This document shows, piece after piece, positions 1 through 64,000 of a stretch of DNA of 64,000 nucleotides (position 1 is the stretch's first letter; the number at the start of each line of letters is the position of its first letter). The stretch is from assembly GCA_964390845.1 (NCBI GenBank), contig CAYMIL010000001.1, positions 102,326 to 166,325 of the forward strand. The letters are read 5' to 3'. The notes beneath the pieces were generated by a model. The model searched no databases, was not told the DNA's origin, and was given only the letters and a program-made list of their open reading frames with translations. Source of the stretch: an uncultured Candidatus Saccharibacteria bacterium (GTDB taxonomy: Bacteria; Patescibacteriota; Minisyncoccia; Phycocordibacterales; CALRHW01). Made by a program: the position numbers and the translations under genes.

Positions 1-76
1 TTCCAACCTTCGGTACGTTTTTGAGTAAGATAACTTTCATATTCCTTTCGGGTTAATTAATGACCCTAGAGTTTTA

Positions 77-1309
77 TCATTTTTTGAGCAATAGTTCAAC
101 CGCCTTTGCCATTTGGGGATCACGGCCTTTTGTAACATCATCAAGTGTCCTCTGCACCTCAACGTCTGGCTTCAAACCACCCGCAGAGATAGATTTTCCG
201 TTTGGTGTAAGCCATCGAGCGATTGTTACCTTAAGTGATGTGTCTGGGGTAATCTTTACGAGCTCTTGTACTGAACCTTTTCCATAGGAGTTTGAGCCTA
301 CAAGTGTCGCAACGCCGTGCTCCTGCAGAGCTCCAGCCAGAATCTCAGACGCTGATGCAGAGCCACCGTCAATCAAGACAACCATGTTTAATTTGTCACT
401 GAAAATGTGGTACCCCTTACTTCGATGAACAAGCTCCTCTTTATTTCCACCAAAATCCTCACGCACCACCACCTCACCGGACGGAAGGAACCAGCTCGCC
501 ATATCTATCGCGGCCTCAAGGTATCCGCCCGGGTTTCCTCGGAGGTCGATAACAAGTTTGTTTGAACGGGTTTGCACAAACTCACGCAATGCCGCTCGGA
601 ATAAATCGGCAGACACGGCAGAAAAATTGTAGAGCTCGATTACAAACACACCATCTGCTCGTGTGTATGACTTTATTGTTGGAATATCAATGACACCTCG
701 AACGACAGAAATCTCAAGCGGCTTCTCAGAACCTTCGCGAGCAACGGTAAACAATACTCTTGTCCCTTCTTTGCCTCGAATCAACTTAACAGCTTCGTCG
801 GTGTTGAGATCCGCTGTTGACTGATTGTTAATCTTGAGGATTTTGTCGCCCGCGCGGATGCCGGCTCTATCTGCTGGCGTACCCTTAAGTGGTGCAACAA
901 CGGTAAGTATGCCATCACGAACACCAATCTCCATGCCAACACCTTCAAAATTTCCACTAATATCACTCTCAAAGACCTCAGCATCTGCTGGAGGTAAAAA
1001 TACTGTGTACGGATCGCCCAGTGAGCTTGCGAGGCCTTCGATAGCACCCCACACTTTGTCTTGTGCAGACACAGAATTACTCGTTGTCGCGGATGCTACA
1101 TAGCGCTCATTGAGAACATTCCACGCCTTCCAAAATGGTGAGAAATCTGCCTGAATAAAAGATGTTGGAGTTTTGTTGATAACATTTGCGGCACTACCAG
1201 TGTCTATTGCTTGCTGTCGGCCGATATACACACCCCCAAAAAAAGAAACTCCTATTATGAGGAGTGACGTTGCGAGTGTCGCACGATACTTAGACATCCA
1301 TGGATTCAT
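77..1309 (-). CDS. ctpA: Carboxyl-terminal processing (tail-specific) protease, S41 family with PDZ domain; N-terminal membrane anchor
   Basis: 410-aa ORF. N-terminal hydrophobic segment, PDZ-like region (GVGMEIG...GTPADRAGIRAGDKIL), S41 catalytic region (VVLIDGGSASASEILAGAL...GKGSVQ). Confidence 0.8.
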   Translation of the reverse strand: MNPWMSKYRATLATSLLIIGVSFFGGVYIGRQQAIDTGSAANVINKTPTSFIQADFSPFWKAWNVLNERYVASATTSNSVSAQDKVWGAIEGLASSLGDPYTVFLPPADAEVFESDISGNFEGVGMEIGVRDGILTVVAPLKGTPADRAGIRAGDKILKINNQSTADLNTDEAVKLIRGKEGTRVLFTVAREGSEKPLEISVVRGVIDIPTIKSYTRADGVFVIELYNFSAVSADLFRAALREFVQTRSNKLVIDLRGNPGGYLEAAIDMASWFLPSGEVVVREDFGGNKEELVHRSKGYHIFSDKLNMVVLIDGGSASASEILAGALQEHGVATLVGSNSYGKGSVQELVKITPDTSLKVTIARWLTPNGKSISAGGLKPDVEVQRTLDDVTKGRDPQMAKAVELLLKK

Positions 1310-1369
1310 TCACTGTATTATCTCAAAACCACTTCTTGTGGTCAAACGTGTCGTAGATTATAATTGTGA

Positions 1370-2299
1370 ATGAACTTTTCACATATGATCCAACGATATA
1401 CACACAAAGATATTACGTGGCTTGATATCGATCATCCCACCGAAGCGGATGTCGACAAGGTCATCCAAGAATTCCACATCGACCCGATTGTCGCCAACGA
1501 ACTCACCACCCCGACACCAAAGCCACGCGTTGAACTTCACGGCAATTACATTTACTGCGTACTTCACTTCCCCGCTTTCAAACACAGCCACACAGACCGC
1601 ACCGACCAAGAAGTGGATTTTTATATTGGAAAAGATTTCCTTATCACAGCGCGATACGATACCGTCGACGCACTTCATAAATTTGCTAAAAAACTTGAGG
1701 TCAATGCGATTCTTGATAAAAAAAACATTGAGTATCCGGCCGGATATATCTTCTACCTCATCCTTCGAGAAATCTACCACTCAATTTTCGACGAACTTGC
1801 ATACATTGAAGATTGGGTCAAAGAAATAGAAACTCGTATCTTTACTGGCAATGAACGCGACATGGTTTTTGCGCTGTCCCAGGTCAGCAGAACACTTCTT
1901 GATTTCAAAAAAACAACCGATATGCATGAAGACATTCTCGAATCGCTTGAGATTGCTGGCAAGAAGCTTATCGGCGACCATTTCACCTACTACACACGCA
2001 CTGCTCTTGAGGAGTATCACAAAATAAAAAACCTCATACGAAGCAATATGGAAGCAGTTGTTGAACTCCGCGAAACAAATAACGCCCTCCTCACCACAAA
2101 GCAAAATGAGATCACAAAGGTATTGACCATACTCGCATTTATCGCCGTCCCCCTTTCCCTTATTGCATCAATCTTTCAAATTGATACTGTATCAAGACCG
2201 ATTGTTGGTGGTCCGCACGATTTCTGGATATTGATTGGCGTCATCCTTCTCATTGGCGCAAGCATGTTTTCGTTTTTCAAATTTAAAGGCTGGCTGTAA
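1370..2299 (+). CDS. CorA-family divalent cation transporter-like protein (atypical: canonical GMN motif replaced)
   Basis: 309 aa. Soluble N-domain plus two C-terminal TM helices in CorA arrangement. Loop reads IFQIDT where CorA has YGMNF. Confidence 0.55.
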   Translation: MNFSHMIQRYTHKDITWLDIDHPTEADVDKVIQEFHIDPIVANELTTPTPKPRVELHGNYIYCVLHFPAFKHSHTDRTDQEVDFYIGKDFLITARYDTVDALHKFAKKLEVNAILDKKNIEYPAGYIFYLILREIYHSIFDELAYIEDWVKEIETRIFTGNERDMVFALSQVSRTLLDFKKTTDMHEDILESLEIAGKKLIGDHFTYYTRTALEEYHKIKNLIRSNMEAVVELRETNNALLTTKQNEITKVLTILAFIAVPLSLIASIFQIDTVSRPIVGGPHDFWILIGVILLIGASMFSFFKFKGWL

Positions 2300-2304
2300 A
2301 GCGT

Positions 2305-3702
2305 ATGCTTACACTCTGGAACACACTGACTCGTCAGAAAGAAGAATTTACCCCTCTACACAACCGATTCGTCGGGATGTACAACTGCGGCCCAACGGTC
2401 TACCACTACGCGCACATTGGCAATCTTCGCTCGTATGTTTTTGCGGATACTCTGAAGCGCGCGCTCCTTCTTAATAGATACAAGGTCGGCCAAGTCATCA
2501 ATATCACGGATGTCGGCCACCTCACCGGAGACAGCGATGTTGGACTCGACAAAATAGAAGAAGGAGCGCGCGCCGAAAAAAAGACCGCGACCGAAATCGC
2601 GAGTTTCTATACACACGCATTCCTCGAAGATCTCAAACAACTTAACATCGATACTCGTGGTACTCGTTTTCCACGGGCGACAGCACACATCAAAGAACAG
2701 ATCGAGTTGATTGAGCGTCTGGAAAAGCGTGGGTACACGTACAGAACATCCGACGGCATTTACTTTGACACACAGCGTTTCCCGCACTACGGCAAACTCG
2801 GCAATATCAACCTCGCCCATCTCAAGGAAGGGGCGCGCATCACGATAAACTCTGAGAAAAAACACATGACAGATTTTGCCCTGTGGAAGTTTTCTCAACC
2901 CCACGAAAAACGTCAACAGGAATGGGAGTCACCGTGGGGTGTCGGTTTCCCAGGCTGGCACATCGAGTGTTCTGCTATGGCGATGAAATATCTCGGAGAA
3001 ACCTTTGATATTCACACTGGCGGCATCGACCACATCCCCGTTCATCACAACAACGAAATCGCGCAATCAGAAAGCGCGACAGGTACACAGTATGCACGCT
3101 TTTGGCTTCACAACGCATTTGTACAAATAGATGGGCAGAAAATGGCGAAGTCCGAAGGAAACTTTTTGAGACTCGACGATCTGCGTGAACACGCTATCAA
3201 CCCGCTGAGTTATCGATACTGGCTACTTACAGCTCACTACCGCCAGCCTGTACTTTTTTCATGGGAAGCACTTGGCGCGGCAGACACCGCGCTCCGCAAA
3301 CTTGCGGAAACCTTTAGTACCCTTCCGCGACTCGGATCAGTACACAGTGAGTACATGTCGCGCTTCACAGCGCTCATCAACGACGACCTCAATACCCCAG
3401 GTGCTATCGCACTCATGTGGGAGATGCTCAAAGATAAAACACTTACGCAACGAGCAAAACGTGCAACCCTTGCAGAGTTCGACAAAACACTGGGCCTCAA
3501 CCTCGCTTCTCTTGCAAAAGAAATGAAGAAGGCTCAGTCATCTATCCCCGCCCATATCAAAAAACTCGTACAAGAACGACAAGAAGCACGAGAAGCAAAA
3601 GACTGGGAAAAGGCTGATACATTGCGAACTACTATAGAAAAGATGGGCTTTGAGGTCAAAGATACGGAAAAAGGCCAAGAAATTAGGCGTATATCCCTAT
3701 AA
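2305..3702 (+). CDS. cysS: Cysteinyl-tRNA synthetase
   Basis: 465 aa. HIGH motif ([13 protein letters not shown]), KMSKS (KMAKSEGN), and N-terminus [15 protein letters not shown] typical of CysRS. Confidence 0.9.
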
Positions 3703-3763
3703 ACACCTTACACACATCTTATAAAGACTTTAGAGTTTCTTTAGCTTTTGGCTACGTGATACT

Positions 3764-5158
3764 ATGGTAGCAATGACAAACGGACAAAAACCATCACGAC
3801 CAATACGTATTCCTCCACAAAACACCGAGGCCGAAATGGCGCTCTTGGGTTCGATTATGCTCCGACCAGATTCGGCACACGAAATTGTCGACCTCATTTC
3901 CGCACAGTCATTTTACTCCGAGCGACACCGAATCATTTTTGAAACGATGATTGAGTTGTTTAGAAAAGGAACACCAATCGATCTTCTTTCTCTTTCATCA
4001 CGTCTCAAAGAAAAAAATATGCTTGAGCAGGCTGGTGGCAATGCATACCTCACTGAGCTTGTGCATGTTGTGCCTTCAGCGGCAAATATCAAACACTACG
4101 CGGAAATCGTGCACAAAAAACGCATGATGCGCAATCTCATCGAGGCATCCGAATTTATCTCTCAGCTTGGCTTTGAAGAAGCCGAGGAGCTCGACGAAAT
4201 CCTCGATAAAGCCGAAAAACGTATCTATGACGTTACCAACATTTCTGGTGCGCATAAGTTTATAGAACTCAAAGACACCCTTGGTGAAGCATGGGAACGC
4301 CTCGACAAACTACATAATTCAAAAGAAGGGATGCGTGGAGTCCCAACTGGATTCCCTGAGCTCGACAATATTTTGTCTGGCTTTCAAAAATCCGACCTTA
4401 TCATCTTGGCCGCACGACCATCTGTTGGAAAAACATCCCTCGCCCTTGATATCGCTCGCCAAAGCGCTATCCACCACAACACGCCAGTCGGTATTTTCTC
4501 TTTGGAAATGAGCTCCCAGCAACTTGTCGACCGTATGCTCTCTGCCCAGGCAAGCGTGGACGCATGGAAACTCCGTACCGGACGACTTTCAAGTGAAGAA
4601 GATTTTGCTTCAATCCGGCAATCTCTCGACAAACTCGCAACTGCACCAATCTTTATCGACGACCAACCCGGAAACAATATTCTCAAGATGCGCTCTGTTG
4701 CGCGTCGCCTCAAACGCGAAAAGGGTCTCGGTATGATTGTTGTAGACTACCTCCAGCTTATGGTGCCAACCTCAACACGTGCATCAGACTCTGTCGTACA
4801 GCAGGTTACAGAAATCTCACGGTCGCTTAAAAATCTTGCCCGCGAGCTTGACGTACCCGTCCTTGCTCTCTCTCAGCTTTCTCGAGCCGTCGAACAACGT
4901 GGCGGAAAGCCTCGCCTCTCCGACCTTCGAGATTCCGGATCTATCGAGCAGGACGCCGATGTCGTCATGTTTATTCATCGTGAAGACAAATACAAAGAGC
5001 AATCTGACCGCACCAACATTGCCGAGATTCTTATTGAAAAACATCGCAACGGCCCAACTGGAAAAGTGGATCTTTTCTTCAATGACAAGAAATCGACCTT
5101 CCAAAGTTTGGCAAAAGGAGAGTTTGGTGGCGCAGAAAAAGAATTTGCAGATTTCTAA
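3764..5158 (+). CDS. dnaB: Replicative DNA helicase DnaB
   Basis: 464 aa. DnaB N-domain (NTEAEMALLGSIM), Walker A (ARPSVGKTSLALD), RecA-like C-domain. Confidence 0.9.
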   Translation: MVAMTNGQKPSRPIRIPPQNTEAEMALLGSIMLRPDSAHEIVDLISAQSFYSERHRIIFETMIELFRKGTPIDLLSLSSRLKEKNMLEQAGGNAYLTELVHVVPSAANIKHYAEIVHKKRMMRNLIEASEFISQLGFEEAEELDEILDKAEKRIYDVTNISGAHKFIELKDTLGEAWERLDKLHNSKEGMRGVPTGFPELDNILSGFQKSDLIILAARPSVGKTSLALDIARQSAIHHNTPVGIFSLEMSSQQLVDRMLSAQASVDAWKLRTGRLSSEEDFASIRQSLDKLATAPIFIDDQPGNNILKMRSVARRLKREKGLGMIVVDYLQLMVPTSTRASDSVVQQVTEISRSLKNLARELDVPVLALSQLSRAVEQRGGKPRLSDLRDSGSIEQDADVVMFIHREDKYKEQSDRTNIAEILIEKHRNGPTGKVDLFFNDKKSTFQSLAKGEFGGAEKEFADF

Positions 5159-5164
5159 GACGCC

Positions 5165-5782
5165 ATGAACAGCTTGCACAAACTCGCATCCTTTTTTGCC
5201 GAATTCCCCGGCATCGGCCCACGTCAGGCAAAACGCTTCGTGTATTTTCTTCTCACTCGTCATCAAGGATACCTCGACGAGCTCGCCTCACTCATCACAT
5301 CAATAAAAAAAGATATGCGCACCTGTATATCGTGTCAGCGTTTTTTCATCTCAAAAGCACCCGATGTGCAGACATGCGACATCTGCTCATCAGTCAACCG
5401 CGACACATCACTCCTTACCGTTGTCGGACGTGATATTGATTTGGAAAATATAGAAAAAACTGGCGCATATAATGGCCTATACTTTGTGCTTGGGGGCTCT
5501 GTACCAGTCCTCGAGCCCACACCGGAAAAGCGCATTCGCTCTGCGGAGCTCATAAAAACGATAGAGCACCGCGCCTCAAAAGGACTTAAAGAAATCATCC
5601 TCGCCATGAACGCAAACGCCGAAGGTGAACATACTGCGGATGTTGTTCATGGTCTCCTTACCCCACTCACATCCACGCACGGCATAAAAGTATCTACTCT
5701 GGGCCGAGGCCTTTCTACAGGGACAGAGCTTGAGTACTCAGACACCGACACGCTCAAAAACGCGTTTAAAAATCGGGCGTGA
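5165..5782 (+). CDS. recR: Recombination protein RecR
   Basis: 205 aa. C4 zinc finger (CISCQRF...CDICS), Toprim region, and LASFFAEFPGIGPRQAKR HhH motif. Confidence 0.9.
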   Translation: MNSLHKLASFFAEFPGIGPRQAKRFVYFLLTRHQGYLDELASLITSIKKDMRTCISCQRFFISKAPDVQTCDICSSVNRDTSLLTVVGRDIDLENIEKTGAYNGLYFVLGGSVPVLEPTPEKRIRSAELIKTIEHRASKGLKEIILAMNANAEGEHTADVVHGLLTPLTSTHGIKVSTLGRGLSTGTELEYSDTDTLKNAFKNRA

Positions 5783-5838
5783 AAAAGGAGGGCTACCTTT
5801 CGGCGCCCCCCTCACTTCATCCCACTGCCATCATGAGC

Positions 5839-6099
5839 TCACTGCGTCGCCTGCTTCAGGCGCTCCTCCGTGATGAACTTCACGATGTCACGGATGGTGC
5901 CCTTGCCAATCTCGTTCGACTTCTCGTCGGGCACCTTGATGTTGAACTTCTCTTCGATCTCCATCACGATCTCGACGAGGTCGAGGGAGTCGGCATTGAG
6001 GCTCTCGATCGTCGCGTCGGCTCCGATGGTCGACTTCTCGCGACAGAGCTTCTCCGCAAAGATGTTGATCAGGTCAGCCTCAATCTGCTCAGTGTTCAT
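5839..6099 (-). CDS. acpP: Acyl carrier protein
   Basis: 86-aa product from the internal Met (MNTEQIEADL...), with a GGAG-like RBS upstream. DSLDLVE phosphopantetheine-attachment motif. The longer 120-aa ORF has an implausible N-terminal extension. Confidence 0.8.
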   Translation of the reverse strand: MNTEQIEADLINIFAEKLCREKSTIGADATIESLNADSLDLVEIVMEIEEKFNIKVPDEKSNEIGKGTIRDIVKFITEERLKQATQ

Positions 6100-6198
6100 A
6101 CAGGTCTCCTTCTGCTGGCATAGCCAGCTTGTGGTAAACAAAGCGTGTTCTGTCCCGTACGAGAATATACAATAAAAGTGTCTAAATGTACAGAAACA

Positions 6199-6223
6199 CA
6201 AAACCCCCTTTCGGGGGTTTTGA
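6199..6223. terminator. Rho-independent terminator hairpin downstream of rplU
   Basis: AAAACCCCCTTTCGGGGGTTTT perfect hairpin with flanking A and T runs. Confidence 0.6.
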
Positions 6224-6541
6224 TTATTTTATCGCGTCGATTGTTACTTTAAAGAATGGCTGTCGGTGTCCGTTTTTCTTGAAGTATCGGCTCTTCTGCT
6301 TGTACTTAATGACCGTTACCTTTCGCGCTCGGCCAATTTCCTTGAGAGTACCCACTACCTTAGCGCCTGAGATGTAGGGTGTGCCGATAGTCGTGTCAGA
6401 ACCATTATCAACAAGGAGTACCTTGTCGAAGGTTACAACATCGCCGACCTTAAAATCGCCTCGGATCTTTTCGACCTTCAAGGTATCGCCGGCTTTGACC
6501 TGATATTGCTTTCCGCCTGTTTGGATAACTGCAAATTCCAT
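6224..6541 (-). CDS. rplU: 50S ribosomal protein L21
   Basis: MEFAVIQTGGKQYQVKAGDTLKVEKI matches the L21 N-terminus. Start chosen at the second ATG, preceded by GGGGA. Confidence 0.85.
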   Translation of the reverse strand: MEFAVIQTGGKQYQVKAGDTLKVEKIRGDFKVGDVVTFDKVLLVDNGSDTTIGTPYISGAKVVGTLKEIGRARKVTVIKYKQKSRYFKKNGHRQPFFKVTIDAIK

Positions 6542-6596
6542 AGTCCCCATATTCTACATAAACGCCATAAAAAAGCAATATACAGGCTACACAGGG

Positions 6597-7661
6597 CTAT
6601 TCCTCCTGCTCAGGCTTCTCAAGGAGGGTCGCCTCAACCCCTATAGCCTGGCCTGCAATACGCATAACATCCTTGTCTATCTTCTTAAACTCCTTTGAGC
6701 CCGCATTAAAGTGGTTTACCGTCGTAGAGAGGGCATTTCCGAGCTTTTGGTGGTATTCCTCATAGGTTTTAAGGTGCCTGCCAAGCTCCTCCACACGCTT
6801 CACAATATCCTTCGCCTTCTCCTCAATCTGAAGAGCTTTAAGACCCTGCATCACTGTCTGTAGATATGCCAAAAACGATGTTGGGGAAACAATTATCACC
6901 TTATACTTCCCTGCCGCCCGCTGAATGAGATTTTCAGTCTCATCTTTAAGCGCGCCAATTTTATTGACCAATAAATCATAATAAATAGCCTCGTGCGGGA
7001 TAAACATAAAGGCAAAATCCATAGTGTTTTCTGACGGTCGGATGTATTTTGCTGTCTCCTGAATGCGCAGTTTCAAATCATTTACAAAGAGCTTCTCGAT
7101 ACGCTCTCGCTCTGCCTCATTTTTTTCCTCAACAATGCGGTTGTAGTTTTCTAGAGAAAACTTTGAATCAACAGGAATGATTTTATCCTTTACGAAAACA
7201 ACCGCGTCGACAATCTCACCGTCGGCAAAGGCATACTGCATCTGATACGATCCCGGCCCAAGCACATTTTTTAGCAACGTTTCAAGATAGTACTCGCCGA
7301 CAATGCCACGTTGTTTTGGGTTTTTCAAAATATCTTGGAGCGACTGCAACTGATCAGCAAACGACACCACCTGCTTGTTGGTCTCGTCGAGCTTTGTGAG
7401 CCCCTGAGTAACCTCTTTAATGAGCCGAGAAGACTCACTAAACTGTGTGCGCATAGACTCATTGACCTGTCGCGTCGTTTCCCCTATTTTTGCATCAACA
7501 GTGCGCGTGAGTTCATTCATCTGCTGAAGGAGCAAATTGAGCCCTGTTTCTGCGCCACGAGTGTCTGCGGGTGTCTGTGCACGACGCATAACAAACCACG
7601 CCACAAAAGCTTGGACAATTACCGCAACGACGACGATTCCAATAATGATACCGGCGGACAT
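6597..7661 (-). CDS. rmuC: DNA recombination protein RmuC
   Basis: 354 aa. N-terminal TM, long coiled-coil, and C-terminal RmuC nuclease-like region (DFAFMFIPHEAIYYDL). Confidence 0.75.
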   Translation of the reverse strand: MSAGIIIGIVVVAVIVQAFVAWFVMRRAQTPADTRGAETGLNLLLQQMNELTRTVDAKIGETTRQVNESMRTQFSESSRLIKEVTQGLTKLDETNKQVVSFADQLQSLQDILKNPKQRGIVGEYYLETLLKNVLGPGSYQMQYAFADGEIVDAVVFVKDKIIPVDSKFSLENYNRIVEEKNEAERERIEKLFVNDLKLRIQETAKYIRPSENTMDFAFMFIPHEAIYYDLLVNKIGALKDETENLIQRAAGKYKVIIVSPTSFLAYLQTVMQGLKALQIEEKAKDIVKRVEELGRHLKTYEEYHQKLGNALSTTVNHFNAGSKEFKKIDKDVMRIAGQAIGVEATLLEKPEQEE

Positions 7662-7720
7662 ATGAAAAAGTATATCAAATTGCTATACTGTTCGCATACC
7701 TATAACAACACAACACGAAC

Positions 7721-8176
7721 ATGGCACTTGTACAACGCATTAAAGATGAAATGAAGGACGCGATGAAATCAAAAGACGCTGTTCGCCTAACAGTTCTTCG
7801 TGGTCTCATTGCCGGCTTTACCAACGAGCTTGTTGCTCAAGGACGAAAACCACAAGAAGACATCGACGATGATAGCGCACTTGCTGTTATCAAACGAAGT
7901 GTCAAACAGCGCAAAGATTCTATCGAACAATTTGCACAAGGAGGACGCAGTGACCTCGTCGCATCAGAAGAAGCCGAGCTTGCGGTGCTTCAAGCATACC
8001 TTCCTGCAACAATGAGCAAGGAGGATATTCGAGTCGTTGCAGAACAGAAAAAAGCAGAGCTTGCTGTTACAGACAAATCAAAACTCGGCATTCTCGTCGG
8101 AGCGGTTATGAAAGAACTCAAAGGAAAAGCCGACGGCGCAGATGTAAAAGAAGTAGTCGAAGGATTGTTTGAATAA
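7721..8176 (+). CDS. yqeY: GatB/YqeY domain protein
   Basis: 151 aa. MALVQRIKDEMKDAMKSKD...LTVLRGL matches the YqeY family. Confidence 0.75.
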   Translation: MALVQRIKDEMKDAMKSKDAVRLTVLRGLIAGFTNELVAQGRKPQEDIDDDSALAVIKRSVKQRKDSIEQFAQGGRSDLVASEEAELAVLQAYLPATMSKEDIRVVAEQKKAELAVTDKSKLGILVGAVMKELKGKADGADVKEVVEGLFE

Positions 8177-8229
8177 AAAAATCCCCACCAAGAACTCGTA
8201 GCATCTTTGCAGAAAAGATGTTTTCGTAT

Positions 8230-8255
8230 CCCCCAACCCAGGCCTGGGTTGGGGG
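8230..8255. other. Perfect 26-nt GC-rich palindromic hairpin (CCCCCAACCCAGG/CCTGGGTTGGGGG) without a U-tract
   Basis: Seen directly. It could be a terminator for yqeY or the 5' element of the adjacent unassigned RNA-like region. Confidence 0.4.
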
Positions 8256-8790
8256 GTCGATTCTACGCGCTCTTATAGCGGGGGGAGTTGCGTGTACACG
8301 TTCTTATTGCTCATCCTCGGTTCCACACCAATGCGGGTTCGAGTGAGAAACCCGCGACGTCAACGTCTGAGGCTTACCTATGGGTCGTGTACACCAACAA
8401 ACTTTGGAAGCGTTGTAGCCTGCGCAATCAACCAGAATCTTACTCGAAGTCCGGCGTTCATCCCCAGCGGGGACTTTGTCGAACTTTCTGGCCCACAGCA
8501 CCTGCTACCCGAATATTGGTCATAGAACACTGCTCATGAACACAGGATCCAGACGATATCCACAGCTGTACCCACTAGCCGTCGCTTCCTTTCTGCAAGG
8601 TGCGTCTAGCATGGGATACTACAGGACACGCTTACCTTTGTCCAATTTGACATTTTGTTAAAATAGGAGTACAATACTTTCAGTAGTACATTGAGTTGTG
8701 TTGAAAGCTGGCCGTGATTTTCAGGGCGATATTCTATAGCGCTTTGAGAATCATGGCTAGCACTGTGCTGACCATGTCTCTCAAGCACCT
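8256..8790. ncRNA. Unassigned non-coding region, candidate structured RNA (type not resolved)
   Basis: About 500 nt with only short overlapping RBS-less ORFs in all frames. Contains short motifs reminiscent of RNase P RNA (GAAGTCCGG, GAGAAACCCGCGACG, TAAGAGCGC on the opposite strand) and of SRP RNA (GAAAGGAAGCGAC), but not in canonical order. Lies between a housekeeping gene and a tRNA. Confidence 0.2.
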
Positions 8791-8799
8791 TTTTTAAGG

Positions 8800-9225
8800 A
8801 TGACCACGATGGATTCCAAGGATGGTGTGCTCTCAGTGAGCATCTCTGTGCTGGTTGCGTTTGTCACGTACAACTCGATGGCGAGCATCGAAGACCAGAA
8901 GGGCGTGCTCGAGGCAGCAAGCTTCGTGCTCGGAAAGAACCCGGAGCACGTTGATACCGAAGAGGCCCTGGCGCGATTCGCCATCCTCTATCAGTACCCA
9001 GAGCTTCACGCCCTGACCCACCCAGAGCTCGACATCGAGATTCGGGACATCGAGCAGATCAGCGATCCTGATGAGCGCGCCAAGGAGTACGGCAAGTTCA
9101 TCGAGAAGTGCACAACGCGCTTTGGGGCAACCTTTACCCTGAAGCCCGTGAGCTCTGATTTCCTGGAGCAGTTCGGATTCCTCAACAAGTCCGAGCATGT
9201 CGACAATCCCGCACCGGTGGCCTAA
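8800..9225 (+). CDS. Hypothetical protein (GC-rich island)
   Basis: 141 aa, clean ORF. The second ATG at 8809 has an AAGGA RBS. Noticeably higher GC than flanking genes. Confidence 0.45.
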   Translation: MTTMDSKDGVLSVSISVLVAFVTYNSMASIEDQKGVLEAASFVLGKNPEHVDTEEALARFAILYQYPELHALTHPELDIEIRDIEQISDPDERAKEYGKFIEKCTTRFGATFTLKPVSSDFLEQFGFLNKSEHVDNPAPVA

Positions 9226-9375
9226 CGGCCCCAACACAACCTCACCCCGGCTGGTCCAAGCGAGAACCCCGCGTTCTCTGCCTTGGGCCAGCCACTTTTT
9301 TATATAAAAATAGGCCACCGCAGTGATGCAGTGGCCCATGGGGGTTGGGGCGGAAAACGCACGCCAGTGCGAGTT

Positions 9376-9627
9376 TTAGACCCGCCGAAGTGAGAGGAGC
9401 TCCTGTGGCCAGAAGCGGAACCTACCGCAGGGACTGCGATAGAGACCGCCAGGGGTCAAGAAGATGTCCACCTCTTCCACCTTCGGGGGCTTACGACGAC
9501 CAGTCTTCTCGATGACCTTGATTCGAAGACCTGCGACGCCGTTCTTTTCCGTCTGAGAGATGACGCTGACCAAGATGCGTACCTTTCCAATCAAAGAGCT
9601 GTTGTGGTGAACGTCCATGATCACCAC
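9376..9627 (-). CDS. Hypothetical small basic protein (GTG or internal ATG start)
   Basis: 83 aa ORF (KVRILVSVISQTEKNGVAGLRIKVIEKTGRRKPPK). Start uncertain. Confidence 0.3.
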   Translation of the reverse strand: MVIMDVHHNSSLIGKVRILVSVISQTEKNGVAGLRIKVIEKTGRRKPPKVEEVDIFLTPGGLYRSPCGRFRFWPQELLSLRRV

Positions 9628-9670
9628 TGCCCCATATGATACCCTATTTTAACGAAATGTCAAACACAAC

Positions 9671-9700
9671 AAAAAACCACCCGCGCGGGTGGTTTTTTGT
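9671..9700. terminator. Bidirectional Rho-independent terminator
   Basis: AAAAAACCACCCGCGCGGGTGGTTTTTT perfect hairpin flanked by A and T runs, immediately 3' of the tRNA. Confidence 0.7.
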
Positions 9701-9702
9701 GA

Positions 9703-9780
9703 TGGTGACCCTACCGGGATTTGAACCCGGGTTTTAAGCTTGAGAAGCTCACGTCCTGGACCAGGCTAGACGATAGGGCC
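9703..9780 (-). tRNA. tRNA-Glu (anticodon CUC), CCA encoded
   Basis: Reverse complement GGCCCTATCGTCTAGCCTGGTCCAGGACGTGAGCTTCTCAAGCTTAAAACCCGGGTTCAAATCCCGGTAGGGTCACCA folds as a cloverleaf. 7-bp acceptor, D-arm like E. coli tRNA-Glu, anticodon loop TTCTCAA, T-loop GTTCAAATC. Confidence 0.85.
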
Positions 9781-9873
9781 GGAAATGCGCCCTACACGGA
9801 CACATGGCACTAGTATACAAATTTTTCTCAAAAAATCCAGAAGAAAGCGCCGCGCCATGGAATGGACGCGGCG

Positions 9874-10176
9874 CTAGCGCGCAGATGTGCCAGCACTCTT
9901 TGTGTTGATCTGAAGCTCATAAGAAGGCTTCCCTTCCGTCTGGCCACACACCAAACACAAACCACTCAGCACGAGCCTCACCCCAACAATCGAGGTATCC
10001 TGCTCGATGCGAGCACTAAGCGCGGAACACTCCGTCTCTGCTTCCTGCTCACCAACGCGGTGAGTAAGCAACGCTCTGTAGAAGCTAAAGAAGGAGTCCT
10101 TGTTCATGTTGGCACGCGCAGGTTCGCCTAAAGCTTTGCAATGGGCAGACTCCACTTCGTATGCAACAATCCGCAT
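9874..10176 (-). CDS. Hypothetical protein (GC-rich)
   Basis: 100 aa ORF. ATG preceded by GGAGGT RBS. No recognisable motifs. Confidence 0.4.
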   Translation of the reverse strand: MRIVAYEVESAHCKALGEPARANMNKDSFFSFYRALLTHRVGEQEAETECSALSARIEQDTSIVGVRLVLSGLCLVCGQTEGKPSYELQINTKSAGTSAR

Positions 10177-10222
10177 GGAAACCTCCTTTCGAGAACGGTT
10201 TCGGGGTCAATTATACAAAAAC

Positions 10223-11530
10223 CTAGCGCTTTAGCCAGTCGTGCTCTTGACGCACAAGTACATCAGGAGCACTCTCTTGGTCTTCTAATACCACCTCAAC
10301 AGCTCGCTCCATACGCACAGACTGAGAACCTTTCACGAGCGCAACATCTCCCTTTCTCAACATCTTTTTCAAATGCTCCCCCGCCTGACGAGAATCTTCA
10401 AAGCGAAGAATATTTTTTTCTTTCATACCAGCAGAAAGTGCGCCCTCCGCAAAGAAACGTGCACGCACACCTACCGTAAGCAACCACTGACACACTTTTG
10501 CCGCATGAGCACCAGCATTTCTGTGTTCATCAACAGAATATTTTCCAAGTTCAAGCATGTCGCCGAGGACTGCAATTTTTCGTTTACCCGCAAGCGAGCC
10601 CAATGTTTCAAGGGCATTGTCGAGCGCGACAGGTGATGAGTTGTATGTGTCATCAAGAATAACCGTCTTTTTTACACCCTCGAGCACGCGAAGGCGTCCT
10701 GGTGGTGGCTCGTGATCAAGAAATGCACGAGCAAGCTTGTTGATCTCAAGACCCTGCGAAACACCAACAGCCATAGCGGCGAGTGCTGTGTAGATGTGTT
10801 GTGTACCAAGCGTGCCACGAATAGAGACAGGAGTGCGCGTATCATCATATGCAAGCTCAAAGGTAATACCCACAGGAAAGGCGTCGAGGCCGTTGTGTGG
10901 TGCGTATTCTACAGAGTATTGGGATGCAGTAACACCACCTTCTGTTGTTCCCTGTGCAGAAAAAACAATTGTTCGCACCGGCACCGTATCTCTAAAGGCG
11001 AGAACGTCCTCGTCATCACCATTGAGTACCACAACACCATCGGGCTTCACTGCCTTAAGAAGCTTTCCTTTTTCTTGCATCACAGCCTGGGGAGATGAGA
11101 AAAACTCTACATGCACTGGCACCTTGCTTAGCCGAGTCATCACAGCGACGTCTGGATGTATCCATGATGTGATGTAATCCATATCGCCCGGTTTGTCGAC
11201 ACCAACCTCAAGTACGAGCCATTCTGGATAATGACTTGGGAAAATAATGAGCGCAGCGCCTTCAAGAATATTACGTATCCACGCAAATGGGTTGTTCCAC
11301 CCGTTTGGACATCCGAGTATTGTGAGTGGTACGCCAATTTCACTATTAAAACTCTTCGCACTTTTTCGCACAAAGTAAAACTTTGAGAGCACAGTAAAGA
11401 CAGCGTCTTTTACAGATGTTTTTCCCACACTGCCCGTAATAGCAACAATCCGAGGCTTATATTTTTTTAATACAAGCTTCGCTTCAAACAAAATAATCGC
11501 TGTGACAATTTTTTTTAGTAGTTGTTTCAT
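10223..11530 (-). CDS. murF: UDP-N-acetylmuramoyl-tripeptide--D-alanyl-D-alanine ligase
   Basis: 435 aa. Mur ligase ATP-binding motif (ITGSVGKTS), central and C-terminal Mur domains. Sits in the dcw cluster. Confidence 0.8.
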   Translation of the reverse strand: MKQLLKKIVTAIILFEAKLVLKKYKPRIVAITGSVGKTSVKDAVFTVLSKFYFVRKSAKSFNSEIGVPLTILGCPNGWNNPFAWIRNILEGAALIIFPSHYPEWLVLEVGVDKPGDMDYITSWIHPDVAVMTRLSKVPVHVEFFSSPQAVMQEKGKLLKAVKPDGVVVLNGDDEDVLAFRDTVPVRTIVFSAQGTTEGGVTASQYSVEYAPHNGLDAFPVGITFELAYDDTRTPVSIRGTLGTQHIYTALAAMAVGVSQGLEINKLARAFLDHEPPPGRLRVLEGVKKTVILDDTYNSSPVALDNALETLGSLAGKRKIAVLGDMLELGKYSVDEHRNAGAHAAKVCQWLLTVGVRARFFAEGALSAGMKEKNILRFEDSRQAGEHLKKMLRKGDVALVKGSQSVRMERAVEVVLEDQESAPDVLVRQEHDWLKR

Positions 11531-11536
11531 GGGGTT

Positions 11537-13246
11537 CTATCGGTCTGGCGGAATCTCGTAGTAGTTAATAAGATATTCAGCAATATCCATAAATGGCATT
11601 GGCAAAGTCTCCGAAGAAAATCTGATACCTTTCGGGTAATACGTAAACAGGAAGACAAGAAACTTCGGATCGTATGCTGGAAAATAGCCAAAAAATGAAT
11701 GAAGGAACCTGTCATCATAGTACCCGCCACCCTCAGTTTTTGCAATTTGTGCGGTTCCTGTTTTTGCCGCGATACTGTAGTGCGGCACCTTAATACGACC
11801 TTCGATAAGCGATGTGTCAACCGTTTTTACAAGCATCCGTGAAATGGTGAGTGACGTCTCTTCTTTAAGCACCCTTCTTCCCGCGGGATACGACATCTTC
11901 TTAGGAATACCTGATGTGTAATCTATTTCTTTTACAATATGAGGTGTAATGAGAACACCGCCATTTGCAAGTGCAGATAGCGCTCGCACTGTCACCACTG
12001 GAGAAATTGCGATACCTTGCCCAAAGGATGCTGTCGCGTGCTCAACGTCGCGAGGACTGCGCAAATTTTCTACAAGCGGTGCCGCCTCATTGGGTAAATC
12101 GATGCCTGTTTTTTCTCCTAAACCAAAATCAAACATGTATCGAGAAAAGAGATCTTTCCCAAGCTTGCTTGCGATAAATGCCGCACCCGTGTTGAGCGAT
12201 TGATTGAGCACCTCTTGCATTGGTATCACACCACGTCCCTTGCCGTCATAGTTTGAAATCTTTTTACCATCAACCATTACAAAACCCTTGTCATCGTATG
12301 TTGTGTCGGGTGTGATCTTTCCAGCATCCAAACCTGCAGCGACGGTAAGTGGTTTGATAATCGAACCCATTTCATACACGTTTTCTACAAGAGGGTTTGA
12401 GAAAATCGCTGAATCTCGTTCACCTTGAAAATTGTTAGGATCAAACGATGGATACAGTGCCATCGCAATGATTTCTCCCGTTTTTGGATTGATAATAATC
12501 CCACCAGTATAATCTGAGGACCAACGCGTATTTACCTGTTCTATCGTTCGCTCCAAAAACGCTTGCACGGAAGGCTCGATTGTTGTAACCACATCACCTT
12601 CCATGTGCACACCCTGAGATAGACTGTGTTTTATATTTAAGAAAATATCTGCAAAAAAGTTTGTATACGTAGGTGCGGTACCTCGGTGCAGTGTATCTTC
12701 ATAATATCGTTCAAGACCATATCTACCCGCTAGCTCATCCCCGCGATACGCAACAATACCAAGTGCGTTTGATGCCATTTTTGCACCAGGATAAAAACGC
12801 CACTTTTCTCGTGTAATCATCACTCCAGGTATTTTGAGATCCATAACCCGTTCACCCTGTTCTTCTGAAAGACGCTTTGCAATATCTTCATATGGATCAT
12901 TCTTTTTACTTGCCTTAGCAAGAAATGTATCTCTGTCTATATCTGGAACAATTGTAGACAGCGCATCGTACGCACTCTGCGCATCTAAAAGAAGTTGTGG
13001 GTTTATTGCGAGCAAAAAACCACTTTGTTGAGCGGCCGCGGTAACCGTATCGCCATCTTTTTTTGAAAAATAAATAGTACCTCGATTAAACACCGAGCTA
13101 CCCGAGCTTTTGTACTGACTACTCGCCTGTTCGGCATACAGATTACCATCAACAATTTGGAGTATATACGCACGAAACAATAAGAAAAAACCGCAGAGAA
13201 ATATCAGAACCAGAAGAAATGTGACTCTGGAAACGTGCGGTCTCAT
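11537..13246 (-). CDS. ftsI: Penicillin-binding protein (class B transpeptidase, FtsI-like)
   Basis: 569 aa. N-terminal TM, dimerisation domain, transpeptidase motifs SIIKP, SNY, KTGTA. Position after ftsL in the dcw cluster. Confidence 0.8.
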   Translation of the reverse strand: MRPHVSRVTFLLVLIFLCGFFLLFRAYILQIVDGNLYAEQASSQYKSSGSSVFNRGTIYFSKKDGDTVTAAAQQSGFLLAINPQLLLDAQSAYDALSTIVPDIDRDTFLAKASKKNDPYEDIAKRLSEEQGERVMDLKIPGVMITREKWRFYPGAKMASNALGIVAYRGDELAGRYGLERYYEDTLHRGTAPTYTNFFADIFLNIKHSLSQGVHMEGDVVTTIEPSVQAFLERTIEQVNTRWSSDYTGGIIINPKTGEIIAMALYPSFDPNNFQGERDSAIFSNPLVENVYEMGSIIKPLTVAAGLDAGKITPDTTYDDKGFVMVDGKKISNYDGKGRGVIPMQEVLNQSLNTGAAFIASKLGKDLFSRYMFDFGLGEKTGIDLPNEAAPLVENLRSPRDVEHATASFGQGIAISPVVTVRALSALANGGVLITPHIVKEIDYTSGIPKKMSYPAGRRVLKEETSLTISRMLVKTVDTSLIEGRIKVPHYSIAAKTGTAQIAKTEGGGYYDDRFLHSFFGYFPAYDPKFLVFLFTYYPKGIRFSSETLPMPFMDIAEYLINYYEIPPDR

Positions 13247-13252
13247 TCGTAA

Positions 13253-13579
13253 TTACTGAACTCTATTAAGCTCTGCGCGCGCCGTGAGAGATGTCTTTGA
13301 GATGTACTTGAGGTTTTGTACATCACGATACCCGAGCGCATACGCATGATCGATGTCGATTTCGTTTCGTTTTGAAATATTTGCAAACTCAAGCTGGCTG
13401 ATGCGTGAGGACACCATCGCCATTTCTTGCTCTGCGTGTGCGCGTCGTGCGACGTTAAACACGGTCTCGTTCATAAAGTATACGTACAAGACGCACATAC
13501 CGATAATTGCCCATATACACGCCCATACAAGGGTCTGTGTTGATGGAAGGATTGCTACTTTTTCTTTAATTGCTTTCAT
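13253..13579 (-). CDS. ftsL: Cell division protein FtsL-like (small bitopic membrane protein)
   Basis: 108 aa. Single TM plus coiled-coil. Located between rsmH and ftsI as in conserved dcw clusters. Confidence 0.5.
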   Translation of the reverse strand: MKAIKEKVAILPSTQTLVWACIWAIIGMCVLYVYFMNETVFNVARRAHAEQEMAMVSSRISQLEFANISKRNEIDIDHAYALGYRDVQNLKYISKTSLTARAELNRVQ

Positions 13580-14514
13580 AAGGTGCTCAAGGTACTCTGG
13601 ATAATTCTCAACTTTGCACTCCGCGCTCGCGGGTTTACTGCTATCTCTTCGTCGGTGGGCGTAATCGGTTTTTTCGTAATCTTTGTCGCCCGACCCTCAG
13701 AGACTAATTGTGTAAAAAATCTTTTGACGATTCGATCCTCGATGCTGTGGAATGAGATCACAGCTATTCTTCCGCCCGGTCGCAGAAGCTCAAATGCTTT
13801 CTGCATACCCTCTGTCAGTGCTCGCACTTCGTCATTGACGGTCATGCGTAGAGCTTGAAAAGTACGGGTGGCTGGATGAATCTTCATCCTGTGATACGCG
13901 GATGGTGTTGCCTCGAGAATAATGTTGACGAGGTCGAACGTTGTTTCGATAGGCTTGCGCGCTCGGCGTGCAACAATTGCTCGTGCGATGCGACGCGCAT
14001 ATCGTTCCTCACCATAACTCTTGATAATTGTTTCGATGTTTTCTTCGTCCCATTCGTTAACAATCATTCGAGCGGTGAGATCTTCTTCCGTCGGATGAGC
14101 AGAGAATGTCATGAGAAGGGGTTCGTCTTTTTTGAATGAAAATCCCCTACCCGATGATTCTATTTCCTGCGAGCTTAAGCCGAGATCAAACAATGCTTTG
14201 TCGATCTGTGCCGATGGAAGCTTTCCTTGAGTAACCAGCGAATGCACCACAGTGTCGATGTTTCGGAAATTTTCCTGCACAAGGTGCACTGTAGCTGACG
14301 GTGCGTTCGTGAGTCGTGCGCGAGCACGCTCTATCGCCGCTTCGTCTGCATCAAGACCAATGAGTGTGATGTGTCCGCCATGAAGCGCACAAATCGCTTC
14401 GCTGTGACCGGCACCACCGAGGGTGGCATCGACCACAACATCATCGCGCTGTATATCAAGTCCGCGTATAGACTCCTGTAAAAGAACGCTGACGTGTCCG
14501 GAAAAGTTGTTCAT
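13576..14514 (-). CDS. rsmH: 16S rRNA (cytosine1402-N4)-methyltransferase RsmH (MraW)
   Basis: Start taken at the internal Met (MNNFSGHVSVLL...) directly after the mraZ stop. Motifs DATLGGAGHS and the MraW C-terminal region. Confidence 0.9.
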   Translation of the reverse strand: MNNFSGHVSVLLQESIRGLDIQRDDVVVDATLGGAGHSEAICALHGGHITLIGLDADEAAIERARARLTNAPSATVHLVQENFRNIDTVVHSLVTQGKLPSAQIDKALFDLGLSSQEIESSGRGFSFKKDEPLLMTFSAHPTEEDLTARMIVNEWDEENIETIIKSYGEERYARRIARAIVARRARKPIETTFDLVNIILEATPSAYHRMKIHPATRTFQALRMTVNDEVRALTEGMQKAFELLRPGGRIAVISFHSIEDRIVKRFFTQLVSEGRATKITKKPITPTDEEIAVNPRARSAKLRIIQSTLSTL

Positions 14515-14518
14515 GGCA

Positions 14519-14986
14519 TTAAAATACCCCGACTTCCCCCAACTTCTCCGCGAGCATGTCTGCTTGCCGTTCGATCTTCTTCTTGTATTCCTTCCATGTC
14601 TTCTCGTTCCAGATTTCCACGCGATTGTGGACTCCGGTGAAGACGACACGATTCTTAAGGTCGGCAAACTCCTTAAGAAAATCCGGAATGAGGATTCGAC
14701 CGATCGAATCGACGTCCGCTTCTACTGCTCCCGCGAGCATGAAGCGATTGAATCCTCGGGTGTCGGCCTGCCCCATACCAAGCTCAGAGAGTTTTGAGGA
14801 AATTTTTTCCCACTCTTTGAGCGGATACAGAAACAAACACGAATCGAGACCGTGGGTAATCACAACCTTCTTGCCGACCTCCTTGCGGAATTTTGACGGC
14901 AGAGAGATACGATTTTTTTCGTCGACAGTATGAGTGTATTCTCCTAGAAGCATATGATTTACCACTATCTCCCACTTGCTTAACAT
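14519..14986 (-). CDS. mraZ: Transcriptional regulator MraZ
   Basis: Two MraZ/SpoVT-AbrB repeats (DEKNRISLP ... DSIGRILIP). Alternative start at 14953 (MLLGEY...). Confidence 0.85.
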   Translation of the reverse strand: MLSKWEIVVNHMLLGEYTHTVDEKNRISLPSKFRKEVGKKVVITHGLDSCLFLYPLKEWEKISSKLSELGMGQADTRGFNRFMLAGAVEADVDSIGRILIPDFLKEFADLKNRVVFTGVHNRVEIWNEKTWKEYKKKIERQADMLAEKLGEVGVF

Positions 14987-15101
14987 TATATAACACTCTC
15001 TCCCACCAACCTACACAGTTATCCACATTTTTTTGAAATACCAACATACAAAAAAATCCTTATTTTAAAAGGATTTTAAAGCTGTTTTCTATTTGTATAG
15101 C

Positions 15102-16568
15102 CTACCGAGGCCTCATCGTCGGAAACAAAATCACCTCTTTAATATTTCGTGTGTTTGTGAGGAGCATCACGAGCCGATCGATACCGATACCGACACCGCC
15201 TGCAGGTGGCATGCCGTATTCCATCGCTTCGATAAACTCTTCGTCCGTAGACTGCGCCTCCGCATCGCCTTTCTTTTTATTCTCATCCTGTGCCGCAAAA
15301 CGTTCTCGCTGATCAAGCGGGTCATTGAGCTCAGAAAACGCTTTAACTGTTTCGATACCACCGACAACAAGCTGAAACACTTCTGCAAGCGCTGGGTTGC
15401 TTGGCGTTTTTTTAGCAAGTGGAAAATTTTCTGTAGGATAATCAACAACAAATGTTGGCTGAATGAGCTTCGGGCGGCAGGTTTTCTTGTAAATGTTGTC
15501 GATAATTTTCTGAACCGGATCTGTCGGGTCAACTTTCACACCGAGTTGCATTGCGCGCAATGTCACCTCTTCAAGCGAGATTGATTCTGGATTTGAAAGT
15601 AATGCGTATTGTTTCAAGAGATTTGGGAATGAAATAACAGCAAATTTCTTTGACACGTCGATTGTGTTGCCGTCATACTCAAAGGTTGTAGTGCCGTGTA
15701 CTTTTTTCACAAGCGCCTTAAGCATTTTCTCAACAAACACCATCTGCTCTTCTTTGGTGCTGTATGCCTCATAAAACTCGAGCATCGTAAACTCAGGGTT
15801 GTGCGTCATGTCGATTCCCTCATTTCTGAAATTACGATTGAGTTCGTATACCTTTGGGAAACCACCGATCAACAGCTTTTTGAGATACAACTCTGGGGCG
15901 ATGCGCAAATACAAATCCATATCGAGCGCATTGTGGTGGGTCATAAACGGCTCAGCACTCGCTCCACCTGAAAGCGGCTGAAGCATTGGAGTTTCAACCT
16001 CAAGATATTGTGCTTTTTCAAGAAATGTTCGAATCGAGCTGATGATAGCTGACCGCAACAAAAATCGCTGCTTTACCTCAGGTGACATAAGCGTGTCTAG
16101 ATATCGACGACGAAAACGCTCATCGGCATCTTGAAGACCGTGCCATTTTTCAGGCAACGGGCGAAGGCCCTTTGAAAGCATCGTCCACTCACTCACCTGT
16201 AGTGTTTTTTCGCCACGCTTTGTTTCAAAGAGCGTGCCGCGCACTTGTATAAAATCTCCGATATCTACTGCTTCAGCAAAGAGTGCAAATTGTGCATCAC
16301 TCACTTCTTCTTTTTTTATGAGTCCCTGAAACTTTGCCGTGCCATCATCGAACGTAAAAAACGTGAGTGCACCCTGTGGACGAAGAGACATAACTCGACC
16401 ACACAAAAAGAGAGGCTTCCCCGCCTTTGAAAGCTTTGCAAATTGATCGACCACTTCTACAAGCGAATAATCCCGTCGGGAAACGACCGGATATGCTTGC
16501 ATCCCTGCTTTTTTGAGCGCATCCAGCTTCTGGATGCGATTATTTCGTATTTCGTCAAATGAAGACAT
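15102..16568 (-). CDS. lysS: Lysyl-tRNA synthetase (class II)
   Basis: 488 aa. N-terminal OB anticodon-binding domain and class II motifs 1-3 (FRNEG..., GGGGIGIDRLVM). Confidence 0.9.
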   Translation of the reverse strand: MSSFDEIRNNRIQKLDALKKAGMQAYPVVSRRDYSLVEVVDQFAKLSKAGKPLFLCGRVMSLRPQGALTFFTFDDGTAKFQGLIKKEEVSDAQFALFAEAVDIGDFIQVRGTLFETKRGEKTLQVSEWTMLSKGLRPLPEKWHGLQDADERFRRRYLDTLMSPEVKQRFLLRSAIISSIRTFLEKAQYLEVETPMLQPLSGGASAEPFMTHHNALDMDLYLRIAPELYLKKLLIGGFPKVYELNRNFRNEGIDMTHNPEFTMLEFYEAYSTKEEQMVFVEKMLKALVKKVHGTTTFEYDGNTIDVSKKFAVISFPNLLKQYALLSNPESISLEEVTLRAMQLGVKVDPTDPVQKIIDNIYKKTCRPKLIQPTFVVDYPTENFPLAKKTPSNPALAEVFQLVVGGIETVKAFSELNDPLDQRERFAAQDENKKKGDAEAQSTDEEFIEAMEYGMPPAGGVGIGIDRLVMLLTNTRNIKEVILFPTMRPR

Positions 16569-16575
16569 GAAATGC

Positions 16576-17043
16576 TTACGCTATGTCTACCACTTTGTAT
16601 TTTAGCACGCCGCCGGGTGTAGATACAGAGAATTGCTCACCTTTCTTTCGGCCAATCATCGCCGCGCCAATTGGTGACTTAATGGAAATCTTACCCGCAG
16701 AAATATCTGCCTCCTCAGAACCAACGATAGTATATGTGTGAGCATCTTTTTCACGCTCCTTTTGCACAGTCACAACTGAGCCAATATCAACACTGTTGGT
16801 ATCGTGACTTGATACGATTGTAGAATTTTTGAGAATAGATTCGAGCTTTGAAATACGGTCTTCGATATTGGCCTGCATATCACGCGCCTCATGATATTCT
16901 GCATTTTCAGAAAGATCACCGAGTGATTTTGCATACTCAAGGCTCTCAGCAATTTCCTTGCGTCGAGTTGTTTTCAAAAAATCGAGCTCGTTCTTGAACT
17001 CATCGAATTTCTGTTGTGTGAGATAGTGCTTTTCTTCTGGCAT
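16576..17043 (-). CDS. greA: Transcription elongation factor GreA
   Basis: 155 aa. N-terminal coiled-coil with acidic tip (SENAEYHEA) and FKBP-like C-domain. Confidence 0.9.
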   Translation of the reverse strand: MPEEKHYLTQQKFDEFKNELDFLKTTRRKEIAESLEYAKSLGDLSENAEYHEARDMQANIEDRISKLESILKNSTIVSSHDTNSVDIGSVVTVQKEREKDAHTYTIVGSEEADISAGKISIKSPIGAAMIGRKKGEQFSVSTPGGVLKYKVVDIA

Positions 17044-17096
17044 GATAGGTTCTCGTTAATAAGTTCCCAGTATTGTATAGAGTCTAAAGGCTAAAG

Positions 17097-18812
17097 TCAA
17101 CCAATAAGATACTCAGGCGTATTGAGTTGCATCCAGTCAAGGAGCTGTCGCATCACATACGTTGCACCAAGCTGGTTTGTGGCCGCACCTTTTTCAAGAA
17201 CAATCACAAATGCATATCGCGGGTTGTCGTATGGGAAGAAACCTGACACCCACGAATTTACAAATTGCTTTGTAACACCAAGCTGTGCGGTTCCTGTTTT
17301 TGCAGCAACACCGACATAAGGAACGTTGAGGGCGCCCGCGGTCACCGTAAACACTGCCTGTCGCATACCCTCACGAACAACCTTGAAGTCTTCATCACGA
17401 ATTGGCACGGTACGTGCGTTTTCATTTTTCTCCCCTGGTTCTTTCTTGAGGATCGTCGGCTGAAGAAGCGTGCCGTTGTTTGCGATAGCGGCAACAGAAC
17501 GCACGACCTCAATCGGTGTGAGCTGAAAACCATACTGACCGATTGCGGTATGATAGGTATCACCAATACGCCACGGATCATTGCCGAATACTTTTTTCTT
17601 CCATTCGGGGTTTGGAATAACACCCCCAACTTCTCCATTGAGATTGATACCTGTCTTTTCTCCAAGACCCATCATGCGCACATATTTTTCTATATTTGAT
17701 ATTCCAAGACCCTTCTGATCGCCGTATCCGCCACCAACAGTGTAAAAATATACGTTTGAAGAAAGCGCAAGCGCATCTCGCATATCTACCCACCCATGTG
17801 CTTTCCAGTCGACGAATGTCGTTTTTTGCGTTGGGTCGTATGGGTTTTGAATCGAAATAGATCCCGTACTCAATATTTTCTTTGATGGATCAATAAGTTT
17901 TTCGGTAAGCGCACCCAACGCAACATACGGCTTTACCACAGAACCTGGCGTATACAAACCAGAAATAACACGATTGAGAAAAGGATTGTACGGATCCGTC
18001 TGATAACTCTTAATCGCTGCCACATCATCACCCTGCGTCATCACCTGAGAACTAAACTCTGGAAAACTCGTCAGTGCGATAACTTCGCCCGTGTAAATGT
18101 CCATAATAACTCCCGCACCACCCTTAAACCCATATTCCTCAGAGGAATGCTGAATCGCTTTATATAGCTCATTCTGCACGCCGGCATCAATAGACAAGTA
18201 CACATTTTCCCCATCAACTGGTGGCTTTGTAAGGCTTTGAGATTTAATATTTCCGAGCGCATCAGTTTCGACAATTCGAACGCCGTTTTCTCCAGAAAGG
18301 GTTTCGTCGAACATCTTTTCTGCACCCTCACGCCCCACATATTTTGTCTGGTAATAAAAACCCGCGCTGTCTTTTGTAGGATACGACAAATAACCAACAA
18401 CATGAGCAATGCCTGACAATGGCGCGTAGGCGCGGCGAGCAAAATCGGGCTCTTCATCGTTGATAGAGTTTGAAGCAAGCTCTACACCCTTTCTGTCATA
18501 AATAATTCCACGGTTTGAAAATATAGACGTGTATCGCAGGCGGTTGTTTTCGCTCTGTGCAGAATATGCCTCACCCTTCTGAATCTGAAATACCCAAATT
18601 TTCCCCAAGAAAAAAAATGCAACAAGCGCAAAGAGTGCTCTGAGCGAAAGGATTGTTCGTTTTGAAATAGGTTTCTCTAAACGACCTTCAAATTGCTGAG
18701 TATCAAACTTCGGCAAATTGTGAGCGTCGATTAAAATTTCGTCAGGAAATATTTCATGATTCTGACGCACGAGATTGCGTCGGAACAATCGTGTTAATTT
18801 TCTCCACGGCAT
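17097..18812 (-). CDS. mrdA: Penicillin-binding protein 2 (elongasome transpeptidase)
   Basis: 571 aa. TM anchor, SxxK (SVVKP), SSN (SNV), KTG (KTGTA). Adjacent to mreBCD. Confidence 0.8.
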   Translation of the reverse strand: MPWRKLTRLFRRNLVRQNHEIFPDEILIDAHNLPKFDTQQFEGRLEKPISKRTILSLRALFALVAFFFLGKIWVFQIQKGEAYSAQSENNRLRYTSIFSNRGIIYDRKGVELASNSINDEEPDFARRAYAPLSGIAHVVGYLSYPTKDSAGFYYQTKYVGREGAEKMFDETLSGENGVRIVETDALGNIKSQSLTKPPVDGENVYLSIDAGVQNELYKAIQHSSEEYGFKGGAGVIMDIYTGEVIALTSFPEFSSQVMTQGDDVAAIKSYQTDPYNPFLNRVISGLYTPGSVVKPYVALGALTEKLIDPSKKILSTGSISIQNPYDPTQKTTFVDWKAHGWVDMRDALALSSNVYFYTVGGGYGDQKGLGISNIEKYVRMMGLGEKTGINLNGEVGGVIPNPEWKKKVFGNDPWRIGDTYHTAIGQYGFQLTPIEVVRSVAAIANNGTLLQPTILKKEPGEKNENARTVPIRDEDFKVVREGMRQAVFTVTAGALNVPYVGVAAKTGTAQLGVTKQFVNSWVSGFFPYDNPRYAFVIVLEKGAATNQLGATYVMRQLLDWMQLNTPEYLIG

Positions 18813-18815
18813 AGA

Positions 18816-19073
18816 CTAATAGAACTTTAAACGTCTTTTTATACTAAAGGACGCTATCAGTATACCATGCGCAGTGATTGTGCACATATAACCCCACGCA
18901 TGACCCGACACTCCGTACAATGAGTCAAGCAACAGCCCAACGACAAGGGACTCATAAAATGCAGAAAAGAAAAAAATTGCACCAATGGTAAGTAGTGCTG
19001 TGCACCACCATGGCATCACAAAGACCGAGAGAAAGAGTATCGCATTTGCGCCAATACGCAGAAGAAGTGTCAT
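18816..19073 (-). CDS. mreD: Rod shape-determining protein MreD-like (small polytopic membrane protein)
   Basis: 85 aa, hydrophobic, positioned between mreC and mrdA. Confidence 0.45.
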   Translation of the reverse strand: MTLLLRIGANAILFLSVFVMPWWCTALLTIGAIFFFSAFYESLVVGLLLDSLYGVSGHAWGYMCTITAHGILIASFSIKRRLKFY

Positions 19074-19074
19074 G

Positions 19075-19869
19075 CTAGTGAGTTACAACAGACACCCATC
19101 GTAGTTGAGCGATATTGATAGGCGTCTTGCAAAATACTCGTTTAAAAAAGTTGGTTGGATTTGCCTCGATTTCAACCACCGTACCAAGGACGCTTGGTTC
19201 CATGCCTGGAATACGGATCACGTCACCCTCTACAACATCAACCTCTTGTGGGAGTCTGAGTTCAAAATTTCCTCCCCCACGTCCGATAGCGGCAACAGAT
19301 ACATTTGTTCTGTCTATCACCGCCTGTGTTTCAGTATCTACACTTGAAAAAAGTTTTGCCCGAGATGTTTTTTCATACACCTCATCAATCGTCCCCAGTA
19401 TCACTGAATCGGCAATAGTAACGCTGTTGCCCACCTGTACACCGTTGCGCTCACCTGCATCAAGTACAACCGTGTCGTACATCGATTGCGGTGGCTTCAC
19501 GAGCACAGACGCAAGAATACTGCCCGATGAGCCGGTTCGCCCCCATGCCTTTTTAAACTCTTCATTTTCATGCTCAAGCACAGAAAGTGTCGCCAAGTGT
19601 GCCTGTGCTTCAATAAGCTCTTGTGTAAGCTTTTCATTGCGCTCAAGGAGGCCATGACGCGAAGAAAGGTACGCACCAATATCGCTTCCCCTATCGACAA
19701 CAAACTGACTCATGAGCCACAGTGGTCGACCTATACCGTGTGCCATACCTGGGAACATGCGCGGGGCGACTACGCCGACAAGTATCACAAAACCCATAAA
19801 AAACACACCAACGATGTATGGAACAAATCGCTTACTGTTTCGTTTTCTACTTTGAAGGAGGTAGTTCAT
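19075..19869 (-). CDS. mreC: Rod shape-determining protein MreC
   Basis: 264 aa. N-terminal TM, coiled-coil, C-terminal MreC beta-domain. Follows mreB. Confidence 0.8.
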   Translation of the reverse strand: MNYLLQSRKRNSKRFVPYIVGVFFMGFVILVGVVAPRMFPGMAHGIGRPLWLMSQFVVDRGSDIGAYLSSRHGLLERNEKLTQELIEAQAHLATLSVLEHENEEFKKAWGRTGSSGSILASVLVKPPQSMYDTVVLDAGERNGVQVGNSVTIADSVILGTIDEVYEKTSRAKLFSSVDTETQAVIDRTNVSVAAIGRGGGNFELRLPQEVDVVEGDVIRIPGMEPSVLGTVVEIEANPTNFFKRVFCKTPINIAQLRWVSVVTH

Positions 19870-20929
19870 CTTCGTTCACGATAAGTACTTCTTTAAACGC
19901 GTCGACGTCTTCGAGAACAATACCTGCGCCGCGAGCCACAGCCGTGAGCGGATCTTCTGCGATATAGACTGGCATCTTTATACATTCATGCAAGAGCTCG
20001 GCAAGACCTTTTATAAGAGCGCCGCCACCGGCAAGATACACGCCTCGATGCATCACGTCGGCCAAAATTTCTGGAGGTGTTGTCTCGAGTACCTCTCGTA
20101 CCGCTTCAATGAGCGTATCAACAGACTGAGAAATCGCTTCGCGAATATCAGCATCCGTGATAACAACCTCTTTTGGTAGCCCCGTCACCAAATCACGCCC
20201 CTTAATAACAGCCTCCATCGGCGTGCCACTTGGGATGACAGATCCAATCGCTATCTTTACACTCTCAGCCGTCTTTTCACCAATGAGAATTTTAAATTCA
20301 CTTCGGATGTAGGAAATAATATCGTTGTTGAGCTTGTCGCCAGCAATACGAACATTTTTAGAACGGACAACACCGCCGAGAGAAATAACGGCAATATCCG
20401 TGGTGCCGCCACCAATATCAATAATCATACTGCCGACAGGATCCATCACCGGTAGACGAATACCGATAGCCGCCGCAACAGGCTCCTCGATAATGTGCAC
20501 CTCGCGTGCGCCCGCATTGCGCGTCGCGTCACGCACAGCACGCGTCTCAACGTTGGTAATACCAGACGGCACACCCACGACCACACGTGGACCAAAAAAC
20601 TTTTTACTATCTTTTTGTGCGCTATTGAGCAAATATGTAATCATCTCTTCGGTTACTTCAAAATCTGAAATAACACCATCGACGAGTGGTCGCACCGCGA
20701 CGATGTGTCCCGGCGTGCGGCCAAGCATCTGCTTTGCCTGATTGCCAATAGCAACAACACGACCAGTTTTTTGATTTACCGCAACGACAGAAGGCTCATT
20801 GATAACAACACCGCGTCCCTTTACATACACAAGTGTGTTGGCGGTTCCCAAATCAATACCAATATCATTGGAAAAGAGCGTATAGAAATACTCTATCTTT
20901 TTTTTGAGGCGCCCCCACAAATCTTTCAT
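19847..20929 (-). CDS. mreB: Rod shape-determining protein MreB (actin homolog)
   Basis: IGIDLGTANTLVYV phosphate-1 motif, DIGGGTTD phosphate-2, adenosine motif. Confidence 0.9.
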   Translation of the reverse strand: MKDLWGRLKKKIEYFYTLFSNDIGIDLGTANTLVYVKGRGVVINEPSVVAVNQKTGRVVAIGNQAKQMLGRTPGHIVAVRPLVDGVISDFEVTEEMITYLLNSAQKDSKKFFGPRVVVGVPSGITNVETRAVRDATRNAGAREVHIIEEPVAAAIGIRLPVMDPVGSMIIDIGGGTTDIAVISLGGVVRSKNVRIAGDKLNNDIISYIRSEFKILIGEKTAESVKIAIGSVIPSGTPMEAVIKGRDLVTGLPKEVVITDADIREAISQSVDTLIEAVREVLETTPPEILADVMHRGVYLAGGGALIKGLAELLHECIKMPVYIAEDPLTAVARGAGIVLEDVDAFKEVLIVNEDELPPSK

Positions 20930-20938
20930 AAGTAATAT

Positions 20939-22231
20939 TTAAAACTTTCCAGCCTTTACATCTTGTATGGAAATCATATCAGTCTTTCCTGTTGCACGTA
21001 CCTTGACCTCAACACTATTCTGTGCGAGCGTTTTTTCACTAACAACAAGCCGGTATGGAATACCAATAAGATCGGCATCTGCAAACTTTTCACCCGCGCG
21101 CGCATCGCGATCGTCCATAAGTGCCTCCACGCCATCTTTTTTCATCGCCTCATAGATATCATCCGCTACTGCGCGCACTTCTGGGCTATCGCCAACAAGA
21201 ATAATATGCGCATGAAATGGCGCGACAGACATCGGCCACACAAGCCCAGCATCGTCGGAAAGCACTTCTGCAATCGTACCCATCAGGCGGCCGATGCCGA
21301 TGCCATAGCTACCCATAATAACCGACTGAGGCTTCCCCGCTTCGTCCAAATATGTAAGCTCAAGTGACCCAGAGAACTTCGTGCCGAGCGGGAAAATATT
21401 GCCGACTTCAATCGACTTCTTTTCAACAAGATCCGCATTACCACATGCTGGGCAAGCACCGTGTTTGCCGTCTTCGCCACCCACGCTGTACATTTCTTTA
21501 TTAATCGCCATCTTACACGCTTCGCATACATAGATAGTGTCCTCACCAGCATCAGTAATAGTCTGAAATTCGTGTGATTCTTTACTGAAACTACCTCCAG
21601 ACGCAAGGGTAAAATACGTATGCGCACCGAGGCCAACATCATTGAAAATACGCGTATACGCATCTTTCACTTTTGCATAAAATGCGACATGCTCTTCTTC
21701 GTCGCGTGAAAAAGAGTAGAGATCTTTCATCAAAAATTCTCGACCGCGGAGAATGCCGCTTTTTGCACGCGTTTCGTTGCGAAATTTCGTCTGGAACTGA
21801 TAGACATAACGAGGCACATCACGATATGAGCGAATATGATCGCGCATGAGTGCGGTGAGCGGTTCTTCGTGCGTTGTTGCAAGACCAAGCTCTGTGCCAT
21901 TTTTCAAATTTGTTTTGAACCACACATCGAGCACTTCGTCACTCCAACGGCCAGTCTTTTCCCACGGCGCTTTGTCCTGAAGCGCCGCAAGCGACACTTC
22001 CTGACCGCCGAGTGCATTCATTTCTTTGCGGACAATCTTTGTGATTTTTTCTACAACACGAGCACCGAGCGGTAGGAGCGAATACACACCTGCCATGTTT
22101 TTATGAATAAATCCCGCGCGGATTAAAAGCTGTGCGTTCTTCGCAAGCTCATCTTTTGGCGCCTCCTTTCGCGTTTTCGTGAACAATTGTGATTGCAACA
22201 TTGACTGAATAGTATCATTAAACCACTTCAC
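20939..22231 (-). CDS. proS: Prolyl-tRNA synthetase (short form lacking editing insertion)
   Basis: 430 aa. Class II motifs (FRNE...RGREF, GSYGIGIGRLM) and C-terminal anticodon-binding domain. Assignment to Pro rests on overall architecture. Confidence 0.7.
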   Translation of the reverse strand: MKWFNDTIQSMLQSQLFTKTRKEAPKDELAKNAQLLIRAGFIHKNMAGVYSLLPLGARVVEKITKIVRKEMNALGGQEVSLAALQDKAPWEKTGRWSDEVLDVWFKTNLKNGTELGLATTHEEPLTALMRDHIRSYRDVPRYVYQFQTKFRNETRAKSGILRGREFLMKDLYSFSRDEEEHVAFYAKVKDAYTRIFNDVGLGAHTYFTLASGGSFSKESHEFQTITDAGEDTIYVCEACKMAINKEMYSVGGEDGKHGACPACGNADLVEKKSIEVGNIFPLGTKFSGSLELTYLDEAGKPQSVIMGSYGIGIGRLMGTIAEVLSDDAGLVWPMSVAPFHAHIILVGDSPEVRAVADDIYEAMKKDGVEALMDDRDARAGEKFADADLIGIPYRLVVSEKTLAQNSVEVKVRATGKTDMISIQDVKAGKF

Positions 22232-22314
22232 AAAACAACTTCACAAAAATACCCCTCGATGTGCGCATAAAGATACCGCCGCATCCCAGAGGGACACGGC
22301 GGCGAATGGCTGAA

Positions 22315-22644
22315 TCAGCGAAACGACAGGACGGGATTACACACCGTCTGCCCAGTGCTAGGGTCGAATGTGGCGGCATAGTCGGGCCCATCTTCCCCAA
22401 TCTGGATGTCGAACTTCGTTACGGCCTCATCGCTCGAAACCCGGATATACACGCCCCGATCCCAGTTACCTGACTGATCCTTGAGAGAGATTCTGCCGAT
22501 AAGGCAGGGTGTTCCGTTTGGATCGAAAGTCAGTTCATCAATCGAGAACCCTGACACCTCCCGAAGGTTAACCCCGAGAGCAGACCTGAGCCTTTCACAC
22601 ATCAGGAACTGCTTTTTGTTGATGGCGACACCTGTGTTTGCCAT
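22315..22644 (-). CDS. Hypothetical protein (GC-rich insert between proS and rseP)
   Basis: 109 aa ORF in a locally GC-rich segment. No motifs recognised. Confidence 0.35.
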   Translation of the reverse strand: MANTGVAINKKQFLMCERLRSALGVNLREVSGFSIDELTFDPNGTPCLIGRISLKDQSGNWDRGVYIRVSSDEAVTKFDIQIGEDGPDYAATFDPSTGQTVCNPVLSFR

Positions 22645-22755
22645 AGAGACTCCTTGTTTCGTTCGAGAGAAGAAGCCGAGGAAACATTCCTAGGCAACAT
22701 TCTGAGCTCTTTATAGCATGGCACATGTACAGTGACAATGATGTTTTTCTCTTAC

Positions 22756-23853
22756 TTAAAACAACTTCACAATGTCGTGGAATGTTACCACTACCATCAA
22801 GACCAAGAGAAGAACGAAGCCGATACCATTAAACGCATTTGAGACTTTTGGACTAATAGGCTTACGACGCACCGCCTCGATTGCCACAAACAGCAAACGA
22901 CCACCGTCGAGCGCTGGAAACGGGATCATGTTGATTACCGCCAAATTGATAGAAATAAATGCTGTAAATGAAATGAGGTGCACAAACCCAAGACGAGTGG
23001 CATCACCAACCATACTTACAATACCAACAGGACCAGTCACCTGAGAAAAATCACCTTGTCCAACAACTGCATGAAATAGGAATGTTACGAGCCCGACAGT
23101 GACGGTACCAATGAGTGTTACGACAGTTTTGCCCGCCTCCCAGAGTGCGAGATGCATTGGCAGTCTCAGCGTACCGATAGTATCCATAGAAATACCGATT
23201 GCCTTTTTGCCTTCAATAATCCCAGTAGATGGCACCACTGCAGACTCTATTGTTTCTGCCCCACGAGCAACCTGAAGAACAATCGATGCATCGCCATGCG
23301 CTTGAATAAACTCGGACACGGTGTCCGGCGTAACAGAAGGCACGGCTTCACCTTTTTCAGAACGAACAGAAACAATAGCATCTCCAGCACTCAAACCGGC
23401 GTGAGATGCGGGAGAATCTTGAGCAACACTGACGATAACAACTCGAGCATTCTGCACCCCCCCCGCTCCCGCATAGCCCGCAGGCGTTGGAAGGCCAATC
23501 ATAAAACCAAGGGCAATAATGAGCCATGCAAAGATGACATTAAAACTTACACCCGCGATAAGCACAAGCGCCTGAATCCAGCGTGGTTTTCGAGCAAAAC
23601 TGCGACCACTCTCAGGCCCGTCGAGAGATTCCTCGTCTGGGTTTTCACCAAAAATTTTAACAAACCCTCCCGCAGGAATCGCGTTGAGGGTAAAGTCTGT
23701 CTCACGCCATCTAAAAAGACGCGCAATACGCGGAGGAAATCCGATACCAAACTCGCTCACCTTTATCCCTGATTTTATTGCAACAATAAAATGACCGAAC
23801 TCATGTACCAAAATAAGTATCGCGAGTATGATGACAAAAATAAGTACAGACAT
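22756..23853 (-). CDS. rseP: RIP metalloprotease RseP (site-2 protease, M50) with PDZ domain
   Basis: HEFGHF zinc-binding motif, multiple TM segments, central PDZ, LDGG motif. Confidence 0.85.
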   Translation of the reverse strand: MSVLIFVIILAILILVHEFGHFIVAIKSGIKVSEFGIGFPPRIARLFRWRETDFTLNAIPAGGFVKIFGENPDEESLDGPESGRSFARKPRWIQALVLIAGVSFNVIFAWLIIALGFMIGLPTPAGYAGAGGVQNARVVIVSVAQDSPASHAGLSAGDAIVSVRSEKGEAVPSVTPDTVSEFIQAHGDASIVLQVARGAETIESAVVPSTGIIEGKKAIGISMDTIGTLRLPMHLALWEAGKTVVTLIGTVTVGLVTFLFHAVVGQGDFSQVTGPVGIVSMVGDATRLGFVHLISFTAFISINLAVINMIPFPALDGGRLLFVAIEAVRRKPISPKVSNAFNGIGFVLLLVLMVVVTFHDIVKLF

Positions 23854-23865
23854 AGCGACGGAGCT

Positions 23866-24417
23866 TTAGCTCATTATTTCTTTCTCTTTTGATTCTGTAA
23901 GCGCTTCGAGTTTCTTGTTTGTTTCATCAACAAGTTTTTGCATTTCGTTTTTTAGGCGAAACTTTTCATCTTCACCCATACCACCCTGCTTCTCACGAGC
24001 CTGTATGTCCTCCCACACCTTTTCGCGTTCTGTACGGAGCGCAACGCGTGCCTCTTCGAGCTTCTGCTTTGCCATTTTTACAAACGACACCCTACTCTCT
24101 GTGGTGAGCTCTGGAAATGTAACTCGAAGACCCTTGTCGTCTACAGACACAGACAGTCCGAGGTTTGATGTGATAATCGCCTTTTCTATTGCCTTAATTT
24201 GTGAAGAATCCCATGGGGCGATACGCAAACTTCGTGGACCCTCAAGCGCAACACTCCCCACCTGACTTACCGGCATTCTAGTACCGTATGATTCGACAAA
24301 CACACCGTCGAGTATCGCAGGGGTTGCCCGACCTGTTCGAATAGAACCAAACTCTTTCTGAAGCCACTCTTCAACTTGCTTTGTATTTCGTTTAAATGGT
24401 GAAAAATCGTATGCCAT
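23866..24417 (-). CDS. frr: Ribosome recycling factor
   Basis: 183 aa. Typical RRF N- and C-terminal helices (…VDDKGLRVTFPELTTESR…). Confidence 0.9.
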   Translation of the reverse strand: MAYDFSPFKRNTKQVEEWLQKEFGSIRTGRATPAILDGVFVESYGTRMPVSQVGSVALEGPRSLRIAPWDSSQIKAIEKAIITSNLGLSVSVDDKGLRVTFPELTTESRVSFVKMAKQKLEEARVALRTEREKVWEDIQAREKQGGMGEDEKFRLKNEMQKLVDETNKKLEALTESKEKEIMS

Positions 24418-24445
24418 ATGGCGTTGATTGTAGCAGAAAAATTTT

Positions 24446-25156
24446 CTATTCGCGAGTGCGTGAGCGGGCGCTTATGTTGGGTAGTGTAAGTGAGAGATGT
24501 TCGAGTATCATTTTAACCGACGAAGACTTGTCAGACAGATACCTGCGACACTGTTCAACATCTGCAAGTATCCGCGCGTATGATGCGTCACTACGATCCC
24601 ACAGCGTATACAGATGCCGTAGAAGCGCATCCACTACCCCACGCGCACCCTGTCGGTCTTTTGATTCGACAATATCCTCACACAAAGACAGACGTCGTGC
24701 GGGTGATACAGAAAGAAATTTTTGTACATCAAAGCCCGTCTGCGTCTTGTTTCCATGATGTGCCAACATACAGACGCGAGAATGAACCGTCGGCAACAAC
24801 ATATCTGCAGAAGGTACCAACAAAAAGAAATGTGTCCCCTCGGTCGGCTCCTCAAACACCTTAAGCAGGGCATTTTGCGCCTCCACTGTTATCGCATTAC
24901 ACGAAATCACAAACACCTTCATACCCGCCTCACCAAACGCTCGTTTAAGCTGGAGTTCTTTAAGAAATCTACCGTCATCGATACCAAATGAATCGTACGC
25001 TATACGCACAAAATCTGGGTTGCCTTGCGTGGAGAAACCCACCTGCGCTTCAAAAAAAGCTCGCAGTGCATCGTGAGCACTCTCAATATCACCTTCCACC
25101 ACGTATGCATGATGAAGCGTGCCCGTGTGTGCGTATGCCGTGATCAACTCATTCAT
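24446..25156 (-). CDS. holB: DNA polymerase III delta-prime-like clamp loader subunit (short)
   Basis: 236 aa. HAYVVEG N-terminal motif without intact P-loop, and NALLKVFEEP (the LLKTLEEP clamp-loader motif). Confidence 0.55.
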   Translation of the reverse strand: MNELITAYAHTGTLHHAYVVEGDIESAHDALRAFFEAQVGFSTQGNPDFVRIAYDSFGIDDGRFLKELQLKRAFGEAGMKVFVISCNAITVEAQNALLKVFEEPTEGTHFFLLVPSADMLLPTVHSRVCMLAHHGNKTQTGFDVQKFLSVSPARRLSLCEDIVESKDRQGARGVVDALLRHLYTLWDRSDASYARILADVEQCRRYLSDKSSSVKMILEHLSLTLPNISARSRTRE

Positions 25157-26169
25157 TATCGTTTTGCGATAATACTCTTTTTATAAACATCAAGATGGTC
25201 GAGTGCGATACCAGTACCCTTCACTACACAGTAGAGTGCGTCTTCGGCCAATGTTGCCTTTACACCCGTGCGGCGATAGATCAAATCGGGAAGGTTTCGT
25301 AGCTGTGATGAGCCACCTGTCATGATAATGCCATTGTCAATAATATCTGAGGCAAGCTCTGGTGGCGTGTCCTGAAATACATCTTTAATCGCCTTTACCA
25401 TTTCACGAAGTTCTTTACTAATAGCCTTTACGACCTCGTTTGTCTTTATTTCAACTGAGCGCGGTAAGCCGGTTACAAAATCGCGACCCTTAATAGTGAT
25501 AGCGAGCTCTTCATCAAGAGGAATCGCTGAACCAACTTTTATTTTTATATCTTCTGCTGTTTTGTCGCCAATACCGAGATTGTATTGCTTCTTTATGTAA
25601 TCAGTAATTGCATAGTCTATCTTGTTGCCCGCGCACTTCACAGATGTCGCCGCAACAATACCGCCAAGTGAGATGACGGCAACATCCGTGGTGCCGCCAC
25701 CGATATCAACAATCATGTGTCCCATTGCCTCATGGATCGGAATACCGGCGCCAATCGCCGCAAGAATAGGCTCCTTCACAACATACGCATTTTTTGCGCC
25801 AGCACGAACAGCCGCCTCCACAACAGCACGGCGCTCTGTCGAAGTAACACCCGCCGGCACAGAGACAAGTACTTCAGGCTTTGAGATATTCCATTTTCCA
25901 AGCGCTTTGTTGATGTAATAGCGAAGCATTGCTTCGGTGACACGATAATCCGCAATAACACCATCGCGCATTGGTCGATATGCGATGATACTGTCTGGTG
26001 TACGACCAATCATGCTTTTTGCCTCAAGACCGATTGCCATGATTCGGTTATCTTCTTCGGACACCGCGACCACAGAAGGTTCGTTGAGAACAATGCCTTG
26101 CCCAGGCACATATACAAGTGTGCTTGTCGTTCCCAAATCAATACCAAGTTTTTTAGAGAAAAACCCCAT
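25156..26169 (-). CDS. MreB-like actin homolog, second paralog (Mbl-like)
   Basis: Start at the internal Met (MGFFSKKLGIDLGTTSTLVYV), which has an AGGTG RBS. DIGGGTTD motif. The 120-aa N-terminal extension of the raw ORF is rejected. Confidence 0.85.
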   Translation of the reverse strand: MGFFSKKLGIDLGTTSTLVYVPGQGIVLNEPSVVAVSEEDNRIMAIGLEAKSMIGRTPDSIIAYRPMRDGVIADYRVTEAMLRYYINKALGKWNISKPEVLVSVPAGVTSTERRAVVEAAVRAGAKNAYVVKEPILAAIGAGIPIHEAMGHMIVDIGGGTTDVAVISLGGIVAATSVKCAGNKIDYAITDYIKKQYNLGIGDKTAEDIKIKVGSAIPLDEELAITIKGRDFVTGLPRSVEIKTNEVVKAISKELREMVKAIKDVFQDTPPELASDIIDNGIIMTGGSSQLRNLPDLIYRRTGVKATLAEDALYCVVKGTGIALDHLDVYKKSIIAKR

Positions 26170-26229
26170 AGGTGCACCTATCATACGGCCTTTTGTGCCG
26201 AGACACAACACTATCCACAGTTTGAATAT

Positions 26230-26249
26230 ATATAGCATATATGCTATAT
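26230..26249. promoter_or_regulatory. Perfect 20-bp AT-rich palindrome (ATATAGCATATATGCTATAT) in the divergent intergenic region, candidate operator
   Basis: Seen directly. Lies 30 bp upstream of a gene whose product begins with an XRE-type HTH domain. Confidence 0.45.
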
Positions 26250-26280
26250 TACTATCCATTACATAGTAGTCGTATACGCC

Positions 26281-27813
26281 ATGGCACAACGCGCACCAAA
26301 GCCACAAACGGGTTCCGCATCTATTGGAAAAATGATACAGACACTGCGAGAAAAACGTGGTATCACCCAAGAGGAGTTTGCAAAACAGCTCAACACCACT
26401 CAGAGCGCTATTGCGCGCATCGAAAAAGGTGAGCAGAACCTTACGACAGAAATGATTGCAAAAATTAGCAAGGTACTCAACCACGATCTTGTGCGTGTTT
26501 CTACGGGCGCGATCAATGTTGAGATTCATGGTGGCAAACCACTCTCTGGAACCATCGTTACCAAAACATCAAAAAATGGAGCGATGGGTCTTTTGTGCGC
26601 CTCTCTTCTCAACAAAAACACGACACTCCTTAAGAATGTTCCGAAAATTGAAGAAGTGCACCGCATGATAGAAGTCTTTCAGAGTATCGGCGTTCATGTC
26701 GCGTGGAAAGGTAATGACGTAGAAATCAAACCACCAGCAAAACTTTCACTCTCTTCTATCAATGTTGCGGCGGCAGAAAAGACCCGAAGCATCATCATGC
26801 TCATTGGTCCCCTTATTCACCTTCTACAGTCCTTTTCTCTCCCCCAGCCTGGCGGTTGCAAACTCGGCTCTCGTACTGTCCGTCCACATTTTTTTGCACT
26901 CGAAAAACTTGGCGTAAAGATAAAAACCACATCAGATGCATACGAGGTAAAAGCATCAAAGCTCAAAGCACACGATATTGTGCTCTATGAAAGTGGCGAC
27001 ACCGTCACCGAAAACGTACTCATGGCTGCTGCACGCACAGAAGGCACAACAACGATAAAATTTGCTTCAGCAAACTATATGGGGCAAGAACTCTGCTTTT
27101 TCCTTGAAAAACTTGGTGTAACCGTAGAAGGTATTGGCACCACTACGCTTGTAGTACATGGTAAAAAAAATATCGATGTCCCTGTTACCTACTACCTCAG
27201 CGAAGATCCGATCGAATCAATGTTCTTTATCGCTGTCGCAATCGTTACAAACTCTTCTATTACTATTGAGCGTTGCCCTATCGATTTCCTCGAAATTGAA
27301 TTGCTCAAGCTTGAAAAAATGGGCTTCAAGTACAAAATTCTCAAGCGATATAAAGCGGACAACGGACACACCAATCTTGTCGACATCAAAACCCTACCAT
27401 CAAAACTAAAAGCACTCGAAGAAAAAATCGAATGCCGGCCCTATCCAGGTCTCAATATAGACAACTTGCCATTCTTCGCGGTCATCGCAACACAAGCAAA
27501 AGGAACAACCTTCCTTCACGACTGGGTATACGAAAAGCGCGCGATTCACTACAAAGAGCTCGACAAGCTCGGTGCCGACACACTCCTTGCCGACCCGCAC
27601 CGTATGTACATCACCGGCCCCACAAAGCTCAAGCCTGCAGAAATCATCTGTCCACCAGCCCTCCGCCCTGCAGCTATCATTCTTATTGGTATGCTTGGAG
27701 CACACGGACGCTCTGTTCTTCGCAACATCTACAGTATCAACCGTGGCTACGAAGACATCATTGCTCGCCTTGAAAGTATCGGTGCGGATATCAAGATATT
27801 GCGAGAGCTGTAA
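26281..27813 (+). CDS. murA: Fusion protein: N-terminal XRE-family HTH domain + UDP-N-acetylglucosamine 1-carboxyvinyltransferase (MurA)
   Basis: Residues ~15-70 form an HTH_XRE (IQTLREKRGITQEEFAKQLNTTQSAIARIEKGEQN). The remainder aligns along MurA, including catalytic Cys (LPQPGGCKLGSR) and C-terminus IYSINRGYEDIIARLESIGADI. Confidence 0.8.
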   Translation: MAQRAPKPQTGSASIGKMIQTLREKRGITQEEFAKQLNTTQSAIARIEKGEQNLTTEMIAKISKVLNHDLVRVSTGAINVEIHGGKPLSGTIVTKTSKNGAMGLLCASLLNKNTTLLKNVPKIEEVHRMIEVFQSIGVHVAWKGNDVEIKPPAKLSLSSINVAAAEKTRSIIMLIGPLIHLLQSFSLPQPGGCKLGSRTVRPHFFALEKLGVKIKTTSDAYEVKASKLKAHDIVLYESGDTVTENVLMAAARTEGTTTIKFASANYMGQELCFFLEKLGVTVEGIGTTTLVVHGKKNIDVPVTYYLSEDPIESMFFIAVAIVTNSSITIERCPIDFLEIELLKLEKMGFKYKILKRYKADNGHTNLVDIKTLPSKLKALEEKIECRPYPGLNIDNLPFFAVIATQAKGTTFLHDWVYEKRAIHYKELDKLGADTLLADPHRMYITGPTKLKPAEIICPPALRPAAIILIGMLGAHGRSVLRNIYSINRGYEDIIARLESIGADIKILREL

Positions 27814-27825
27814 TAATCGTTAGTA

Positions 27826-29736
27826 TTGAGGGTAATGAAAGTCATCCACGTCATACCCATTTCTAGAGGCATTCTCATGGAGCGCCTCTCATACTTCACA
27901 TCTACCGACGTTCCCGCCGGTACGATGGTTGTCGTACCATTGCGGAAAAAAAGCATCCGCGCGATAGTTGTCCAATCCGAAGATGTGAGCACAGCAAAGT
28001 CTGAAATAAAATCATCTACATTTTCATTGCGAAAAATGGAGCACGTTGAAGCGCACCAATTTCTCTCTCCAGAGTTTATGGCGAGTGCTGAAGCAATAGC
28101 TGACTATTTTGCTACGACGACTGGTAGCGTGCTCGGCGCAATGATCCCGAAAGCAATCCTCGACCCCGCAGCAGAATTAATTTCCGAACTTCCAGATACT
28201 GTTGTGCGTCCACACACGTCAGAACAACTTGTTCTCCAAGCAGATGACGAGGAACGCTTCTCAGACTACAAAAGCCTTATCCGCGAAGAATTCGCTCGCG
28301 GATTTTCAGTCTTTCTCTGTGTTCCTACAATAGAAGACGCGAAGCGCGCACGAGGCGCACTTGAAAAAGGTATCGAGCAGTATACGTTTTTACTTCACAG
28401 TAGTCTCAAGAAAAAAGATGTTGCGGTGGCATGGAACGGCGCCTTACAACAATCTCACCCTGTACTCATCATCGCTACTGCGCAGTTTTTGTGTATACCA
28501 AAGAAAAATATTGGCACCATCATTATAGAAAAAGAAGGGTCCCGAGCATACAAAACACAAACTCGGCCATTTCTCGACGCACGCACCTGTGCGTCGATAT
28601 ATGCAAAAAAAATCAGAGCCCGGCTTCTCATGGGCGACACCCTACTACGCACAGAAACAATGTGGCGGCTCAAAAACGACGAGCTTGTCGAATACTCTCC
28701 TCTCAAATTCAGATCCGCGACATCAGCTTCAGCTATTATTGTCGACACACGAAAAGAGCCTACCTCCGAAGACCAGAAAAAAGAAGTTGCTTTTAGCACG
28801 CTGTCTCCTGAGCTCGGCAAACTTATTGAATGGAATAAGGAACGAAGCGAACACATGTTTATCTTTGGCGTACGAAAAGGATTCGCGCCCCTTACTGTCT
28901 GTGGAGACTGTGGCACTGTTGCCCGATGCACCGTATGCTCAGCGCCTGTTGTACTGCATAGCGGTATCGGAGAAAATTATTTCGAATGCCATACCTGTGG
29001 TAAGCGACGCGGCGCGAAAGAAACGTGTTCTGTCTGCAAAAGTTGGAAGCTTGTCACACTCGGGGTTGGCGTAGAGCTTATCGAGAAAGAACTGAAGCAA
29101 AAATTTCCAGACGTAACAACATTTCGCCTCGATGCCCACTCGGTCACCACACACGCAAAAGCGGTCGATGTCGTCAAAAAATTTTACGCAACACCTGGCA
29201 GTGTGCTTATCGGCACAGAAATGGCACTATCATACCTCGGAGAGCGTATCGAAAACTCAGCAATAGCATCTATCGACCCCCTCTTCTCTCTTCCCGATTT
29301 CCGTATTGGAGAAAAAATATTATCGATTCTCCTCAAAATACGTGCCCTCACAAAAGAAAATTTTGTGATACAAACCCGCGACCCAGAACACGCAATTTTT
29401 ACACACGCTATCAAGGGCAACCTCGTCGACTTTTATCGAGACGAAATAGAAGAGCGCAAAACCTTTGGCTACCCACCGTTTTTTATCTTCATAAAGATTA
29501 CACTCCAAGGAGAAGAACGTGCGGTCCGTTCTGCAATTGAAGAACTTCCACCGCTCTTTGAGCCATACCATACAGATATTTACCCCGCATTCACCTCGAC
29601 TGTAAAAGGTAAGTACGTCATGCACGCATTGATTAAGATTCCACATGGAGAATGGCCCAACAAAGAGGTTGTTGCATCCCTCCGTTCCCTACCACCTCAA
29701 TATATGGTAAAAGTTGACCCCGACAGCATGTTGTAG
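27826..29736 (+). CDS. priA: Primosomal protein N' (PriA)-like, with degenerate helicase motifs
   Basis: 636 aa. PriA N-terminal 3'-DNA-binding domain, Cys-rich zinc-binding region (CGDCGTVARCTVCSAP...CHTCGKRRG...CSVCKS), C-terminal domain. Walker A position reads QADDEERF and DEEH reads IIEKEG. Confidence 0.7.
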   Translation: MRVMKVIHVIPISRGILMERLSYFTSTDVPAGTMVVVPLRKKSIRAIVVQSEDVSTAKSEIKSSTFSLRKMEHVEAHQFLSPEFMASAEAIADYFATTTGSVLGAMIPKAILDPAAELISELPDTVVRPHTSEQLVLQADDEERFSDYKSLIREEFARGFSVFLCVPTIEDAKRARGALEKGIEQYTFLLHSSLKKKDVAVAWNGALQQSHPVLIIATAQFLCIPKKNIGTIIIEKEGSRAYKTQTRPFLDARTCASIYAKKIRARLLMGDTLLRTETMWRLKNDELVEYSPLKFRSATSASAIIVDTRKEPTSEDQKKEVAFSTLSPELGKLIEWNKERSEHMFIFGVRKGFAPLTVCGDCGTVARCTVCSAPVVLHSGIGENYFECHTCGKRRGAKETCSVCKSWKLVTLGVGVELIEKELKQKFPDVTTFRLDAHSVTTHAKAVDVVKKFYATPGSVLIGTEMALSYLGERIENSAIASIDPLFSLPDFRIGEKILSILLKIRALTKENFVIQTRDPEHAIFTHAIKGNLVDFYRDEIEERKTFGYPPFFIFIKITLQGEERAVRSAIEELPPLFEPYHTDIYPAFTSTVKGKYVMHALIKIPHGEWPNKEVVASLRSLPPQYMVKVDPDSML

Positions 29737-29762
29737 TATTTCTAGTATATAATTGACGAATC

Positions 29763-30281
29763 ATGGAGATTGTACAGAGACACGACCCTATATTGCGCGC
29801 GCAAGCAGCTGAGGTGCCCCTAGCCGACATCTCAACTCCTCGTATTAAAAATGTCATAGCGGACATGAAGCGCATTCTTGCGACACAACACGACGGTGTT
29901 GCCATAGCAGCCCCACAGATAGGTCACTCCCTACGCATATTTGTTGTATCTAAAAAAGTCTTTGCACTTGAAGAAGACAATGAGGATACGGCGCAATACG
30001 AAGACCTCACATTTATCAACCCCACAATTACGCGCATGTCCAAAAAAATGAAAGCTGTCGATGAAGGGTGTTTGAGCGTGCGTTATTTGTATGGCAAAGT
30101 CATGCGCGCCGAAAAAGCAACCGTTGTCGCATATGACGAACACGGAAAGAAATTTACACGGCACGGCTCTGGCCTGTTGGCACAAGTTTTCCAGCATGAA
30201 ACCGACCATCTCGACGGCACACTTTTTATAGACAAAGCGACAGATCTTCAAGAAATACCACCTGAAGACAGCGCACACTAG
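29763..30281 (+). CDS. def: Peptide deformylase
   Basis: Motifs GVAIAAPQIG, EGCLS, QHETDHLDG. Confidence 0.9.
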   Translation: MEIVQRHDPILRAQAAEVPLADISTPRIKNVIADMKRILATQHDGVAIAAPQIGHSLRIFVVSKKVFALEEDNEDTAQYEDLTFINPTITRMSKKMKAVDEGCLSVRYLYGKVMRAEKATVVAYDEHGKKFTRHGSGLLAQVFQHETDHLDGTLFIDKATDLQEIPPEDSAH

Positions 30282-30285
30282 CACC

Positions 30286-31161
30286 ATGTTGAACACTCAC
30301 GCATCCACTCCGATAGTATTCTTTGGCACGTCAGCATTTTCAGTATCCGTCTTAGAAACACTCGCCTCTCGCGGGATTACACCTTCACTTATCGTCACCG
30401 CACCAGATAAGCCCCAAGGTCGTAAACTCATCCTCACACCCCCACCCGCAAAGATGTGGGCAGATGCTCATGGTGTTGCCGTCATTCAGCCCTCAACCCT
30501 CCGTGCTCAGCGCATCGCCCCCGAGACACTCGAAACACTTCGCTCATACGCCGATGGCGTGTTTATCGTCGCATCATACGGTCTCATTATTCCGAAAGAT
30601 ATTTTAGATATCCCTCAACACAAAACGCTCAACATTCACCCATCGCTCTTGCCGGCACTACGCGGACCTTCTCCTATTCAAACAGCAATACTGCAAGAAA
30701 AAGAAACTGGGGTAACAATCATGCGCCTAGACGAAGAAGTGGATCACGGCCCGATTGTCGCACAGCAAAAGACACCCTACACACCATGGCCTCCATACTA
30801 CGATGAGCTTGAGCACGCCCTCGCATGCGCTGGTGCAAACCTCCTTGCAGACATTCTTCCACAATGGATCAATGGGGCTATTGCGGAACATGAACAAGAC
30901 CACATGGCGGCAACATACTCTAAGAAAATTTCAAAGGAAGATGGCCTAATTTCCCTCGACGCACCCGCAGAAGAAAACCTGAGAAAAATTCGCGCTCTCT
31001 CTCGATGGCCAGGCGCGTATTTCTTTGCCGACAGACGTGGTACACCCATTCGCGTGCGCATAAAAAGCGCATCGCTTTCAGGCGACACGCTTTTTATCGA
31101 ACGAGTTGTTCCCGAAGGAAAACGAGAAATGGATTATCGTGATTTCCTAAACGGTCTGTAG
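30286..31161 (+). CDS. fmt: Methionyl-tRNA formyltransferase
   Basis: N-terminal formyltransferase domain (NIHPSLLPALRGPSPIQ) and C-terminal domain. Directly follows def. Confidence 0.9.
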   Translation: MLNTHASTPIVFFGTSAFSVSVLETLASRGITPSLIVTAPDKPQGRKLILTPPPAKMWADAHGVAVIQPSTLRAQRIAPETLETLRSYADGVFIVASYGLIIPKDILDIPQHKTLNIHPSLLPALRGPSPIQTAILQEKETGVTIMRLDEEVDHGPIVAQQKTPYTPWPPYYDELEHALACAGANLLADILPQWINGAIAEHEQDHMAATYSKKISKEDGLISLDAPAEENLRKIRALSRWPGAYFFADRRGTPIRVRIKSASLSGDTLFIERVVPEGKREMDYRDFLNGL

Positions 31162-31520
31162 TTGTAGACACCCTTGAGCATATTTTTTATTTTTGCTCCA
31201 CCACGTCGAAGGAGTGTGAGTCGCTTAGACTTTTTCGACTTCATCTCCCGCAACATTTCATCTTTCACATGATCGATTGCTGAATGCAATGTCTCTTTCT
31301 CAGCGACAGCGCGCAAATGCATACCTCGAGAATGGCAATTTATTTCTGCACGAAATACATCGTCACCTGTCGCATGATGACGTGACGGACGACCAAGCTC
31401 AATCTCACACAACATCGAATCATCCTGCGCGATTCTCTCAATCGCCAAAAGTTTTTCATCGAGGTATGCCGATGTCTCTGGCGAAATGGTGATATTTGTT
31501 GCTTTTATATTTGTTTTCAT
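31134..31520 (-). CDS. hpf: Ribosome hibernation promoting factor (HPF/RaiA family)
   Basis: Start at the internal Met with an AGGGGT RBS. MKTNIKATNITISPETSAYLDEKL matches the RaiA/HPF family. Confidence 0.75.
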   Translation of the reverse strand: MKTNIKATNITISPETSAYLDEKLLAIERIAQDDSMLCEIELGRPSRHHATGDDVFRAEINCHSRGMHLRAVAEKETLHSAIDHVKDEMLREMKSKKSKRLTLLRRGGAKIKNMLKGVYNYRPFRKSR

Positions 31521-31536
31521 ACCCCTATTATACCAA

Positions 31537-31764
31537 TCACTTATCAATATCAACAGAGAATATTTTTGAGGGCGAATGATGGCCAGAAATAAGGCGAATT
31601 TTGCCTACAGGTACACCGTATTGGCGTGCCACAATCTCACGTACACGCTCATTTGCCATATTACGCTCAGCCTTCTCTCGTACCGACACCGCAAAGCGAC
31701 CAGCAGAAAGTGTCTCGAGCAATTCCTTTTTTGCGCCAGCACGCACCTTTACATGAATATACAT
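31537..31764 (-). CDS. DUF167 (YggU-like) family protein
   Basis: 75 aa. MYIHVKVRAGAKKE...GKAN..V pattern typical of YggU proteins. Confidence 0.6.
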   Translation of the reverse strand: MYIHVKVRAGAKKELLETLSAGRFAVSVREKAERNMANERVREIVARQYGVPVGKIRLISGHHSPSKIFSVDIDK

Positions 31765-31773
31765 TGCGAGCTG

Positions 31774-32655
31774 TTAGTCGAAGATATGCACAAGATACGT
31801 ATCAATTTCGCGTTGATCCATATCGTAGAAATTCTCGCCGCGATCATGCAAATCGAGTGCAAGTTCTTTACCTACAAAACGCCAATGCCACGGCTCAAAC
31901 TGGTAATATGCATTACCTTTTGGATACGAAAGTACAAATCCATAATTTTGTGCATGCTCTGTAAGCCATGTGTACGCAGATGTCTTTTCAAAATTAGTGA
32001 AATCACCGCTTCCACCAGCCACTTCAAAATCTATCGCTGTACCAAGCTGATGTTCAGAGTATCCTTGATCTGCAGAAAACTGATTTGCTCCAGATCCGTA
32101 CACCACCTTATACGACGCCTTCAAAGACGACTGCTGGTCAAACGAGCGGTACGCCGACACAATACGCAATTCGATACCATCATCTTCAGCATCACGAATC
32201 ATTTCACGCACATATTTTCGCACCTGAGCATGAATCTGTTGTGGTTTGTTTGGATCAAACAAAAACTCTTCATCAATATCTGAGAGTCGCGCTGGCACAT
32301 AATGCTCATTGAGGAAAAAGACCTTAGAATACTTTTGCAACAGCTCTTTATCTGTTTTGCTCAACTTCTCAAGTGTATTCACTTGCTTATTGATATCTTT
32401 GAGGTCAGATGCAAACTGTTGATTTTGTGACTGCGCAGTGGCAAGCAGGTCTGAAAGGTTTTCGTTTTCAGAAGTTTTTGCGTCAATTGCGTCTTCAAGC
32501 TCTTCGATTTTATCTCGAGTTTTTGTAGATAGCGCAACATACTCAGTCTGTTGTGCGCGCGTTTTCACAAAGAGCACGATATTGAGCACGATACTTACCA
32601 AGAGAATACTCGCCCCAATAGAGAGATGTACCTTGTTGAGCTTCATGGCGACCAT
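31774..32655 (-). CDS. D-alanyl-D-alanine carboxypeptidase, VanY/M15B family, membrane-anchored with coiled-coil linker
   Basis: N-terminal TM, coiled-coil, M15 motifs SAYRS, SEHQLGTAIDF, EPWHWR. Confidence 0.75.
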   Translation of the reverse strand: MVAMKLNKVHLSIGASILLVSIVLNIVLFVKTRAQQTEYVALSTKTRDKIEELEDAIDAKTSENENLSDLLATAQSQNQQFASDLKDINKQVNTLEKLSKTDKELLQKYSKVFFLNEHYVPARLSDIDEEFLFDPNKPQQIHAQVRKYVREMIRDAEDDGIELRIVSAYRSFDQQSSLKASYKVVYGSGANQFSADQGYSEHQLGTAIDFEVAGGSGDFTNFEKTSAYTWLTEHAQNYGFVLSYPKGNAYYQFEPWHWRFVGKELALDLHDRGENFYDMDQREIDTYLVHIFD

Positions 32656-32682
32656 TGTAGCACAAAAGGAGCTCGGGTGCCC

Positions 32683-33507
32683 TTAGGACAGAAGCACACC
32701 TCCATCGACCACCACCTGCGAACCCGTCATATAACTTGAACAATCAGAGGCGAGGAAAAGCGCGACTTTGCCGATTTCGTCTGGCTCACCCATACGCTTC
32801 ATTGGAATCTTCTCAATAAACTTTTTCTGGATAGCATCAAGAGCTGGTGTGCTTGGGGCACCAACACCGGTACCTGGTGTGCGTATACCCCCTGGAGCAA
32901 TAGCGTTGACCTGTATGTTGTGCGGCGCGAGCTCAAGGGCAGAATTTTTTGTAAAACCCCACATGCCGTGTTTAGACGCATCATAAGCCGCGAGCCCCAC
33001 AGCCGACGGATGAAGCGCATCAATGGAAGTGATGTTAATTATCTTTCCCCCACGACCCTGCCGTATCATAACTTCAGCAACATACTTTGTGCACAAAAAC
33101 GTACTTTTTAGATTGACGGCAAGAATAGTATCAAACGTCTCAACTGGCATCGACACTATCGGCATCACCGGATAAATACCGGCATTGTTTACCAAAATAT
33201 CAACGCCACCACCAACAGACACTGCATGCTCGACGATACGGCGCACATCGTCCTCACGAGATACATCGCCCGCAATAGCAGACGCACGCCACCCACTCTC
33301 TGTAAGCTCTCGAGCGGCACTCTCTGCGTTTTGCTCATTTCGATCAGCAATAACCACATGTGCGCCCGCTTCAGCAAGGCGTCGCGCGATACCAAGCCCA
33401 ATACCCACCGCTCCTCCCGTTACAATGGCAGTCTTTTGAGACATATCCATTATGTGTGCAATAGTTGTTGTTTCTGTTTTCATGTTTTTATTATACCTGA
33501 TATACAA
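32683..33507 (-). CDS. Short-chain dehydrogenase/reductase (FabG-like)
   Basis: TGGAVGIGLG cofactor motif, NNAG, catalytic YxxxK (YDASKHG). Confidence 0.85.
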   Translation of the reverse strand: MYIRYNKNMKTETTTIAHIMDMSQKTAIVTGGAVGIGLGIARRLAEAGAHVVIADRNEQNAESAARELTESGWRASAIAGDVSREDDVRRIVEHAVSVGGGVDILVNNAGIYPVMPIVSMPVETFDTILAVNLKSTFLCTKYVAEVMIRQGRGGKIINITSIDALHPSAVGLAAYDASKHGMWGFTKNSALELAPHNIQVNAIAPGGIRTPGTGVGAPSTPALDAIQKKFIEKIPMKRMGEPDEIGKVALFLASDCSSYMTGSQVVVDGGVLLS

Positions 33508-33515
33508 TAATAGGC

Positions 33516-34034
33516 ATGGGACACAAAACAGTTATCGTGCATGACACGATGCAACGTGGATACACATACACGTTGTCGGCACCCATCGGTAAAGATTTTG
33601 ACCCCGATTTCAAACCAGACCTTACTCCAGCAGAGATGCTTTCACTCGGCGTATTTGGTGGCGTATACATGCGCGACTGCACTGACGAGTTTCCAAAAGA
33701 ATGGTTTACGCATGCACGGTTTGCGCCAAGAGATGTGCGCACACATGTCGCAGACCTCAACTTTTTCGGCGTACAGGCGAGTCAGCCGTTGTCTGTATGG
33801 CGAAAAAAAGGGTGGATTTACAATGATGACCCACGAGGATGGTTTCAGTGGTATTGCAGATATTACATGGGTCGCCGTCTTCCCGAAGAAGATGCTCGAC
33901 AGATAAAACGATGGCGTGCAATGCGAAGACACAGTGCACAGATTCACCACAACTGCAGACCTGGCGACATGTCGTGTCATCGAAAACAGCGACAAGCGCT
34001 TCTCCACTGGGCTTACGATAGCCGGAAAATTTAG
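33516..34034 (+). CDS. Conserved hypothetical protein, Trp/Tyr-rich with Cys/His-rich C-terminus
   Basis: 172 aa. RBS-like spacing. Motifs GWFQWYCRYYMGRR, HHNCRPGDMSCH. Family not recognised. Confidence 0.45.
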   Translation: MGHKTVIVHDTMQRGYTYTLSAPIGKDFDPDFKPDLTPAEMLSLGVFGGVYMRDCTDEFPKEWFTHARFAPRDVRTHVADLNFFGVQASQPLSVWRKKGWIYNDDPRGWFQWYCRYYMGRRLPEEDARQIKRWRAMRRHSAQIHHNCRPGDMSCHRKQRQALLHWAYDSRKI

Positions 34035-34047
34035 AACAGAGACCGCC

Positions 34048-34242
34048 CTATTTCAAATACTTACTTGCGACACTGAGCGCAAAAGATGGGAGTATGATGA
34101 ACACACACGTCATAAGCATTCGCAAGAGAATTTGATTGAGGGGTGCATTGTCATTGTCGACGCCAAATAGCGCGAGGCATAGGCCAATAATACCAAACGC
34201 AATCGAGGCATATATAAACACACGAGTTGAAATCTTTTGCAT
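34048..34242 (-). CDS. Small hypothetical membrane protein (2 TM)
   Basis: 64 aa, two hydrophobic helices. Confidence 0.3.
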   Translation of the reverse strand: MQKISTRVFIYASIAFGIIGLCLALFGVDNDNAPLNQILLRMLMTCVFIILPSFALSVASKYLK

Positions 34243-34418
34243 AGAGATAGTATATCACTATTCATCAATTGTTTACCTGAAACGCATACACTTCGTCAGC
34301 CCGCTTCACCTCTTCAATATTTCGCAAGTCATACTCGCGTTGAGAAATATCTACAAAAGGCATTTCAATAATGCATGCATCGAAAGCAATGAATTCGTCT
34401 AATCTTTTTGTCAATCAA

Positions 34419-35369
34419 TCACCCCTCGCAAATATCCCACTCAAACCCCCTACCGAAATGTCCACCCACAGATGTTTTAGCAAATTTAATTTTATCTAAT
34501 CGAAGCAATGTTCTAATACCAAGCGGAGATAGATCGTAATCATCTATAGACACCTCTTTTCCATCCACAAGTGCAATATTCATCACAGGATTTTGTTTAC
34601 CTATAGCATATGCGAGCTTTACCAGCACCTCTTTGGCATTATATTTTTTCAAATAATCAACGGCGATTTTTCTAGCAACATATGCTCCGGAACGATCTAC
34701 CTTTGTATAATCTTTTCCAGAAAAAGAACCTCCGCCTATTGGCACCCTTGGCCCATAATTATCTATAACAATTTTTCTACCAGACAAACCGGTGTCTGCA
34801 TCAAAACCGCCCTGCTTCCATTCACCTGCAGGATTTATCAAATACTCCTCTGCTTTAATTATTTTTTTTACTAACTTCAAAAGTTCGGGAGATTTTGTGT
34901 TTTGAAAACTTGCGACGACGGTTTTAACTTTTTTATTTTCTATAGTAACCTGCGTCTTTCCATCATATGGATATTTTTTGTAAATTTCCATGCATAGATT
35001 TCTCGCAAGCTCATATTCTAGTGGTAATAAATTTTTAGTTTCGTTACACGCATAGCCGATCATGATTCCCTGATCTCCAGCTCCGCCAGTATCAACTCCG
35101 CGAGCTATTTCAGGACTTTGTTTTGAAATATTGATTATTATCTTATACCCCTTCCCCACAATGTCTTTTACAATTTTCTCTAATTGTGGATTCGCTTTTG
35201 ATGTCACCTCTCCATTTATTGTGATAAGTTTGTGACCGCCCATTATTTCTACAGCAACTCTAGATTCCGGATCTTTTTTCAAATATGCATCGAGAATGCT
35301 GTCTGCTATAACATCACATTGCTTGTCAGGATGTTTTGGACTAACAAATTCTGCTGTGTATGTACTCAT
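34419..35369 (-). CDS. metK: S-adenosylmethionine synthetase (short, AT-rich gene)
   Basis: Start at the internal Met with an AAGAGGA RBS. GHPDK-like motif (SPKHPDK) and GGGSFSGKDYTKVDRSGAY (MetK signature GGGAFSGKDPTKVDRS). About 316 aa, shorter than typical. Confidence 0.75.
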   Translation of the reverse strand: MSTYTAEFVSPKHPDKQCDVIADSILDAYLKKDPESRVAVEIMGGHKLITINGEVTSKANPQLEKIVKDIVGKGYKIIINISKQSPEIARGVDTGGAGDQGIMIGYACNETKNLLPLEYELARNLCMEIYKKYPYDGKTQVTIENKKVKTVVASFQNTKSPELLKLVKKIIKAEEYLINPAGEWKQGGFDADTGLSGRKIVIDNYGPRVPIGGGSFSGKDYTKVDRSGAYVARKIAVDYLKKYNAKEVLVKLAYAIGKQNPVMNIALVDGKEVSIDDYDLSPLGIRTLLRLDKIKFAKTSVGGHFGRGFEWDICEG

Positions 35370-35594
35370 ATAAATAAAAAATTCCTCTTGTAATGAGGAA
35401 AGATAGCGACGTTTTATCTTTCCCAAACTGGGCCAGATGGAGCACCTTGTGTACACAGGTTGCTGAATGGTCATTGAGCTGGATCTCTCGCATTCTCTTG
35501 ATATATTCAGTTGTGATTACATTTTAGCACATGTTAATTATGTGGGGCAACAAAAGAAAAAGAGAGCGCTTTCGTGCTCTCTCATCCTATAGTG

Positions 35595-35667
35595 CTCCGC
35601 GGCTAGGGATCGAACCTAGGACCTAGCGATTAACAGTCGCTTGCTCTACCAGCTGAGCTACCGCGGA
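35595..35667 (-). tRNA. tRNA-Asn (anticodon GUU)
   Basis: Reverse complement TCCGCGGTAGCTCAGCTGGTAGAGCAAGCGACTGTTAATCGCTAGGTCCTAGGTTCGATCCCTAGCCGCGGAG folds as a cloverleaf. Anticodon loop CTGTTAA, T-loop TTCGATC. CCA not encoded. Confidence 0.85.
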
Positions 35668-35839
35668 ATGTCGTACGCGCCACCTGCGCGTAAAAAACAT
35701 AATAGCAAAACTAGGCCATGATGCAACCCGCCACGAATAGCCCAGCCATTGACAACCACATTTTTCAGCAGTATTCTATCGACCAGAGTACACTGACGTT
35801 TACGACACACCACTCGCACACCTTACCAAGGAATATGCC

Positions 35840-36178
35840 ATGAGGGAGGGTCCCGGACACGGTGCGATCGCGGCAGAGTTTTTCCGATTCTTTCACAAGA
35901 AATCGACCCCGCGCCACACCATCGAGAACGATCTGATCTTCAAGAAAGCCAAGACGTTTGGTGTCGTGCCTTCGACACTGCTGGGCTTTCTCCAGTCACT
36001 GCACTACACCCACCGCCTCCCGAAAACTCAGTACACATACACCGTGTGCGCTGAGTTCCTTTCGGGAGAGCCAACCGTGGAGGACGTGATCAAGTTCATC
36101 TGGAAGAGCGTCGATGACGCCTATCTGGAGCGACGCATGCGTTTTCAGCGTCGTCATGCACCAACCGCCAATACCTAA
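35840..36178 (+). CDS. Hypothetical protein (GC-rich island)
   Basis: 112 aa ORF. High GC relative to flanks. Confidence 0.4.
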   Translation: MREGPGHGAIAAEFFRFFHKKSTPRHTIENDLIFKKAKTFGVVPSTLLGFLQSLHYTHRLPKTQYTYTVCAEFLSGEPTVEDVIKFIWKSVDDAYLERRMRFQRRHAPTANT

Positions 36179-36198
36179 GACAACAGAAGGAACCGACC

Positions 36199-36846
36199 AT
36201 GAAGAACAGCCAGACCGAGCTTCGCAAGCGCATGAAAGCATTCACGAGCGATGTCTCGACCAGGTTCACCATCTCGCTCGCAAGCCAGGCGTTTCCGGAC
36301 AAGGAACACGCCGACATCCCAATGATCGGCCGGGAAGGCCGGAAACTCGGCACGATTCCGGAGATCACGGAAGGCATGGTGCGCTCATGCATCGCAAGCG
36401 CGCTCGACAAGGTCAACGCACACATACCTCCCGAAGAACTCGAGAAGGCTGTGTGCGGATGGGAAGGTCGCACCGCGCGAGGTGTTGCTATGCGCGCGTG
36501 CCGTGTCTGCGTGCGCGAGTTCACGCTCGAGTGCATGGACATCGTCTACACGGAGATCTTCGCCTGCCTCGCACTGGAAGAGCGCTTTGAGTGGAACTCG
36601 TGCCTGAAGCGCCTCGGCGCAAACCAGGGCGACCTGGCAGAACTCGAGTTCAATCTGTCCAAGCGACTCAACGTGCCACAGATGACAAACGAGGAACGAC
36701 TCGCTGTCATCAACACGTTCCACTCGAACAAGCCAATCCTGGCAAGCGACGTCCTGTCGTTCTGTCTCAAGCCCTTTCTCGAGCGCAAGCTCACGGCCCT
36801 TCAGATCCTCTATCGCAACCCAAGCGATGTGAGCACTGCGGCCTAA
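36199..36846 (+). CDS. Hypothetical protein, Cys-containing (GC-rich island)
   Basis: 215 aa. AGGAAC-like RBS 6 nt upstream. No motifs recognised. Confidence 0.45.
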   Translation: MKNSQTELRKRMKAFTSDVSTRFTISLASQAFPDKEHADIPMIGREGRKLGTIPEITEGMVRSCIASALDKVNAHIPPEELEKAVCGWEGRTARGVAMRACRVCVREFTLECMDIVYTEIFACLALEERFEWNSCLKRLGANQGDLAELEFNLSKRLNVPQMTNEERLAVINTFHSNKPILASDVLSFCLKPFLERKLTALQILYRNPSDVSTAA

Positions 36847-36959
36847 ACCAACACCCTCGCGGACAAGTTTGTTCGCGGGGGTGTTCTACTTTGACAACAC
36901 CACATACAGCACGTACCATCAATACAGGCGCACACCATCAACACGGAAGGAGGTTGGTA

Positions 36960-37262
36960 ATGAAATTCCCACGCAACGAAACAGCGCATACGGTCGAACG
37001 ATACGTCGTTCAGGCGCTCTTCATTCAGTTCCTCTTCAGGAACAAGGTCAACGACAAGACACTCAAGATCACCACAAGCACTGTCGGGGCGCTCTCCCTT
37101 GGCAAGGTGCACATCGAGACGTTTGTCCACGAGTTGTCGCTTGAGTGCAAGAACAAGATCTGCCTCAGCGACAAGGAAATGAACCATCTTCTGGAGGAAC
37201 ATCGGACAATCGACGAGATCATCACGCTCTTGTGGGAGAAGACGAAAACCTCCCGCACGTGA
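36960..37262 (+). CDS. Hypothetical protein (GC-rich island)
   Basis: About 100 aa from MKFPRNE, with a GGAGG RBS. Followed by a strong terminator. Confidence 0.4.
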   Translation: MKFPRNETAHTVERYVVQALFIQFLFRNKVNDKTLKITTSTVGALSLGKVHIETFVHELSLECKNKICLSDKEMNHLLEEHRTIDEIITLLWEKTKTSRT

Positions 37263-37293
37263 GATGAAGGTCACGAATGGTTGATAGGACTTA

Positions 37294-37327
37294 GGGCGCG
37301 CCGCACAGCGGCGCGCCCTTCTTTTTT
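37294..37327 (+). terminator. Rho-independent terminator
   Basis: GGGCGCGCCG-CACAG-CGGCGCGCCC perfect 10-bp GC stem followed by TTCTTTTTT. Confidence 0.7.
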
Positions 37328-37808
37328 ACCTAGTTACAGATATTGGAGTAGACGGGTCAATCTCACTATTTGCAGAAACAGTAATCCTATCCGTCTCCTG
37401 ATTACGTGAAATGGTATACCCTGTCGCATACTCATCTGTATTAGCTGGTTGGGACACAAGTGAATCGTGTGGCAACTGTGCAAGATACAGCGGAACCAGA
37501 CATGGGCGGATATCGATTGTCCCAGCGCCACCAAGAGAACTCATCTCAGCACCTGGCTCAAGCGGGATATCAAACGCACTACCGTCACACGTAAAGACAC
37601 CGCGATTGTCGGCAATGTTTTGTCCAACCGCATTGAGAATCGCATTCACATTACTCACCCGTTGAGAATCTCTCGCTTGCTTAAATTGCCTCGACGGATT
37701 AATTGCTACAAGTACTATGCCCGCAAGAATCGCAATGATTCCAAGCACAAGCAAAATTTCTATCAACGTAAACCCTCTCGTATGTATTCTTTTCTTCATA
37801 TCGCTCAC
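37326..37808 (-). CDS. Type IV pilin / pseudopilin with prepilin N-terminal cleavage-methylation domain
   Basis: RGFTLIEILLVLGIIAILAGIV class III signal peptide. Variable C-domain with Cys pair. Confidence 0.75.
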   Translation of the reverse strand: MSDMKKRIHTRGFTLIEILLVLGIIAILAGIVLVAINPSRQFKQARDSQRVSNVNAILNAVGQNIADNRGVFTCDGSAFDIPLEPGAEMSSLGGAGTIDIRPCLVPLYLAQLPHDSLVSQPANTDEYATGYTISRNQETDRITVSANSEIDPSTPISVTR

Positions 37809-37836
37809 TATTTAGAGCGATAGTTCACAAGTATTG

Positions 37837-38334
37837 TTATCGCGCCACAAACGACGCGCCGACCATTTCCCCATCTGGTGACCGCATAAGCGTATCTGTA
37901 TGGTATCCAAACTGCCCATCACCATTTTCTCTATAAATACCCACATAGTATGTTGCACCATCTGTGGTGCCCCGAAGTAGTGGTACAGGGAAATTGTCAT
38001 ATTCACCAGCAGGTAAATCTCGTGCACCGAGTACATTTCCCAAATCGCCATCTTTATCTTCAAACACAGCAACCCAACCTGGCTCGGTGAGTTTCGCATG
38101 AGCAATCATCACAACTTTTCCAGCGACCTGATCCTCCACAACAACCGTATCGTCCGTACGCACAGCACCCACAACAGCCGCCGTCTGCTGTGACGCATTT
38201 TCAGAGGCTGTGTCTGATAAACGAGAATCCATGTCGCCACGACCACCCCACACCGCAAAACCAGTGCTCACGCCGAGCACAAACCCAATAACAGTGCCGA
38301 TAATAATTCTATTCTGTGGGGTTATATTTTTCAT
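37837..38334 (-). CDS. Hypothetical membrane-anchored secreted protein
   Basis: 165 aa. N-terminal TM anchor, then a soluble domain. No family recognised. Confidence 0.45.
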   Translation of the reverse strand: MKNITPQNRIIIGTVIGFVLGVSTGFAVWGGRGDMDSRLSDTASENASQQTAAVVGAVRTDDTVVVEDQVAGKVVMIAHAKLTEPGWVAVFEDKDGDLGNVLGARDLPAGEYDNFPVPLLRGTTDGATYYVGIYRENGDGQFGYHTDTLMRSPDGEMVGASFVAR

Positions 38335-38373
38335 AAAGAAAGTATAACACGCACACAGCTGTCCACAGTTTCC

Positions 38374-40044
38374 TTACCCTGCAATTGGCAACTCAACATA
38401 GAACTGTGAGCCCCTGCCCTCACCTTCAGACTCTGCCCAGACACGGCCGTTGTGCGCCTTCACAATCTCTTTAGCAACATAGAGCCCCAGACCTGTTCCA
38501 CGAATATTGACCTTGTTTGCGTTTTCTGCGCGCTTAAACTTTGCAAAGAGTTTCGGAATAATCTCAGCAGACATACCGATACCTGTGTCTTTGACCGCAA
38601 ACAACACCACTCCTTTTGCTGGGTCTTTTGTGAGTGACACGGTAATCGAACCCTGTGGTGTGTACTTTACTGAGTTATCAATAAGATTTGCGACGACCTG
38701 CTTAAACTTATCGAGGTCAGCATTGACCACAAACTTCTGTCGCTCATCAAGCTGGATAGTGAGGTCGAGGCCGGCTTTGTCTATGTTTGGCTTCAGCTCA
38801 CCCGCAACCTCTCTCACCATATCTTTAAGATCGAGTGGACGCATATCGTATTTCATAGTTCCAAGCTCGATACGAGAAATATTAAGGTAGTCGTTGACGA
38901 CGTTTGTGAGCGTGTTTGTTGATTCGTAAATTTTCTGTACAGCATCACGCACATCCGGTGCAACATCTCCGTAATCCCCTTCAAGAATGAGTGACGAATA
39001 CCCCTTCATTGCAGTAAGCGGGCTTCGGAGTTGATGTGTCGCAAACGAAACAAATTCTGTCTTTTGGACATCAAGTTCTTTGAGGCGGGTGTTGGCGTGC
39101 TCTAAGCTGGTATTTGTTTTCTTTAAGTTTTCGGCCAAAATCTCGATTTCTTCACGTGATTTTATTTCTCTTTTTACACTTCTTATAAGTTGATATCCTA
39201 ATATCGAAAACAGAGCGAGTGTTACAAAAACAACATATCTTACATTTTGTATATTTCTAACAAATAGAATCGAAAACGTGAGCAACCACAGTGTCACTAC
39301 AATGGCTTGTGTACTAATCAACTTTATGTTAAATGCCTTAAATTTAACGACTAAATACACAAGAAATGCAATAAATAGAGGCATCCCTAAAAGTCCGACC
39401 TGAGCAATAACCCAATTTTCAGTCAAACTTCCAATAATATTACCTGAGGAAAAAGCAAAAAGAAAAACAATTATACCCGCCAAAAATAGACCTATCTCTT
39501 TTCTGCGCCTTATTTCAATTGCCATCTGACCAAAACCAACAAATAAAACCGAGAAGCTAAGAAGAATTTCTAGTCCATACGTATAAAAAATAACGAGATT
39601 GCTCTCAACGGCATCACAATAAGAAACATCAATACCAGGAAGAAATCCTTTAGTTGGCAATATTATCGCTACAGGTAAAAGCACAGCCATCAAAAATAGT
39701 TTTTTACTGAAAGGTAAATCTTTTCTTTTTATAAACACATAAGCAAAGTAGAAAGAAACACCGTAAATTAGTACTTCGCATAATATCTGGAGACTCCAAT
39801 AAAACAAAACCAAATCTGGTCTATTGCTTGCCCATAAAAGCACATCGATTACGGCCCAGCTTATAAAAAGAAAAACAACATTTAAAAAAAATCTAATTGA
39901 GAGATCCTGACGTTTATGAAAAAGCAAGGCTGCAAATACTAAAGCGGCAAGAATTGCGACAAAATGAGAGTAGTAAAGTAAGGTTGGAACATTACTTGAG
40001 AAAATAAAATGTTTCGCTGGCTCCCAAGGGCAAAAAATTTCCAT
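38374..40044 (-). CDS. Sensor histidine kinase with polytopic (about 7 TM) N-terminal sensor domain
   Basis: HisKA H-box (HQLRSPLTAMKGY), HATPase_c (N, G1, G2 boxes: GTGLGLYVAKEIV). Start set at the Met just downstream of the neighbouring gene's stop. Confidence 0.8.
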   Translation of the reverse strand: MEIFCPWEPAKHFIFSSNVPTLLYYSHFVAILAALVFAALLFHKRQDLSIRFFLNVVFLFISWAVIDVLLWASNRPDLVLFYWSLQILCEVLIYGVSFYFAYVFIKRKDLPFSKKLFLMAVLLPVAIILPTKGFLPGIDVSYCDAVESNLVIFYTYGLEILLSFSVLFVGFGQMAIEIRRRKEIGLFLAGIIVFLFAFSSGNIIGSLTENWVIAQVGLLGMPLFIAFLVYLVVKFKAFNIKLISTQAIVVTLWLLTFSILFVRNIQNVRYVVFVTLALFSILGYQLIRSVKREIKSREEIEILAENLKKTNTSLEHANTRLKELDVQKTEFVSFATHQLRSPLTAMKGYSSLILEGDYGDVAPDVRDAVQKIYESTNTLTNVVNDYLNISRIELGTMKYDMRPLDLKDMVREVAGELKPNIDKAGLDLTIQLDERQKFVVNADLDKFKQVVANLIDNSVKYTPQGSITVSLTKDPAKGVVLFAVKDTGIGMSAEIIPKLFAKFKRAENANKVNIRGTGLGLYVAKEIVKAHNGRVWAESEGEGRGSQFYVELPIAG

Positions 40045-40054
40045 AAAGTACGTA

Positions 40055-40894
40055 TTATAGCTTTTTTGCAAAAACCTTAAAGTTTCTGAACCCGTTACCA
40101 AATTGATAATCAACAATAAGTTGAACCCTGTCTTTTTTAGTTACCTCTATATCTGAATCGAGCGGAACACAAACTGGACCATTTAGTGCAAGTGTGTCAC
40201 CGATAGAGGTTTTTTTATTTAACCAAGTCGAACTTTGAAGATAAATACTGTTTAAGGTACCTGTTTTTTTAATTTTAATAATATGTTCCGAATGGTGTTC
40301 CATTAAATTACTTTTATTCAGCAGAACGGAATCGAGAAGTGTTGGGTCGGAAAGACGTTTCATTTTTGGTTTTGGTAAAAATTTCCAAAAATGTTTAACC
40401 ATCCGCATATTAAATCCAAAATCATAAAAATTTGTCTCCGTAAGCAAAACGGATGTGTCTTCTTTGCAAGGAATAAATACTGTTTTCTCGTCTACATACC
40501 CCTTTTCAAAAAGCCTGTTTAGTGCCCAGATTTGGAACTCATCCACCATTCCTGTAGTCAACATTTCCATCGTAACAACATCAATAGTTGTACCCTCCGG
40601 AAGACGAATATTACGTGCATCGCCAAGCATAACTTGCACCACGTCACCATATCCATTTCTCTGAATATTCTCGTGGGCGAGTTTTGCGACAAATGGGTCA
40701 AACTCTATAGAAAAAACTTTTTTTGCTCCGGCGCGAGCCGCAAAGAGAGCAAGAATTCCGGAACCCGTTCCAACGTCAAGAACAACGCTGTCCGGCCCCA
40801 CAGCCGCATTAATAGCTTGTTCAAATTTCCTTGTTCTTTCCTCATCAAGGAGACACTGTGTAACTAAATCAATAGAGCTAAATGTTTCGTCCAT
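40055..40894 (-). CDS. Class I SAM-dependent methyltransferase with PRMT-like motifs
   Basis: Motif I VVLDVGTGSGILALFAARAGA, post-I IEFDP, motif II IDVVTMEML. Reminiscent of protein arginine methyltransferases. Confidence 0.6.
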   Translation of the reverse strand: MDETFSSIDLVTQCLLDEERTRKFEQAINAAVGPDSVVLDVGTGSGILALFAARAGAKKVFSIEFDPFVAKLAHENIQRNGYGDVVQVMLGDARNIRLPEGTTIDVVTMEMLTTGMVDEFQIWALNRLFEKGYVDEKTVFIPCKEDTSVLLTETNFYDFGFNMRMVKHFWKFLPKPKMKRLSDPTLLDSVLLNKSNLMEHHSEHIIKIKKTGTLNSIYLQSSTWLNKKTSIGDTLALNGPVCVPLDSDIEVTKKDRVQLIVDYQFGNGFRNFKVFAKKL

Positions 40895-40961
40895 GGATAA
40901 GGTGGTAATTTCTATCTTACAGGGAAATTATAACAAACGAAGTTCTCAAAGAAAAGCAAAC

Positions 40962-41570
40962 CTAAAATCTTCGTGTATGCTTAATGTGTCGAAAAGAAAG
41001 AAGAAACCACATACTTGCGTGACATAAGATCTCAGCAAAAACATAGGGTAACTCCATCCAATTGTCGAGGCGATGAATTATTAGAGTGAGGTTGAGAAAA
41101 TCCATAATCGTCCACAATATCCATGGAGTAGATATTAAATAGGTTTCTTTTGGAAGATTCCTCCAATAAGGAACATAACTAATTGGTATTGCAAGAATAG
41201 CGATTGCGTGCGCCCAGTATTGCTCCCTGAAACAAAGCCATATGATTACGGCTAAAATAGATACGGCGACGGACAAAATATCTGTTATTGCTTCCGACCG
41301 GTTCTCCCATTTATCTTCTCCGAGCCTCCAAACATAGATTAAAATTATTAGACAAGCAATTGGAGTTGTTGCCAATGGTAATGTTTTTACCCAATCACCC
41401 GATACCCAATGAAACGTAACAACTTCTACACATGAAGAAAAAGTCCAAATTAACCAGGACCATCGATTTGGTATAGGATGATTAGGTTTTCTCAGTTCCC
41501 GAAAATAGGAGACGTCCGCTGCCGTTCCAAAAACAACAGCCAAAATAGCCAATAAAATAATAGCATCCAT
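40962..41570 (-). CDS. Hypothetical polytopic membrane protein
   Basis: 202 aa, about 6 TM helices, Trp-rich. Confidence 0.45.
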   Translation of the reverse strand: MDAIILLAILAVVFGTAADVSYFRELRKPNHPIPNRWSWLIWTFSSCVEVVTFHWVSGDWVKTLPLATTPIACLIILIYVWRLGEDKWENRSEAITDILSVAVSILAVIIWLCFREQYWAHAIAILAIPISYVPYWRNLPKETYLISTPWILWTIMDFLNLTLIIHRLDNWMELPYVFAEILCHASMWFLLSFRHIKHTRRF

Positions 41571-41740
41571 ATCACCGCTTCTTAATTTTGAACATTATCA
41601 TCTTCAGTAGAACCAACCTCACTTTGTACAACATAGAAATCGCGGACAATCATTGTTCTGTAAAAAGTTAGCGCGATAGAAATCAATAGAATTAAGACAA
41701 ATAATCCTATAGAAATTTTTGATTTTTTATCCATAGTTTT

Positions 41741-42133
41741 TTATTCTATATTATGAGAAGGATACCTTGTACCTCTTTTTAAGAAATTTTTTTCAATATC
41801 TTTCAGCCCAAACTTTTTATAAAAATAGTTCAGAATCAGCTCAGTATCCATACCATTTTGACATGTATACACATCAGCACTCACAAACCTTCTTTTTGGA
41901 AAAGTGTGAATACTTATGTGACTTTCTGTAAGAGCAATAATACCTGTCCAACCACCAGGATCCTTCTTATTATTTGGTTCAGCTTTATATATCTGGACCT
42001 TAGCTAGGGATTTCATACCGAGGAGGAAAACCAGTTCATTCAATGCGTGCGCCACTAAGTTTTTATCATCGAGGAGTTTTTCTTCCCCTCCATAACCATC
42101 AATTGTGAGATGTTCACCAAAATGCTCTATCAT
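41741..42133 (-). CDS. speH: S-adenosylmethionine decarboxylase proenzyme (small SpeH-type)
   Basis: ESHISIHTFP (self-processing ES|HIS motif; canonical ESHISIHTWPE) and YTCQ. Confidence 0.7.
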   Translation of the reverse strand: MIEHFGEHLTIDGYGGEEKLLDDKNLVAHALNELVFLLGMKSLAKVQIYKAEPNNKKDPGGWTGIIALTESHISIHTFPKRRFVSADVYTCQNGMDTELILNYFYKKFGLKDIEKNFLKRGTRYPSHNIE

Positions 42134-42163
42134 ATATGATATATTAGTGCCAACTAAAGCTCT

Positions 42164-42403
42164 TTAATTTATTGCTTCAATTCTAACATCTTTTGCAATT
42201 ATCTCTAGGGACGGGTCACTATAGTTGGAATGTTGATCTTCATAGCCGTAGAAAACAAACCGTTTATATCCATGGTTTTTAGGAACTTTCCCAACATCGT
42301 CTGTATGACCCAACTCATAATTGGATTTCAGCGTGTTTGTCATAAAATCACTCTCTTCCGTTTCAGTCACCAGCACTTGAACACTAGAATTTAGAGTCCT
42401 CAC
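42164..42403 (-). CDS. Small hypothetical protein
   Basis: 79 aa ORF downstream of the RHS toxin gene and its first small ORF. Confidence 0.3.
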   Translation of the reverse strand: MRTLNSSVQVLVTETEESDFMTNTLKSNYELGHTDDVGKVPKNHGYKRFVFYGYEDQHSNYSDPSLEIIAKDVRIEAIN

Positions 42404-42456
42404 AAAACCAAGAACATCCGTGAATAGGGACTTGATTAGAACATGCGATTCATTTT

Positions 42457-42702
42457 CTACTTTAGCAGTCGCTCTGGAATTACATCACCACGTATCTCTA
42501 TACCAATAATTTTTCCAGCCTGATCAATATCGACAACAATGTCCCCTTTAAAATCCTGTCCTCCCCGTACAGTATTTCCATCAATTACCATTTGCTGTGT
42601 TGCCTGTGGTGGATAGGTATCAGTATTTTGTAGATGAATATAGGAGACCCAAGAACTGCCTGTATTTTCACTTTCTATTTCTATGTTATTTTTTTTAATC
42701 AT
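42457..42702 (-). CDS. DUF2283-like small protein (candidate immunity or antitoxin)
   Basis: 81 aa. DIVVDIDQAGKIIGIEIRG resembles the DUF2283 core. Starts 7 nt after the RHS gene stop. Confidence 0.4.
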   Translation of the reverse strand: MIKKNNIEIESENTGSSWVSYIHLQNTDTYPPQATQQMVIDGNTVRGGQDFKGDIVVDIDQAGKIIGIEIRGDVIPERLLK

Positions 42703-42709
42703 TGATTTT

Positions 42710-45700
42710 TTAATCTATTTTCTTAAACCTGCCGGGTGTCAATACTTCATCCTTAATAACTGTTATTATTCTCTTTGTTGCGTTATCGAGAGGAACTAAA
42801 ACTTGGTCTTTATATCTTACCACCTGTTGATATTTCGAATCAAAATATTTCTCCCCGGTCCTGTAGGCATCCATTACCTTCTCCGCGGTAATACCGAACT
42901 TCTCCCGAATTATAATATTGTCTATTCCATGACTTGAGATCTCGATACCTTCTTTGATAAAAGCATCTTTGATAACATTGTATTTTTGCCTGAAATTGAG
43001 ATTGCTGCTACCAAATCCACTTTTCACAAAGTTCGTTGCAGACTCAACACCACCAATAGCAATCTTCTCGGCTCCTCCAGCAATCTTTACTCCAGTCTTC
43101 TTCTCAGCCCCTCCTGGCGTAAGCATCGATCCAACAAACAATGCACCCTCAAGAGATCTGGACCCTCCTTCTTCACCAACATCTGGAGAATATGCGACTT
43201 CTGGCCATAGAAACATTGTAGCAATTGCCGTCCAGAAGTTTCCATCTCGGTCCACATTCACCATTGGGTTGTTTCTCGCATAAGAATAGCTATTGAGTGA
43301 TTGTGGGTCCGCAAGATACATTGGAAGTTCAAGTCCTGTTTTATCTTTCAAATCTTTTGCGTTTCCGACCGCCAAGAATGCAGGATCCACAGATATAAAC
43401 CGCCCAGTGTTTCCCGCGTAGTACCTCGCTCCCATATAATTAAGCCCTGTCTCAGCATCATACTCATGCCCGGTAAACTTTCGCTGTTCGGAGTAGCCGA
43501 GACCGAAATCTAGGCGAGTCGCGCCATACGGATAATAGTCAACTGTCTCTGCTGAAGTACCAGCTGAGTTTGTGATCACGCTTGAACCACCAAGATGATC
43601 GTTGTGAATATACAGAATATCTGGCGTCGATGTACCGTGTGTTTCAATTGTTGCCACGACCTGGTCACCCAAAAACACGTGCGCGGTTGTCGTGGTGCCT
43701 CCAGAACCAGACAAGCCCGAATCATCCGACACCTCAATGTTCCAATATTTATTTGGATACACTGTCGTGTTCCGTCCAAACGCATAGACAACGCGGTCGC
43801 CAGCATGGTCGTAAGAATACGTTGTTGCCGCAGGACCCACAGTGAGCATCGTCGGTCTGTTTTTATAATCCCAGGTACTTGTTGCAATGCCATTGCCCGT
43901 CAGCATATTGCCATTGCGGTCGTATGTCAGTGTTCCCGTAACCGGAGTCGACACTACGGCGTGCGGGTTTGCATACTGACTTTTTACCGACGTGCTTGGA
44001 TACGTATATGTGCCGATATCAGACTTGCTGAGAATGTTGCCGATAGCGTCATAGGTATACGTCTCACGGTACGGCAACGTCGCTGCTGCCGTTGTCGATG
44101 CAGAAAGAAGGCGGTAGAGATTGTCGTAGACATATTCAACCGTACGCTGAATTGTTGTTGTGGCGTTCTCTTTAAGTAAGGTTATGTTTCCAACCTTGTC
44201 ATACGTATACTCAAGATCTTGATACTTCGTACCGCTTGCACCCGACTGCTTTGTTACTTTTTTAGTGAGACGATATAGCTTGTTTGCGTCGTATGTATTC
44301 GTTGCCTCAATTCCGTTTGCGTTTTTCTGGAAACTAACCTTGCCTTCTGGAGAGTAATCAAGGTCATCCACCAACACAGAGAACGACGTCGCACTCGGAA
44401 GCTTCTGTAACACACGCTCTACAAAACCACCGTTGTTGTATTCATACTGTATCTGCAAACCATCTGGATAGGTGATAAGTGTGGGGTTTCCCTGTCGATT
44501 AAATGCATACGCTGTGGTATATGTCGCACCAGATATTGTCCGACCTTCTTGCACCACACGCCCAGCGGTGTCATATGCATATGTGGTTGTTGCTCCCTGT
44601 GTCACAGCCTGGCACAATCTCGTCTTTCCAAATGCGCATGTATCATACGCGTACACAACATCGACACCCGGTGTGCCTGTGAAGTTTTCAGTAAGTGGCC
44701 GATTGATGGCGTCGTAAGTATATTGAATTGTCTGACCCTTTCCATCGACTACCTGCGTTATATTTCCAGCATTATCATAGGAATATGACCATGTAGAAAA
44801 TGAGGTGTCTGCTGGATCATGAAGATCCTGTGCGGTTAGACGGCGACCCAAACCGTCGTAGGTAAAGCTACGAATATTTCCGAGTGCATCGGTAATTTTT
44901 GTGAGTAAATTTAGACCATTATATTCGTAGTATGTGGAATACGTACTCGTGCCATTGTATTCATCAACCCGAATGAGGTTGCCACGAGCATCCTTGTACA
45001 ACTTCCTCTGATTGTTTAGCGGATCTTTTACAAGGACATCCCATCCGTCATATGTTGTTGTGGTGGTACCGAGATAATTTTTTGCAGAAGTCACACGTCC
45101 CAGTGCATCGTATGAAAACTCTTGTCGTAAATTATTATCAACTGGCGTAGAATCATAATCAGAACCATCAGTAACAAAAAATGGCAACGAGTGCTGTTTC
45201 TTCAAACCACGAGAATCGTACCCGATCTTTGTAACCGTGAAAGCGTCTTGGTCACCCTCTGACTGAACACGTTCTTGTATGACACGACCAAAGCCATCGA
45301 AATACGTGTATGTTGGCACAGACATTCCAGCATCAAGATATTGTGTTTTTACTACGCCTGTAGGAAATTGATTATCAAGATATGTATACGAACTTTTTTC
45401 CTCAAGTGTCGATACCAACGATGGACTTGAAACCTTTTCAGACAAGACCCTATCAAGGCCATCATAAACAAACTCTGTTACCTTTCCATTTTCATCAACA
45501 ATTTTTTTAGGTTTTCCAGATGAGTAATCATACTGAAAATCTTTGATGTGACCCACGGAATTGGTCGTCGTTGATGGATACAAACCATATACATCGTAAG
45601 CATATGTTGTGGTTGCTCCAAGGGAATTGATTTCACCAACAATCAGGCCTTTCTCATCGTAAATTGATTGCTCATTTACAAAACCCGATCCACTTTTCCA

Positions 45701-48367
45701 ATTTTCAATCTTTGTCTTATTACCAAACGACACAGAGCCTAATGGGAGACTGTCGTAATAAATCTTACTTTCAGACAATAATCCACTACCAACATCAACA
45801 AGCGACACACGCGAAGGCAGGACGATTCGACCATCTGAACTTGTTGCGTAAAAATATTTTTTAGTAGTTTTATCTGTACCAACATCGGAAAAACCCCCAA
45901 CACCATCACCGATAACTTTTCCCCACTGATCTTCTCTACTAATCGACAAAGCGAGATCGTCATACTCATATGTGGTTGCACGATCAACCGGAGTACCGCC
46001 TTCACCATATTGCCTTTCCAAAAAGGTTGTCAGTTTCAGAAATGACGATGTTGCACTTATTGAGGAATTATGACTATCCCACCTATTTTGAATACTGGAT
46101 AATATATTCCCCTCATTATCATATGTTTCAATAAGATACGGCCTTCCAATCTTTGAATAATTATCCTGAAACTCTCCAGTTGTGAATGACGTTTGATTTC
46201 CTTGGTGAAAATATTTTTTTGTAATATTCCCGATCGGATCTGTCTCAATGATTAATCCGAATCCAGAGACTTTCTTATCATGTGAATCTGCATAATATAG
46301 ATCACCCTCTGTATACACATAAGTAGTAGTTCCAACGCCTCCCACGCCGTCATGAACGGCAATCGAAGACACGGTTATTAGATTTTCTGGAAGGTTCGGA
46401 TTCAACACGCCGCCTACTCCAGTATATTGAGCTGACCCCTTATACGTTACCAATACAGAACCTTTTTGGGGCAATAAATAGTAATGGAGCTTATCCGAAA
46501 CATCTCCGATATGGCGATAAACTTTATTAATTACACCCTCACTCGTGCGTCTACTAATAAGTAAATCCATTAGACCATCCCCGTCTATATCAGCAAAACG
46601 AACGCCCTGATCGGTGTTATTGAAATTAAAAAATTCTGGAATATCCCACGAGGTATCGAGTGTCCAGCCGTGACCGGTGTTTAGATATACTTTTTTAACT
46701 TCGATATATGGATCACCGCCCCTCCAAGCACGAATCAAATCAACAAGTCCATCACTATTTATATCTTCAAATCTTACCCCACCGTCCGTTTGAGATTTGA
46801 AAATTTCTGGAATATCCCACGAGGTATCGAGTGTCCAGCCGTGACCAGTGTTTAGATATACTTTTTTAACCTCGATATATGGATCACCTCCACGCCAACT
46901 TTTTACAATGTCTGGCAACATATCGCCATTTACATCAATCAAATATACACCCCTATCATGCGTATCCTCAACAAAAAACTCTGGCAGACTCCACGAAGTA
47001 TCGAGTGCCCAACCGCTACCAGTATTTAAATACACAACCCTTACATCTTCAGGTGGCTCAGGGTTTCCTAACATTCCGCGCACAATATCTGGCAAACCAT
47101 CCCCATTCACATCAGCAATTCTAGTGCCAGAATCCTTATTGTAATTTATAATAAACTCTTCTGGAACGCTTACAGCAGGATCCTCAACCCAATCACCTTG
47201 AGAGCTTGTATAAGTAAAACTTCTTGCTGGCAACACCACCTCCTGGCTTTCAGATTCAAAACCTTTTTCTACTACCGATCCCAATAAATCTCTCGACTTG
47301 TTATTTCCCTTACTATACGTGAAATCGTAAGCTCTACTTAGAGTAGAACCAACATAAATATTAATTTTGTTAATTCTAAAAGATGTCGTGACTGGAAAAG
47401 AAGTTTTATATGAAATTGTAGATGTTGCCAAATTCTCTTTAAGAAATTCAACTTTGTACAGACCGCTATCTGTTCCATACCCCGTGTATTTTATATATTT
47501 CGGATAAATTTGCCCCCCATCTTTCTCATATTCATATTTTATAAAGTTGCCATTTGCATCTTGAATCGTGTCGACCATCCATCGAAACACATGACTTGTG
47601 GTCGTGGCATCGCCCTGTCGACTTTGTGAGGTTAACCCAAAAGAATACCTTGTACCATTTCTGTCATATACAGTCCATATATTATTAGTTAATTCATATT
47701 TTCCAAAACTACCATCATCTACACGCGGCAAAAATGTGCTCGTAGTAGCGCCCAACGATGCCACAGAAAGCTCTCCCGACATTGATGAGAAAAAATTGTT
47801 TTCTGTATAGATCTTTTCCACACCAGAACGATTAATACGCTCTATGTACGGAACATCAATAGACCAACCGAATCCTACATAACTACCAAGAGTTCCAGAA
47901 TTACTACCGTAAGAAATACGCAATTGTGGATTCATTCCATTTCTACCTGGCGGTATAACAATTGGAATTTCAGTCTGGAAAGATCCATCAATATCAGCTA
48001 CGTTAAATATTTTTATATTTTCTGGAGTTTTAATATATCCCGTTTCGTCCTCAGACGACTGCATAACTAAGCCCCCATCTTCACCACCCTCATCCCGCCC
48101 AGCGCTAGATGTTCCATCGACAGAAAAAATGGGCGTAACATCGCCCATTGCATCTCCACTATTAATTGTCGGTTTTTCTATAGACGAGTCCTTCTTTTCG
48201 GCCCCCTCTCCAGCAGAATCGGATGACGTATCGCCCTCAGAAGAAGATTCTGAATCGCCATCCTGAGATACAGACACCTCAAAAGCGCTCACCATACCAG
48301 CGGGAACAACAAAAGAAATAATGAGGATACTCGTAAGAAAACGTAGTAAAAATGAAGGTTTTTTCAT
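42710..48367 (-). CDS. Secreted RHS/YD-repeat polymorphic toxin with FG-GAP/VCBS-like repeats and variable C-terminal toxin domain
   Basis: 1885 aa. Signal peptide. Four DxNxDGxxD repeats (ADVNGDGLPDIV, IDVNGDMLPDIV, EDINSDGLVDLI, ADIDGDGLMDLL). Dozens of YD repeats (YxYDxxGR). RHS core end (YDAETGLNYMGARYYAGNTGRFISVDP...YARNNPMVNVDRDGN), then an unrelated roughly 240-aa C-terminus. Confidence 0.85.
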   Translation of the reverse strand: MKKPSFLLRFLTSILIISFVVPAGMVSAFEVSVSQDGDSESSSEGDTSSDSAGEGAEKKDSSIEKPTINSGDAMGDVTPIFSVDGTSSAGRDEGGEDGGLVMQSSEDETGYIKTPENIKIFNVADIDGSFQTEIPIVIPPGRNGMNPQLRISYGSNSGTLGSYVGFGWSIDVPYIERINRSGVEKIYTENNFFSSMSGELSVASLGATTSTFLPRVDDGSFGKYELTNNIWTVYDRNGTRYSFGLTSQSRQGDATTTSHVFRWMVDTIQDANGNFIKYEYEKDGGQIYPKYIKYTGYGTDSGLYKVEFLKENLATSTISYKTSFPVTTSFRINKINIYVGSTLSRAYDFTYSKGNNKSRDLLGSVVEKGFESESQEVVLPARSFTYTSSQGDWVEDPAVSVPEEFIINYNKDSGTRIADVNGDGLPDIVRGMLGNPEPPEDVRVVYLNTGSGWALDTSWSLPEFFVEDTHDRGVYLIDVNGDMLPDIVKSWRGGDPYIEVKKVYLNTGHGWTLDTSWDIPEIFKSQTDGGVRFEDINSDGLVDLIRAWRGGDPYIEVKKVYLNTGHGWTLDTSWDIPEFFNFNNTDQGVRFADIDGDGLMDLLISRRTSEGVINKVYRHIGDVSDKLHYYLLPQKGSVLVTYKGSAQYTGVGGVLNPNLPENLITVSSIAVHDGVGGVGTTTYVYTEGDLYYADSHDKKVSGFGLIIETDPIGNITKKYFHQGNQTSFTTGEFQDNYSKIGRPYLIETYDNEGNILSSIQNRWDSHNSSISATSSFLKLTTFLERQYGEGGTPVDRATTYEYDDLALSISREDQWGKVIGDGVGGFSDVGTDKTTKKYFYATSSDGRIVLPSRVSLVDVGSGLLSESKIYYDSLPLGSVSFGNKTKIENWKSGSGFVNEQSIYDEKGLIVGEINSLGATTTYAYDVYGLYPSTTTNSVGHIKDFQYDYSSGKPKKIVDENGKVTEFVYDGLDRVLSEKVSSPSLVSTLEEKSSYTYLDNQFPTGVVKTQYLDAGMSVPTYTYFDGFGRVIQERVQSEGDQDAFTVTKIGYDSRGLKKQHSLPFFVTDGSDYDSTPVDNNLRQEFSYDALGRVTSAKNYLGTTTTTYDGWDVLVKDPLNNQRKLYKDARGNLIRVDEYNGTSTYSTYYEYNGLNLLTKITDALGNIRSFTYDGLGRRLTAQDLHDPADTSFSTWSYSYDNAGNITQVVDGKGQTIQYTYDAINRPLTENFTGTPGVDVVYAYDTCAFGKTRLCQAVTQGATTTYAYDTAGRVVQEGRTISGATYTTAYAFNRQGNPTLITYPDGLQIQYEYNNGGFVERVLQKLPSATSFSVLVDDLDYSPEGKVSFQKNANGIEATNTYDANKLYRLTKKVTKQSGASGTKYQDLEYTYDKVGNITLLKENATTTIQRTVEYVYDNLYRLLSASTTAAATLPYRETYTYDAIGNILSKSDIGTYTYPSTSVKSQYANPHAVVSTPVTGTLTYDRNGNMLTGNGIATSTWDYKNRPTMLTVGPAATTYSYDHAGDRVVYAFGRNTTVYPNKYWNIEVSDDSGLSGSGGTTTTAHVFLGDQVVATIETHGTSTPDILYIHNDHLGGSSVITNSAGTSAETVDYYPYGATRLDFGLGYSEQRKFTGHEYDAETGLNYMGARYYAGNTGRFISVDPAFLAVGNAKDLKDKTGLELPMYLADPQSLNSYSYARNNPMVNVDRDGNFWTAIATMFLWPEVAYSPDVGEEGGSRSLEGALFVGSMLTPGGAEKKTGVKIAGGAEKIAIGGVESATNFVKSGFGSSNLNFRQKYNVIKDAFIKEGIEISSHGIDNIIIREKFGITAEKVMDAYRTGEKYFDSKYQQVVRYKDQVLVPLDNATKRIITVIKDEVLTPGRFKKID

Positions 48368-48558
48368 AAAAATGGTCTAAAAAGCACTTTTTCTATTAAT
48401 TTGATACTACCATAAACTTTTATAGTTCAAGAATTTCTAAAGTTTTTCTAAAGTACTTATCCACAACATATATTGTCGAGATGGCACAAAACAAGGTATG
48501 CTGATATCTTCGTCGTTTTTTGACGAGGAGGTATCGCATCAGCGTGCCTAGGCCACAC

Positions 48559-49224
48559 ATGCGCATCCTCATCATCGAAAACGATACGACTACTCGCAAG
48601 TTTTTAGAGTCGAACCTCGAATCATGCTGTTTTGCCGTTGACAGTGTACCCGATGGTGCACGTGGATCATTTATGGCACGCACCAACGAATATGACCTCA
48701 TCTTGTGCGCATATATAGTCGCAGAAAAAACTGCACCCGATATGTGTCGAGAAATACGCAACGCGGAAAAACATACTCCTATAATTATCATTTCTGAACA
48801 CTCCGACATCGACGCTAAAATAGAATGCTTCGAGGCTGGTGCTGACGACTATATTGTAAAACCGTGCGTGTTTGATGAAGTTCTTGCGCGAATACGTGTT
48901 GTACTAAAACGACCACGCACAATCGCGTGCGCCGTGTTTGAAATACAAGATATTAGATTAGAAACGGGCACCCAGCGCCTACTCTACAAAAACAAAGAGG
49001 TATATCTTACAAGGAAAGAATACGCCCTCCTCGAATATCTGATGCGCCATCGCGGACGCCTCCTTACAAGAGGAATGATTCTCGAACATGTCTGGGACAT
49101 TGATGCAAACCCTTTTTCAAATACAGTCGAAACACACATTATGAATCTAAGAAAAAAGATTCGTGATATGGAAAAGAAGAGAATCGTAAGTGTGCCAGGT
49201 CGAGGATACATGTTGCGCGGATAA
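48559..49224 (+). CDS. OmpR-family response regulator, atypical receiver (phospho-acceptor Asp replaced)
   Basis: Receiver plus winged-helix (RGYMLRG) domains. Aligned with OmpR, the LDLMLP position reads LCAYIV (D to C) and the DD pair reads END. Confidence 0.75.
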   Translation: MRILIIENDTTTRKFLESNLESCCFAVDSVPDGARGSFMARTNEYDLILCAYIVAEKTAPDMCREIRNAEKHTPIIIISEHSDIDAKIECFEAGADDYIVKPCVFDEVLARIRVVLKRPRTIACAVFEIQDIRLETGTQRLLYKNKEVYLTRKEYALLEYLMRHRGRLLTRGMILEHVWDIDANPFSNTVETHIMNLRKKIRDMEKKRIVSVPGRGYMLRG

Positions 49225-49390
49225 CACCTTATAAAAACTTTAAGTTTTCATGATGCGATTTCTTTTACGATAGTACTGTGGGAAGTTGGTCGAATTTTCC
49301 CACAAACAATAATGCACTTTTACTAATCAATCATGAAGTAGTACAGCAACTTCTGGCGATAGTTCACAAGAGATGTGCATCATTGCAAAA

Positions 49391-49414
49391 ACAACCGCCC
49401 AACATGGCGGTTGT
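49391..49414. terminator. Bidirectional Rho-independent terminator
   Basis: ACAACCGCC-CAACAT-GGCGGTTGT hairpin flanked by AAAA and TTTT, between convergent genes. Confidence 0.65.
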
Positions 49415-49443
49415 TTTATCTACACATTCCCACCTGTCAGAAA

Positions 49444-50475
49444 TTAATGACTGACTATACGTAAAACTGATTTTCCTCCAGAAACAACTAGCTGAGCGCT
49501 TCCTCCTATTGGAAATGTAATCATGGGATTCGTATGTCCGAAATCTACGTTTGCCAACACAGGTATTTTATCCAATTCCCTTTTTGATTTGATTACTTTT
49601 TCGAGACGTTCACGTGTCACTTCACTCGCTTTTTGAAACCGTCCAATAACAATACCTCGTACTGTATCAAAATGCGGGAGATGGATAAGAGACTGCAAAT
49701 CTCGATCGAAATTAACCAACTTAGAATCACTATCATCTTCCAAAAATAAGATAGAGTTTGATATATCCGGCATATATTCGGTTCCCTGAAGAAGATTGAA
49801 CGTACAGATGTTTGCGCCAAGAATCGTTCCTTCTGCAGTACCTTCCCGTATCTCCCACCAACCGTCATTTATACTAAGTGTTCGTTTTTCCTGTTCACGA
49901 AACCAGCCATCATCGCCCCACGATTCACTTGGCAGAACATCAAATTCCCCTTCGTTAAGTACACATTTTTTAAAATATTCGAGTGTATAGTCGAAATACA
50001 ATTTCTGCCCAAATGTTGAATACATCGGACCAGAATATGTAACAAGTCCTGTTTTTGCATAAATCGCATTCTGTAAAGCGGTTATGTCTGAAAAACCAAC
50101 AAACACTTTAGGATTGTTTTTTATGATGTCCCAGTCTATATGGCGTAATAGTTGATTGGAATTGAAACCTCCGAAAGCAGCAAAAATTCCTTTAACATTT
50201 TTATCTAAAAAGGCAGCGTGGAGGTCATCAACTCTCGATGCGATACTTGATGAATCGAACTCGTTGACTTCGTTAGCATTTTGGGCGACAGATACCCGCA
50301 ACCCCATATCGCCGAGCCTCTCATCAGCAACGTGCTTTACATCGCTTGAAATAAAGCTCAACGAATCAGACGGGGCTATTACTCTGATTGTATCGCCCTT
50401 CTTCAGTTTTTTGGGGAAAATTGATTTCATATTATCCGTATGCCTAACAGTACTATACTTAAAATAAAATACCAC
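49444..50475 (-). CDS. ldcA: LD-carboxypeptidase (peptidase S66, LdcA/MccF-like)
   Basis: GFSDITAL nucleophile-Ser motif and conserved C-terminal His/Glu region (VDFGHTNP). Confidence 0.8.
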   Translation of the reverse strand: MVFYFKYSTVRHTDNMKSIFPKKLKKGDTIRVIAPSDSLSFISSDVKHVADERLGDMGLRVSVAQNANEVNEFDSSSIASRVDDLHAAFLDKNVKGIFAAFGGFNSNQLLRHIDWDIIKNNPKVFVGFSDITALQNAIYAKTGLVTYSGPMYSTFGQKLYFDYTLEYFKKCVLNEGEFDVLPSESWGDDGWFREQEKRTLSINDGWWEIREGTAEGTILGANICTFNLLQGTEYMPDISNSILFLEDDSDSKLVNFDRDLQSLIHLPHFDTVRGIVIGRFQKASEVTRERLEKVIKSKRELDKIPVLANVDFGHTNPMITFPIGGSAQLVVSGGKSVLRIVSH

Positions 50476-50522
50476 CAGGAGCAGTTGCTCCTGGTGGTGT
50501 GGGTGGGATTTCCGAACTTGGT

Positions 50523-51059
50523 CTAGAGCAGGATGTGGCAGGCGTCGATGCGAATCGACGTAGCGGCCACCTCCTTCACCAAGAACATGCCGTACTTGCC
50601 GGCATCCGTCATCATGGCGACGACCATCCCCTGCTCCAGGTGGAGAGAGGTCGCCCGTTCCGCACAGGCCGTCTTGCAGGTCGTGACCAGATCCGCGACG
50701 TCCGCACGGGAGCGAAGCTGGTAGAAGTCCTCTGCCGAAACGGGCGCAGGCGCGACCCAGGTCTCGCCAAAGGACCCAGCGTCGATGGAATCTCCGAGCA
50801 GACCAGCGGCATGCGCTGCGCTGATCGAACGAACCTCCATGCGTCCCGTCTGGTTGAACAGGAAGAAGAGGTTGGCTTCACGACCGAGGCGCTCGGCGTC
50901 TGCGGCCATCCACGCCTTGTTGGCCTTGCACTTCATGAAGACGAACAGGGGCTTCTTGTCCGTGAACTCCGAGGAATACGAGTAGAACTCACCCGGGACT
51001 GCCGGGATCACCGTCTGGCTGAGGGCTTCTTGAGCGGGACGTTCCAGGGGCTGGATCAT
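50523..51059 (-). CDS. Hypothetical protein (GC-rich island)
   Basis: 178 aa. AAGGAAAAGGTG RBS before the ATG. The opposite-strand 192-aa ORF is rejected. Confidence 0.45.
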   Translation of the reverse strand: MIQPLERPAQEALSQTVIPAVPGEFYSYSSEFTDKKPLFVFMKCKANKAWMAADAERLGREANLFFLFNQTGRMEVRSISAAHAAGLLGDSIDAGSFGETWVAPAPVSAEDFYQLRSRADVADLVTTCKTACAERATSLHLEQGMVVAMMTDAGKYGMFLVKEVAATSIRIDACHILL

Positions 51060-51176
51060 GTGACACCTTTTCCTTAATCAAAGACCTACCAAATCGACCT
51101 GTTCGCTTGAACAGGTAAAAACGATTTGATCTTTCTATAGAATAACCCGTATTTCTGATTTGTCAAACAACATCAC

Positions 51177-51611
51177 CTACTTAAATATCCCCTCCACTTG
51201 CTCTTCTGTAAGTCCCTCGTATGAAAGTTGCGGGTCGCAATAGTGGCGTCCGGCGCGGATTTTCTGATCTTTAAATTCCCACACAATAACCATCGGGGTT
51301 CGGTAGACGATCGAAGGGTCCCGCTCATCAGGATAGCTTTCGACAAGTTCTGCCATGACCACATCGCCGCTGGAGATAATATGCCTGATATCGTAGTGAC
51401 GACCTTTTATCACATACAGATCCTTCATTGCGGCACGCACATCCTGTGCTACAACAGACGGGAACAATACACCATCTCGCCGTTTGTATACCCACGTCAT
51501 CGAATAGTCATGAGTCATTTTTTCAAGCGCAGCATTCACATCCCCCTCAATCTCATTCTTAAGAATTTCTAAAATAGTACTGATATTCGATTGTTGTGTG
51601 TGGTTTGTCAT
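51177..51611 (-). CDS. Hypothetical protein, possibly SnoaL/NTF2-like fold
   Basis: About 144 aa from the internal Met. ATGA overlap with the upstream small ORF suggests translational coupling. Confidence 0.4.
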   Translation of the reverse strand: MTNHTQQSNISTILEILKNEIEGDVNAALEKMTHDYSMTWVYKRRDGVLFPSVVAQDVRAAMKDLYVIKGRHYDIRHIISSGDVVMAELVESYPDERDPSIVYRTPMVIVWEFKDQKIRAGRHYCDPQLSYEGLTEEQVEGIFK

Positions 51612-51613
51612 TT

Positions 51614-51793
51614 TTAACACGACATGACAATATTCTCGATTTGTTGCCATTTTTTCATATCAAACAGTGCAACACCTGTTGGCAATTCAACATCACACGC
51701 CAAATCCTTATTATGAACACATGTTATATTTTCTCGACAATAGTCCCAAAACAACTGTCGCTTTGATTCTTTGAGGAGATGGGTATCATTCAT
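51614..51793 (-). CDS. Small hypothetical protein
   Basis: About 60 aa (MNDTHLLKESKRQLFWDYCRENITCVH...). Stop overlaps the next start. Confidence 0.25.
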   Translation of the reverse strand: MNDTHLLKESKRQLFWDYCRENITCVHNKDLACDVELPTGVALFDMKKWQQIENIVMSC

Positions 51794-51866
51794 TGTTGTA
51801 TTATATACCCAAAAAAGAACGCGCAAACCCCCTCGGGTTTGCGCGTTATCTGTCGGTGAACCAGTG

Positions 51867-52412
51867 CTAGGCCACACCCTCCTTCTGACGAAGGCACATG
51901 TAGAAATCCACGAGGCTCATGACCTGCTCCATGCTGCATCCGTCAGCGGCATTGATGGTGCGCAAGCGACACTGATACTTGTGCACCAGTCCCTCAGCAA
52001 CGTCGTGAGACGTGCGAGCGATAGCGACCTCCTCGAGCTTGTCCTTGAAATCGCTTTCGATTCTCTCCTTTGCACCCTTGTCTCTCCGGAACATCAGCCG
52101 GAAGAACACCTTGTCCAGGAAGACGAACACTCGGGGTTCGTAGCCCATCTCGACAAGCTTCGCCGCCTGCAAGACGACCGTACGATGCTCAGCCGGGTGG
52201 TGGTGAAGCACGATCTTGTGGTCACGTTTTGGGTCGGGATCAATCTCCGTGTTGTAAGAGGCGTTGGGAAAGACCTTGATGTCGCGACGTTCGAGCTCCG
52301 TAAGGATCGGTTGCACCGATGCCGTGGTCCCGAAAAAGAAGTACGCGCGACGACTGGCTTTCGTCATACCACTCATCTCCGCAATGGGGGTTGTTATGCC
52401 GAAGACACACAC
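51867..52412 (-). CDS. Hypothetical protein (GC-rich island)
   Basis: 181 aa. GGAG RBS before the internal Met (MTKAS...). His-rich patch HHHPAEH. Confidence 0.45.
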   Translation of the reverse strand: MCVFGITTPIAEMSGMTKASRRAYFFFGTTASVQPILTELERRDIKVFPNASYNTEIDPDPKRDHKIVLHHHPAEHRTVVLQAAKLVEMGYEPRVFVFLDKVFFRLMFRRDKGAKERIESDFKDKLEEVAIARTSHDVAEGLVHKYQCRLRTINAADGCSMEQVMSLVDFYMCLRQKEGVA

Positions 52413-52457
52413 TGGTCAAAGAACGGCACTATCATCCATTATCTACAAAAGGCCCTA

Positions 52458-53012
52458 TCAATCAAGGGTAACTTGCACAGGTTTCTCTGCTTCCCTGTTG
52501 TGCTGAGCAAAAATAACAGTACGAACACGTTCAGGATTGTGTGCGTCTTTCATAAAAAACTCACTACTATCTTCACCCGCTGTCTGCACGCGAATATCTC
52601 CAAAGTTGAGGAATGTTGCAACGAAACCACGGACTTCAATACTGATATCCTGAATTTTATCGAAACGAAGATTGGATACCTCACGATGAAACAGATGTTT
52701 TTGGTCAACATCAATAATGCGCTTCTGTGTCACATACCACACATCGAGATAGTAGTTGGTCCATTGCACACAAAAAGATATCCATATACCCATGAGCCAG
52801 ACGGAATACGCAAACCAAAATACCGCATCGTATCTATTGAGCACAACCGTAATTCCATCGAGATTGAAATGGTGAACTGCTATATAGCCAGCAAGTGGTA
52901 TAAGTGCACCGAAAAGAAAAGCGAGTATCTGCCACAAAAAAACAAACCAATGCTTTCGCACTTCAAGTATCACTGATTCGTGTGGATCGAGATTAAAAAG
53001 CATACGATGCAA
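52458..53012 (-). CDS. Bacterial PH-domain (bPH_2/YdbT-like) membrane protein
   Basis: Two N-terminal TM helices followed by a PH-like domain (…YYLDVWYVTQKRIIDVDQK…RFDKIQDISIEVRG…). Confidence 0.55.
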   Translation of the reverse strand: MHRMLFNLDPHESVILEVRKHWFVFLWQILAFLFGALIPLAGYIAVHHFNLDGITVVLNRYDAVFWFAYSVWLMGIWISFCVQWTNYYLDVWYVTQKRIIDVDQKHLFHREVSNLRFDKIQDISIEVRGFVATFLNFGDIRVQTAGEDSSEFFMKDAHNPERVRTVIFAQHNREAEKPVQVTLD

Positions 53013-53250
53013 TGGTGAGTGCGGACGCCGTCATGAGCATCATGATGACCGCAGATACTGAAAAATATATAAGCTCAACAAGAAATGTGCGAACTGTTTT
53101 TATGCCATATCGCTCCCAATGGTATAGCAAAATGATGGTGTAGACGATGTATATAAGACAAACAACACCAACAACCCACCACACCATGTTCCACGAAAGG
53201 GTGATGCCGAAACGAGCTAGTATTGGCAAAAAGTTGATCGAATTCTCCAC
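52993..53250 (-). CDS. Small hypothetical membrane protein (2-3 TM)
   Basis: 85 aa hydrophobic ORF overlapping the downstream gene by 20 nt. Confidence 0.35.
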   Translation of the reverse strand: MENSINFLPILARFGITLSWNMVWWVVGVVCLIYIVYTIILLYHWERYGIKTVRTFLVELIYFSVSAVIMMLMTASALTIASYAF

Positions 53251-53337
53251 GTGTATAAGTATACCACACCACGCGTTGACACCAAGATGTTTTACTGCTT
53301 TAATTGCCTATACACGCGCCGAAAGGCGCACTTTATT

Positions 53338-55092
53338 ATGGAAATACGAAACATTGCAATTATTGCCCACGTGGACCACGGCAAAACCACGTTGACTGAC
53401 GCCCTCATGAAACAGACGGGTGTTGCCGAAGAAGGTGCAAGTATGGACTCAAACGCACTCGAACGTGAGCGCGGTATTACTATTTATGCAAAGAATACCT
53501 CTATTTTCTATAAGGGTACGAAAATCAACATTGTTGATACCCCAGGCCACAGCGACTTCGGCTCAGAAGTAGAGCGCGTATTGCGATCTATCGATACCGT
53601 ACTCTTGGTCGTTGACGCTCAGGAAGGACCGATGCCACAGACACGATTTGTACTCAAAAAGTCTTTGGAGCTTGGCCTCAAGCCAATTGTTGTTATCAAT
53701 AAGATAGACAAACCAGCGGCACGGTGCGCACAGGTTGTCGACGAGGTACTTGAGCTCTTTATGGAGCTTGGCGCTACCGACGAACAAATGAACTTCACAA
53801 CTGTCTATGCTATTGGTCGCGACGGCGTTGCAAAAATGAAACTCGAGGACGAAGCAAAAGACCTCACCCCACTTCTTGATACGATTCTTTCAGAAGTTCC
53901 TCCGGCAAAAAGCGACACGTCTGCCCCACTTCGCATGCAGACTTTCAACCTCGGCTACGACAACTTCCTCGGACGTCTTGCAGTCTGCCGTATTTACGAT
54001 GGAAAAGTACGTGTCGGCGAGCCTATTGTCGTGAAAAAAGTTGACGGCACATCATACACAGGAAAACTCACCAAAATTTCTACATTCGAAGGAACAGCTA
54101 AAAAAGAACTCGAGGAAGCAACCGCTGGCGACATCGTCATGATCGCTGGTCTCCCACAGATTTATATCGGAGAAACTATCTGTGCATCAGAAGACCAAGA
54201 GGCTCTTCCTGCTATTAAAATTGATGAACCAACAATCTCCCTCAATTTCCTCGTCAACGATTCCCCATTTGCTGGCCGCGAAGGAAAATTTGTTACTGGT
54301 CGCCAGATTCGCGAACGCCTCGAAAAAGAGCTCGAGATTAACGTCGGATTGCGCGTAAATTTTGATCAGGGCGATCGATTTATCGTCTACGGCCGTGGCG
54401 AGCTCCACATTGCTATTTTGCTCGAAAATATGCGCCGTGAAGGATTTGAAATACAAGTCTCACAGCCACACGTCATCATCAAAGAAATAGACGGCGTGCA
54501 GTATGAGCCATTTGAAGAAGTGATTGTTGATGTACCCGACGAAAGTGCAGGTGCGGTAATCGCAAAGCTCGGCGAGCGCAAAGGTATTCTTACCAACATG
54601 AAACAGGAGCAGGGTCACCAGCGTATCGTCTTTGAAATCCCGACACGCGGCCTTCTCGGCTATCGCGGACAGTTCGTTATCGATACAAAAGGTGAAGGAA
54701 TCATCTCAAGCCGTTTTACAGAATTTAAGCAGTATGTCGGAGAGATTAAGAAGCAAACCTACGGCTCAATGGTCTCTATGGCTGGCGGAAAAGCACTCGC
54801 CTTCTCACTTGCAAACTTGCAGGAACGAGGTGTTCTCTATATCGAGCCGACAACAGAAGTGTATGAGGGTATGATTGTTGGAAATGTAACTAAGGGCGAT
54901 ACGATGTTTGTAAACCCAACAAAGGGCAAACAGCTTACCAACATGCGCGCATCTGGTTCTGACGAAGGAATCTTTTTGATACCGCCATTCAAGCTCACTA
55001 TCGAACGTGCGATGGAAATCATGGATGAAGATGATTTTATCGAAATCACTCCGAAAAGCGTTCGTCTCCGAAAGAAAGAGTGGAAGAACTAG
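53338..55092 (+). CDS. typA: Translational GTPase TypA/BipA
   Basis: Start at the internal Met (MEIRNIAIIAHVDHGKTTL). G1-G5 motifs, EF-G-like domains and the BipA-specific C-terminal domain. Confidence 0.9.
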   Translation: MEIRNIAIIAHVDHGKTTLTDALMKQTGVAEEGASMDSNALERERGITIYAKNTSIFYKGTKINIVDTPGHSDFGSEVERVLRSIDTVLLVVDAQEGPMPQTRFVLKKSLELGLKPIVVINKIDKPAARCAQVVDEVLELFMELGATDEQMNFTTVYAIGRDGVAKMKLEDEAKDLTPLLDTILSEVPPAKSDTSAPLRMQTFNLGYDNFLGRLAVCRIYDGKVRVGEPIVVKKVDGTSYTGKLTKISTFEGTAKKELEEATAGDIVMIAGLPQIYIGETICASEDQEALPAIKIDEPTISLNFLVNDSPFAGREGKFVTGRQIRERLEKELEINVGLRVNFDQGDRFIVYGRGELHIAILLENMRREGFEIQVSQPHVIIKEIDGVQYEPFEEVIVDVPDESAGAVIAKLGERKGILTNMKQEQGHQRIVFEIPTRGLLGYRGQFVIDTKGEGIISSRFTEFKQYVGEIKKQTYGSMVSMAGGKALAFSLANLQERGVLYIEPTTEVYEGMIVGNVTKGDTMFVNPTKGKQLTNMRASGSDEGIFLIPPFKLTIERAMEIMDEDDFIEITPKSVRLRKKEWKN

Positions 55093-55167
55093 GGCGTATT
55101 GACTTATATAAAAAATGTGATATTATTGTAAAGGTACAGCACCTTTACACCTCGAAAGGAGGACGCC

Positions 55168-55713
55168 GTGAAAAACACTCTTCGCATCTGCGTACGTGGG
55201 ACACGTGTTGTCCTGCTTCTCGCGCTGATCGGCCTCGTGGCACTGTCGTTTAAGGGGGCGCTCAACGTGAGCTACCTACGTGTGGTAGCGCCAGAATACA
55301 AACTGAGGGAAACTGGGGTTCAGATTTCCCGGGGAGCACTGCGCTTTATCGATAACTGGTCACCCCAAACCGTCGCAGGAATTCAATCGTGGAATGGTTT
55401 CCGTTTCGACTTCGTGGTCTGGGATAGAGCACACAAGTACTACGATTCTGGAACCCTCTCGTTTTCAAGAGAAGGTGTTTACACCGGTTTCGGCTTCCAG
55501 TTCATCAACACTGGCGACGGTATGTACTACCGCACCTCACTGACACTCCCCCTCATCGCCTTCGTTGCCATCTGGCTTCTGTGGGAGGTGTGGTTCTGGA
55601 GAAAGCAGTTTGTGATGTGGCGCACCGCGCATCGCCGGACACACGGCCTGTGCACCCACTGCGCATACAAGCTCGGTAGCAACGTATGCTCAGAGTGTGG
55701 CACCAGAAACTAG
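55168..55713 (+). CDS. Hypothetical membrane protein with C-terminal CxxC...CxxC zinc-ribbon (GC-rich, GTG start)
   Basis: AAAGGAGG RBS 7 nt before GTG. Two TM helices. CTHCAYKLGSNVCSECG. Confidence 0.5.
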   Translation: MKNTLRICVRGTRVVLLLALIGLVALSFKGALNVSYLRVVAPEYKLRETGVQISRGALRFIDNWSPQTVAGIQSWNGFRFDFVVWDRAHKYYDSGTLSFSREGVYTGFGFQFINTGDGMYYRTSLTLPLIAFVAIWLLWEVWFWRKQFVMWRTAHRRTHGLCTHCAYKLGSNVCSECGTRN

Positions 55714-55746
55714 CAGCCTCGGACGAAAGTCCGAGGCTGTCTTTTT

Positions 55747-55920
55747 TTATTTCTTCTTTACGTCAGTAGTTTTTGTCTCATCAACATCTTTGAACGCGCC
55801 GCGCATATGGCGAATCGCTTCAACAATGCTTTTTGAAAGTTCTGGAATCTTCTTTGATCCAAACAACAAAATCGCAAGAATCGCGATAATGATGAGCTCT
55901 CTAGTTCCTAATCCAAACAT
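55747..55920 (-). CDS. tatA: Twin-arginine translocase subunit TatA/E
   Basis: 58 aa from the internal Met. MFGLGTRELIIIAILAILLFGSKKIPELSKSI matches the TatA TM plus amphipathic helix. Confidence 0.75.
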   Translation of the reverse strand: MFGLGTRELIIIAILAILLFGSKKIPELSKSIVEAIRHMRGAFKDVDETKTTDVKKK

Positions 55921-56632
55921 GGTTGTGTGTGTTACGGTTAATAAATAGGGTCGCTTCATATAATACCACAAGAGGCAACGCCATAGCCACTAGCGACACA
56001 CCATCTGTTGGAGGTAGCAAGGACACAACAAGAAATAGTATGAAAACGGCTGTTTTTCTACTGCTACGCAAGGTTTCTATAGACAGCGCCCCAAGACGGA
56101 CGAGTGCTGTTACAATAACAGGAAACTCAAATACCACACCAAGAAGAGACGCCGTGAGAAACAGTTGAGAAAGAAAAGCGCTTACATCCCAAATATTTTG
56201 AATGCCTAACGTTCTGTTGATCTGCGCAAGTAGGCCGAATGAATAATAGAGAATAAAGAATCCGTACAAAAAACCAACTACAAAAAGAAGGATACTCACG
56301 GGCACAGATACAAGGACCATTCGACGTTCTCGCGCATTGAGTGCCGGCATCAAAAAAGAAAACATAAAATATGCCACGATGGGTAGCGTACAAAGCAACC
56401 CCAAGAAAAAACCAATATCCATCGCCAAATCTGCAAACTGAAATGGCGACGTGGTCGCAATAGTTACCCCATCAAGCCTAAAGAATTCAAAAAAATGATC
56501 GAGGATAAATCCTGAAGAGAAAAAACCAACAATAAACACAACAATAAACACCAACGCGCTGTGATACAGCTTTACTCGTAGATACTCAAGATATGGCAGA
56601 AATTTCTGTATATGTTCGCTGAGTGGCGACAT
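55901..56632 (-). CDS. tatC: Twin-arginine translocase subunit TatC
   Basis: 243 aa, 6 TM. N-terminus MSPLSEHIQKFLPYLEYLRVKL typical of TatC. Confidence 0.85.
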   Translation of the reverse strand: MSPLSEHIQKFLPYLEYLRVKLYHSALVFIVVFIVGFFSSGFILDHFFEFFRLDGVTIATTSPFQFADLAMDIGFFLGLLCTLPIVAYFMFSFLMPALNARERRMVLVSVPVSILLFVVGFLYGFFILYYSFGLLAQINRTLGIQNIWDVSAFLSQLFLTASLLGVVFEFPVIVTALVRLGALSIETLRSSRKTAVFILFLVVSLLPPTDGVSLVAMALPLVVLYEATLFINRNTHNHVWIRN

Positions 56633-56817
56633 GTCATTCAGACATTATGAATATATCACTACCAGACACAAGCGGCACTTCGAGCACTGGATACTGCGTA
56701 CTTGAAGACTCTGTCGCTATATCAAGCAACTCACCAGAATACGAAGCGTTTGGAAGCTCGACAAGAAAATCTTGGCCTTCGCCCGATTGAAAATTTACAT
56801 CTGTAAGTGCCATATGA

Positions 56818-57429
56818 TTACTTTAACACGTCACTCACTGTGTCGATAACTTTAGAAATCTCCTTTGCCTTTTCTGAAATCTCGTCTGCCTTAGTATTGA
56901 CCGCTTCAATGATAGAGGTTGCCTCCTCAACTGTTGTCACTGCTGGTGCATCCGAAACTACAGCAACAGGCTCTTTTGTCTTTGGTTTTTTAGGCTTTCG
57001 TGTTGGTTTTGTTGTTGTGGGCGTGGTTGTCGAAGTGGCTGTATCGGTCGCAGCCGTACCTACTCCAGCAACTTCCCCAACATCTGGAAGCCCCTCCTGT
57101 GCACGAATTTCAGCAAGTGATGTATCAGTAATTGTGCCACCATTCATTTGAGCGAGGAGTTCATTGCTCATACGCACAAATACCGCCGCCTCATGTTTTG
57201 ATTCTGGATCAACTTTGAGAATCTCCTCACCAAGCTCTTTCGGGTCATTAAACTTATAGATCATCGAGCCATACTTTACATATTGAGCCTGATACGAACC
57301 AAGCTCAATATGTGGACGAGCGACATCGTAAAACGCCACAAGAGCCGTATCTTCGTATTCACCACTTGGTGATGCGACACGAAGATTATTTTGTTCTGCT
57401 ATGAGAGAATCTTGTTCGATGTAAATCAT
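56818..57429 (-). CDS. Hypothetical protein with Thr/Pro/Lys-rich low-complexity linker
   Basis: 203 aa. Globular N-domain, TSTTTPTTTKPTRKPKKPKTKEP linker, helical C-terminus. Confidence 0.4.
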   Translation of the reverse strand: MIYIEQDSLIAEQNNLRVASPSGEYEDTALVAFYDVARPHIELGSYQAQYVKYGSMIYKFNDPKELGEEILKVDPESKHEAAVFVRMSNELLAQMNGGTITDTSLAEIRAQEGLPDVGEVAGVGTAATDTATSTTTPTTTKPTRKPKKPKTKEPVAVVSDAPAVTTVEEATSIIEAVNTKADEISEKAKEISKVIDTVSDVLK

Positions 57430-57430
57430 G

Positions 57431-60088
57431 TTAGTTCTGTGTTAGAAGTGCACGTACTTTTATATTGTCCGCAAGCACGGTCGGTGTGTATCGAATATAT
57501 GTTGTCTCATTCGCCTTGTCTGTTGTGTTGTATGAACCCCATGTCTGGCCGTCGTCGGTAGATTTCTCAAATGTTCCAGAAGCAGATGCTGTGGTTGTGT
57601 CATCAAGAAGCAAACCATCTGTTTCTGCATTATACAACCTGATACGCAGTGTAGGCACTGTGCCACCAAATGCCGTTGAGAATCTCCACGCAAAACGCTT
57701 GCTTGTTATTGAAGACTGCGCGACAGACGGCTGGTAATGACTGTCTGTTGTATCGTCTTCATATGTACAACAAATATTGAAAATTCTAGCCGGCAAACAC
57801 ATTGAACCAATTGTTCTAAACTCCACCGCAAACTGCACTTCTGTAGTGGCGGTTGCCGCAGACAAATCCCCTGTCTGGTCAACGAGTGTCCATGTGCCTG
57901 AATTATCGCTAATTCCATTCGTTCTGTAGTAGATTCGCGCAGGCTCTGTTGGGAATGTAAGACCCGCATTTCCTAGATATGGTGCGTCGTTGAAAAATAC
58001 ACGAGAGAGCTTTGTTGCATTTGACGTTGAGAGGGATGGCGTAACGAGGCGCTGACTTACACTTCCTGTCGCATATGACCAGTCGGCACCAAGGGGTACT
58101 GTATACATGACGTTGACCAATGCGGTGGTACCTGTACGACAAATGTATACCAATCCATCCTCCGACCACACAGAAAGCGCGGCTCCCTGCGCACTCGGGT
58201 GCGGAACCGAATCAGAATCAGCAGTAGACTGATCTTGCTGAGCAGTATCCACAAGAAACATGTGATCGAAAGGGCGAGAACCAGATGCGTCATACTGCGT
58301 GAGATACGCTCTGTGGTGCGCGGTTGTTGTTGCAGACGTTGTGGTGATAATGAGGCGGTCAATTTGGTCGGCAATTTCTACCGCAGTAATGGCACCAGTC
58401 GCAGAATATGTAGCCGTACCTCCCGCAGGAATTTCTGTCATCGAATCCGCAGCCCATGTTGAACTTCCAGAGGTTATACCAGTAAGAGGCGCTCGGTAGA
58501 TCCTCGAGGAGGTAGCAAAATACAAACACTTCACACCAGAACCTGGACCATGGCTGAGAGTACCGATTCGACCGTTATTTGTTTGTGTCGTGTTTCCCGT
58601 TACTGTCTGTGTCGCAGTTACAAGTGTAAATGCAGAGGATGATTTTCCTGCACCGATACCACCAAGTGTAGTGAGGTCTGCTCTGATATTGTATTTATAC
58701 ACCTGTGGAGTGGTCGCCGCTTGCACCTCAATAATGTAGACAAACTGCTGTGTCCAACTTGCTCTATCATCAATAGCCAAACCACCCGCGATACCGTTAC
58801 CTCCCACGATTACATACGAAGTACCAGCGCCAATAGTTCCCGCTGATGCAGAAAGTGTAATAGATGTAGTACTTCCAACAGCAGAGATGGTGTACCATGT
58901 CGTGATTGACGCAGGATTGGTACTACCAAAACCAATACGACAACCCAAATGAGTGGCGGCCGCCCACGAAGTACCCGCACCAGTAACACCTGTTCCCGAC
59001 ACCGTCACAGTACCTGTTGAATAAATAGCATCGAGATCAACGAGAGAGTACACAGCTTTCTGTTTATCTACCGTAGTTGCCGCGGCTATTGTTTGGCCTC
59101 CAGAAATAAAATCATCATAAGACAAGCCAGTCGCCATAGAAAGACCTGCCGCCGCAACCACCACTGCGGTTGTTGCTGTCAAAATACGTAAATCCTCAAT
59201 GACGTAGGCCGTACCAGAAGAAATGGAGAGGCTTGGTGTCGTACCTCCGGTACCGCTTGCTGTCACCGTTGATTGGATTGTAATAGAAGTGTCCGAACTA
59301 ACTGCAGAAATATAATACCAAGTATCAATCTGCGTAGGGTCTGTACTACCAAAACCAATACGGGAACCAATAGGGATACGACTCGTAGACCACGCTGTAC
59401 TTGTGCCTGTTACGGTTGCTCCAGATACAGCGATAGTACCATCAGTATACTTTTCATAGGATGCGCGCAAACCTCTGATTGTTTGGTTACCTCCGCCGGC
59501 AGGATAGGTCAATGTAACAAACCCACGCCATGAAAAGAGCGATGTCGTTCTGTCATAGAGAAACAGAGAAATACGACGAGTAGCCGCGGCTGTGGCGTTG
59601 TCTGCAAGGAACACCCAATCGAGCTGGAGCGTCTTGTCGATTACATACGATGTACCTGAGCCTATTGTACCCGCAGAGGATGCGAGCGTCAGAGATGTTC
59701 CGCTCGGAATTGCGGCAATTGTATACCACGTTGTAATTGCCGTGGGGTCCGTACTACCAAAACCAATGCGGGCACCAACGGGCACGCCATCACTAAACCA
59801 TGATGTGCCGGAGCCCGTAACGGCCGTTCCAGAAACAGCAACGGTACCTGTGGAGTATGTGCCGTTTTTGTCGGCCCATGACACAACGTGCGGATAGATA
59901 CCCGGAATAGATGTAGATGTTTCAACCGGGCGCGCCACACCAATTTTTGCTGGCCCCGCAAATTTATCCGTCGGGTTTACTCCAGTGTATTGAAGTATCA
60001 AATCACCAAGAGTTGTCTTGGTTGAATCGTACGACGTATACGGGGTCGTCGCACCAGTAAACACATGTTCAATCGCTCGTTTTGCCAT
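57431..60088 (-). CDS. Large Thr/Ser/Gly-rich repetitive surface or secreted protein
   Basis: 885 aa. Three copies of a roughly 75-aa module (Y[ST][DT]GT[VI][AT]VSG[TA][AG]VTG.GTSW...RIGFGST[DN]P..I[TD]TWY.I[SA]A...[TS]SIT...S.GT.G.GT.YVI). Four-nucleotide gap to the upstream ORF. Confidence 0.55.
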   Translation of the reverse strand: MAKRAIEHVFTGATTPYTSYDSTKTTLGDLILQYTGVNPTDKFAGPAKIGVARPVETSTSIPGIYPHVVSWADKNGTYSTGTVAVSGTAVTGSGTSWFSDGVPVGARIGFGSTDPTAITTWYTIAAIPSGTSLTLASSAGTIGSGTSYVIDKTLQLDWVFLADNATAAATRRISLFLYDRTTSLFSWRGFVTLTYPAGGGNQTIRGLRASYEKYTDGTIAVSGATVTGTSTAWSTSRIPIGSRIGFGSTDPTQIDTWYYISAVSSDTSITIQSTVTASGTGGTTPSLSISSGTAYVIEDLRILTATTAVVVAAAGLSMATGLSYDDFISGGQTIAAATTVDKQKAVYSLVDLDAIYSTGTVTVSGTGVTGAGTSWAAATHLGCRIGFGSTNPASITTWYTISAVGSTTSITLSASAGTIGAGTSYVIVGGNGIAGGLAIDDRASWTQQFVYIIEVQAATTPQVYKYNIRADLTTLGGIGAGKSSSAFTLVTATQTVTGNTTQTNNGRIGTLSHGPGSGVKCLYFATSSRIYRAPLTGITSGSSTWAADSMTEIPAGGTATYSATGAITAVEIADQIDRLIITTTSATTTAHHRAYLTQYDASGSRPFDHMFLVDTAQQDQSTADSDSVPHPSAQGAALSVWSEDGLVYICRTGTTALVNVMYTVPLGADWSYATGSVSQRLVTPSLSTSNATKLSRVFFNDAPYLGNAGLTFPTEPARIYYRTNGISDNSGTWTLVDQTGDLSAATATTEVQFAVEFRTIGSMCLPARIFNICCTYEDDTTDSHYQPSVAQSSITSKRFAWRFSTAFGGTVPTLRIRLYNAETDGLLLDDTTTASASGTFEKSTDDGQTWGSYNTTDKANETTYIRYTPTVLADNIKVRALLTQN

Positions 60089-60110
60089 ACTATTGTTAAT
60101 TATACATCAA

Positions 60111-60716
60111 TCACACTTCTTTATAATCCACATTTATCTGTACCGTGGTCGTTCCGTCGATAACGCAATACAGTGATTCATCAACACCACCCTCGATATA
60201 GTTGGGGTGATTGTTTGCGCCATACAAACCGCCCGTTTTGGGTGATAGATACTTTTCATGATCCGTTCCGCCAGCGGTAAAACGAAACGAAACAGATGTT
60301 GCGTTTGCGTTGAGAGAAAAACGCGAGCTGTAGACACGAATTTTTTTGCCCGACGCCGGCGTGTGCACAATTCCCGACGAACTCAGTGATGTTGTGAGCT
60401 TTTCTACACCCTGTCCGCTCACAATCGCCTGCACGCTTTCGTCGGTCGCAGGATTTATGCGGTCATTTGAAGAGTCTTTAAGGCCAACGACGCTCGATGT
60501 GGGCGCACTTCCCACGACGAGAGCGTCTGCTTTCTTTGGAAAAAGCGATGCGGCAAACAATCCGAGGCCGGCACCGCCAAGAACTTTCAAAAAGAGACGC
60601 TTGTTTGAATCATCTATGTGCTCAACGAGCTCAGCAACGGCCGACGTGTCGACAGGAACATCGTTGCGCGTTTTGCGCACCAGTTTAAAGGAGAGTTTGT
60701 TAGGCAAAAAAATCAT
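60111..60716 (-). CDS. Hypothetical secreted protein with Tat-like (KR) signal
   Basis: 201 aa. SNKRLFLKVLGGAGLGLFAASLF resembles the S/T-R-R-x-F-L-K Tat motif, with KR in place of RR. Confidence 0.4.
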   Translation of the reverse strand: MIFLPNKLSFKLVRKTRNDVPVDTSAVAELVEHIDDSNKRLFLKVLGGAGLGLFAASLFPKKADALVVGSAPTSSVVGLKDSSNDRINPATDESVQAIVSGQGVEKLTTSLSSSGIVHTPASGKKIRVYSSRFSLNANATSVSFRFTAGGTDHEKYLSPKTGGLYGANNHPNYIEGGVDESLYCVIDGTTTVQINVDYKEV

Positions 60717-60845
60717 ACAACTGTGTTTGTCATAATTTTAGCACACTCTGTAATGGAGTTGGTGTCAAAAAACAAAAAAGTGTGGAAAAGTCTTCCTTTA
60801 CGAAGCGCACTTTATCAAATATCATTATCTATAATATAGAACACA

Positions 60846-63359
60846 ATGAATAGTACACGCACACTCGCACGTTTAATTGTTTTTTCACTCCTCTCGCTGT
60901 CAGCACTTGTCGCATATGCGGACTATCAAATCGTATCTCCAGGCGACACTATTCGTCTTGGTGAGTTTGTATACGACGATGATTTCACACCCACCACAAC
61001 CCCATGTACCCTTACCATCTACGATCCATCTGGTAGCACGGAGGTAAATGCCGACTCAATGAGTGCCGACCTCAGCGGATGGCATTATTATGATTATGCC
61101 GTTGACTCAGGAGCAACAGAAGGTGTGTGGTCAGCGTTTATGTCTTGCGGAAGCGTGCCGACGGGAGATTTGGTAAAGGTAGATAAATCATTTAAGGTTG
61201 GCGCAACGACGGTAGCAAGCACCACAATCGCAAGTGCTGTCTGGAATAACGCATCTCGTACCCTCACATCCTTTGGCACACTCGTATCAGACACTGCCTC
61301 TGGTGTATGGGGCTCAGTAAGCAGGACACTTACTGGAGCAGGTCTCACATCGGGATCACTTGCTACTCTTTCAGATGTTCAGACAGCGACAAGCTCTCTC
61401 GCTTCTGCAATGACGACAAATACGGCGTCTATAAATTCAACCATCACCACCGCCTCAACATCTGTTGGCTCGCTCATCGCATCAGTACCGGCTAACGTCT
61501 GGTCATACTCTTCACGATCACTCACGACGTTTGGCACGCTTGCCGCAGATACCGCATCAAGCGTATGGGGTTCTGTGACGAGAACGCTCACGGGTGCAAA
61601 CCTCGACACTGGTTCCCTCGCAACATTGTCTGATGTGCAGTCTGCAAGCTCATCACTCGCGGCAGCGATTACCAACAACGGCACAACACTTAACACAGCG
61701 ATTACCAACGCTTCAACATCACTTGCAGCAACCATCACCACCGCCTCAACATCTGTTGGCTCGCTCATCGCATCAGTACCGGCTAACGTCTGGTCATACT
61801 CTTCACGATCACTCACGACGTTTGGCACGCTTGCCGCAGATACCGCATCAAGCGTATGGGGTTCTGTGACGAGAACGCTCACGGGTGCAAACCTCGACAC
61901 TGGTTCCCTCGCAACATTGTCTGATGTGCAGTCTGCAAGCTCATCACTCGCGGCAGCGATTACCGCAAGCACAGCAAGCATCACATCAGCAATCGCATCA
62001 CTCAACGACATTTCTGCTGATGATGTATGGCAATACGGTTCTCGAACACTTACAAGCGGTGGTGGAGGCGCAACAGCTGAAGAGGTCGCCGATGAAGTAT
62101 GGAATCGAGCATCAAACCAGCTTTCAACATCAGGAAGTATTGGAAAACTTCTCGCTGACAACATCGACGCGGCAATCTCAACTCGAGGCACAAGCAACAT
62201 AACTGCGGCGGATGTGTGGGCAGTCGGTACTCGAACACTTACAGACTACTCAACATCAAGCATTGCAAATGCAGCGGCACTTGCAGTGTGGGCAAACGGC
62301 GCTCGAACACTTACAGACTACGGCAACGATATCACTGCGGCAGATGTATGGAATACACTCACATCAACACTTACTTCAGTTGATTCAATCGGCAAACTCC
62401 TCACAGACAATATCGACGCAACAATCTCTTCTCGTGCATCACTTGCAACACAAGATGCTCAGTGGTTTGTCACAATGTCTGATTACTCATCTGTACAGGC
62501 AGGAGAAACATACCGAGCTCGCGTACAGGTACTCAACGAATCAAGCACACTTGAAAGCCCATTTGCAGCTCCACGTATAACACTCTACGACGCAGAGAGA
62601 AACACTGTCGTATCTTCTGTTGCGATGACATCAATCGGCACAGGTTTGTATGAATACACATATTCTGTTTCAAATTCAGCAGCGCAAGGTGTATGGGAAG
62701 CCGTCGTTTCAACACAAGTTGAAAGCGGAAAGTATGTTACAAACAATGACTACTGGATCGTTGCTGGCTCACCTGCTCAGGTTATCATCAACAGCGTAAC
62801 AGCAAACTCCCCTTCTGATATCAGCGCAAACGTCACAATTACCAACGAAGGTCTCACTGGATACGAATACCAGTATGAATGGTGCGTTGTTACAGACGCA
62901 AACAACCCGTGCGGTGGTGGCAATGACACATACCATGCAACAGGCGCTAAGTTTATTAACCCAGGCGAAGACTGGAATACCAACCTCACCGCGACAGTAT
63001 CTTCAGCTGGCTCATACTACTTCAAGCTCGTCGTATACTTCGGTACAGAGTCATCCGGCTCATCACGCTCATTTAGCGTAACTGGTGGTGGTAGCGGTGG
63101 AGGAAGCGGTGGTGGCGGAGGTGGAGGTGGGGGCGGTGGAGGTTCTTCAGCGGGAACAGCAGTTTCTGCATGCAAAGGAGCAGACTTCAACCATGACAAC
63201 TTCGTAAACTCAATCGACTTCTCTATCTTACTTGCGTTCTGGAAGACAAATTCACCATTTGCAAACAAGTGTGTTGATATCAACAAAGACACAAAGGTTG
63301 ATTCGATAGACTTCTCTATCCTGCTTTCTCAGTGGGGTACGCCAGGTAAAGCACTATAA
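60846..63359 (+). CDS. Secreted repetitive protein with C-terminal dockerin-like domain
   Basis: 837 aa. Signal peptide. About three 97-aa tandem repeats rich in RTLT and S/T. Gly-rich linker (GGGSGGGSGGGGGGGGGGGGSS). C-terminal duplicated Ca-binding-type segment DFNHDNFVNSIDFSILLAFW / DINKDTKVDSIDFSILLSQWG, as in dockerin type I. Confidence 0.65.
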   Translation: MNSTRTLARLIVFSLLSLSALVAYADYQIVSPGDTIRLGEFVYDDDFTPTTTPCTLTIYDPSGSTEVNADSMSADLSGWHYYDYAVDSGATEGVWSAFMSCGSVPTGDLVKVDKSFKVGATTVASTTIASAVWNNASRTLTSFGTLVSDTASGVWGSVSRTLTGAGLTSGSLATLSDVQTATSSLASAMTTNTASINSTITTASTSVGSLIASVPANVWSYSSRSLTTFGTLAADTASSVWGSVTRTLTGANLDTGSLATLSDVQSASSSLAAAITNNGTTLNTAITNASTSLAATITTASTSVGSLIASVPANVWSYSSRSLTTFGTLAADTASSVWGSVTRTLTGANLDTGSLATLSDVQSASSSLAAAITASTASITSAIASLNDISADDVWQYGSRTLTSGGGGATAEEVADEVWNRASNQLSTSGSIGKLLADNIDAAISTRGTSNITAADVWAVGTRTLTDYSTSSIANAAALAVWANGARTLTDYGNDITAADVWNTLTSTLTSVDSIGKLLTDNIDATISSRASLATQDAQWFVTMSDYSSVQAGETYRARVQVLNESSTLESPFAAPRITLYDAERNTVVSSVAMTSIGTGLYEYTYSVSNSAAQGVWEAVVSTQVESGKYVTNNDYWIVAGSPAQVIINSVTANSPSDISANVTITNEGLTGYEYQYEWCVVTDANNPCGGGNDTYHATGAKFINPGEDWNTNLTATVSSAGSYYFKLVVYFGTESSGSSRSFSVTGGGSGGGSGGGGGGGGGGGGSSAGTAVSACKGADFNHDNFVNSIDFSILLAFWKTNSPFANKCVDINKDTKVDSIDFSILLSQWGTPGKAL
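61446..61963 (+). repeat. Intragenic tandem direct repeat: 227 bp identical copies (61446-61672 and 61737-61963), 291-bp period
   Basis: Read directly. Identical nucleotide stretches encode the repeated SLIASVPANVWSYSSRSLTTFGTLAADTASSVWGSVTRTLTGANLDTGSLATLSDVQSASSSLAAAIT module. Confidence 0.8.
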
Positions 63360-63365
63360 AACGCC

Positions 63366-63990
63366 ATGAAAAAATACACACCATTTCTAACACTCACCCT
63401 ACTCGCACTCGCCTTTCTTGCGCGCCCCCTCTCGGCACAGGCTCTTTCTTTGTCTGTTGAGCCAACTCGACCCCTTGTATCTGGAGACACGATCCTTCTC
63501 AACGTACTCGTTGATACTGATAGTCCAGAAATAAACGTCGTAGACGGAACCATAAGCTTTGCTGGGCCATACAACATCGTTTCTCTCAATACAAATAGTC
63601 CCCTTTTCACATTGTGGCCAAACAAGCCGTCACTTTCGGGCAACACAATCACCTTTACCGGTGGCGCTGTTTCCGGTGTGTCTGGAAAAGGTCTCAAGCT
63701 ATTCTCTATCGCACTCAAACCCACATCAACAGGCTCACTTACTATCACCACAAAAGACGCTAAAGCATTTCTTGCAGATGGAGCAGGCACCTCTCTCCCT
63801 ATCACAGGAACAACAAAAACATTTACTATTGCACCCCGCGGATCAGTTGCAAAAGACGATCTCGCAACAACAATTCTTGGTGATACAACACCACCACGCG
63901 ACTTCTCTATCATCATTGGCCAAGATCAAAATCTCTACGATGGAAAATATTTCGCATCTTTTTACACAACAGATGACGAATCTGGTATAA
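63366..63990 (+). CDS. Secreted cohesin-like domain protein (3' end truncated by the window)
   Basis: Manual translation of frame 3: MKKYTPFLTLTLLALAFLARPLSAQA signal peptide, then LSLSVEPTRPLVSGDTILLNVLVDT...INVVDGTISFAGPYNIVSLN...LWPNKPSLSGNTITFTGGAVSGVSGKGLKLFSIALKPTSTGSLTITTKDAKAFLADGAGTSLPITGTTKTFTI. This is the hydrophobic periodicity and landmark pattern of a cohesin beta-sandwich. Absent from the supplied ORF track because it has no stop within the window. Confidence 0.5.
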
Positions 63991-64000
63991 ACCGATACGA

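What the first reader, a model, noticed from the sequence alone, without database searches (positions are those of the whole stretch)
26230..27813. MurA fused to an N-terminal XRE-type HTH domain, with a perfect 20-bp palindrome in its promoter region
The first committed peptidoglycan-synthesis enzyme carries a roughly 70-residue helix-turn-helix domain of the Cro/C1 type at its N-terminus. The catalytic Cys and the MurA C-terminus are intact. Thirty base pairs upstream is a perfect palindrome, ATATAGCATATATGCTATAT, the kind of site XRE dimers bind. This suggests a MurA that binds DNA, perhaps autoregulating or tethered to the nucleoid. It is also a simple feedback link between cell-wall precursor synthesis and transcription.
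Basis: partly seen in the sequence, partly recalled or inferred. Interest (0 to 1): 0.6.

Follow-up and report, generated by a model that had tools for sequence, protein, structure and literature searches.

The report
DNA-binding MurA with its own operator
The enzyme that starts bacterial cell-wall synthesis is here fused to a DNA-binding domain, and a conserved palindromic site on its own promoter matches that domain, so the enzyme very probably switches off its own gene; this looks undescribed but is untested at the bench.

Summary
ORF 26281-27813 encodes a 510-aa protein with an XRE/Cro-C1 HTH (residues 19-67), a short linker and a complete MurA with all catalytic residues. The 20-bp perfect palindrome lies at 26230-26249.

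- **The fusion is real.** All 120 best database homologues carry it, as do 78 of 80 related genomic loci from Patescibacteria (Paceibacteria/Parcubacteria).
- **The palindrome is a conserved operator.** Every fused locus has the 18-bp site TATAGCATA|TATGCTATA or a two-fold-symmetric variant, overlapping an extended -10 promoter (TGnTATAnT). The two HTH-less orthologues lack it.
- **Site and protein co-vary.** Half-site changes match each other (G5:C14 to T5:A14) and match the recognition helix (TTQS to TSQS).
- **Independent support.** The same 18-mer sits upstream of unrelated small XRE genes and Gp49/HigB-like toxin-XRE cassettes whose HTH belongs to the same subfamily.
- **Degenerate relatives.** Distant homologues have lost the MurA catalytic residues but keep the HTH and the site, and lie next to a canonical murA.

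Best explanation: a self-repressing bifunctional "trigger enzyme". Ligand control is inferred only. I found no literature on it. It is a new variant of a known kind, and all evidence is computational.

The parts
26281..27813 (+). HTH-MurA gene (510 aa plus stop codon)
   Evidence: ORF list. Pfam and NCBIfam domain matches. AF2 model has mean pLDDT 90 and pTM 0.84.
26335..26481 (+). XRE/Cro-C1 HTH domain (residues 19-67). The predicted recognition helix T39-T40-Q41-S42-A-I-A-R46-I-E48 is encoded at about 26395-26424.
   Evidence: HTH_3 E 7e-15. AF2 places helices at 11-25, 30-36, 41-48 and 56-66. Q41, S42, R46, E48, G50, Q52 and N53 are invariant across the family, including the catalytically dead relatives.
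26482..26517 (+). Linker (residues 68-79) between the HTH and the first MurA strand
   Evidence: pLDDT is lower here, at 67-80. The segment lies between the two domain matches.
26518..27801 (+). MurA catalytic body (residues 80-507). The catalytic Cys193 codon is at 26857-26859.
   Evidence: NF006873 scores 321 bits against a cutoff of 297. Alignment to solved MurA chains places the Cys loop and the D305 equivalent correctly. Foldseek gives TM about 0.9 to MurA structures. Catalytic columns are intact.
26231..26248 (.). Conserved 18-bp operator core TATAGCATA|TATGCTATA.
   Evidence: The site is unique in the window. It is present upstream of all 78 fused loci and is essentially absent elsewhere in 613 kb. 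Logo; covariation.
26222..26250 (+). Predicted murA promoter: -35 TTGAAT (26222-26227), 17-nt spacer, TG (26242-26243) and -10 TATATT (26245-26250). The operator fills the spacer and most of the -10.
   Evidence: This is the only sigma-70-like hit in 25900-26500 and carries a TG extension. Across 78 distinct upstream sequences, T at site position 20 occurs in 74 and TG at positions 12-13 is near-invariant. A weak TTG lies 17 nt upstream.
25156..26184 (-). Divergent neighbour mreB (start at 26184 or 26169). It may be co-regulated from the shared 96-bp intergenic region.
   Evidence: Pfam MreB_Mbl E 1e-132. mreB is divergent and adjacent in 33 of 78 fused loci but elsewhere or absent in the rest.
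42126..42143 (-). Possible second, weaker site TATATCATATATGATAGA overlapping the start codon of an AdoMet decarboxylase gene (41741..42133, minus strand). Its membership in the system is uncertain.
   Evidence: This is the only other hit scoring 17/18 or better in the window. Sequence; Pfam PF02675. It is the TC/GA variant, not the variant found at this genome's murA site.

Best explanation
**What it is.** This is the housekeeping MurA of a Patescibacteria (Paceibacteria/Parcubacteria) bacterium that has acquired an N-terminal XRE-type DNA-binding domain together with that domain's cognate operator.

**How it most likely works.**
- Two HTH-MurA molecules bind the two half-sites of the 18-bp palindrome TATAGCATA|TATGCTATA.
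- The palindrome occupies the -35/-10 spacer and the extended -10 element of the murA promoter.
- Binding would exclude RNA polymerase, so the enzyme represses its own synthesis (negative autoregulation).
- Where mreB is the divergent neighbour, as in this window, the same site may also affect mreB.

**Shown here (computationally).**
- The fusion, the intact active site and the fold.
- The conserved position-specific site.
- Co-variation of the site with the recognition helix.
- Re-use of the same site by the same HTH subfamily elsewhere.

**Inferred.**
- Actual binding and the dimeric stoichiometry.
- Repression rather than activation.
- Any modulation of binding by MurA ligands (UDP-GlcNAc, PEP, UDP-MurNAc).

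**Likely origin.** An autoregulated XRE gene with its operator was captured in front of murA. That gene was of the kind that serves as antitoxin in Gp49/HigB-like toxin-antitoxin cassettes.
For: 1. **The fusion is conserved.** All 120 top homologues carry PF00275 plus PF01381. 78 of 80 genomic loci are fused. More than 100 clusters at 50% identity span the HTH-MurA junction.
2. **It is the housekeeping murA.** It keeps the mreB/murA/priA synteny shared with the unfused orthologues L036 and L058. All catalytic residues are intact and the fold matches MurA.
3. **The site is specific to these genes.** All 78 fused loci and the window have the site upstream. In 613 kb scanned on both strands, sites scoring 17/18 or better outside those upstream regions number only three places.
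4. **The site goes with the HTH.** L036 has no site. L058 keeps only the right half, which is the -10 element.
5. **The left half is not explained by promoter function.**
   - Positions 1-18 are conserved, and T20 is present in 74 of 78 sequences.
   - The mirror position -1 is not conserved (A in 27 of 78), so the promoter signal is one-sided.
   - Symmetry is just as high in about 20 loci whose upstream ORF is co-directional.
6. **Co-variation within the site and with the protein.**
   - Positions 5 and 14 are G:C in 46 loci, T:A in 20 and mixed in about 13 (Fisher p = 2e-11 on the G/T by C/A table).
   - Position 5 = G goes with TTQS in 49 of 51 loci; position 5 = T goes with TSQS in 23 of 25 (p = 5e-15).
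   - On an NJ tree of the MurA domain the helix residue needs at least 6 changes, mostly concordant with the site.
7. **Independent contexts.**
   - Of 122 exact 18-mers in metagenome contigs, 77 have a same-subfamily HTH gene reading away within 1 kb.
   - Only 2 such HTH hits occur elsewhere in those loci.
   - The neighbours are HTH_3 proteins and Gp49/PF05973 toxins.
8. **Catalytically dead relatives keep the module.** P0171, P0143 and P0207 keep the HTH and a palindrome directly upstream, and lie in mur clusters. In two of the three loci they sit beside a canonical murA.
9. **No competitor in the window.** The only member of this HTH subfamily in the 64-kb window is HTH-MurA itself.
10. 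**Promoter assignment fits the start codons.** In 35 of 77 loci the ATG lies 8-12 nt after the palindrome. That is 6-10 nt after the -10, as expected for a leaderless mRNA from this promoter.
Against: - No experiment exists; binding, stoichiometry and the sign of regulation are all inferred.
- To my knowledge MurA enzymes are monomers in solution, and no dimerisation element was identified. Cooperative binding of two 56-kDa proteins on an 18-bp site is therefore assumed, not shown.
- The right half-site overlaps an extended -10 element, so part of its conservation is promoter conservation.
- The co-variation statistics are not corrected for phylogeny, and the NJ tree is rough.
- The loose site-scoring rule was written after seeing the sites.
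- The exact 18-mer also occurs in contexts with no HTH nearby: 45 of 122 metagenome sites (many at contig ends) and all 10 viral-contig sites.
- A palindrome of this length arises by chance in about 6.5% of simulated windows.
- I could not check whether this genome has a second murA outside the 64-kb window.
Confidence: 0.68

Rival explanations
1. The palindrome is only promoter architecture: two back-to-back extended -10 boxes of a bidirectional mreB/murA promoter. On this view the fused HTH does something else.
For: - The right half plus the flanking bases is a good extended -10 (TGnTATAnT).
- mreB is divergent and adjacent in the window and in 33 of 78 loci.
- The region is AT-rich.
Against: - The mirror of the conserved T20 is not conserved on the left side.
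- The palindrome is equally symmetric in about 20 loci whose upstream ORF is co-directional, and in loci where mreB is downstream or absent.
- Position 14 is the free 'n' of TGnTATAAT, yet it co-varies with position 5 and with the recognition helix.
- Unfused orthologues with the same divergent mreB lack the left half.
- The same site accompanies XRE genes in unrelated contexts.
Confidence: 0.07
2. The site is bound by a separate trans-acting XRE protein, for example a toxin-antitoxin antitoxin of the same subfamily. The HTH fused to MurA either binds elsewhere or merely competes for the site.
For: Stand-alone XRE proteins of the same subfamily use the identical 18-mer in many bacteria. Cross-recognition is therefore chemically plausible.
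Against: - The site is present in 78 of 78 fused loci and lost in the 2 unfused ones.
- It co-varies with the fused domain's own recognition helix.
- No other member of the subfamily is encoded in the 64-kb window, although the rest of the genome was not seen.
Confidence: 0.1
3. The HTH is a protein-protein module like the RodZ HTH that binds MreB. It would tether MurA to the MreB/elongasome, and the palindrome would be unrelated.
For: mreB is the frequent divergent neighbour. To my knowledge the RodZ N-terminal XRE-like HTH binds MreB rather than DNA.
Against: - The Pfam hits are HTH_3, HTH_19 and HTH_31; the RodZ-type HTH_25 model does not appear at E <= 0.01.
- The helix-4 sequence is of the ordinary XRE type.
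- HTH-MurA occurs in many loci with no mreB within 3 kb.
- This idea does not explain the co-varying operator.
- The two functions are not mutually exclusive.
Confidence: 0.05
4. The palindrome acts as an RNA hairpin in the 5' leader or as a DNA cruciform, and the symmetric changes simply preserve base pairing.
For: The change from G5:C14 to T5:A14 preserves pairing.
Against: - The predicted fold of 26220-26285 is no more stable than shuffled sequence (z = 0.35), and there is no Rfam match.
- Every position is conserved in sequence, not only in pairing, including the would-be loop ATAT.
- The -10 element lies inside the palindrome, so most of it is not transcribed from this promoter. In 35 of 77 loci the ATG follows within 8-12 nt.
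- Several loci have non-pairing combinations such as T:C, G:A and G:G.
Confidence: 0.03
5. The fusion is an assembly or frameshift artefact joining two genes.
For: None found.
Against: The same in-frame architecture occurs in hundreds of independent assemblies from NCBI, JGI, ENA and Logan.
Confidence: 0.01

Closest known systems
Bifunctional enzyme-repressors ('trigger enzymes' with a built-in DNA-binding domain): BirA, PutA, NadR (from my own knowledge of the literature)
   Same: One polypeptide carries a metabolic enzyme and a DNA-binding domain. The predicted operator lies on the promoter of its own gene or pathway, so enzyme level and transcription are coupled.
   Different: - The enzyme here is MurA (EPSP-synthase fold) and the DNA-binding domain is an XRE/Cro-C1 HTH. 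BirA and NadR use winged-helix/HTH domains and PutA uses a ribbon-helix-helix.
- Ligand control of DNA binding is established for BirA and PutA but is only conjectured here.
- No MurA of this kind turned up in the searchable literature.
XRE-family antitoxins of Gp49 (HigB/RelE-like) toxin-antitoxin cassettes, and small stand-alone XRE autoregulators
   Same: - The HTH subfamily is the same, with recognition helix T-[TK]-Q-S-x-I-[AS]-R-[IL]-E. The best examples score 75-79 bits against the fused-HTH profile.
- The 18-bp palindrome directly upstream of the gene or operon is identical.
   Different: - No toxin gene lies next to HTH-murA.
- The C-terminal partner is a 430-aa enzyme rather than a short toxin-binding tail.
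- Those proteins are mobile accessory genes found in many phyla, whereas HTH-MurA is a vertically inherited core gene of one radiation.
Canonical MurA (UDP-N-acetylglucosamine 1-carboxyvinyltransferase), e.g. E. coli, E. cloacae, C. jejuni (PDB 1uae, 1naw, 5ujs)
   Same: Two-domain fold (TM about 0.9), the Cys115 loop, and the equivalents of K22, N23, R91, R120, D305 and R397.
   Different: - It carries about 79 extra N-terminal residues comprising the HTH and linker.
- It shares only 24-28% identity with solved MurAs.
- It scores below the TIGR01072 equivalog cutoff (310.8 against 392.7).
- To my knowledge, known MurA control is post-translational (ClpCP/ReoM proteolysis in Firmicutes, UDP-MurNAc feedback), not by a built-in DNA-binding domain.
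434/lambda-type phage repressor N-terminal domains
   Same: Five-helix XRE fold. The recognition helix start GTTQS resembles 434 repressor GTTQQS (recalled, not tested). Both use a palindromic operator with half-sites about one helical turn apart that overlaps a promoter.
   Different: No C-terminal dimerisation/cleavage domain and no relation to lysogeny. The similarity to solved XRE proteins is generic (best PDB E-value 7e-6).

Membership tests
MurA (UDP-N-acetylglucosamine 1-carboxyvinyltransferase) | Sequence match to curated MurA models above their cutoffs | tested here: inconclusive
   NCBIfam subfamily NF006873 scores 321.2 bits against a cutoff of 297, which is met. Equivalog TIGR01072 scores 310.8 against 392.7, and NF009470 scores 215.8 against 552; neither is met. 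Pfam EPSP_synthase scores 170.8 against 22.8.
MurA (UDP-N-acetylglucosamine 1-carboxyvinyltransferase) | Catalytic Cys in the flexible loop, plus equivalents of K22, N23, R91, R120, D305 and R397 | tested here: met
   K98, N99, R169, C193, R198, D394 and R488 are present in the window protein and in all 35 close homologues examined. The loop GGCKLGSRTVRPH aligns to GGCAIGQRPIDLH of 5ujs.
MurA (UDP-N-acetylglucosamine 1-carboxyvinyltransferase) | Two-domain inside-out alpha/beta barrel fold | tested here: met
   The AF2 model has pLDDT 90. Foldseek to MurA structures gives target TM 0.88-0.92 and E down to 1e-40, ahead of NikO and EPSP synthases.
MurA (UDP-N-acetylglucosamine 1-carboxyvinyltransferase) | Enolpyruvyl transfer from PEP to UDP-GlcNAc (enzyme activity) | not testable with these tools
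   This needs an enzyme assay. Indirect support comes from orthologous synteny with unfused murA (mreB/murA/priA) in L036 and L058.
XRE / Cro-C1 helix-turn-helix DNA-binding domain | Match to HTH_3-type models above cutoff, and a helical bundle fold | tested here: met
   HTH_3 scores 55.2 bits against a cutoff of 23, with HTH_19 and HTH_31 also above cutoff. AF2 places helices at 11-25, 30-36, 41-48 and 56-66. PDB relatives are XRE repressors, C-proteins, PezA and HipB.
XRE / Cro-C1 helix-turn-helix DNA-binding domain | Sequence-specific binding to a dyad-symmetric operator | not testable with these tools
   Binding was not measured. The comparative proxy is met: the site is conserved, co-varying and found across contexts.
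Bifunctional enzyme-repressors (trigger enzymes with a DNA-binding domain, BirA/PutA/NadR type) | Enzyme and DNA-binding domain in one polypeptide | tested here: met
Bifunctional enzyme-repressors (trigger enzymes with a DNA-binding domain, BirA/PutA/NadR type) | Operator on the promoter of its own gene or pathway | tested here: met
   The site overlaps the predicted spacer and extended -10 of murA in the window and in 78 relatives. The promoter itself is predicted, not mapped.
Bifunctional enzyme-repressors (trigger enzymes with a DNA-binding domain, BirA/PutA/NadR type) | DNA binding modulated by the enzyme's substrate or product state | not testable with these tools
   No data. Catalytically dead paralogues that keep the HTH and the site hint that the MurA-like body matters for the regulatory role.
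RodZ-type HTH (MreB-binding cytoskeletal adaptor) | Match to the RodZ-type HTH model (Pfam HTH_25), and a transmembrane segment after the HTH | tested here: not met
   HTH_25 is absent from the Pfam hits at E <= 0.01. The HTH is followed by the soluble MurA body with no membrane segment.
Type II toxin-antitoxin antitoxin (XRE antitoxin of Gp49/HigB-like toxins) | Adjacent cognate toxin gene in the same operon | tested here: not met
   The neighbours are mreB and a priA-like gene. No Gp49-like ORF lies next to any fused locus inspected. Only the HTH type and the operator are shared.

The most novel reading that the evidence does not exclude
**Metabolite sensing.** The MurA body may be more than cargo and may act as the sensor of a one-protein feedback loop. 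On this reading the open/closed or ligand-bound state (UDP-GlcNAc, PEP, or the feedback inhibitor UDP-MurNAc) sets how well two HTH-MurA molecules assemble on the operator. Transcription of murA, and of divergent mreB where present, would then track cell-wall precursor supply.

**Dedicated regulators.** The catalytically dead HTH-MurA-like paralogues, found in mur clusters and in two of three loci beside a canonical murA, would be the end point of this trend. They would be dedicated mur-cluster transcription factors that use an EPSP-synthase fold as ligand sensor.

**Crosstalk with toxin-antitoxin systems.** The HTH/operator pair is shared with Gp49/HigB-type toxin-antitoxin cassettes. Antitoxins of that family could therefore cross-regulate cell-wall synthesis.
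Probability: 0.3. Interest if true: 0.8.

Novelty: new variant of a known kind. Interest (0 to 1): 0.66.

Why it matters
**MurA regulation.** MurA catalyses the first committed step of peptidoglycan synthesis and is the target of fosfomycin. To my knowledge its known regulation is post-translational, and no MurA with its own DNA-binding domain has been described.

**A tractable system in an uncultured group.** The fusion is the normal form of the enzyme across a large part of the Patescibacteria (CPR). These are ultra-small, mostly uncultured bacteria with few transcription factors, where almost no regulator-operator pair is known. This work gives a concrete protein, an 18-bp site and a one-residue/one-base-pair specificity change (TTQS with G:C, TSQS with T:A). 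All of these can be tested in vitro or in E. coli without culturing the organism.

**Wider links.**
- It is a natural case of a toxin-antitoxin-type HTH/operator module being recruited to a core biosynthetic gene.
- Relatives in which the enzyme fold has lost catalysis but kept the regulator part offer a route to study how enzymes become transcription factors.

Tried and rejected
- **Frameshift or assembly artefact.** Rejected; the architecture is universal among close homologues.
- **RNA element.** Rejected. The fold is no better than shuffled sequence (z = 0.35) and there is no Rfam match.
- **Bidirectional-promoter explanation of the symmetry.** Rejected as the main cause.
- **RodZ-like HTH.** No HTH_25 match.
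- **Viral-contig scans.** Scans with the class A and class B 18-mers gave 10 and 18 loci. Almost none had a subfamily HTH nearby, so they could not test the TSQS/TC-GA pairing independently.
- **Literature searches.** I searched for the operator sequence, for MurA with HTH/XRE/CPR terms, and for 'trigger enzyme' with MurA. Nothing relevant was found. Absence in this library does not prove absence in subscription journals.
- **PDB sequence search of the HTH.** It returned only generic XRE relatives and no solved close homologue with DNA.
- **Second murA.** None lies in the 64-kb window. The rest of the genome was not available.
- **Other subfamily HTH genes in the window.** None found.
- **Homologue search with the pseudo-enzyme P0171.** It found only three close relatives before running into ordinary HTH-MurA proteins. 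The size and taxonomy of that clade remain unknown.
Full report
**1. The observation**

The window contains one continuous ORF, 26281..27813 (+), encoding 510 aa.
- Pfam finds an XRE/Cro-C1 HTH (HTH_3) at residues 19-67 (E 7e-15). It finds the EPSP-synthase/MurA fold at residues 83-496 (E 5e-50).
- The NCBIfam MurA subfamily model NF006873 matches residues 80-507 with 321 bits against a cutoff of 297. The stricter equivalog TIGR01072 is missed (311 against 393).
- Alignment to solved MurA chains and to 42 homologues shows that the equivalents of E. coli K22, N23, R91, C115, R120, D305, R331, R371 and R397 are all present. The catalytic Cys is C193, codon 26857-26859.
- An AlphaFold2 model built on 43 sequences has pLDDT 90 and pTM 0.84. 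It shows four N-terminal helices, a lower-confidence linker at 67-77 and a MurA body. The only disordered stretch in the body is the Cys loop.
- Foldseek matches the model to MurA structures with target TM of about 0.9.
- The palindrome ATATAGCATATATGCTATAT lies at 26230-26249, 31 nt before the ATG, and is unique in the window even with three mismatches allowed.
- By itself the palindrome is only marginally unlikely. A perfect palindrome of 20 bp or more appears in 13 of 200 Markov-simulated windows.

Its significance has to come from comparison with other genomes.

**2. The fusion is real and is the normal form of MurA in a large clade**

- All 120 best database homologues (69-100% identity, from NCBI, JGI, ENA and Logan) carry PF00275 together with PF01381.
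- A profile-free scan with residues 1-125 found 202 representatives at E <= 1e-10. Of the 150 listed, more than 100 align across the HTH-MurA junction, with identity down to about 40%.
- Of 80 related genomic loci, 78 encode the fusion. Their record titles name Parcubacteria/Paceibacterota and Taylor-, Nomura-, Kaiser-, Lipton-, Harrison- and Doudnabacteria. Some carry generic CPR labels.
- The gene sits in the conserved arrangement mreB (divergent), murA, priA-like. Two orthologues in the same arrangement, L036 and L058, lack the HTH. The fused gene is therefore the housekeeping murA, not an accessory paralogue.
- A frameshift or assembly artefact is excluded.

**3. The palindrome is a conserved, position-specific element tied to the HTH**

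*Presence and specificity*
- Every fused locus has an 18-bp site, TATAGCATA|TATGCTATA or a close variant, upstream of the gene.
- In 613 kb scanned on both strands, sites scoring 17/18 or better outside those upstream regions occur at only three places. These are a second upstream copy in L031, one further upstream in L032, and window 42126.

*Relation to the promoter*
- A logo from 78 distinct upstream sequences shows strong conservation of positions 1-18.
  - T at position 20 occurs in 74 of 78 sequences.
  - With the near-invariant T12-G13, this reads as an extended -10 element, TGnTATAnT.
  - A weak TTG lies 17 nt upstream.
- In the window this is TTGAAT(26222-26227)-17-TATATT(26245-26250), preceded by TG. 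It is the only sigma-70-like hit in the intergenic region.
- In 35 of 77 loci the start codon lies 8-12 nt after the palindrome, which is 6-10 nt after the -10. This is as expected for leaderless transcripts from this promoter.

*The left half is not a promoter feature*
- The left half-site falls in the -35/-10 spacer, where promoters have no sequence requirement, yet it is as conserved as the right half.
- The mirror image of T20 is not conserved (A in 27 of 78 sequences).
- Symmetry is equally high in about 20 loci whose nearest upstream ORF is co-directional. This rests on crude ORF calling.
- The site persists where mreB is downstream or absent.
- The unfused orthologues give a natural control. 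L036 has no site. L058 retains only the right half, which is the -10, while the left half has decayed.

**4. Co-variation**

- Variant sites keep two-fold symmetry. Positions 5 and 14 are G:C in 46 loci, T:A in 20, and mixed in about 13 (Fisher p = 2e-11).
- One locus has the further symmetric change A4:T15 to C4:G15.
- Position 14 is the unconstrained 'n' of the extended -10, so its coupling to position 5 is not a promoter effect.
- The variant also tracks the second residue of the predicted recognition helix.
  - Position 5 = G goes with T-T-Q-S in 49 of 51 loci.
  - Position 5 = T goes with T-S-Q-S in 23 of 25 loci (p = 5e-15).
- These tests ignore shared ancestry. On an NJ tree of the MurA domain alone, the helix residue needs at least 6 changes and the site positions at least 10. 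Several nested switches are concordant: L055/L076, L030/L039 and the L041-L080 clade. This is suggestive, not rigorous.

**5. Independent evidence from unrelated genes**

Only about ten hits were HTH-murA genes.
- Most of the others lie directly upstream of one of two gene types:
  - small (93-101 aa) HTH_3 proteins;
  - Gp49/PF05973 (HigB/RelE-like) toxin genes followed by an HTH_3 gene.
- A profile built from the MurA-fused HTHs finds a member of the same subfamily reading away from 77 of the 122 sites. Only 2 further such hits occur anywhere else in those loci.
- Many of the 45 remaining sites are at contig ends.
- The antitoxin-like proteins of the Gp49 cassettes are the closest. They score 75-79 bits and share the motif TTQSV[IV]ARME.GQQNF.
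- The same protein subfamily and the same DNA site therefore travel together in quite different gene contexts. This is what is expected of a cognate repressor-operator pair.
- It also suggests that murA captured such a module.

**6. Catalytically dead relatives**

- Distant family members keep the HTH almost invariant but have lost the Cys loop and several catalytic residues.
  - These members are P0171, P0271, P0175, P0272, P0143, P0153, P0159, P0207 and P0215, at 30-40% identity.
  - The invariant HTH residues include Q41, S42, R46, E48, G50, Q52 and N53.
- Three were located on contigs.
  - P0171 lies divergent from a canonical unfused murA-murB pair and is followed by a Mur ligase gene (L201).
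  - P0143 lies between Mur ligase genes, with a canonical murA two genes away (L202).
  - P0207 follows murB and a RelA/SpoT-like gene (L203).
- All three have the palindrome directly upstream:
  - TATAACATATATGCTATAct in L201;
  - CATATCATATATGATATA in L202;
  - AATATCAAATATGATATAat in L203.
- Their closest relatives are HTH-MurA proteins, not plain MurA.
- The HTH-operator relationship is thus the most persistent feature of the family. It survives loss of catalysis, which argues that it is functional.
- The clade's size and taxonomy were not established.

**7. Mechanism**

*Best-supported reading*
- HTH-MurA binds the operator as a pair of molecules and blocks RNA polymerase at its own promoter, giving negative autoregulation.
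- This resembles the bifunctional enzyme-repressors BirA, PutA and NadR (my own knowledge).
- In this window the site sits in the middle of the 96-bp mreB-murA intergenic region, so mreB may be affected too. That cannot be general, because mreB is adjacent in only 33 of 78 loci.

*What is shown (computationally)*
- The domain architecture, the intact active site and the fold.
- The site's conservation, position and co-variation.
- The cross-context association of site and HTH subfamily.

*What is inferred*
- Binding itself, the stoichiometry and the sign of regulation.

*What is open*
- Whether MurA ligands modulate binding.
- How two large monomers cooperate on 18 bp.
- Whether the genome has another murA or other subfamily XRE proteins. 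None is in the window.

**8. Rival explanations**

- A bidirectional promoter, a separate trans-acting XRE protein, a RodZ-like MreB-binding HTH and an RNA hairpin were each considered.
- Each is disfavoured by specific results.
- None is formally excluded, and the RodZ-like and trans-factor ideas are compatible with the main one.

**9. Novelty and verdict**

- Searches of the paper library for the operator sequence and for MurA with HTH, XRE, CPR or trigger-enzyme terms found nothing relevant.
- Source databases label these proteins simply as MurA.
- The principle of an autoregulating enzyme with a DNA-binding domain is known. This enzyme, this HTH/operator pair and the pseudo-enzyme derivatives appear undescribed, so I rate it a new variant of a known kind.
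- Interest is moderately high, tempered by the complete lack of experimental data.

Noticed in passing
window 42126-42143 (minus strand), at the start of ORF 41741..42133: A second operator-like palindrome, TATATCATATATGATAGA, scores 17/18 on the loose model and is of the TC/GA variant. It overlaps the ATG of an S-adenosylmethionine decarboxylase gene (Pfam PF02675). It could be a weak second target or chance in AT-rich sequence.
   Followed up: partly
L201 4001-5530, L202 3498-5003, L203 4001-5467 (proteins P0171, P0143, P0207; also P0271, P0175, P0272, P0153, P0159, P0215): These HTH-fused MurA-like proteins have lost the catalytic Cys loop and several active-site residues but keep the HTH and the upstream palindrome. 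They lie inside mur gene clusters, and in L201 and L202 beside a canonical unfused murA. They are candidates for dedicated regulators built on an EPSP-synthase fold.
   Followed up: partly
L081-L200 (metagenome contigs holding the exact 18-mer): The palindrome TATAGCATATATGCTATA lies directly upstream of small XRE genes and of Gp49/HigB-like toxin plus XRE cassettes, often overlapping the ATG. The contigs have 30-60% G+C. I found no paper that holds this operator sequence.
   Followed up: partly
L001-L080, upstream of HTH-murA: The distance from the palindrome to the first in-frame ATG is bimodal. It is 8-12 nt in 35 loci and about 20-39 nt in about 30 loci. The short class implies leaderless murA mRNAs starting at or next to the ATG.
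   Followed up: partly
L036 about 2920-3010 and L058 about 2940-2990: Two orthologues in the same mreB/murA/priA arrangement have no HTH. L036 has no palindrome. L058 keeps only the right half-site, TATGCTATAGT, which is the -10. These look like natural reversions or ancestral states.
   Followed up: yes
window 8230-8255 and 9669-9700: These are the only other long perfect palindromes in the window: CCCCCAACCCAGGCCTGGGTTGGGGG and ACAAAAAACCACCCGCGCGGGTGGTTTTTTGT. The second looks like a bidirectional intrinsic terminator.
   Followed up: no
window 42710..48367 (minus strand): A 1885-aa ORF has an N-terminal signal-like segment, many YD/RHS-like repeats and an RHS-core-type motif (RYYAGNTGRFISVDP) before a distinct C-terminal region. 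It looks like a polymorphic toxin. This was read from the translation only and not searched.
   Followed up: no
L031 about 2677 and about 2759; L038, L064, L065, L067: Some loci carry two copies of the site, or a site 100-130 nt upstream with a second promoter-like element nearer the gene. This suggests more complex control in those lineages.
   Followed up: no

Follow-up and report, generated by a model that had tools for sequence, protein, structure and literature searches.

A PriA ortholog of a Paceibacteria bacterium without canonical ATPase motifs or a winged-helix domain: a probable natural pseudohelicase

The priA locus and the architecture of its product

The window, i.e. the whole 64-kb stretch of DNA analysed here, contains on its forward strand a priA gene that adjoins def and fmt in the classic priA-def-fmt arrangement, as well as a gene for the replicative helicase DnaB. 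The genes are:

27835..29736, forward strand: priA, coding sequence of the putative pseudohelicase (633 amino acids plus stop)
29763..30281, forward strand: def, peptide deformylase, immediately downstream of priA (Pfam, 2.3e-44)
30286..31161, forward strand: fmt, methionyl-tRNA formyltransferase (Pfam)
3764..5158, forward strand: dnaB, replicative helicase (Pfam DnaB_C, 1.6e-102; DnaB, 1.2e-35)

The mechanically derived open reading frame of priA extends from 27826 to 29736 on the forward strand and begins at a TTG codon (27826). Translation more probably starts at the ATG at 27835, which encodes residue 4 of the listed frame: in most of the 150 cluster representatives, residue 1 or 2 aligns with residue 4 or 5 of the query, and the family consensus alignment also backs this start. 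One database gene call (P0001, 619 amino acids) is 17 residues shorter than the open reading frame and therefore probably starts at the Met that is residue 18 of the frame. The reading frame is uninterrupted over 633 amino acids, and several independent contigs encode the identical protein if the called start is disregarded.

The product of this frame is a true PriA, orthologous to the PriA proteins of other bacteria and belonging to a member of the Paceibacteria (Parcubacteria, Patescibacteria/CPR). It matches the NCBIfam priA model TIGR00595 over residues 149-630 (3.6e-68; 230.4 bits at a cutoff of 230.35) and the Pfam domain PriA_3primeBD (PF17764) above its gathering score (4.8e-9; 36.4 bits at a cutoff of 22.7). 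With scores that fall right on the cutoff of TIGR00595, the members of the family are inconsistently named. The solved PriA structures 4NL4, 6DGD and 8FAK are matched by phmmer at E-values of about 1e-33 (3.7e-33 for 4NL4 and 6DGD). An AF2 model of the protein (pLDDT 87.4, pTM 0.87) superimposes in Foldseek on the PriA structures 8FAK, 6DCR and 4NL4 with E-values of 4e-42 to 4e-36 and TM-scores of 0.72-0.76, the next family being Mfd at 1e-8. The TIGR00595, phmmer and Foldseek alignments all include both RecA-like lobes, the homologs of the helicase core of PriA. The domains outside these lobes are arranged as follows:

27835..28149, forward strand: 3'-end-binding domain, 3'BD (PF17764, 4.8e-9; residue mapping)
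28150..28224, forward strand: short, poorly conserved linker at the position of the E. coli winged-helix domain (alignment gap)
28900..29037, forward strand: Cys-rich region, CRR, with four CxxC pairs and eight Cys (sequence)
29371..29733, forward strand: C-terminal domain, CTD, S10-like in E. coli PriA and kept here (Foldseek; family consensus)

In the 3'BD pocket, as defined in PMC5778457, Tyr18 is retained (Tyr in 147 of the 150 representatives) and Lys61 is kept as Lys or Arg in 146 of the 150. Asp17 is replaced by Ser or Thr in this family, and the recognition of 3' ends may thus be altered. The CRR, an insertion in lobe 2, keeps all eight cysteines (C356, C359, C365, C368, C385, C388, C398 and C401), each of them conserved in 93% or more of the family members, and is predicted to be able to bind two Zn ions; the Pfam model Zn_ribbon_PriA gives an E-value of 0.3, below threshold. 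Together with the TIGR00595 and PF17764 matches, these cysteines confirm the initial annotation of the gene as a PriA homolog that preserves its DNA-binding and Zn-binding parts. The family consensus stays conserved up to the C-terminus, and in the Foldseek alignments to PriA structures the 633-residue model extends over 659-756 columns. PF18074 has been precomputed for several family members; a Pfam search of the window PriA gave no match to this domain.

The winged-helix domain of E. coli PriA is missing. The alignment shows a gap opposite E. coli residues of about 107-205, corresponding to about 90 missing residues, and the Pfam winged-helix domain PF21213, which E. coli PriA matches at 1.3e-30, is not matched by the window PriA. 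The linker in its place has a mean conservation of 0.20 and is modelled mostly as coil, with a pLDDT of about 69. Since the N-terminal region of PriA proteins varies in length (PMC4504706, legend of Fig 1), this absence is compatible with membership of the PriA family. A structural parallel is 6DCR, a winged-helix deletion of E. coli PriA, which is the second-best Foldseek match (E 1.3e-38, TM 0.75) and has the lowest rmsd among the full-length matches. In this respect the window PriA is a natural delta-WH PriA, although 6DCR is an engineered deletion with an active ATPase core, unlike the protein described here.

The priA-def-fmt neighbourhood is also found in Firmicutes and other bacteria. 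A contig profile scan of GTDB genomes, performed with a close alignment of 16 sequences, yielded 80 retained loci from 80 different assemblies, and in 59 of these def lies downstream of priA (fmt in 57). The dnaB gene lies about 23 kb upstream of priA, as the initial annotation had stated; its product has an intact Walker A motif (ARPSVGKT) and is the presumed client of the window PriA. No gene for PriB, DnaT, DnaD or a loader was identified in the 64-kb window. As the genome was examined over 64 kb, the window PriA could be a diverged paralog, with a canonical, ATP-hydrolysing PriA encoded elsewhere. However, tblastn searches of the window, with its own PriA and that of E. coli as queries, found no second priA below E = 0.1, so that the additional canonical copy which would have overturned the initial annotation did not appear in this region. 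The gene moreover occupies the orthologous priA-def-fmt slot in 59 of the 80 related loci, these loci come from as many assemblies, and Patescibacteria have reduced genomes, all of which makes a hidden second PriA improbable.

Loss of the helicase motifs

To locate the helicase motifs, the window PriA and the E. coli protein (from NC_000913) were aligned in MAFFT. The positions concerned are:

28237-28260, forward strand: former motif I (Walker A), QADDEERF where E. coli has GVTGSGKT (alignment, translation)
28528-28539, forward strand: former motif II (Walker B), EKEG where E. coli has DEEH (alignment, translation)
28549..28584, forward strand: remodelled aromatic-rich loop, YKTQTRPFLDAR (residue mapping)
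28633..28647, forward strand: former motif III, GDTLL where E. coli has GSATP (alignment, translation)
29329..29352, forward strand: former motif VI, LLKIRALT (5-residue deletion)

The MAFFT alignment places QADDEERF opposite GVTGSGKT and EKEG opposite DEEH, and translation of the exact coordinates gives the same strings, in agreement with the reading of both Walker motifs in the initial annotation. The phmmer and TIGR00595 alignments both start at query residues 147-149, directly after the P-loop position, which is therefore simply left unmatched. A regular-expression scan of the protein for [AG]xxxxGK[ST], GxGK and DExH found none of these motifs at any position, and no P-loop is encoded in the six frames of 27700-29800; intact Walker motifs elsewhere in the protein, which would have contradicted the annotation, are thus not found. 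In the Pfam search the domains DEAD, ResIII and Helicase_C, all three of which are matched by E. coli PriA, are not matched by the window PriA. Judged by its sequence, the protein is without a canonical ATPase site, and the earlier claim that ATP cannot be hydrolysed by the canonical mechanism holds at this level.

The changes extend well beyond the two Walker motifs, so that the initial annotation, which was right that both are gone, understated the loss: motifs III and VI, two aromatic-loop residues and the winged helix are affected as well. In the aromatic-rich loop, with residues as defined in PMC5175346, Lys328 and Arg338 are retained, while Trp333 is replaced by an invariant Pro and Tyr335 by an aliphatic residue. 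The deletion in motif VI removes AGRAG from QVAGRAGR, including the first arginine (Arg584), and the gap is present in 150 of 150 representatives. The position of the second arginine, Arg587, is retained (Arg or Lys in 354 of the 378 family members), as are the RxG of motif IV and the GTE of motif V. In comparison with canonical PriA (TIGR00595/PRK05580; E. coli, K. pneumoniae 4NL4), the window PriA thus shares the 3'BD, the two lobes, the eight-Cys CRR and the CTD, and is without Walker A, Walker B, motif III, motif VI and the winged-helix domain.

In the AF2 model, strand 131-135 passes almost straight into helix 138-154, with pLDDT values of 94-97; as modelled, the former P-loop is absorbed into this helix. 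The old ATP pocket is not decaying. Its sequence points instead to a conserved charged cluster, composed of an acidic stretch with an invariant Arg where helix α1 begins, the [ED]-[RK]-E sequence at the former Walker B and the one Arg that remains of motif VI. This cluster may stabilise the N-terminus of the helix and the interface of the lobes in place of the nucleotide, a salt-bridge reading that was drawn from sequence and secondary structure.

Conservation of the degenerate form

The P-loop is absent in all 378 family members examined: none has a motif I of the form GxxGxGK[ST], and GxGK[ST] does not occur near the former Walker A in any of the 378. The position of the catalytic lysine of E. 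coli PriA (Lys230) is occupied by Arg in 377 of 378 members, corresponding to Arg141 in the window PriA. The family pattern at the former Walker A consists of Gln, three to four mostly acidic residues, Arg and an aromatic or aliphatic residue, and that at the former Walker B is [ED]-[RK]-E-[SN]. The position of the catalytic Glu321 is basic in 100 of the 150 representatives, with an acidic residue at the position of Asp320 in 378 of 378 and at that of Glu322 in 368 of 378 members. One member, P0248, has a relic DEEH without a P-loop; a search started from this protein found neighbours that all belong to the same pseudohelicase family and did not reach a canonical PriA in Patescibacteria. Strings resembling a P-loop in the relatives P0148, P0206 and P0231 were rejected as chance matches, being located at non-homologous positions.

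The GTDB species representatives with a relative of the window PriA number at least 528. The region richest in near-invariant residues is lobe 1, with 13. Compared over the same genome pairs, PriA has a median identity of 49% to its relatives, where Def reaches 57.5% and Fmt 50.7%, so that PriA diverges at about the rate of these two neighbours. The loss of the motifs is lineage-wide and not a private decay, and in a very large clade of tiny uncultured bacteria, the class Paceibacteria/Parcubacteria, the degenerate form is the rule. Related genomes do share the degenerate motifs, as the 378 members without a P-loop show. By the same evidence, to describe such a protein as unusual is only partly right: the term is overstated for a form found in all 378 family members examined, with relatives in 528 or more GTDB species representatives, and parallels are known in D. 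radiodurans PriA, published as a natural pseudohelicase in 2015, and in E. coli priA300.

These conservation data bear on two other readings of the sequence. The missing motifs, taken alone, could indicate a decaying pseudogene or an assembly or frameshift artefact. This reading was rejected: it is refuted by the 378 full-length relatives, which share the derived motifs, and by a divergence rate as in def and fmt, next to the uninterrupted frame, the identical protein on independent contigs and the high-confidence structure model, and its probability is practically nil. Alternatively, ATP or another NTP might still be hydrolysed at a non-canonical site, for which the acidic residues at the Asp320 and Glu322 positions and the remaining motif VI Arg, motif IV RxG and motif V GTE could be invoked. 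Against this stand the absence of the P-loop glycines and Lys in every one of the 378 members, the deletion in motif VI, the loss of motif III and the frequently basic Glu321 position. Moreover, a P-loop was found nowhere else, a helicase ATP-binding Pfam domain was not detected, and in E. coli PriA the Lys to Arg change by itself abolishes activity (PMC4504706). Residual hydrolysis of this kind is accordingly considered highly improbable.

Proposed role and comparison with known PriA proteins

A PriA pseudohelicase has been known as a kind since 2015, and the window PriA does not represent a new kind of system. The only similar natural case tested in the laboratory is the PriA of Deinococcus radiodurans (Lopper, Boone & Morrow 2015, PLoS One 10:e0133419; PMC4504706), in which the lysine of GKT is replaced by Arg and which has no ATPase or helicase activity, yet binds ssDNA, fork DNA and DnaB. 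Both proteins are natural orthologs with degenerate motifs I and II and an Arg for the catalytic P-loop Lys, and neither lineage has an obvious priB or dnaT. The window PriA has, in contrast, lost the P-loop glycine scaffold fully, together with motif III, part of motif VI by deletion, the Trp and Tyr of the aromatic loop and the winged-helix domain. With regard to sequence, the definition of a pseudohelicase (an ortholog with non-consensus motifs I and II and loss of the P-loop Lys) applies to the window PriA. The corresponding activities, i.e. no ATP hydrolysis or unwinding and binding to ssDNA, forks and DnaB, were established by biochemistry in Deinococcus and are predicted for the window family, which is known from sequence. 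As the two organisms belong to different phyla, the loss in Patescibacteria (class Paceibacteria) presumably occurred independently.

A second parallel is provided by the engineered E. coli variants K230R and K230A, which are ATPase- and helicase-dead (PMC5778457; PMC4504706). They nevertheless assemble primosomes and, by way of PriA-PriB, come close to the wild type in vivo, K230R (priA300) among them (PMC5778457); in K230R the P-loop lysine is substituted as in the window PriA. Each of these variants was engineered by one change and remains canonical in all other respects, with PriB and DnaT as partners of the helicase, whereas the window PriA has been deprived of every nucleotide-site motif in nature and belongs to an organism without a recognised PriB or DnaT.

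For mycobacterial PriA, UniProt reportedly carries the remark that helicase domains cannot be detected; should this hold, actinobacterial PriA (NCBIfam PRK14873) would constitute another lineage with a non-helicase PriA. The window PriA scores 230 bits with the PRK05580/TIGR00595 models and 91 bits or less with the PRK14873 models, and therefore falls outside the actinobacterial subfamily. Literature searches found no paper on actinobacterial PriA lacking the motifs in the library covered, and none describing a helicase-dead PriA in Patescibacteria, CPR or Parcubacteria.

By analogy with the Deinococcus and E. coli proteins, the window PriA is probably a natural pseudohelicase that recognises forks and nucleates the reloading of DnaB without unwinding. 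The proposal in the initial annotation of a fork-recognition or primosome scaffold that hands off to DnaB is, by the precedents of D. radiodurans PriA and E. coli K230R/priA300, the best-supported reading, and the expected action, fork binding and DnaB recruitment without unwinding, would be the same as in Deinococcus. PriA would recognise abandoned forks or D-loops, with the 3' end of the nascent leading strand held in the 3'BD pocket and the fork arms bound by the lobes, the CRR and the CTD. In this position it would serve as a platform for the reloading of DnaB onto the single-stranded lagging-strand template, either by direct contact or via an adaptor or loader. In E. coli, PriA has to unwind forks whose lagging strand is duplex before its partners can bind (PMC13594977), so that a pseudohelicase would act on gapped forks alone or depend on a further helicase.

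The main competitor of this reading is that the PriA fold has been re-purposed outside replication restart, for instance to protect forks or bind DNA ends, to assist in loading DnaB at the origin, or to act as a regulator that does no more than mark branched DNA. In favour of this, the old ATP pocket and the aromatic loop have not simply disappeared but have given way to new sequences that are strongly conserved, the protein has no winged-helix domain, Asp17 of the 3'-end pocket is replaced, and restart partners are not seen in the 64-kb window. On the other hand, the PriA-specific modules 3'BD, CRR and CTD are all kept, with CRR cysteines that are invariant or nearly so, and the gene retains its ancestral position beside def and fmt. 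In addition, ATPase-dead PriA still performs restart, or is fit for it, in E. coli and Deinococcus, and a 1.9-kb gene without a core role is rarely kept in a small genome. Re-purposing is therefore regarded as rather unlikely, and fork recognition with reloading of DnaB remains the preferred function.

The family represents a second, very large lineage, of at least 528 species-level genomes, in which PriA is fully without helicase motifs and the rest of the protein is strongly selected; 'helicase' is the wrong label for it. This supports the view that PriA is essential for the structure-specific recognition of forks and for nucleating primosomes rather than for unwinding. As a naturally minimised PriA, with neither a winged-helix domain nor an ATP site, the protein lends itself to structural and biochemical studies of DnaB recruitment without PriB or DnaT. 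More tentatively, and with doubt prevailing, the whole class Paceibacteria, which makes up much of the Candidate Phyla Radiation, might rely on this minimal PriA for restart and possibly for every loading of DnaB outside the origin, the intramolecular charged cluster (the acidic QxDDEER helix cap, [ED][RK]E and the motif VI Arg) locking the two lobes in a single state as a built-in 'nucleotide mimic' and DnaB being contacted directly without PriB, DnaT or DnaD. If true, this would be an independently evolved pseudohelicase, more radical than that of Deinococcus, and a natural minimal restart system.

Identity and reading frame of the PriA protein

27826-29736, + strand: priA open reading frame, 636 codons.

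The protein encoded by this frame is clearly a PriA. It matches the NCBIfam model TIGR00595 ('replication restart helicase PriA') with an E-value of 3.6e-68 and Pfam PriA_3primeBD above threshold (4.8e-9), and it keeps all eight cysteines of the Cys-rich region (CRR), in agreement with the initial annotation of a homolog with retained DNA-binding and Zn-binding regions. The TIGR00595 score of 230.4 bits lies at the curated cutoff of 230.35, which probably explains the uneven naming of the relatives, some recorded as 'primosomal protein N'' and others as 'hypothetical protein'. Scores on standard PriA models are far higher than on the actinobacterial PRK14873 models. A phmmer search of PDB sequences returns the PriA proteins of K. 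pneumoniae and E. coli (E ~1e-33). An AlphaFold2 model, computed from a 40-sequence alignment (pLDDT 87.4, pTM 0.87), finds PriA structures as its top Foldseek matches in the PDB (8FAK, 6DCR, 4NL4, 6DGD and 4NL8; E 4e-42 to 1.5e-29, TM 0.69-0.76), with Mfd as the next family at only ~1e-8.

The start of the gene is inconsistently called, at TTG 27826, at ATG 27835 or as a shorter version of 619 aa. An exhaustive phmmer search yielded 150 representatives of 50%-identity clusters, every one scoring at least 477 bits, most of which align from their first or second residue onward with residue 4 or 5 of the query; the family consensus start coincides with the same region. Because the N-termini of the representatives and the consensus begin there, the true start is most likely ATG 27835, giving a protein of 633 aa, and residues are numbered from this codon. 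One database gene call, P0001 (619 aa, 17 residues shorter than the frame in the window), probably starts at the Met at residue 18 of the frame.

Loss of the nucleotide-binding site

Three MAFFT alignments set E. coli PriA (from NC_000913) beside the query and 120, 150 or 102 relatives, and the motif coordinates were checked by translating the exact positions. The readings QADDEERF at Walker A and EKEG at Walker B, as first proposed, are confirmed. The initial annotation was thus right on both Walker motifs and understated the extent of the loss, since motifs III and VI, the aromatic residues W333 and Y335 of the aromatic-rich loop (ARL) and the winged-helix (WH) domain are also gone.

Table. 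Helicase motifs and ARL residues in E. coli PriA, the window protein and its family (E. coli numbering for single residues)
Motif I: GVTGSGKT in E. coli; QADDEERF (28237-28260) in the window; Q, a mostly acidic stretch, then R in the family
Motif II: DEEH in E. coli; EKEG (28528-28539) in the window; [ED][RK]E[SN] in the family
Motif III: GSATP in E. coli; GDTLL in the window; GDxLL in the family
Motif VI: QVAGRAGR in E. coli; LLKIRALT in the window; 5-residue deletion in 150/150 representatives, a single Arg remaining
ARL W333: Pro in the window; invariant Pro in the family
ARL Y335: Leu in the window; aliphatic in the family
ARL K328 and R338: kept in the window protein and in the family

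The WH domain, approximately 90 residues in E. coli PriA, is replaced by a poorly conserved 25-residue linker of low pLDDT. In Pfam the query has no DEAD, ResIII, Helicase_C or PriA-like_WH match even at E ≤ 1, while all four are matched by E. coli PriA as a control. Actinobacterial PriA is likewise annotated as being without helicase domains. In the predicted structure, strand 131-135 leads nearly straight into helix 138-154 (pLDDT 94-97), and the P-loop is absorbed into this helix. A search for an intact Walker motif elsewhere finds no [AG]xxxxGK[ST], GxGK or DExH string in the whole protein, and no P-loop in any reading frame of the priA region. ATPase activity of a non-canonical kind is considered very improbable. 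In E. coli PriA, the ARL links DNA binding to ATP hydrolysis (PMC5175346, where its residues are defined).

Other parts of the protein are retained, including the Pro of motif Ia, R-[RK]-G of motif IV and GTE of motif V. In the 3'-end pocket, as defined in PMC5778457, Y18 and K61 are present and D17 is replaced by Ser or Thr.

Conservation in the clade and genomic context

MAGs of Patescibacteria carry both this exact protein and its relatives, under the labels Parcubacteria, Paceibacterota, Paceibacteria, Minisyncoccia, Taylorbacteria, Zambryskibacteria or Pacebacteria, and a GTDB scan reveals at least 528 stretches encoding a relative. The degenerate motifs are shared by all 150 cluster representatives. 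In all 378 full-length family members GxGK[ST] is missing around motif I, and Arg occupies the K230 position in 377; the description of a helicase-dead PriA as unusual was therefore overstated. The D320 position is Asp or Glu in all 378 members, the E322 position Glu in 368, and the surviving motif VI position Arg or Lys in 354. Near-invariant residues are most numerous in lobe 1, the former ATPase lobe (13 residues). Such conservation rules out a pseudogene or an artefact, the probability of which is practically nil, and the motif loss is a clade-wide state under selection. The relative P0248 (645 aa), with nearest relatives only ~42% identical, carries DEEH at the Walker B position and has no P-loop; from its sequence, this DEEH looks like a relic of an active ancestor.

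Directly 3' of priA lie the genes for peptide deformylase (def) and Met-tRNA formyltransferase (fmt), an order found in 59 of 80 related loci kept from GTDB species representatives, which argues that the gene is the PriA ortholog and not a stray paralog. The 64-kb window holds no second priA, and a canonical PriA encoded elsewhere in the genome is unlikely on this synteny and the small size of these genomes. Over 57 genome pairs, the median identity of PriA (49%) is comparable to that of Def (57.5%) and Fmt (50.7%), pointing to housekeeping-level constraint. The DnaB encoded in the window has an intact Walker A motif.

Further features of the window are as follows.
26281-27813, + strand: 510-aa protein, XRE-type helix-turn-helix (HTH_3, 7e-15) fused N-terminally to a MurA/EPSP-synthase-fold enzyme
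19847-20929 and 25156-26529, - strand: two MreB paralogs
19075-19869: mreC
11537-13246 and 17097-18812: PBP2-like transpeptidases
24446-25156, - strand: short DNA polymerase III delta'-like protein, 236 aa (DNA_pol3_delta2, 1.3e-15)
35411-35507, - strand: SAM-I riboswitch (Rfam RF00162, 56.2 bits), directly 5' of metK
34419-35474, - strand: mechanical frame of metK (S-adenosylmethionine synthetase)
42710-48367, - strand: 1885-aa polymorphic-toxin-like protein with SpvB, FG-GAP and RHS-repeat domains
60846-63359, + strand: 837-aa protein, MG2 (alpha-2-macroglobulin-type) domain and C-terminal dockerin
57431-60088, - strand (885 aa), and 51771-52976, + strand (401 aa): large frames with no Pfam match

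A homolog of the HTH-MurA protein lies immediately 5' of priA in 56 of the 80 loci, which means that the fusion or the neighbourhood has been kept across the clade. The second MreB frame (360 aa in the gene calls, L002) has a long N-terminal extension, which overlaps the opposite-strand HTH-MurA gene and is probably untranslated. The delta'-like sequence has no P-loop, as expected for delta'. Since the mechanical metK start at 35474 overlaps the riboswitch, the true start lies farther downstream. The SpvB/RHS gene lies in a region (38000-50000) with a G+C content of 0.37-0.43, against 0.45-0.50 elsewhere, and may be an island that this reduced genome gained by horizontal transfer.

Precedents and a possible mode of action

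That PriA can work without turning over ATP is known from published studies. The K230R variant of E. coli PriA (priA300) has lost ATPase and helicase activity, yet retains primosome assembly and behaves almost as wild type in vivo via the PriA-PriB route, helicase activity being required only for the PriA-PriC route (PMC5778457, PMC4504706). D. radiodurans PriA, whose motifs I and II are poor and whose GKT has a natural K-to-R change, is neither an ATPase nor a helicase, but it binds DnaB directly and has near-normal affinity for ssDNA and forks (PMC4504706). Recent cryo-EM structures reveal that binding to the fork in itself moves the CRR, which then encircles the single-stranded lagging-strand template and bares a partner-docking surface; unwinding is required only with a duplex lagging arm (PMC10175261, PMC13594977).

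By analogy with priA300 and D. radiodurans PriA, the initial proposal of a fork-recognition scaffold acting with DnaB appears correct. The Paceibacteria PriA would be a fork or D-loop sensor and a DnaB loading platform, working where lagging-strand ssDNA is already exposed at the fork, or once the arm has been cleared by another helicase. A charged cluster is probably made up of the conserved acidic stretch and Arg at the start of helix α1, the [ED][RK]E motif and the one Arg left in motif VI; it may stand in for the nucleotide by steadying the helix dipole and the interface between the lobes. Re-purposing of the PriA fold for a non-restart role is regarded as unlikely.

The nearest known system is the Deinococcus-Thermus PriA pseudohelicase, with which the family has the K-to-R change and a likely mode of action in common. 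The Paceibacteria proteins belong to a different phylum, their nucleotide site is more fully erased (motifs I, II, III and VI and the ARL aromatics), and the WH domain is also absent; the modelled structure resembles the engineered E. coli PriA ΔWH (6DCR). A 2017 review describes PriA helicase activity as conserved 'except in Deinococcus' (PMC5778457), and full-text literature searches found no description of PriA from Patescibacteria, CPR or Parcubacteria. The family adds no new type of system; it is a new, very large lineage of the already known pseudohelicase PriA, of relevance to replication-restart specialists and to annotation.

Follow-up and report, generated by a model that had tools for sequence, protein, structure and literature searches.

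Bacterial ORFans, which are short, taxonomically restricted genes of atypical composition, are in many cases attributed to phages or to a mobile gene pool, and classical examples are usually more AT-rich than their own genome. In the classical pathogenicity-island model, tRNA-associated genomic islands are integrase-mediated and lie at the 3' end of the tRNA gene. In Patescibacteria, genomic islands and gene transfer are common, mainly among members of the group itself, and transfers are reported to be frequent, accounting for up to 13% of genome length (PMC12455944). Saccharibacteria have been shown to be naturally competent (PMC10187176, PMC10633639).

Here, a GC-rich segment from the genome of an ultra-small bacterium of the Paceibacterota (CPR) is described. 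It lies within a 64-kb stretch of DNA, which was analysed as a whole and is called the window below. The segment looks like a small, recently acquired islet of orphan genes, of an ordinary kind, that sits between a tRNA-Asn gene and a type IV pilin-like gene.

Composition and extent of the segment

The original prediction reported a break in GC content and codon usage for positions 35668 to 37330, and calculation bears this out. The GC content of this interval (0.551) is the maximum among all 1663-bp windows in the 64 kb (mean 0.458, sd 0.037; z ~2.5). A profile at 400-bp resolution reaches its GC maximum of 0.60 near 36200-36800, while values of 0.36-0.40 are found in the left flank (metK) and 0.45-0.49 in the right flank. 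As positions 35668 to ~35734 comprise the leader and promoter of the tRNA gene, the putatively foreign segment is placed at ~35735-37325 (~1.6 kb, no strand assigned), with a GC content of 0.554 compared to 0.409 in the 2 kb to its left and 0.451 in the 2 kb to its right. This islet begins just past the promoter of tRNA-Asn and runs up to the stop codon of the pilin gene; on the left it was delimited by the promoter motif of the tRNA and by position 35734, where contig k141_69359 ends, and on the right by the pilin stop at 37326.

The codon usage of the three islet ORFs differs from that of the window's other genes (chi2 = 258.5, df 41, p = 2e-33), and GC3 values of 0.696, 0.767 and 0.780 for ORF1, ORF2 and ORF3 lie 4.6, 5.8 and 6.0 standard deviations above the 45 other genes of the window (0.421 +/- 0.060). 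Uniform GC or codon usage, which the prediction had named as evidence against itself, is thus not what was found. The tetranucleotide distance of the islet is raised (z ~2.5), and its GC-independent dinucleotide signature is no outlier (z ~1), so that the deviation is chiefly one of GC. Codon preferences for Pro (CCA), Ala (GCA/GCG) and Gly resemble those of the recipient.

The 64-kb window is a compositional mosaic with further atypical blocks besides the islet. Additional GC3-rich orphans are located at 8809-9225, 9874-10176 and 55168-55713; the first of these adjoins a tRNA-Glu gene and has nearly the third-base composition of the islet. A comparison of the GC-rich orphans with one another found no similarity.

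The three genes and their expression signals

According to the ORF list, the islet carries three genes on the plus strand. ORF1 (35840-36178; protein P1, 112 aa) encodes a basic (pI 9.7), soluble protein that is predicted to be all-helical, ORF2 (36199-36846; P2, 215 aa) follows after a gap of 20 nt and encodes a neutral, soluble and mostly helical protein, and ORF3 (36960-37262; P3, 100 aa) encodes a second basic (pI 8.6), soluble protein. The islet thus appears to encode three small, soluble, mostly helical proteins. ORF2 contains eight cysteines, including a C-x2-C motif at residues 101-104. AlphaFold2 models computed from single sequences are of low confidence for ORF1 (five helices, pLDDT 51.3) as well as for ORF2 (pLDDT 36.6), and a Foldseek search of the low-confidence ORF1 model against the PDB gave no match below E = 3.

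The coding assignment follows from base composition. Three-base GC periodicity is strong and in the phase of ORF1-3 on the plus strand, and a GC-phase plot shows that the highest-GC phase changes precisely at the boundaries of the three ORFs. Together with GC3 and the ribosome-binding sites, this confirms the three same-strand ORFs of 112, 215 and about 100 aa that had been predicted. Public annotations call an antisense ORF of 143 aa (36843-37274, minus strand) and do not call ORF3; likewise, the protein collection holds the antisense product, and the exact ORF3 sequence is absent from it. The GC phase fits ORF3 and misfits the antisense ORF and, if this reading is right, the public annotation should be corrected in favour of ORF3. 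Antisense ORFs of both 143 and 148 aa are present in the islet.

The signals for expression were identified by consensus match only. Each start codon is preceded at 6 nt by an AGGA-type ribosome-binding site (AAGGAA for ORF1, GAAGGAA for ORF2, AAGGAGG for ORF3), in agreement with the good sites claimed for all three ORFs. A promoter-like site for ORF1-ORF2 is located at 35749..35777 on the plus strand (TTGACA-17 nt-TATTCT; 10/12 consensus matches) and a second one for ORF3 at 36891..36919 on the same strand (TTGACA-17 nt-TACCAT; also 10/12). Right after the ORF2 stop codon, a plus-strand hairpin at 36850..36885 (16 bp, followed by UCUACUUU; -28.6 kcal/mol, z = -5.1 against shuffles) is probably a partial terminator that divides two transcription units. 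The strong GC-stem terminator that had been predicted downstream of ORF3 is likewise present as a candidate intrinsic terminator at 37293..37329 on the plus strand, with a hairpin at 37293-37319 whose 12-bp stem has 11 GC pairs, followed by the T-run TCTTTTTT (-28.5 kcal/mol, z -4.7). The pilin gene is convergent, and its stop codon borders directly on this terminator, whose hairpin also forms on the minus strand, without a T-run there. The islet thus appears to consist of two self-contained transcription units, namely promoter-ORF1-ORF2-hairpin and promoter-ORF3-strong terminator.

Genomic neighbourhood and comparison with relatives

The tRNA-Asn(GTT) gene (35594..35667; ARAGORN, Rfam tRNA 69.3 bits) is encoded on the minus strand, and the islet hence sits on its 5' side. 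A promoter-like site for this tRNA (35699..35726, minus strand; TTGCAT-16 nt-TATTAT) is arranged back to back with the ORF1 promoter. On the other side, 86 bp past the tRNA 3' end, a SAM riboswitch (35411..35507, minus strand; Rfam RF00162, 56.2 bits) leads metK (34419-35474, minus strand; Pfam S-AdoMet synthetase domains). The right flank is formed by the type IV pilin-like gene (37326..37808, minus strand), whose product has an N-terminal methylation motif (Pfam N_methyl, E = 1.3e-6). The neighbours of the islet comprise metK, tRNA-Asn, the pilin gene, a DUF7282 gene and a histidine kinase gene. For the DUF7282 gene, a scan of JGI metagenomes and a protein search found nothing closer than 45% identity.

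The locus was compared with two syntenic relatives, L005 and L006, both metagenome-assembled Paceibacterota that are distant from the present genome (approximately family level). L006 is collinear from a methyltransferase gene to PriA at 45-70% amino-acid identity, and L005 is collinear across the part available. The tRNA-Asn gene is 100% identical to that of L005 over 79 bp, and the pilin gene is native and syntenic, with 69-71% amino-acid identity to its counterparts in both genomes. The two promoter hexamers and their spacing recur 5' of tRNA-Asn in L005, and L006 has TATGAT in place of TATTAT; this likeness is one of motif only, as a MAFFT alignment failed to bring the leaders into register.

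ORF1-3 are absent from both relatives, each of which carries an unrelated gene of 191 aa between pilin and tRNA-Asn. Conserved presence at this locus, the second finding that would have spoken against the prediction, is accordingly not seen in either of these two distant syntenic genomes. The 191-aa gene may itself be a gain in the L005/L006 lineage, and the slot is therefore not polarisable with relatives this distant. Variability extends to the other side of the tRNA gene: between tRNA-Asn and metK, the window contains no cargo, L005 carries GNAT, orphan, Fur, ParA-like and CysK-like genes, and L006 carries NUDIX, orphan, SemiSWEET and SRPBCC genes. Among these genes are GC3-rich orphans that lie in backgrounds of 0.37-0.39 GC. 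As the cargo differs by genome, the site qualifies as a gene-flux hotspot and, if this reading is right, the tRNA-Asn neighbourhood acts as such in the present Paceibacterota lineage. In L005 and L006, the 5' end of the tRNA-Asn gene (ATTCCGCGGTAGCT) is moreover repeated in part, once or twice, upstream of the tRNA, which is the side that corresponds to the islet.

Homology searches

ORF1 and ORF2 are sequence singletons in large protein collections. Altogether, no homologue of either was found in ~15 billion proteins: a word-indexed search of 5.8 billion clusters returned only the self-match for ORF1, and self-matches alone were obtained for ORF2 in the same search and in a full HMMER scan of 1.84 billion representatives. 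The prediction had recognised no family for the three proteins, a statement that holds across family and structure libraries, as sequence searches of Pfam, PHROGs, PADLOC, NCBIfam and PDB gave nothing above noise for ORF1-3. More specifically, neither ORF1 nor ORF2 gave any hit at E <= 1 to the models of PADLOC, Pfam or NCBIfam, including those for toxins, antitoxins and defence proteins. Sub-threshold matches were recorded for ORF3 to DUF7881_N (E 0.012, 16 bits against a cut-off of 27) and TIGR04149 (E 0.021). Scans of IMG/VR with all three proteins and blastn of the whole islet against phage and plasmid collections gave nothing significant, tblastn against phages (ORF1-3) and plasmids (ORF2) yielded nothing beyond one chance-level match, a comparison with every ORF of the window and of 20 CPR loci detected neither paralogues nor weak homologues, and Rfam contains no RNA family that matches within the islet.

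One candidate was examined and rejected. Residues 99-183 of ORF2 resemble gp40 of Rhodococcus phage REQ2, annotated as 'repressor', with 36% identity over 85 aa; the pairwise E value of 2e-8 carries no database correction, and the database E value of 0.4 places the match at chance level.

Since the three proteins appear to be singletons, any function found for them would define new families. At the same time, the DUF7282 neighbour, too, is without a relative above 45% identity, and orphan status alone is for this reason weak evidence.

Origin and route of acquisition

The best overall explanation, which is considered probable, is that the locus represents a recent horizontal islet of orphan genes in a flexible slot. 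The atypical composition and codon usage and the absence of ORF1-3 at the locus in both distant relatives are the features expected of an acquired islet and, with uniform composition and conserved presence both contradicted, the horizontal acquisition proposed in the original prediction remains the best reading. The Paceibacterota genome would recently have acquired about 1.6 kb of foreign DNA, which now occupies a flexible slot bounded by the type IV pilin gene on one side and by the promoter of tRNA-Asn on the other. Entry would most likely have occurred without a site-specific integrase, probably through homology-facilitated or illegitimate recombination of DNA that had been taken up, or by displacement of the slot's earlier occupant. 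The adjacent tRNA gene would then mark a permissive, recombination-prone intergenic hotspot and no att site.

The tRNA-targeted integration implied by the adjacency is not supported by the analysis. In this explanation, which is regarded as unlikely, an integrative element or prophage with an integrase would have targeted tRNA-Asn, and the islet would be its cargo or what is left of it after decay. The explanation draws on the position next to a tRNA gene, on the variable tRNA-Asn neighbourhood in all three genomes compared, on the partial tRNA copies ATTCCGCGGTAGCT of L005 and L006, which could be scars of site-specific recombination, and on the MEGAHIT assembly of one sample, which breaks exactly at the 141-mer 35594-35734, a sign that the junction varies within the population. 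However, no integrase, recombinase or transposase was called within ~9 kb on the left and ~10 kb on the right, among the genes between 26 and 47 kb of the window, and no att-type flanking direct repeat, tRNA-derived or other, was found in the window, where the tRNA 5'-end motif occurs solely in the tRNA itself. Furthermore, the islet lies at the 5'/promoter side and not in the 3' part of the tRNA gene, it measures just 1.6 kb, and it has no match in PHROG, IMG/VR or phage databases.

With regard to the donor, a GC content of ~55-60% would be expected. The prediction had named a high-GC host of the presumed epibiont as a plausible donor; such a host, e.g. an actinobacterium, is judged to be an unlikely source. 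A GC3 of ~0.75 does imply a donor GC above that of the recipient, but actinobacteria of 65-70% GC typically have GC3 values above the 0.70-0.78 observed here. High-GC phyla are also heavily sampled, and ORF1 and ORF2 nevertheless lack a homologue in the ~15 billion proteins searched; neither an identifiable donor nor homologues in another lineage emerged. In addition, the islet shares with the recipient a preference for CCA (Pro) and GCA (Ala). In cultivation, Patescibacteria grow on bacterial hosts (PMC10633639), which favours a host donor, but a published analysis finds that the majority of transfers into the group originate within Patescibacteria themselves (PMC12455944). The lack of homologues for ORF1 and ORF2, combined with recipient-like codon and dinucleotide usage, is at least as compatible with a gene pool of Patescibacteria or phages that has a higher GC content and is poorly sampled, and such a gene pool would be a more likely donor than a well-sampled host. 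If this reading is right, the islet cautions against equating tRNA adjacency and a GC jump alone with integrase-mediated insertion or transfer from a host.

A low probability is likewise assigned to a native origin, in which the genes would be lineage-specific and fast-evolving and would owe their high GC3 to internal causes. Such an origin is consistent with the inconspicuous dinucleotide signature, the host-like codon preferences in four-fold families (Pro, Ala, Gly), the poor sampling of the organism, for which even the DUF7282 protein has no close database relative, and the other GC3-rich orphans of the window (8809-9225, 9874-10176, 55168-55713). It is opposed by a GC3 of 4.6-6 sd above the 45 other genes, by a deviation that begins and ends at the islet boundaries and by the missing ORF1-3 in the syntenic slot of L005 and L006. 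Moreover, we know of no intragenomic process that raises GC3 to 0.77 across three adjacent genes in a genome with a GC3 of 0.42.

The same proteins occur in a 5.8-kb Logan contig, in ENA contigs of two further assemblies and in an NCBI record with a 290-kb contig. Across the two junctions, all DNA retrieved from these records matches the window at 100% identity, and both junctions are spanned by contigs from differing assemblers and runs (Logan, MEGAHIT k141, scaffold_866), and exact-protein look-ups returned only 100%-identical copies from the same strain. An artefact, whether through chimeric joining during assembly or through accidental ORFs in non-coding DNA of high GC, is thus extremely improbable: GC-rich DNA does give long spurious ORFs on both strands, as the antisense ORFs illustrate, and one study may be the source of all records, but contigs from different assemblers cross both junctions, the NCBI record has a contig of 290 kb, the GC periodicity is in phase with the plus-strand ORFs, each ORF has a ribosome-binding site 6 nt from its ATG, and a chance ORF of 215 codons is improbable at the islet's GC content (~0.05 expected in 1.6 kb by our own estimate).

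Possible function and comparison with known systems

Nothing in the present evidence points to one particular function for ORF1-3. The islet is tentatively viewed as an accessory cassette from the mobile gene pool, of a moron-like or an addiction/defence kind, on account of the sizes and charges of the proteins, the order of the genes and a motif in ORF1 that looks by eye like a helix-turn-helix but was not detected by profile searches. ORF1 would then bind DNA as a small basic regulator or antidote, the Cys-rich product of the co-transcribed ORF2 would be the effector, and ORF3 would be an independently expressed small accessory protein. Quite unlikely is the bolder view that ORF1-ORF2, with or without ORF3, is the founding example of a new accessory system in the Patescibacteria/phage pool, in which GC3-rich orphan cassettes are repeatedly captured beside tRNA genes through a lineage-specific, integrase-independent mechanism; if true, the system could be an addiction, anti-phage or host-interaction module. 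The repeated capture in this proposal draws on the orphan beside tRNA-Glu (8809-9225) and on the orphans beside tRNA-Asn in L005 and L006.

Among described systems, type II toxin-antitoxin and small defence modules share with the islet a basic 112-aa protein followed by a 215-aa protein in one operon, acquired origin and location in a variable hotspot. The islet differs by its third, separately transcribed gene, by a helix-turn-helix that is apparent by eye only and by the absence of PADLOC, Pfam or NCBIfam matches, so that sequence does not place ORF1 or ORF2 in a toxin-antitoxin or defence family. Phage morons resemble it in their small genes between two resident genes, in their deviating GC and in the predicted arrangement as self-contained units, with consensus promoter-like sites and strong hairpins as putative promoters and terminators of the islet genes. 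In contrast to morons, which lie within a prophage, the islet is surrounded by chromosomal housekeeping and pilin genes, with no PHROG matches and no phage homologues found.

tRNA-associated genomic islands have in common with the islet atypical composition and codon usage, tRNA adjacency, absence in relatives, a recurrent site of flux and cargo with no assigned function; integrase-mediated islands differ from it, as the islet occupies the 5'/promoter side of the tRNA, carries neither integrase nor direct repeat and comprises 1.6 kb. The genomic islands of Patescibacteria share a CPR recipient and a region picked by composition (PMC12455944), and the islet is much smaller than IslandViewer-type predictions, encodes singleton proteins only and has no traceable donor. 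Finally, the islet genes resemble bacterial ORFans in being short, compositionally atypical and devoid of homologues, but where the classical ones are usually richer in AT than their genome, those of the islet are markedly richer in GC.

Composition and coding content of the islet

The GC-rich islet between the pilin gene and tRNA-Asn(GTT) (35594-35667, - strand) is a compositionally foreign, protein-coding and self-contained segment of roughly 1.6 kb. At 55.1% GC, the interval 35668-37330 is the maximum of all equal-length windows in the 64 kb (mean 45.8%, sd 3.7%), which bears out the GC break of the original prediction. Resolved at 400 bp, GC climbs from 0.36-0.40 in metK to 0.60 at 36200-36800 and drops back to 0.45-0.49 in the pilin gene. 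The three same-strand ORFs with good ribosome-binding sites lie where they were first placed, all on the + strand: P1 (35840-36178, 112 aa), P2 (36199-36846, 215 aa) and P3 (36960-37262, 100 aa), each with an AGGA-type Shine-Dalgarno sequence 6 nt before its ATG. Their third-codon-position GC (GC3) reaches 0.696, 0.767 and 0.780, respectively (z of +4.6, +5.8 and +6.0 against the 45 other window genes, 0.421 ± 0.060), and their synonymous codon usage differs from that of the same 45 genes (chi2 = 258.5, df 41, p = 2e-33), so that neither measure is uniform across the window. In a phase-resolved GC plot the high-GC phase changes from 1 to 0 to 2 exactly at the P1-P3 boundaries, the mark of three genuine + strand coding frames. 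In place of P3, every public gene call has an antisense ORF of 143 aa (36843-37274, - strand); GC-phase, ribosome-binding site, promoter and terminator disfavour it relative to P3, and the foreign GC content has probably misled the annotation. Regarding a deviation in oligonucleotide signature, the tetranucleotide part holds (distance z ~2.5), whereas the GC-independent dinucleotide signature is unremarkable (z ~1); the compositional deviation of the islet is essentially a GC deviation.

A chimeric assembly join is ruled out, as the contigs with exact islet-region proteins, which were produced by different assemblers in different runs, extend across both junctions and are all 100% identical to the window. 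In the MEGAHIT assembly ERZ27309396, two contigs overlap by exactly the 141-mer 35594-35734 (tRNA-Asn, leader and promoter), indicating a branch in the assembly graph, which hints at a variant junction in this sample.

The window as a whole is a compositional mosaic, with low-GC blocks at 34000-35500 and 39000-43000 and a further GC-rich patch at 8200-10200. The block 39000-43000 (0.33-0.37), which encodes a histidine kinase, a TRM5-like methyltransferase and an AdoMet decarboxylase, shows the largest tetranucleotide deviation in the window and is followed by an 1885-aa RHS/YD-repeat protein (SpvB, TEN_YD-shell; 42710-48367).

Transcription signals and boundaries

Sequence motifs suggest that the islet is organised as two transcription units. 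The first would start at a candidate promoter TTGACA-17-TATTCT (35749-35777, + strand), comprise P1 and P2, which are spaced by 20 nt, and end at a 16-bp hairpin (36850-36885, + strand; -28.6 kcal/mol, z = -5.1) with a weak U-tract after it. Directly after this hairpin, a second candidate promoter, TTGACA-17-TACCAT (36891-36919, + strand), would serve P3. The strong GC-stem terminator noted originally is confirmed at the end of the P3 unit as a 12-bp stem with 11 GC pairs (-28.5 kcal/mol, z = -4.7) followed by TCTTTTTT, adjoining the stop codon of the convergent pilin gene (37326). On the other side, a promoter-like TTGCAT-16-TATTAT (35699-35726, - strand) lies 31 nt upstream of tRNA-Asn, back to back with the candidate P1 promoter at a distance of 22 bp. 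The tRNA-Asn of L005, one of two syntenic Paceibacterota metagenome-assembled genomes, is also preceded by TTGCAT/TATTAT hexamers at equal spacing; since MAFFT gave no in-register alignment of the tRNA-Asn leaders, this match counts as motif similarity, not as proven homology. With this motif as the left limit and the terminator abutting the pilin stop as the right, the foreign segment extends over about 35735-37325 (GC 0.554), its left edge slightly inside the reported interval.

The tRNA-Asn locus in relatives

The neighbouring metK matches only CPR/Patescibacteria metagenome-assembled genomes, labelled Paceibacterota or 'Saccharibacteria'. Gene order in the second syntenic relative, L006 (Paceibacterota STL-PAT9), follows that of the window (methyltransferase, histidine kinase, DUF7282, pilin ... 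metK ... VanY, S30AE, Fmt, Def, PriA), with amino-acid identities of 45-70%, and L005 agrees over its available part. A JGI metagenome scan and a protein search with DUF7282 returned no closer relative above 45% identity. Both relatives are arranged as DUF7282, pilin, a 191-aa membrane-anchored protein, tRNA-Asn, variable cargo and metK. In the window, the order is DUF7282, pilin, P3, P2 and P1 (opposite strand), tRNA-Asn, SAM riboswitch and metK, with nothing similar to the 191-aa protein encoded. The cargo between tRNA-Asn and metK comprises GNAT, a GC3-rich orphan, Fur, ParA-like and CysK-like genes in L005, and NUDIX, a GC-rich orphan, SemiSWEET and SRPBCC in L006. Neither genome encodes anything similar to P1-P3, so the test of conserved presence at this site does not refute the original prediction, although both relatives are distant. 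Since one or both flanks of tRNA-Asn differ in all three genomes, the locus is a gene-flux hotspot.

Several further features were observed around this tRNA. In L006, a group I intron of ~265 nt (7086-7351; Rfam RF00028, 84.8 bits, E = 4e-22) interrupts the anticodon loop of tRNA-Asn(GUU) (halves 7056-7095 and 7359-7400), which is why ARAGORN missed this tRNA. Partial copies of the tRNA-Asn 5' end (ATTCCGCGGTAGCT) occur just upstream of the gene as tandem units of ~55 nt in L005 (2032-2045) and L006 (6949-6962, 7006-7019), with no extra copies in the window; by eye, each can form a hairpin of ~11 bp, and these copies may represent scars of recombination or a leader structure. In the window, 34048-35507 (SAM riboswitch, metK and a 64-aa ORF; GC 0.38) shares 93% amino-acid identity with L005 and 86% with L006, whereas the surrounding syntenic genes are all only 45-70% identical, which suggests a recent block exchange with a lower-GC relative. 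About 20 codons at the start of the publicly called 351-aa metK ORF lie within the SAM riboswitch (35411-35507), and the true start is probably an internal Met (MSTYTAEF…).

Other GC3-rich orphans adjoin tRNA genes. Beside tRNA-Glu, an orphan at 8809-9225 (+ strand) has a GC3 of 0.77 and a third-base composition nearly identical to that of the islet, and further examples adjoin tRNA-Asn in L005 and L006. That this lineage repeatedly acquires such cassettes next to tRNA genes, and that they specify an undescribed accessory system, seems improbable. The tRNA-Glu gene (9703-9780, - strand) is surrounded by the patch 8200-10200, whose two orphan ORFs, 8809-9225 and 9874-10176 (- strand), lack a Pfam match; its part 8200-8650 (~53% GC) shows no codon periodicity, good ORF or Rfam match. 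The orphans in the relatives (L005 2932-3717, GC3 0.70; L006 8013-8795, GC3 0.60), set in genomic backgrounds of 0.37-0.39 GC, have no Pfam match and no sequence relation to each other or to P1-P3.

The three proteins

P1 and P2 returned only self-matches in a search of 5.8 billion clusters, and a full HMMER scan with P2 against 1.84 billion representatives likewise gave nothing but the query; P3 is missing from the protein collection because gene callers picked the antisense ORF. As originally proposed, no recognised family emerged: P1-P3 had no significant match in Pfam, PHROGs, PADLOC, NCBIfam or PDB sequences, and the islet had none in IMG/VR, GenBank phages or PLSDB plasmids at protein or DNA level. 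The sole lead, a Rhodococcus phage 'repressor' for P2 (database E = 0.4), is taken as chance. All three proteins are soluble by sequence, with no hydrophobic span. P1 (pI 9.7) and P3 (pI 8.6) are basic; P2 is neutral and contains 8 cysteines, two of them in a C-x2-C motif (residues 101-104). Low-confidence single-sequence AlphaFold2 models (pLDDT 51.3 for P1, 36.6 for P2) indicate only helical proteins, and Foldseek with such a model was uninformative. By eye, residues ~28-56 of P1 (…IFKKAKTFGVVPSTLLGFLQS…) resemble a helix-turn-helix, a lead and not a result, with no profile support.

Acquisition and donor

Horizontal acquisition beside a tRNA stands in its first half: besides the foreign composition, relatives hold a different gene in this slot and the locus varies between genomes. 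The tRNA-integration logic does not, as the gene calls for about 9-10 kb either side include no integrase, no att-like repeat was found at the islet, and the islet lies on the promoter side of tRNA-Asn. The segment would instead have arrived through recombination that needed no dedicated integrase, probably by uptake of DNA and then a homology-facilitated or illegitimate event. Such a route is plausible for a lineage with type IV pilus genes. Experiments have demonstrated natural competence in Saccharibacteria (PMC10187176, PMC10633639).

A high-GC host, the donor originally suggested, is not favoured. GC3 tracks genomic GC in the usual relation, from which a donor GC of roughly 55-60% may be estimated. 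The Patescibacteria or phage gene pool is no less likely a source, given the lack of P1/P2 homologues among heavily sampled phyla, the recipient-like dinucleotide signature and Pro, Ala and Gly codon choices, and a survey in which the majority of transfers into Patescibacteria came from other Patescibacteria (PMC12455944).

Comparison with known systems

Tentatively, the islet might represent a mobile-pool accessory cassette of the moron-like or addiction/defence kind, with P1 as a small basic regulator or antidote, P2 as its co-transcribed effector and P3 as an independent small gene. It matches no toxin-antitoxin or defence family. From tRNA-targeted integrative islands it differs in all three defining features, namely integrase, att repeat and 3'-end insertion, and, unlike a phage moron, it is not within a prophage. 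It works like a genomic islet or moron-type cassette and fits best among orphan-gene islets gained by horizontal transfer, here in a CPR genome; such genomic islands are reported to be common in these genomes (PMC12455944).
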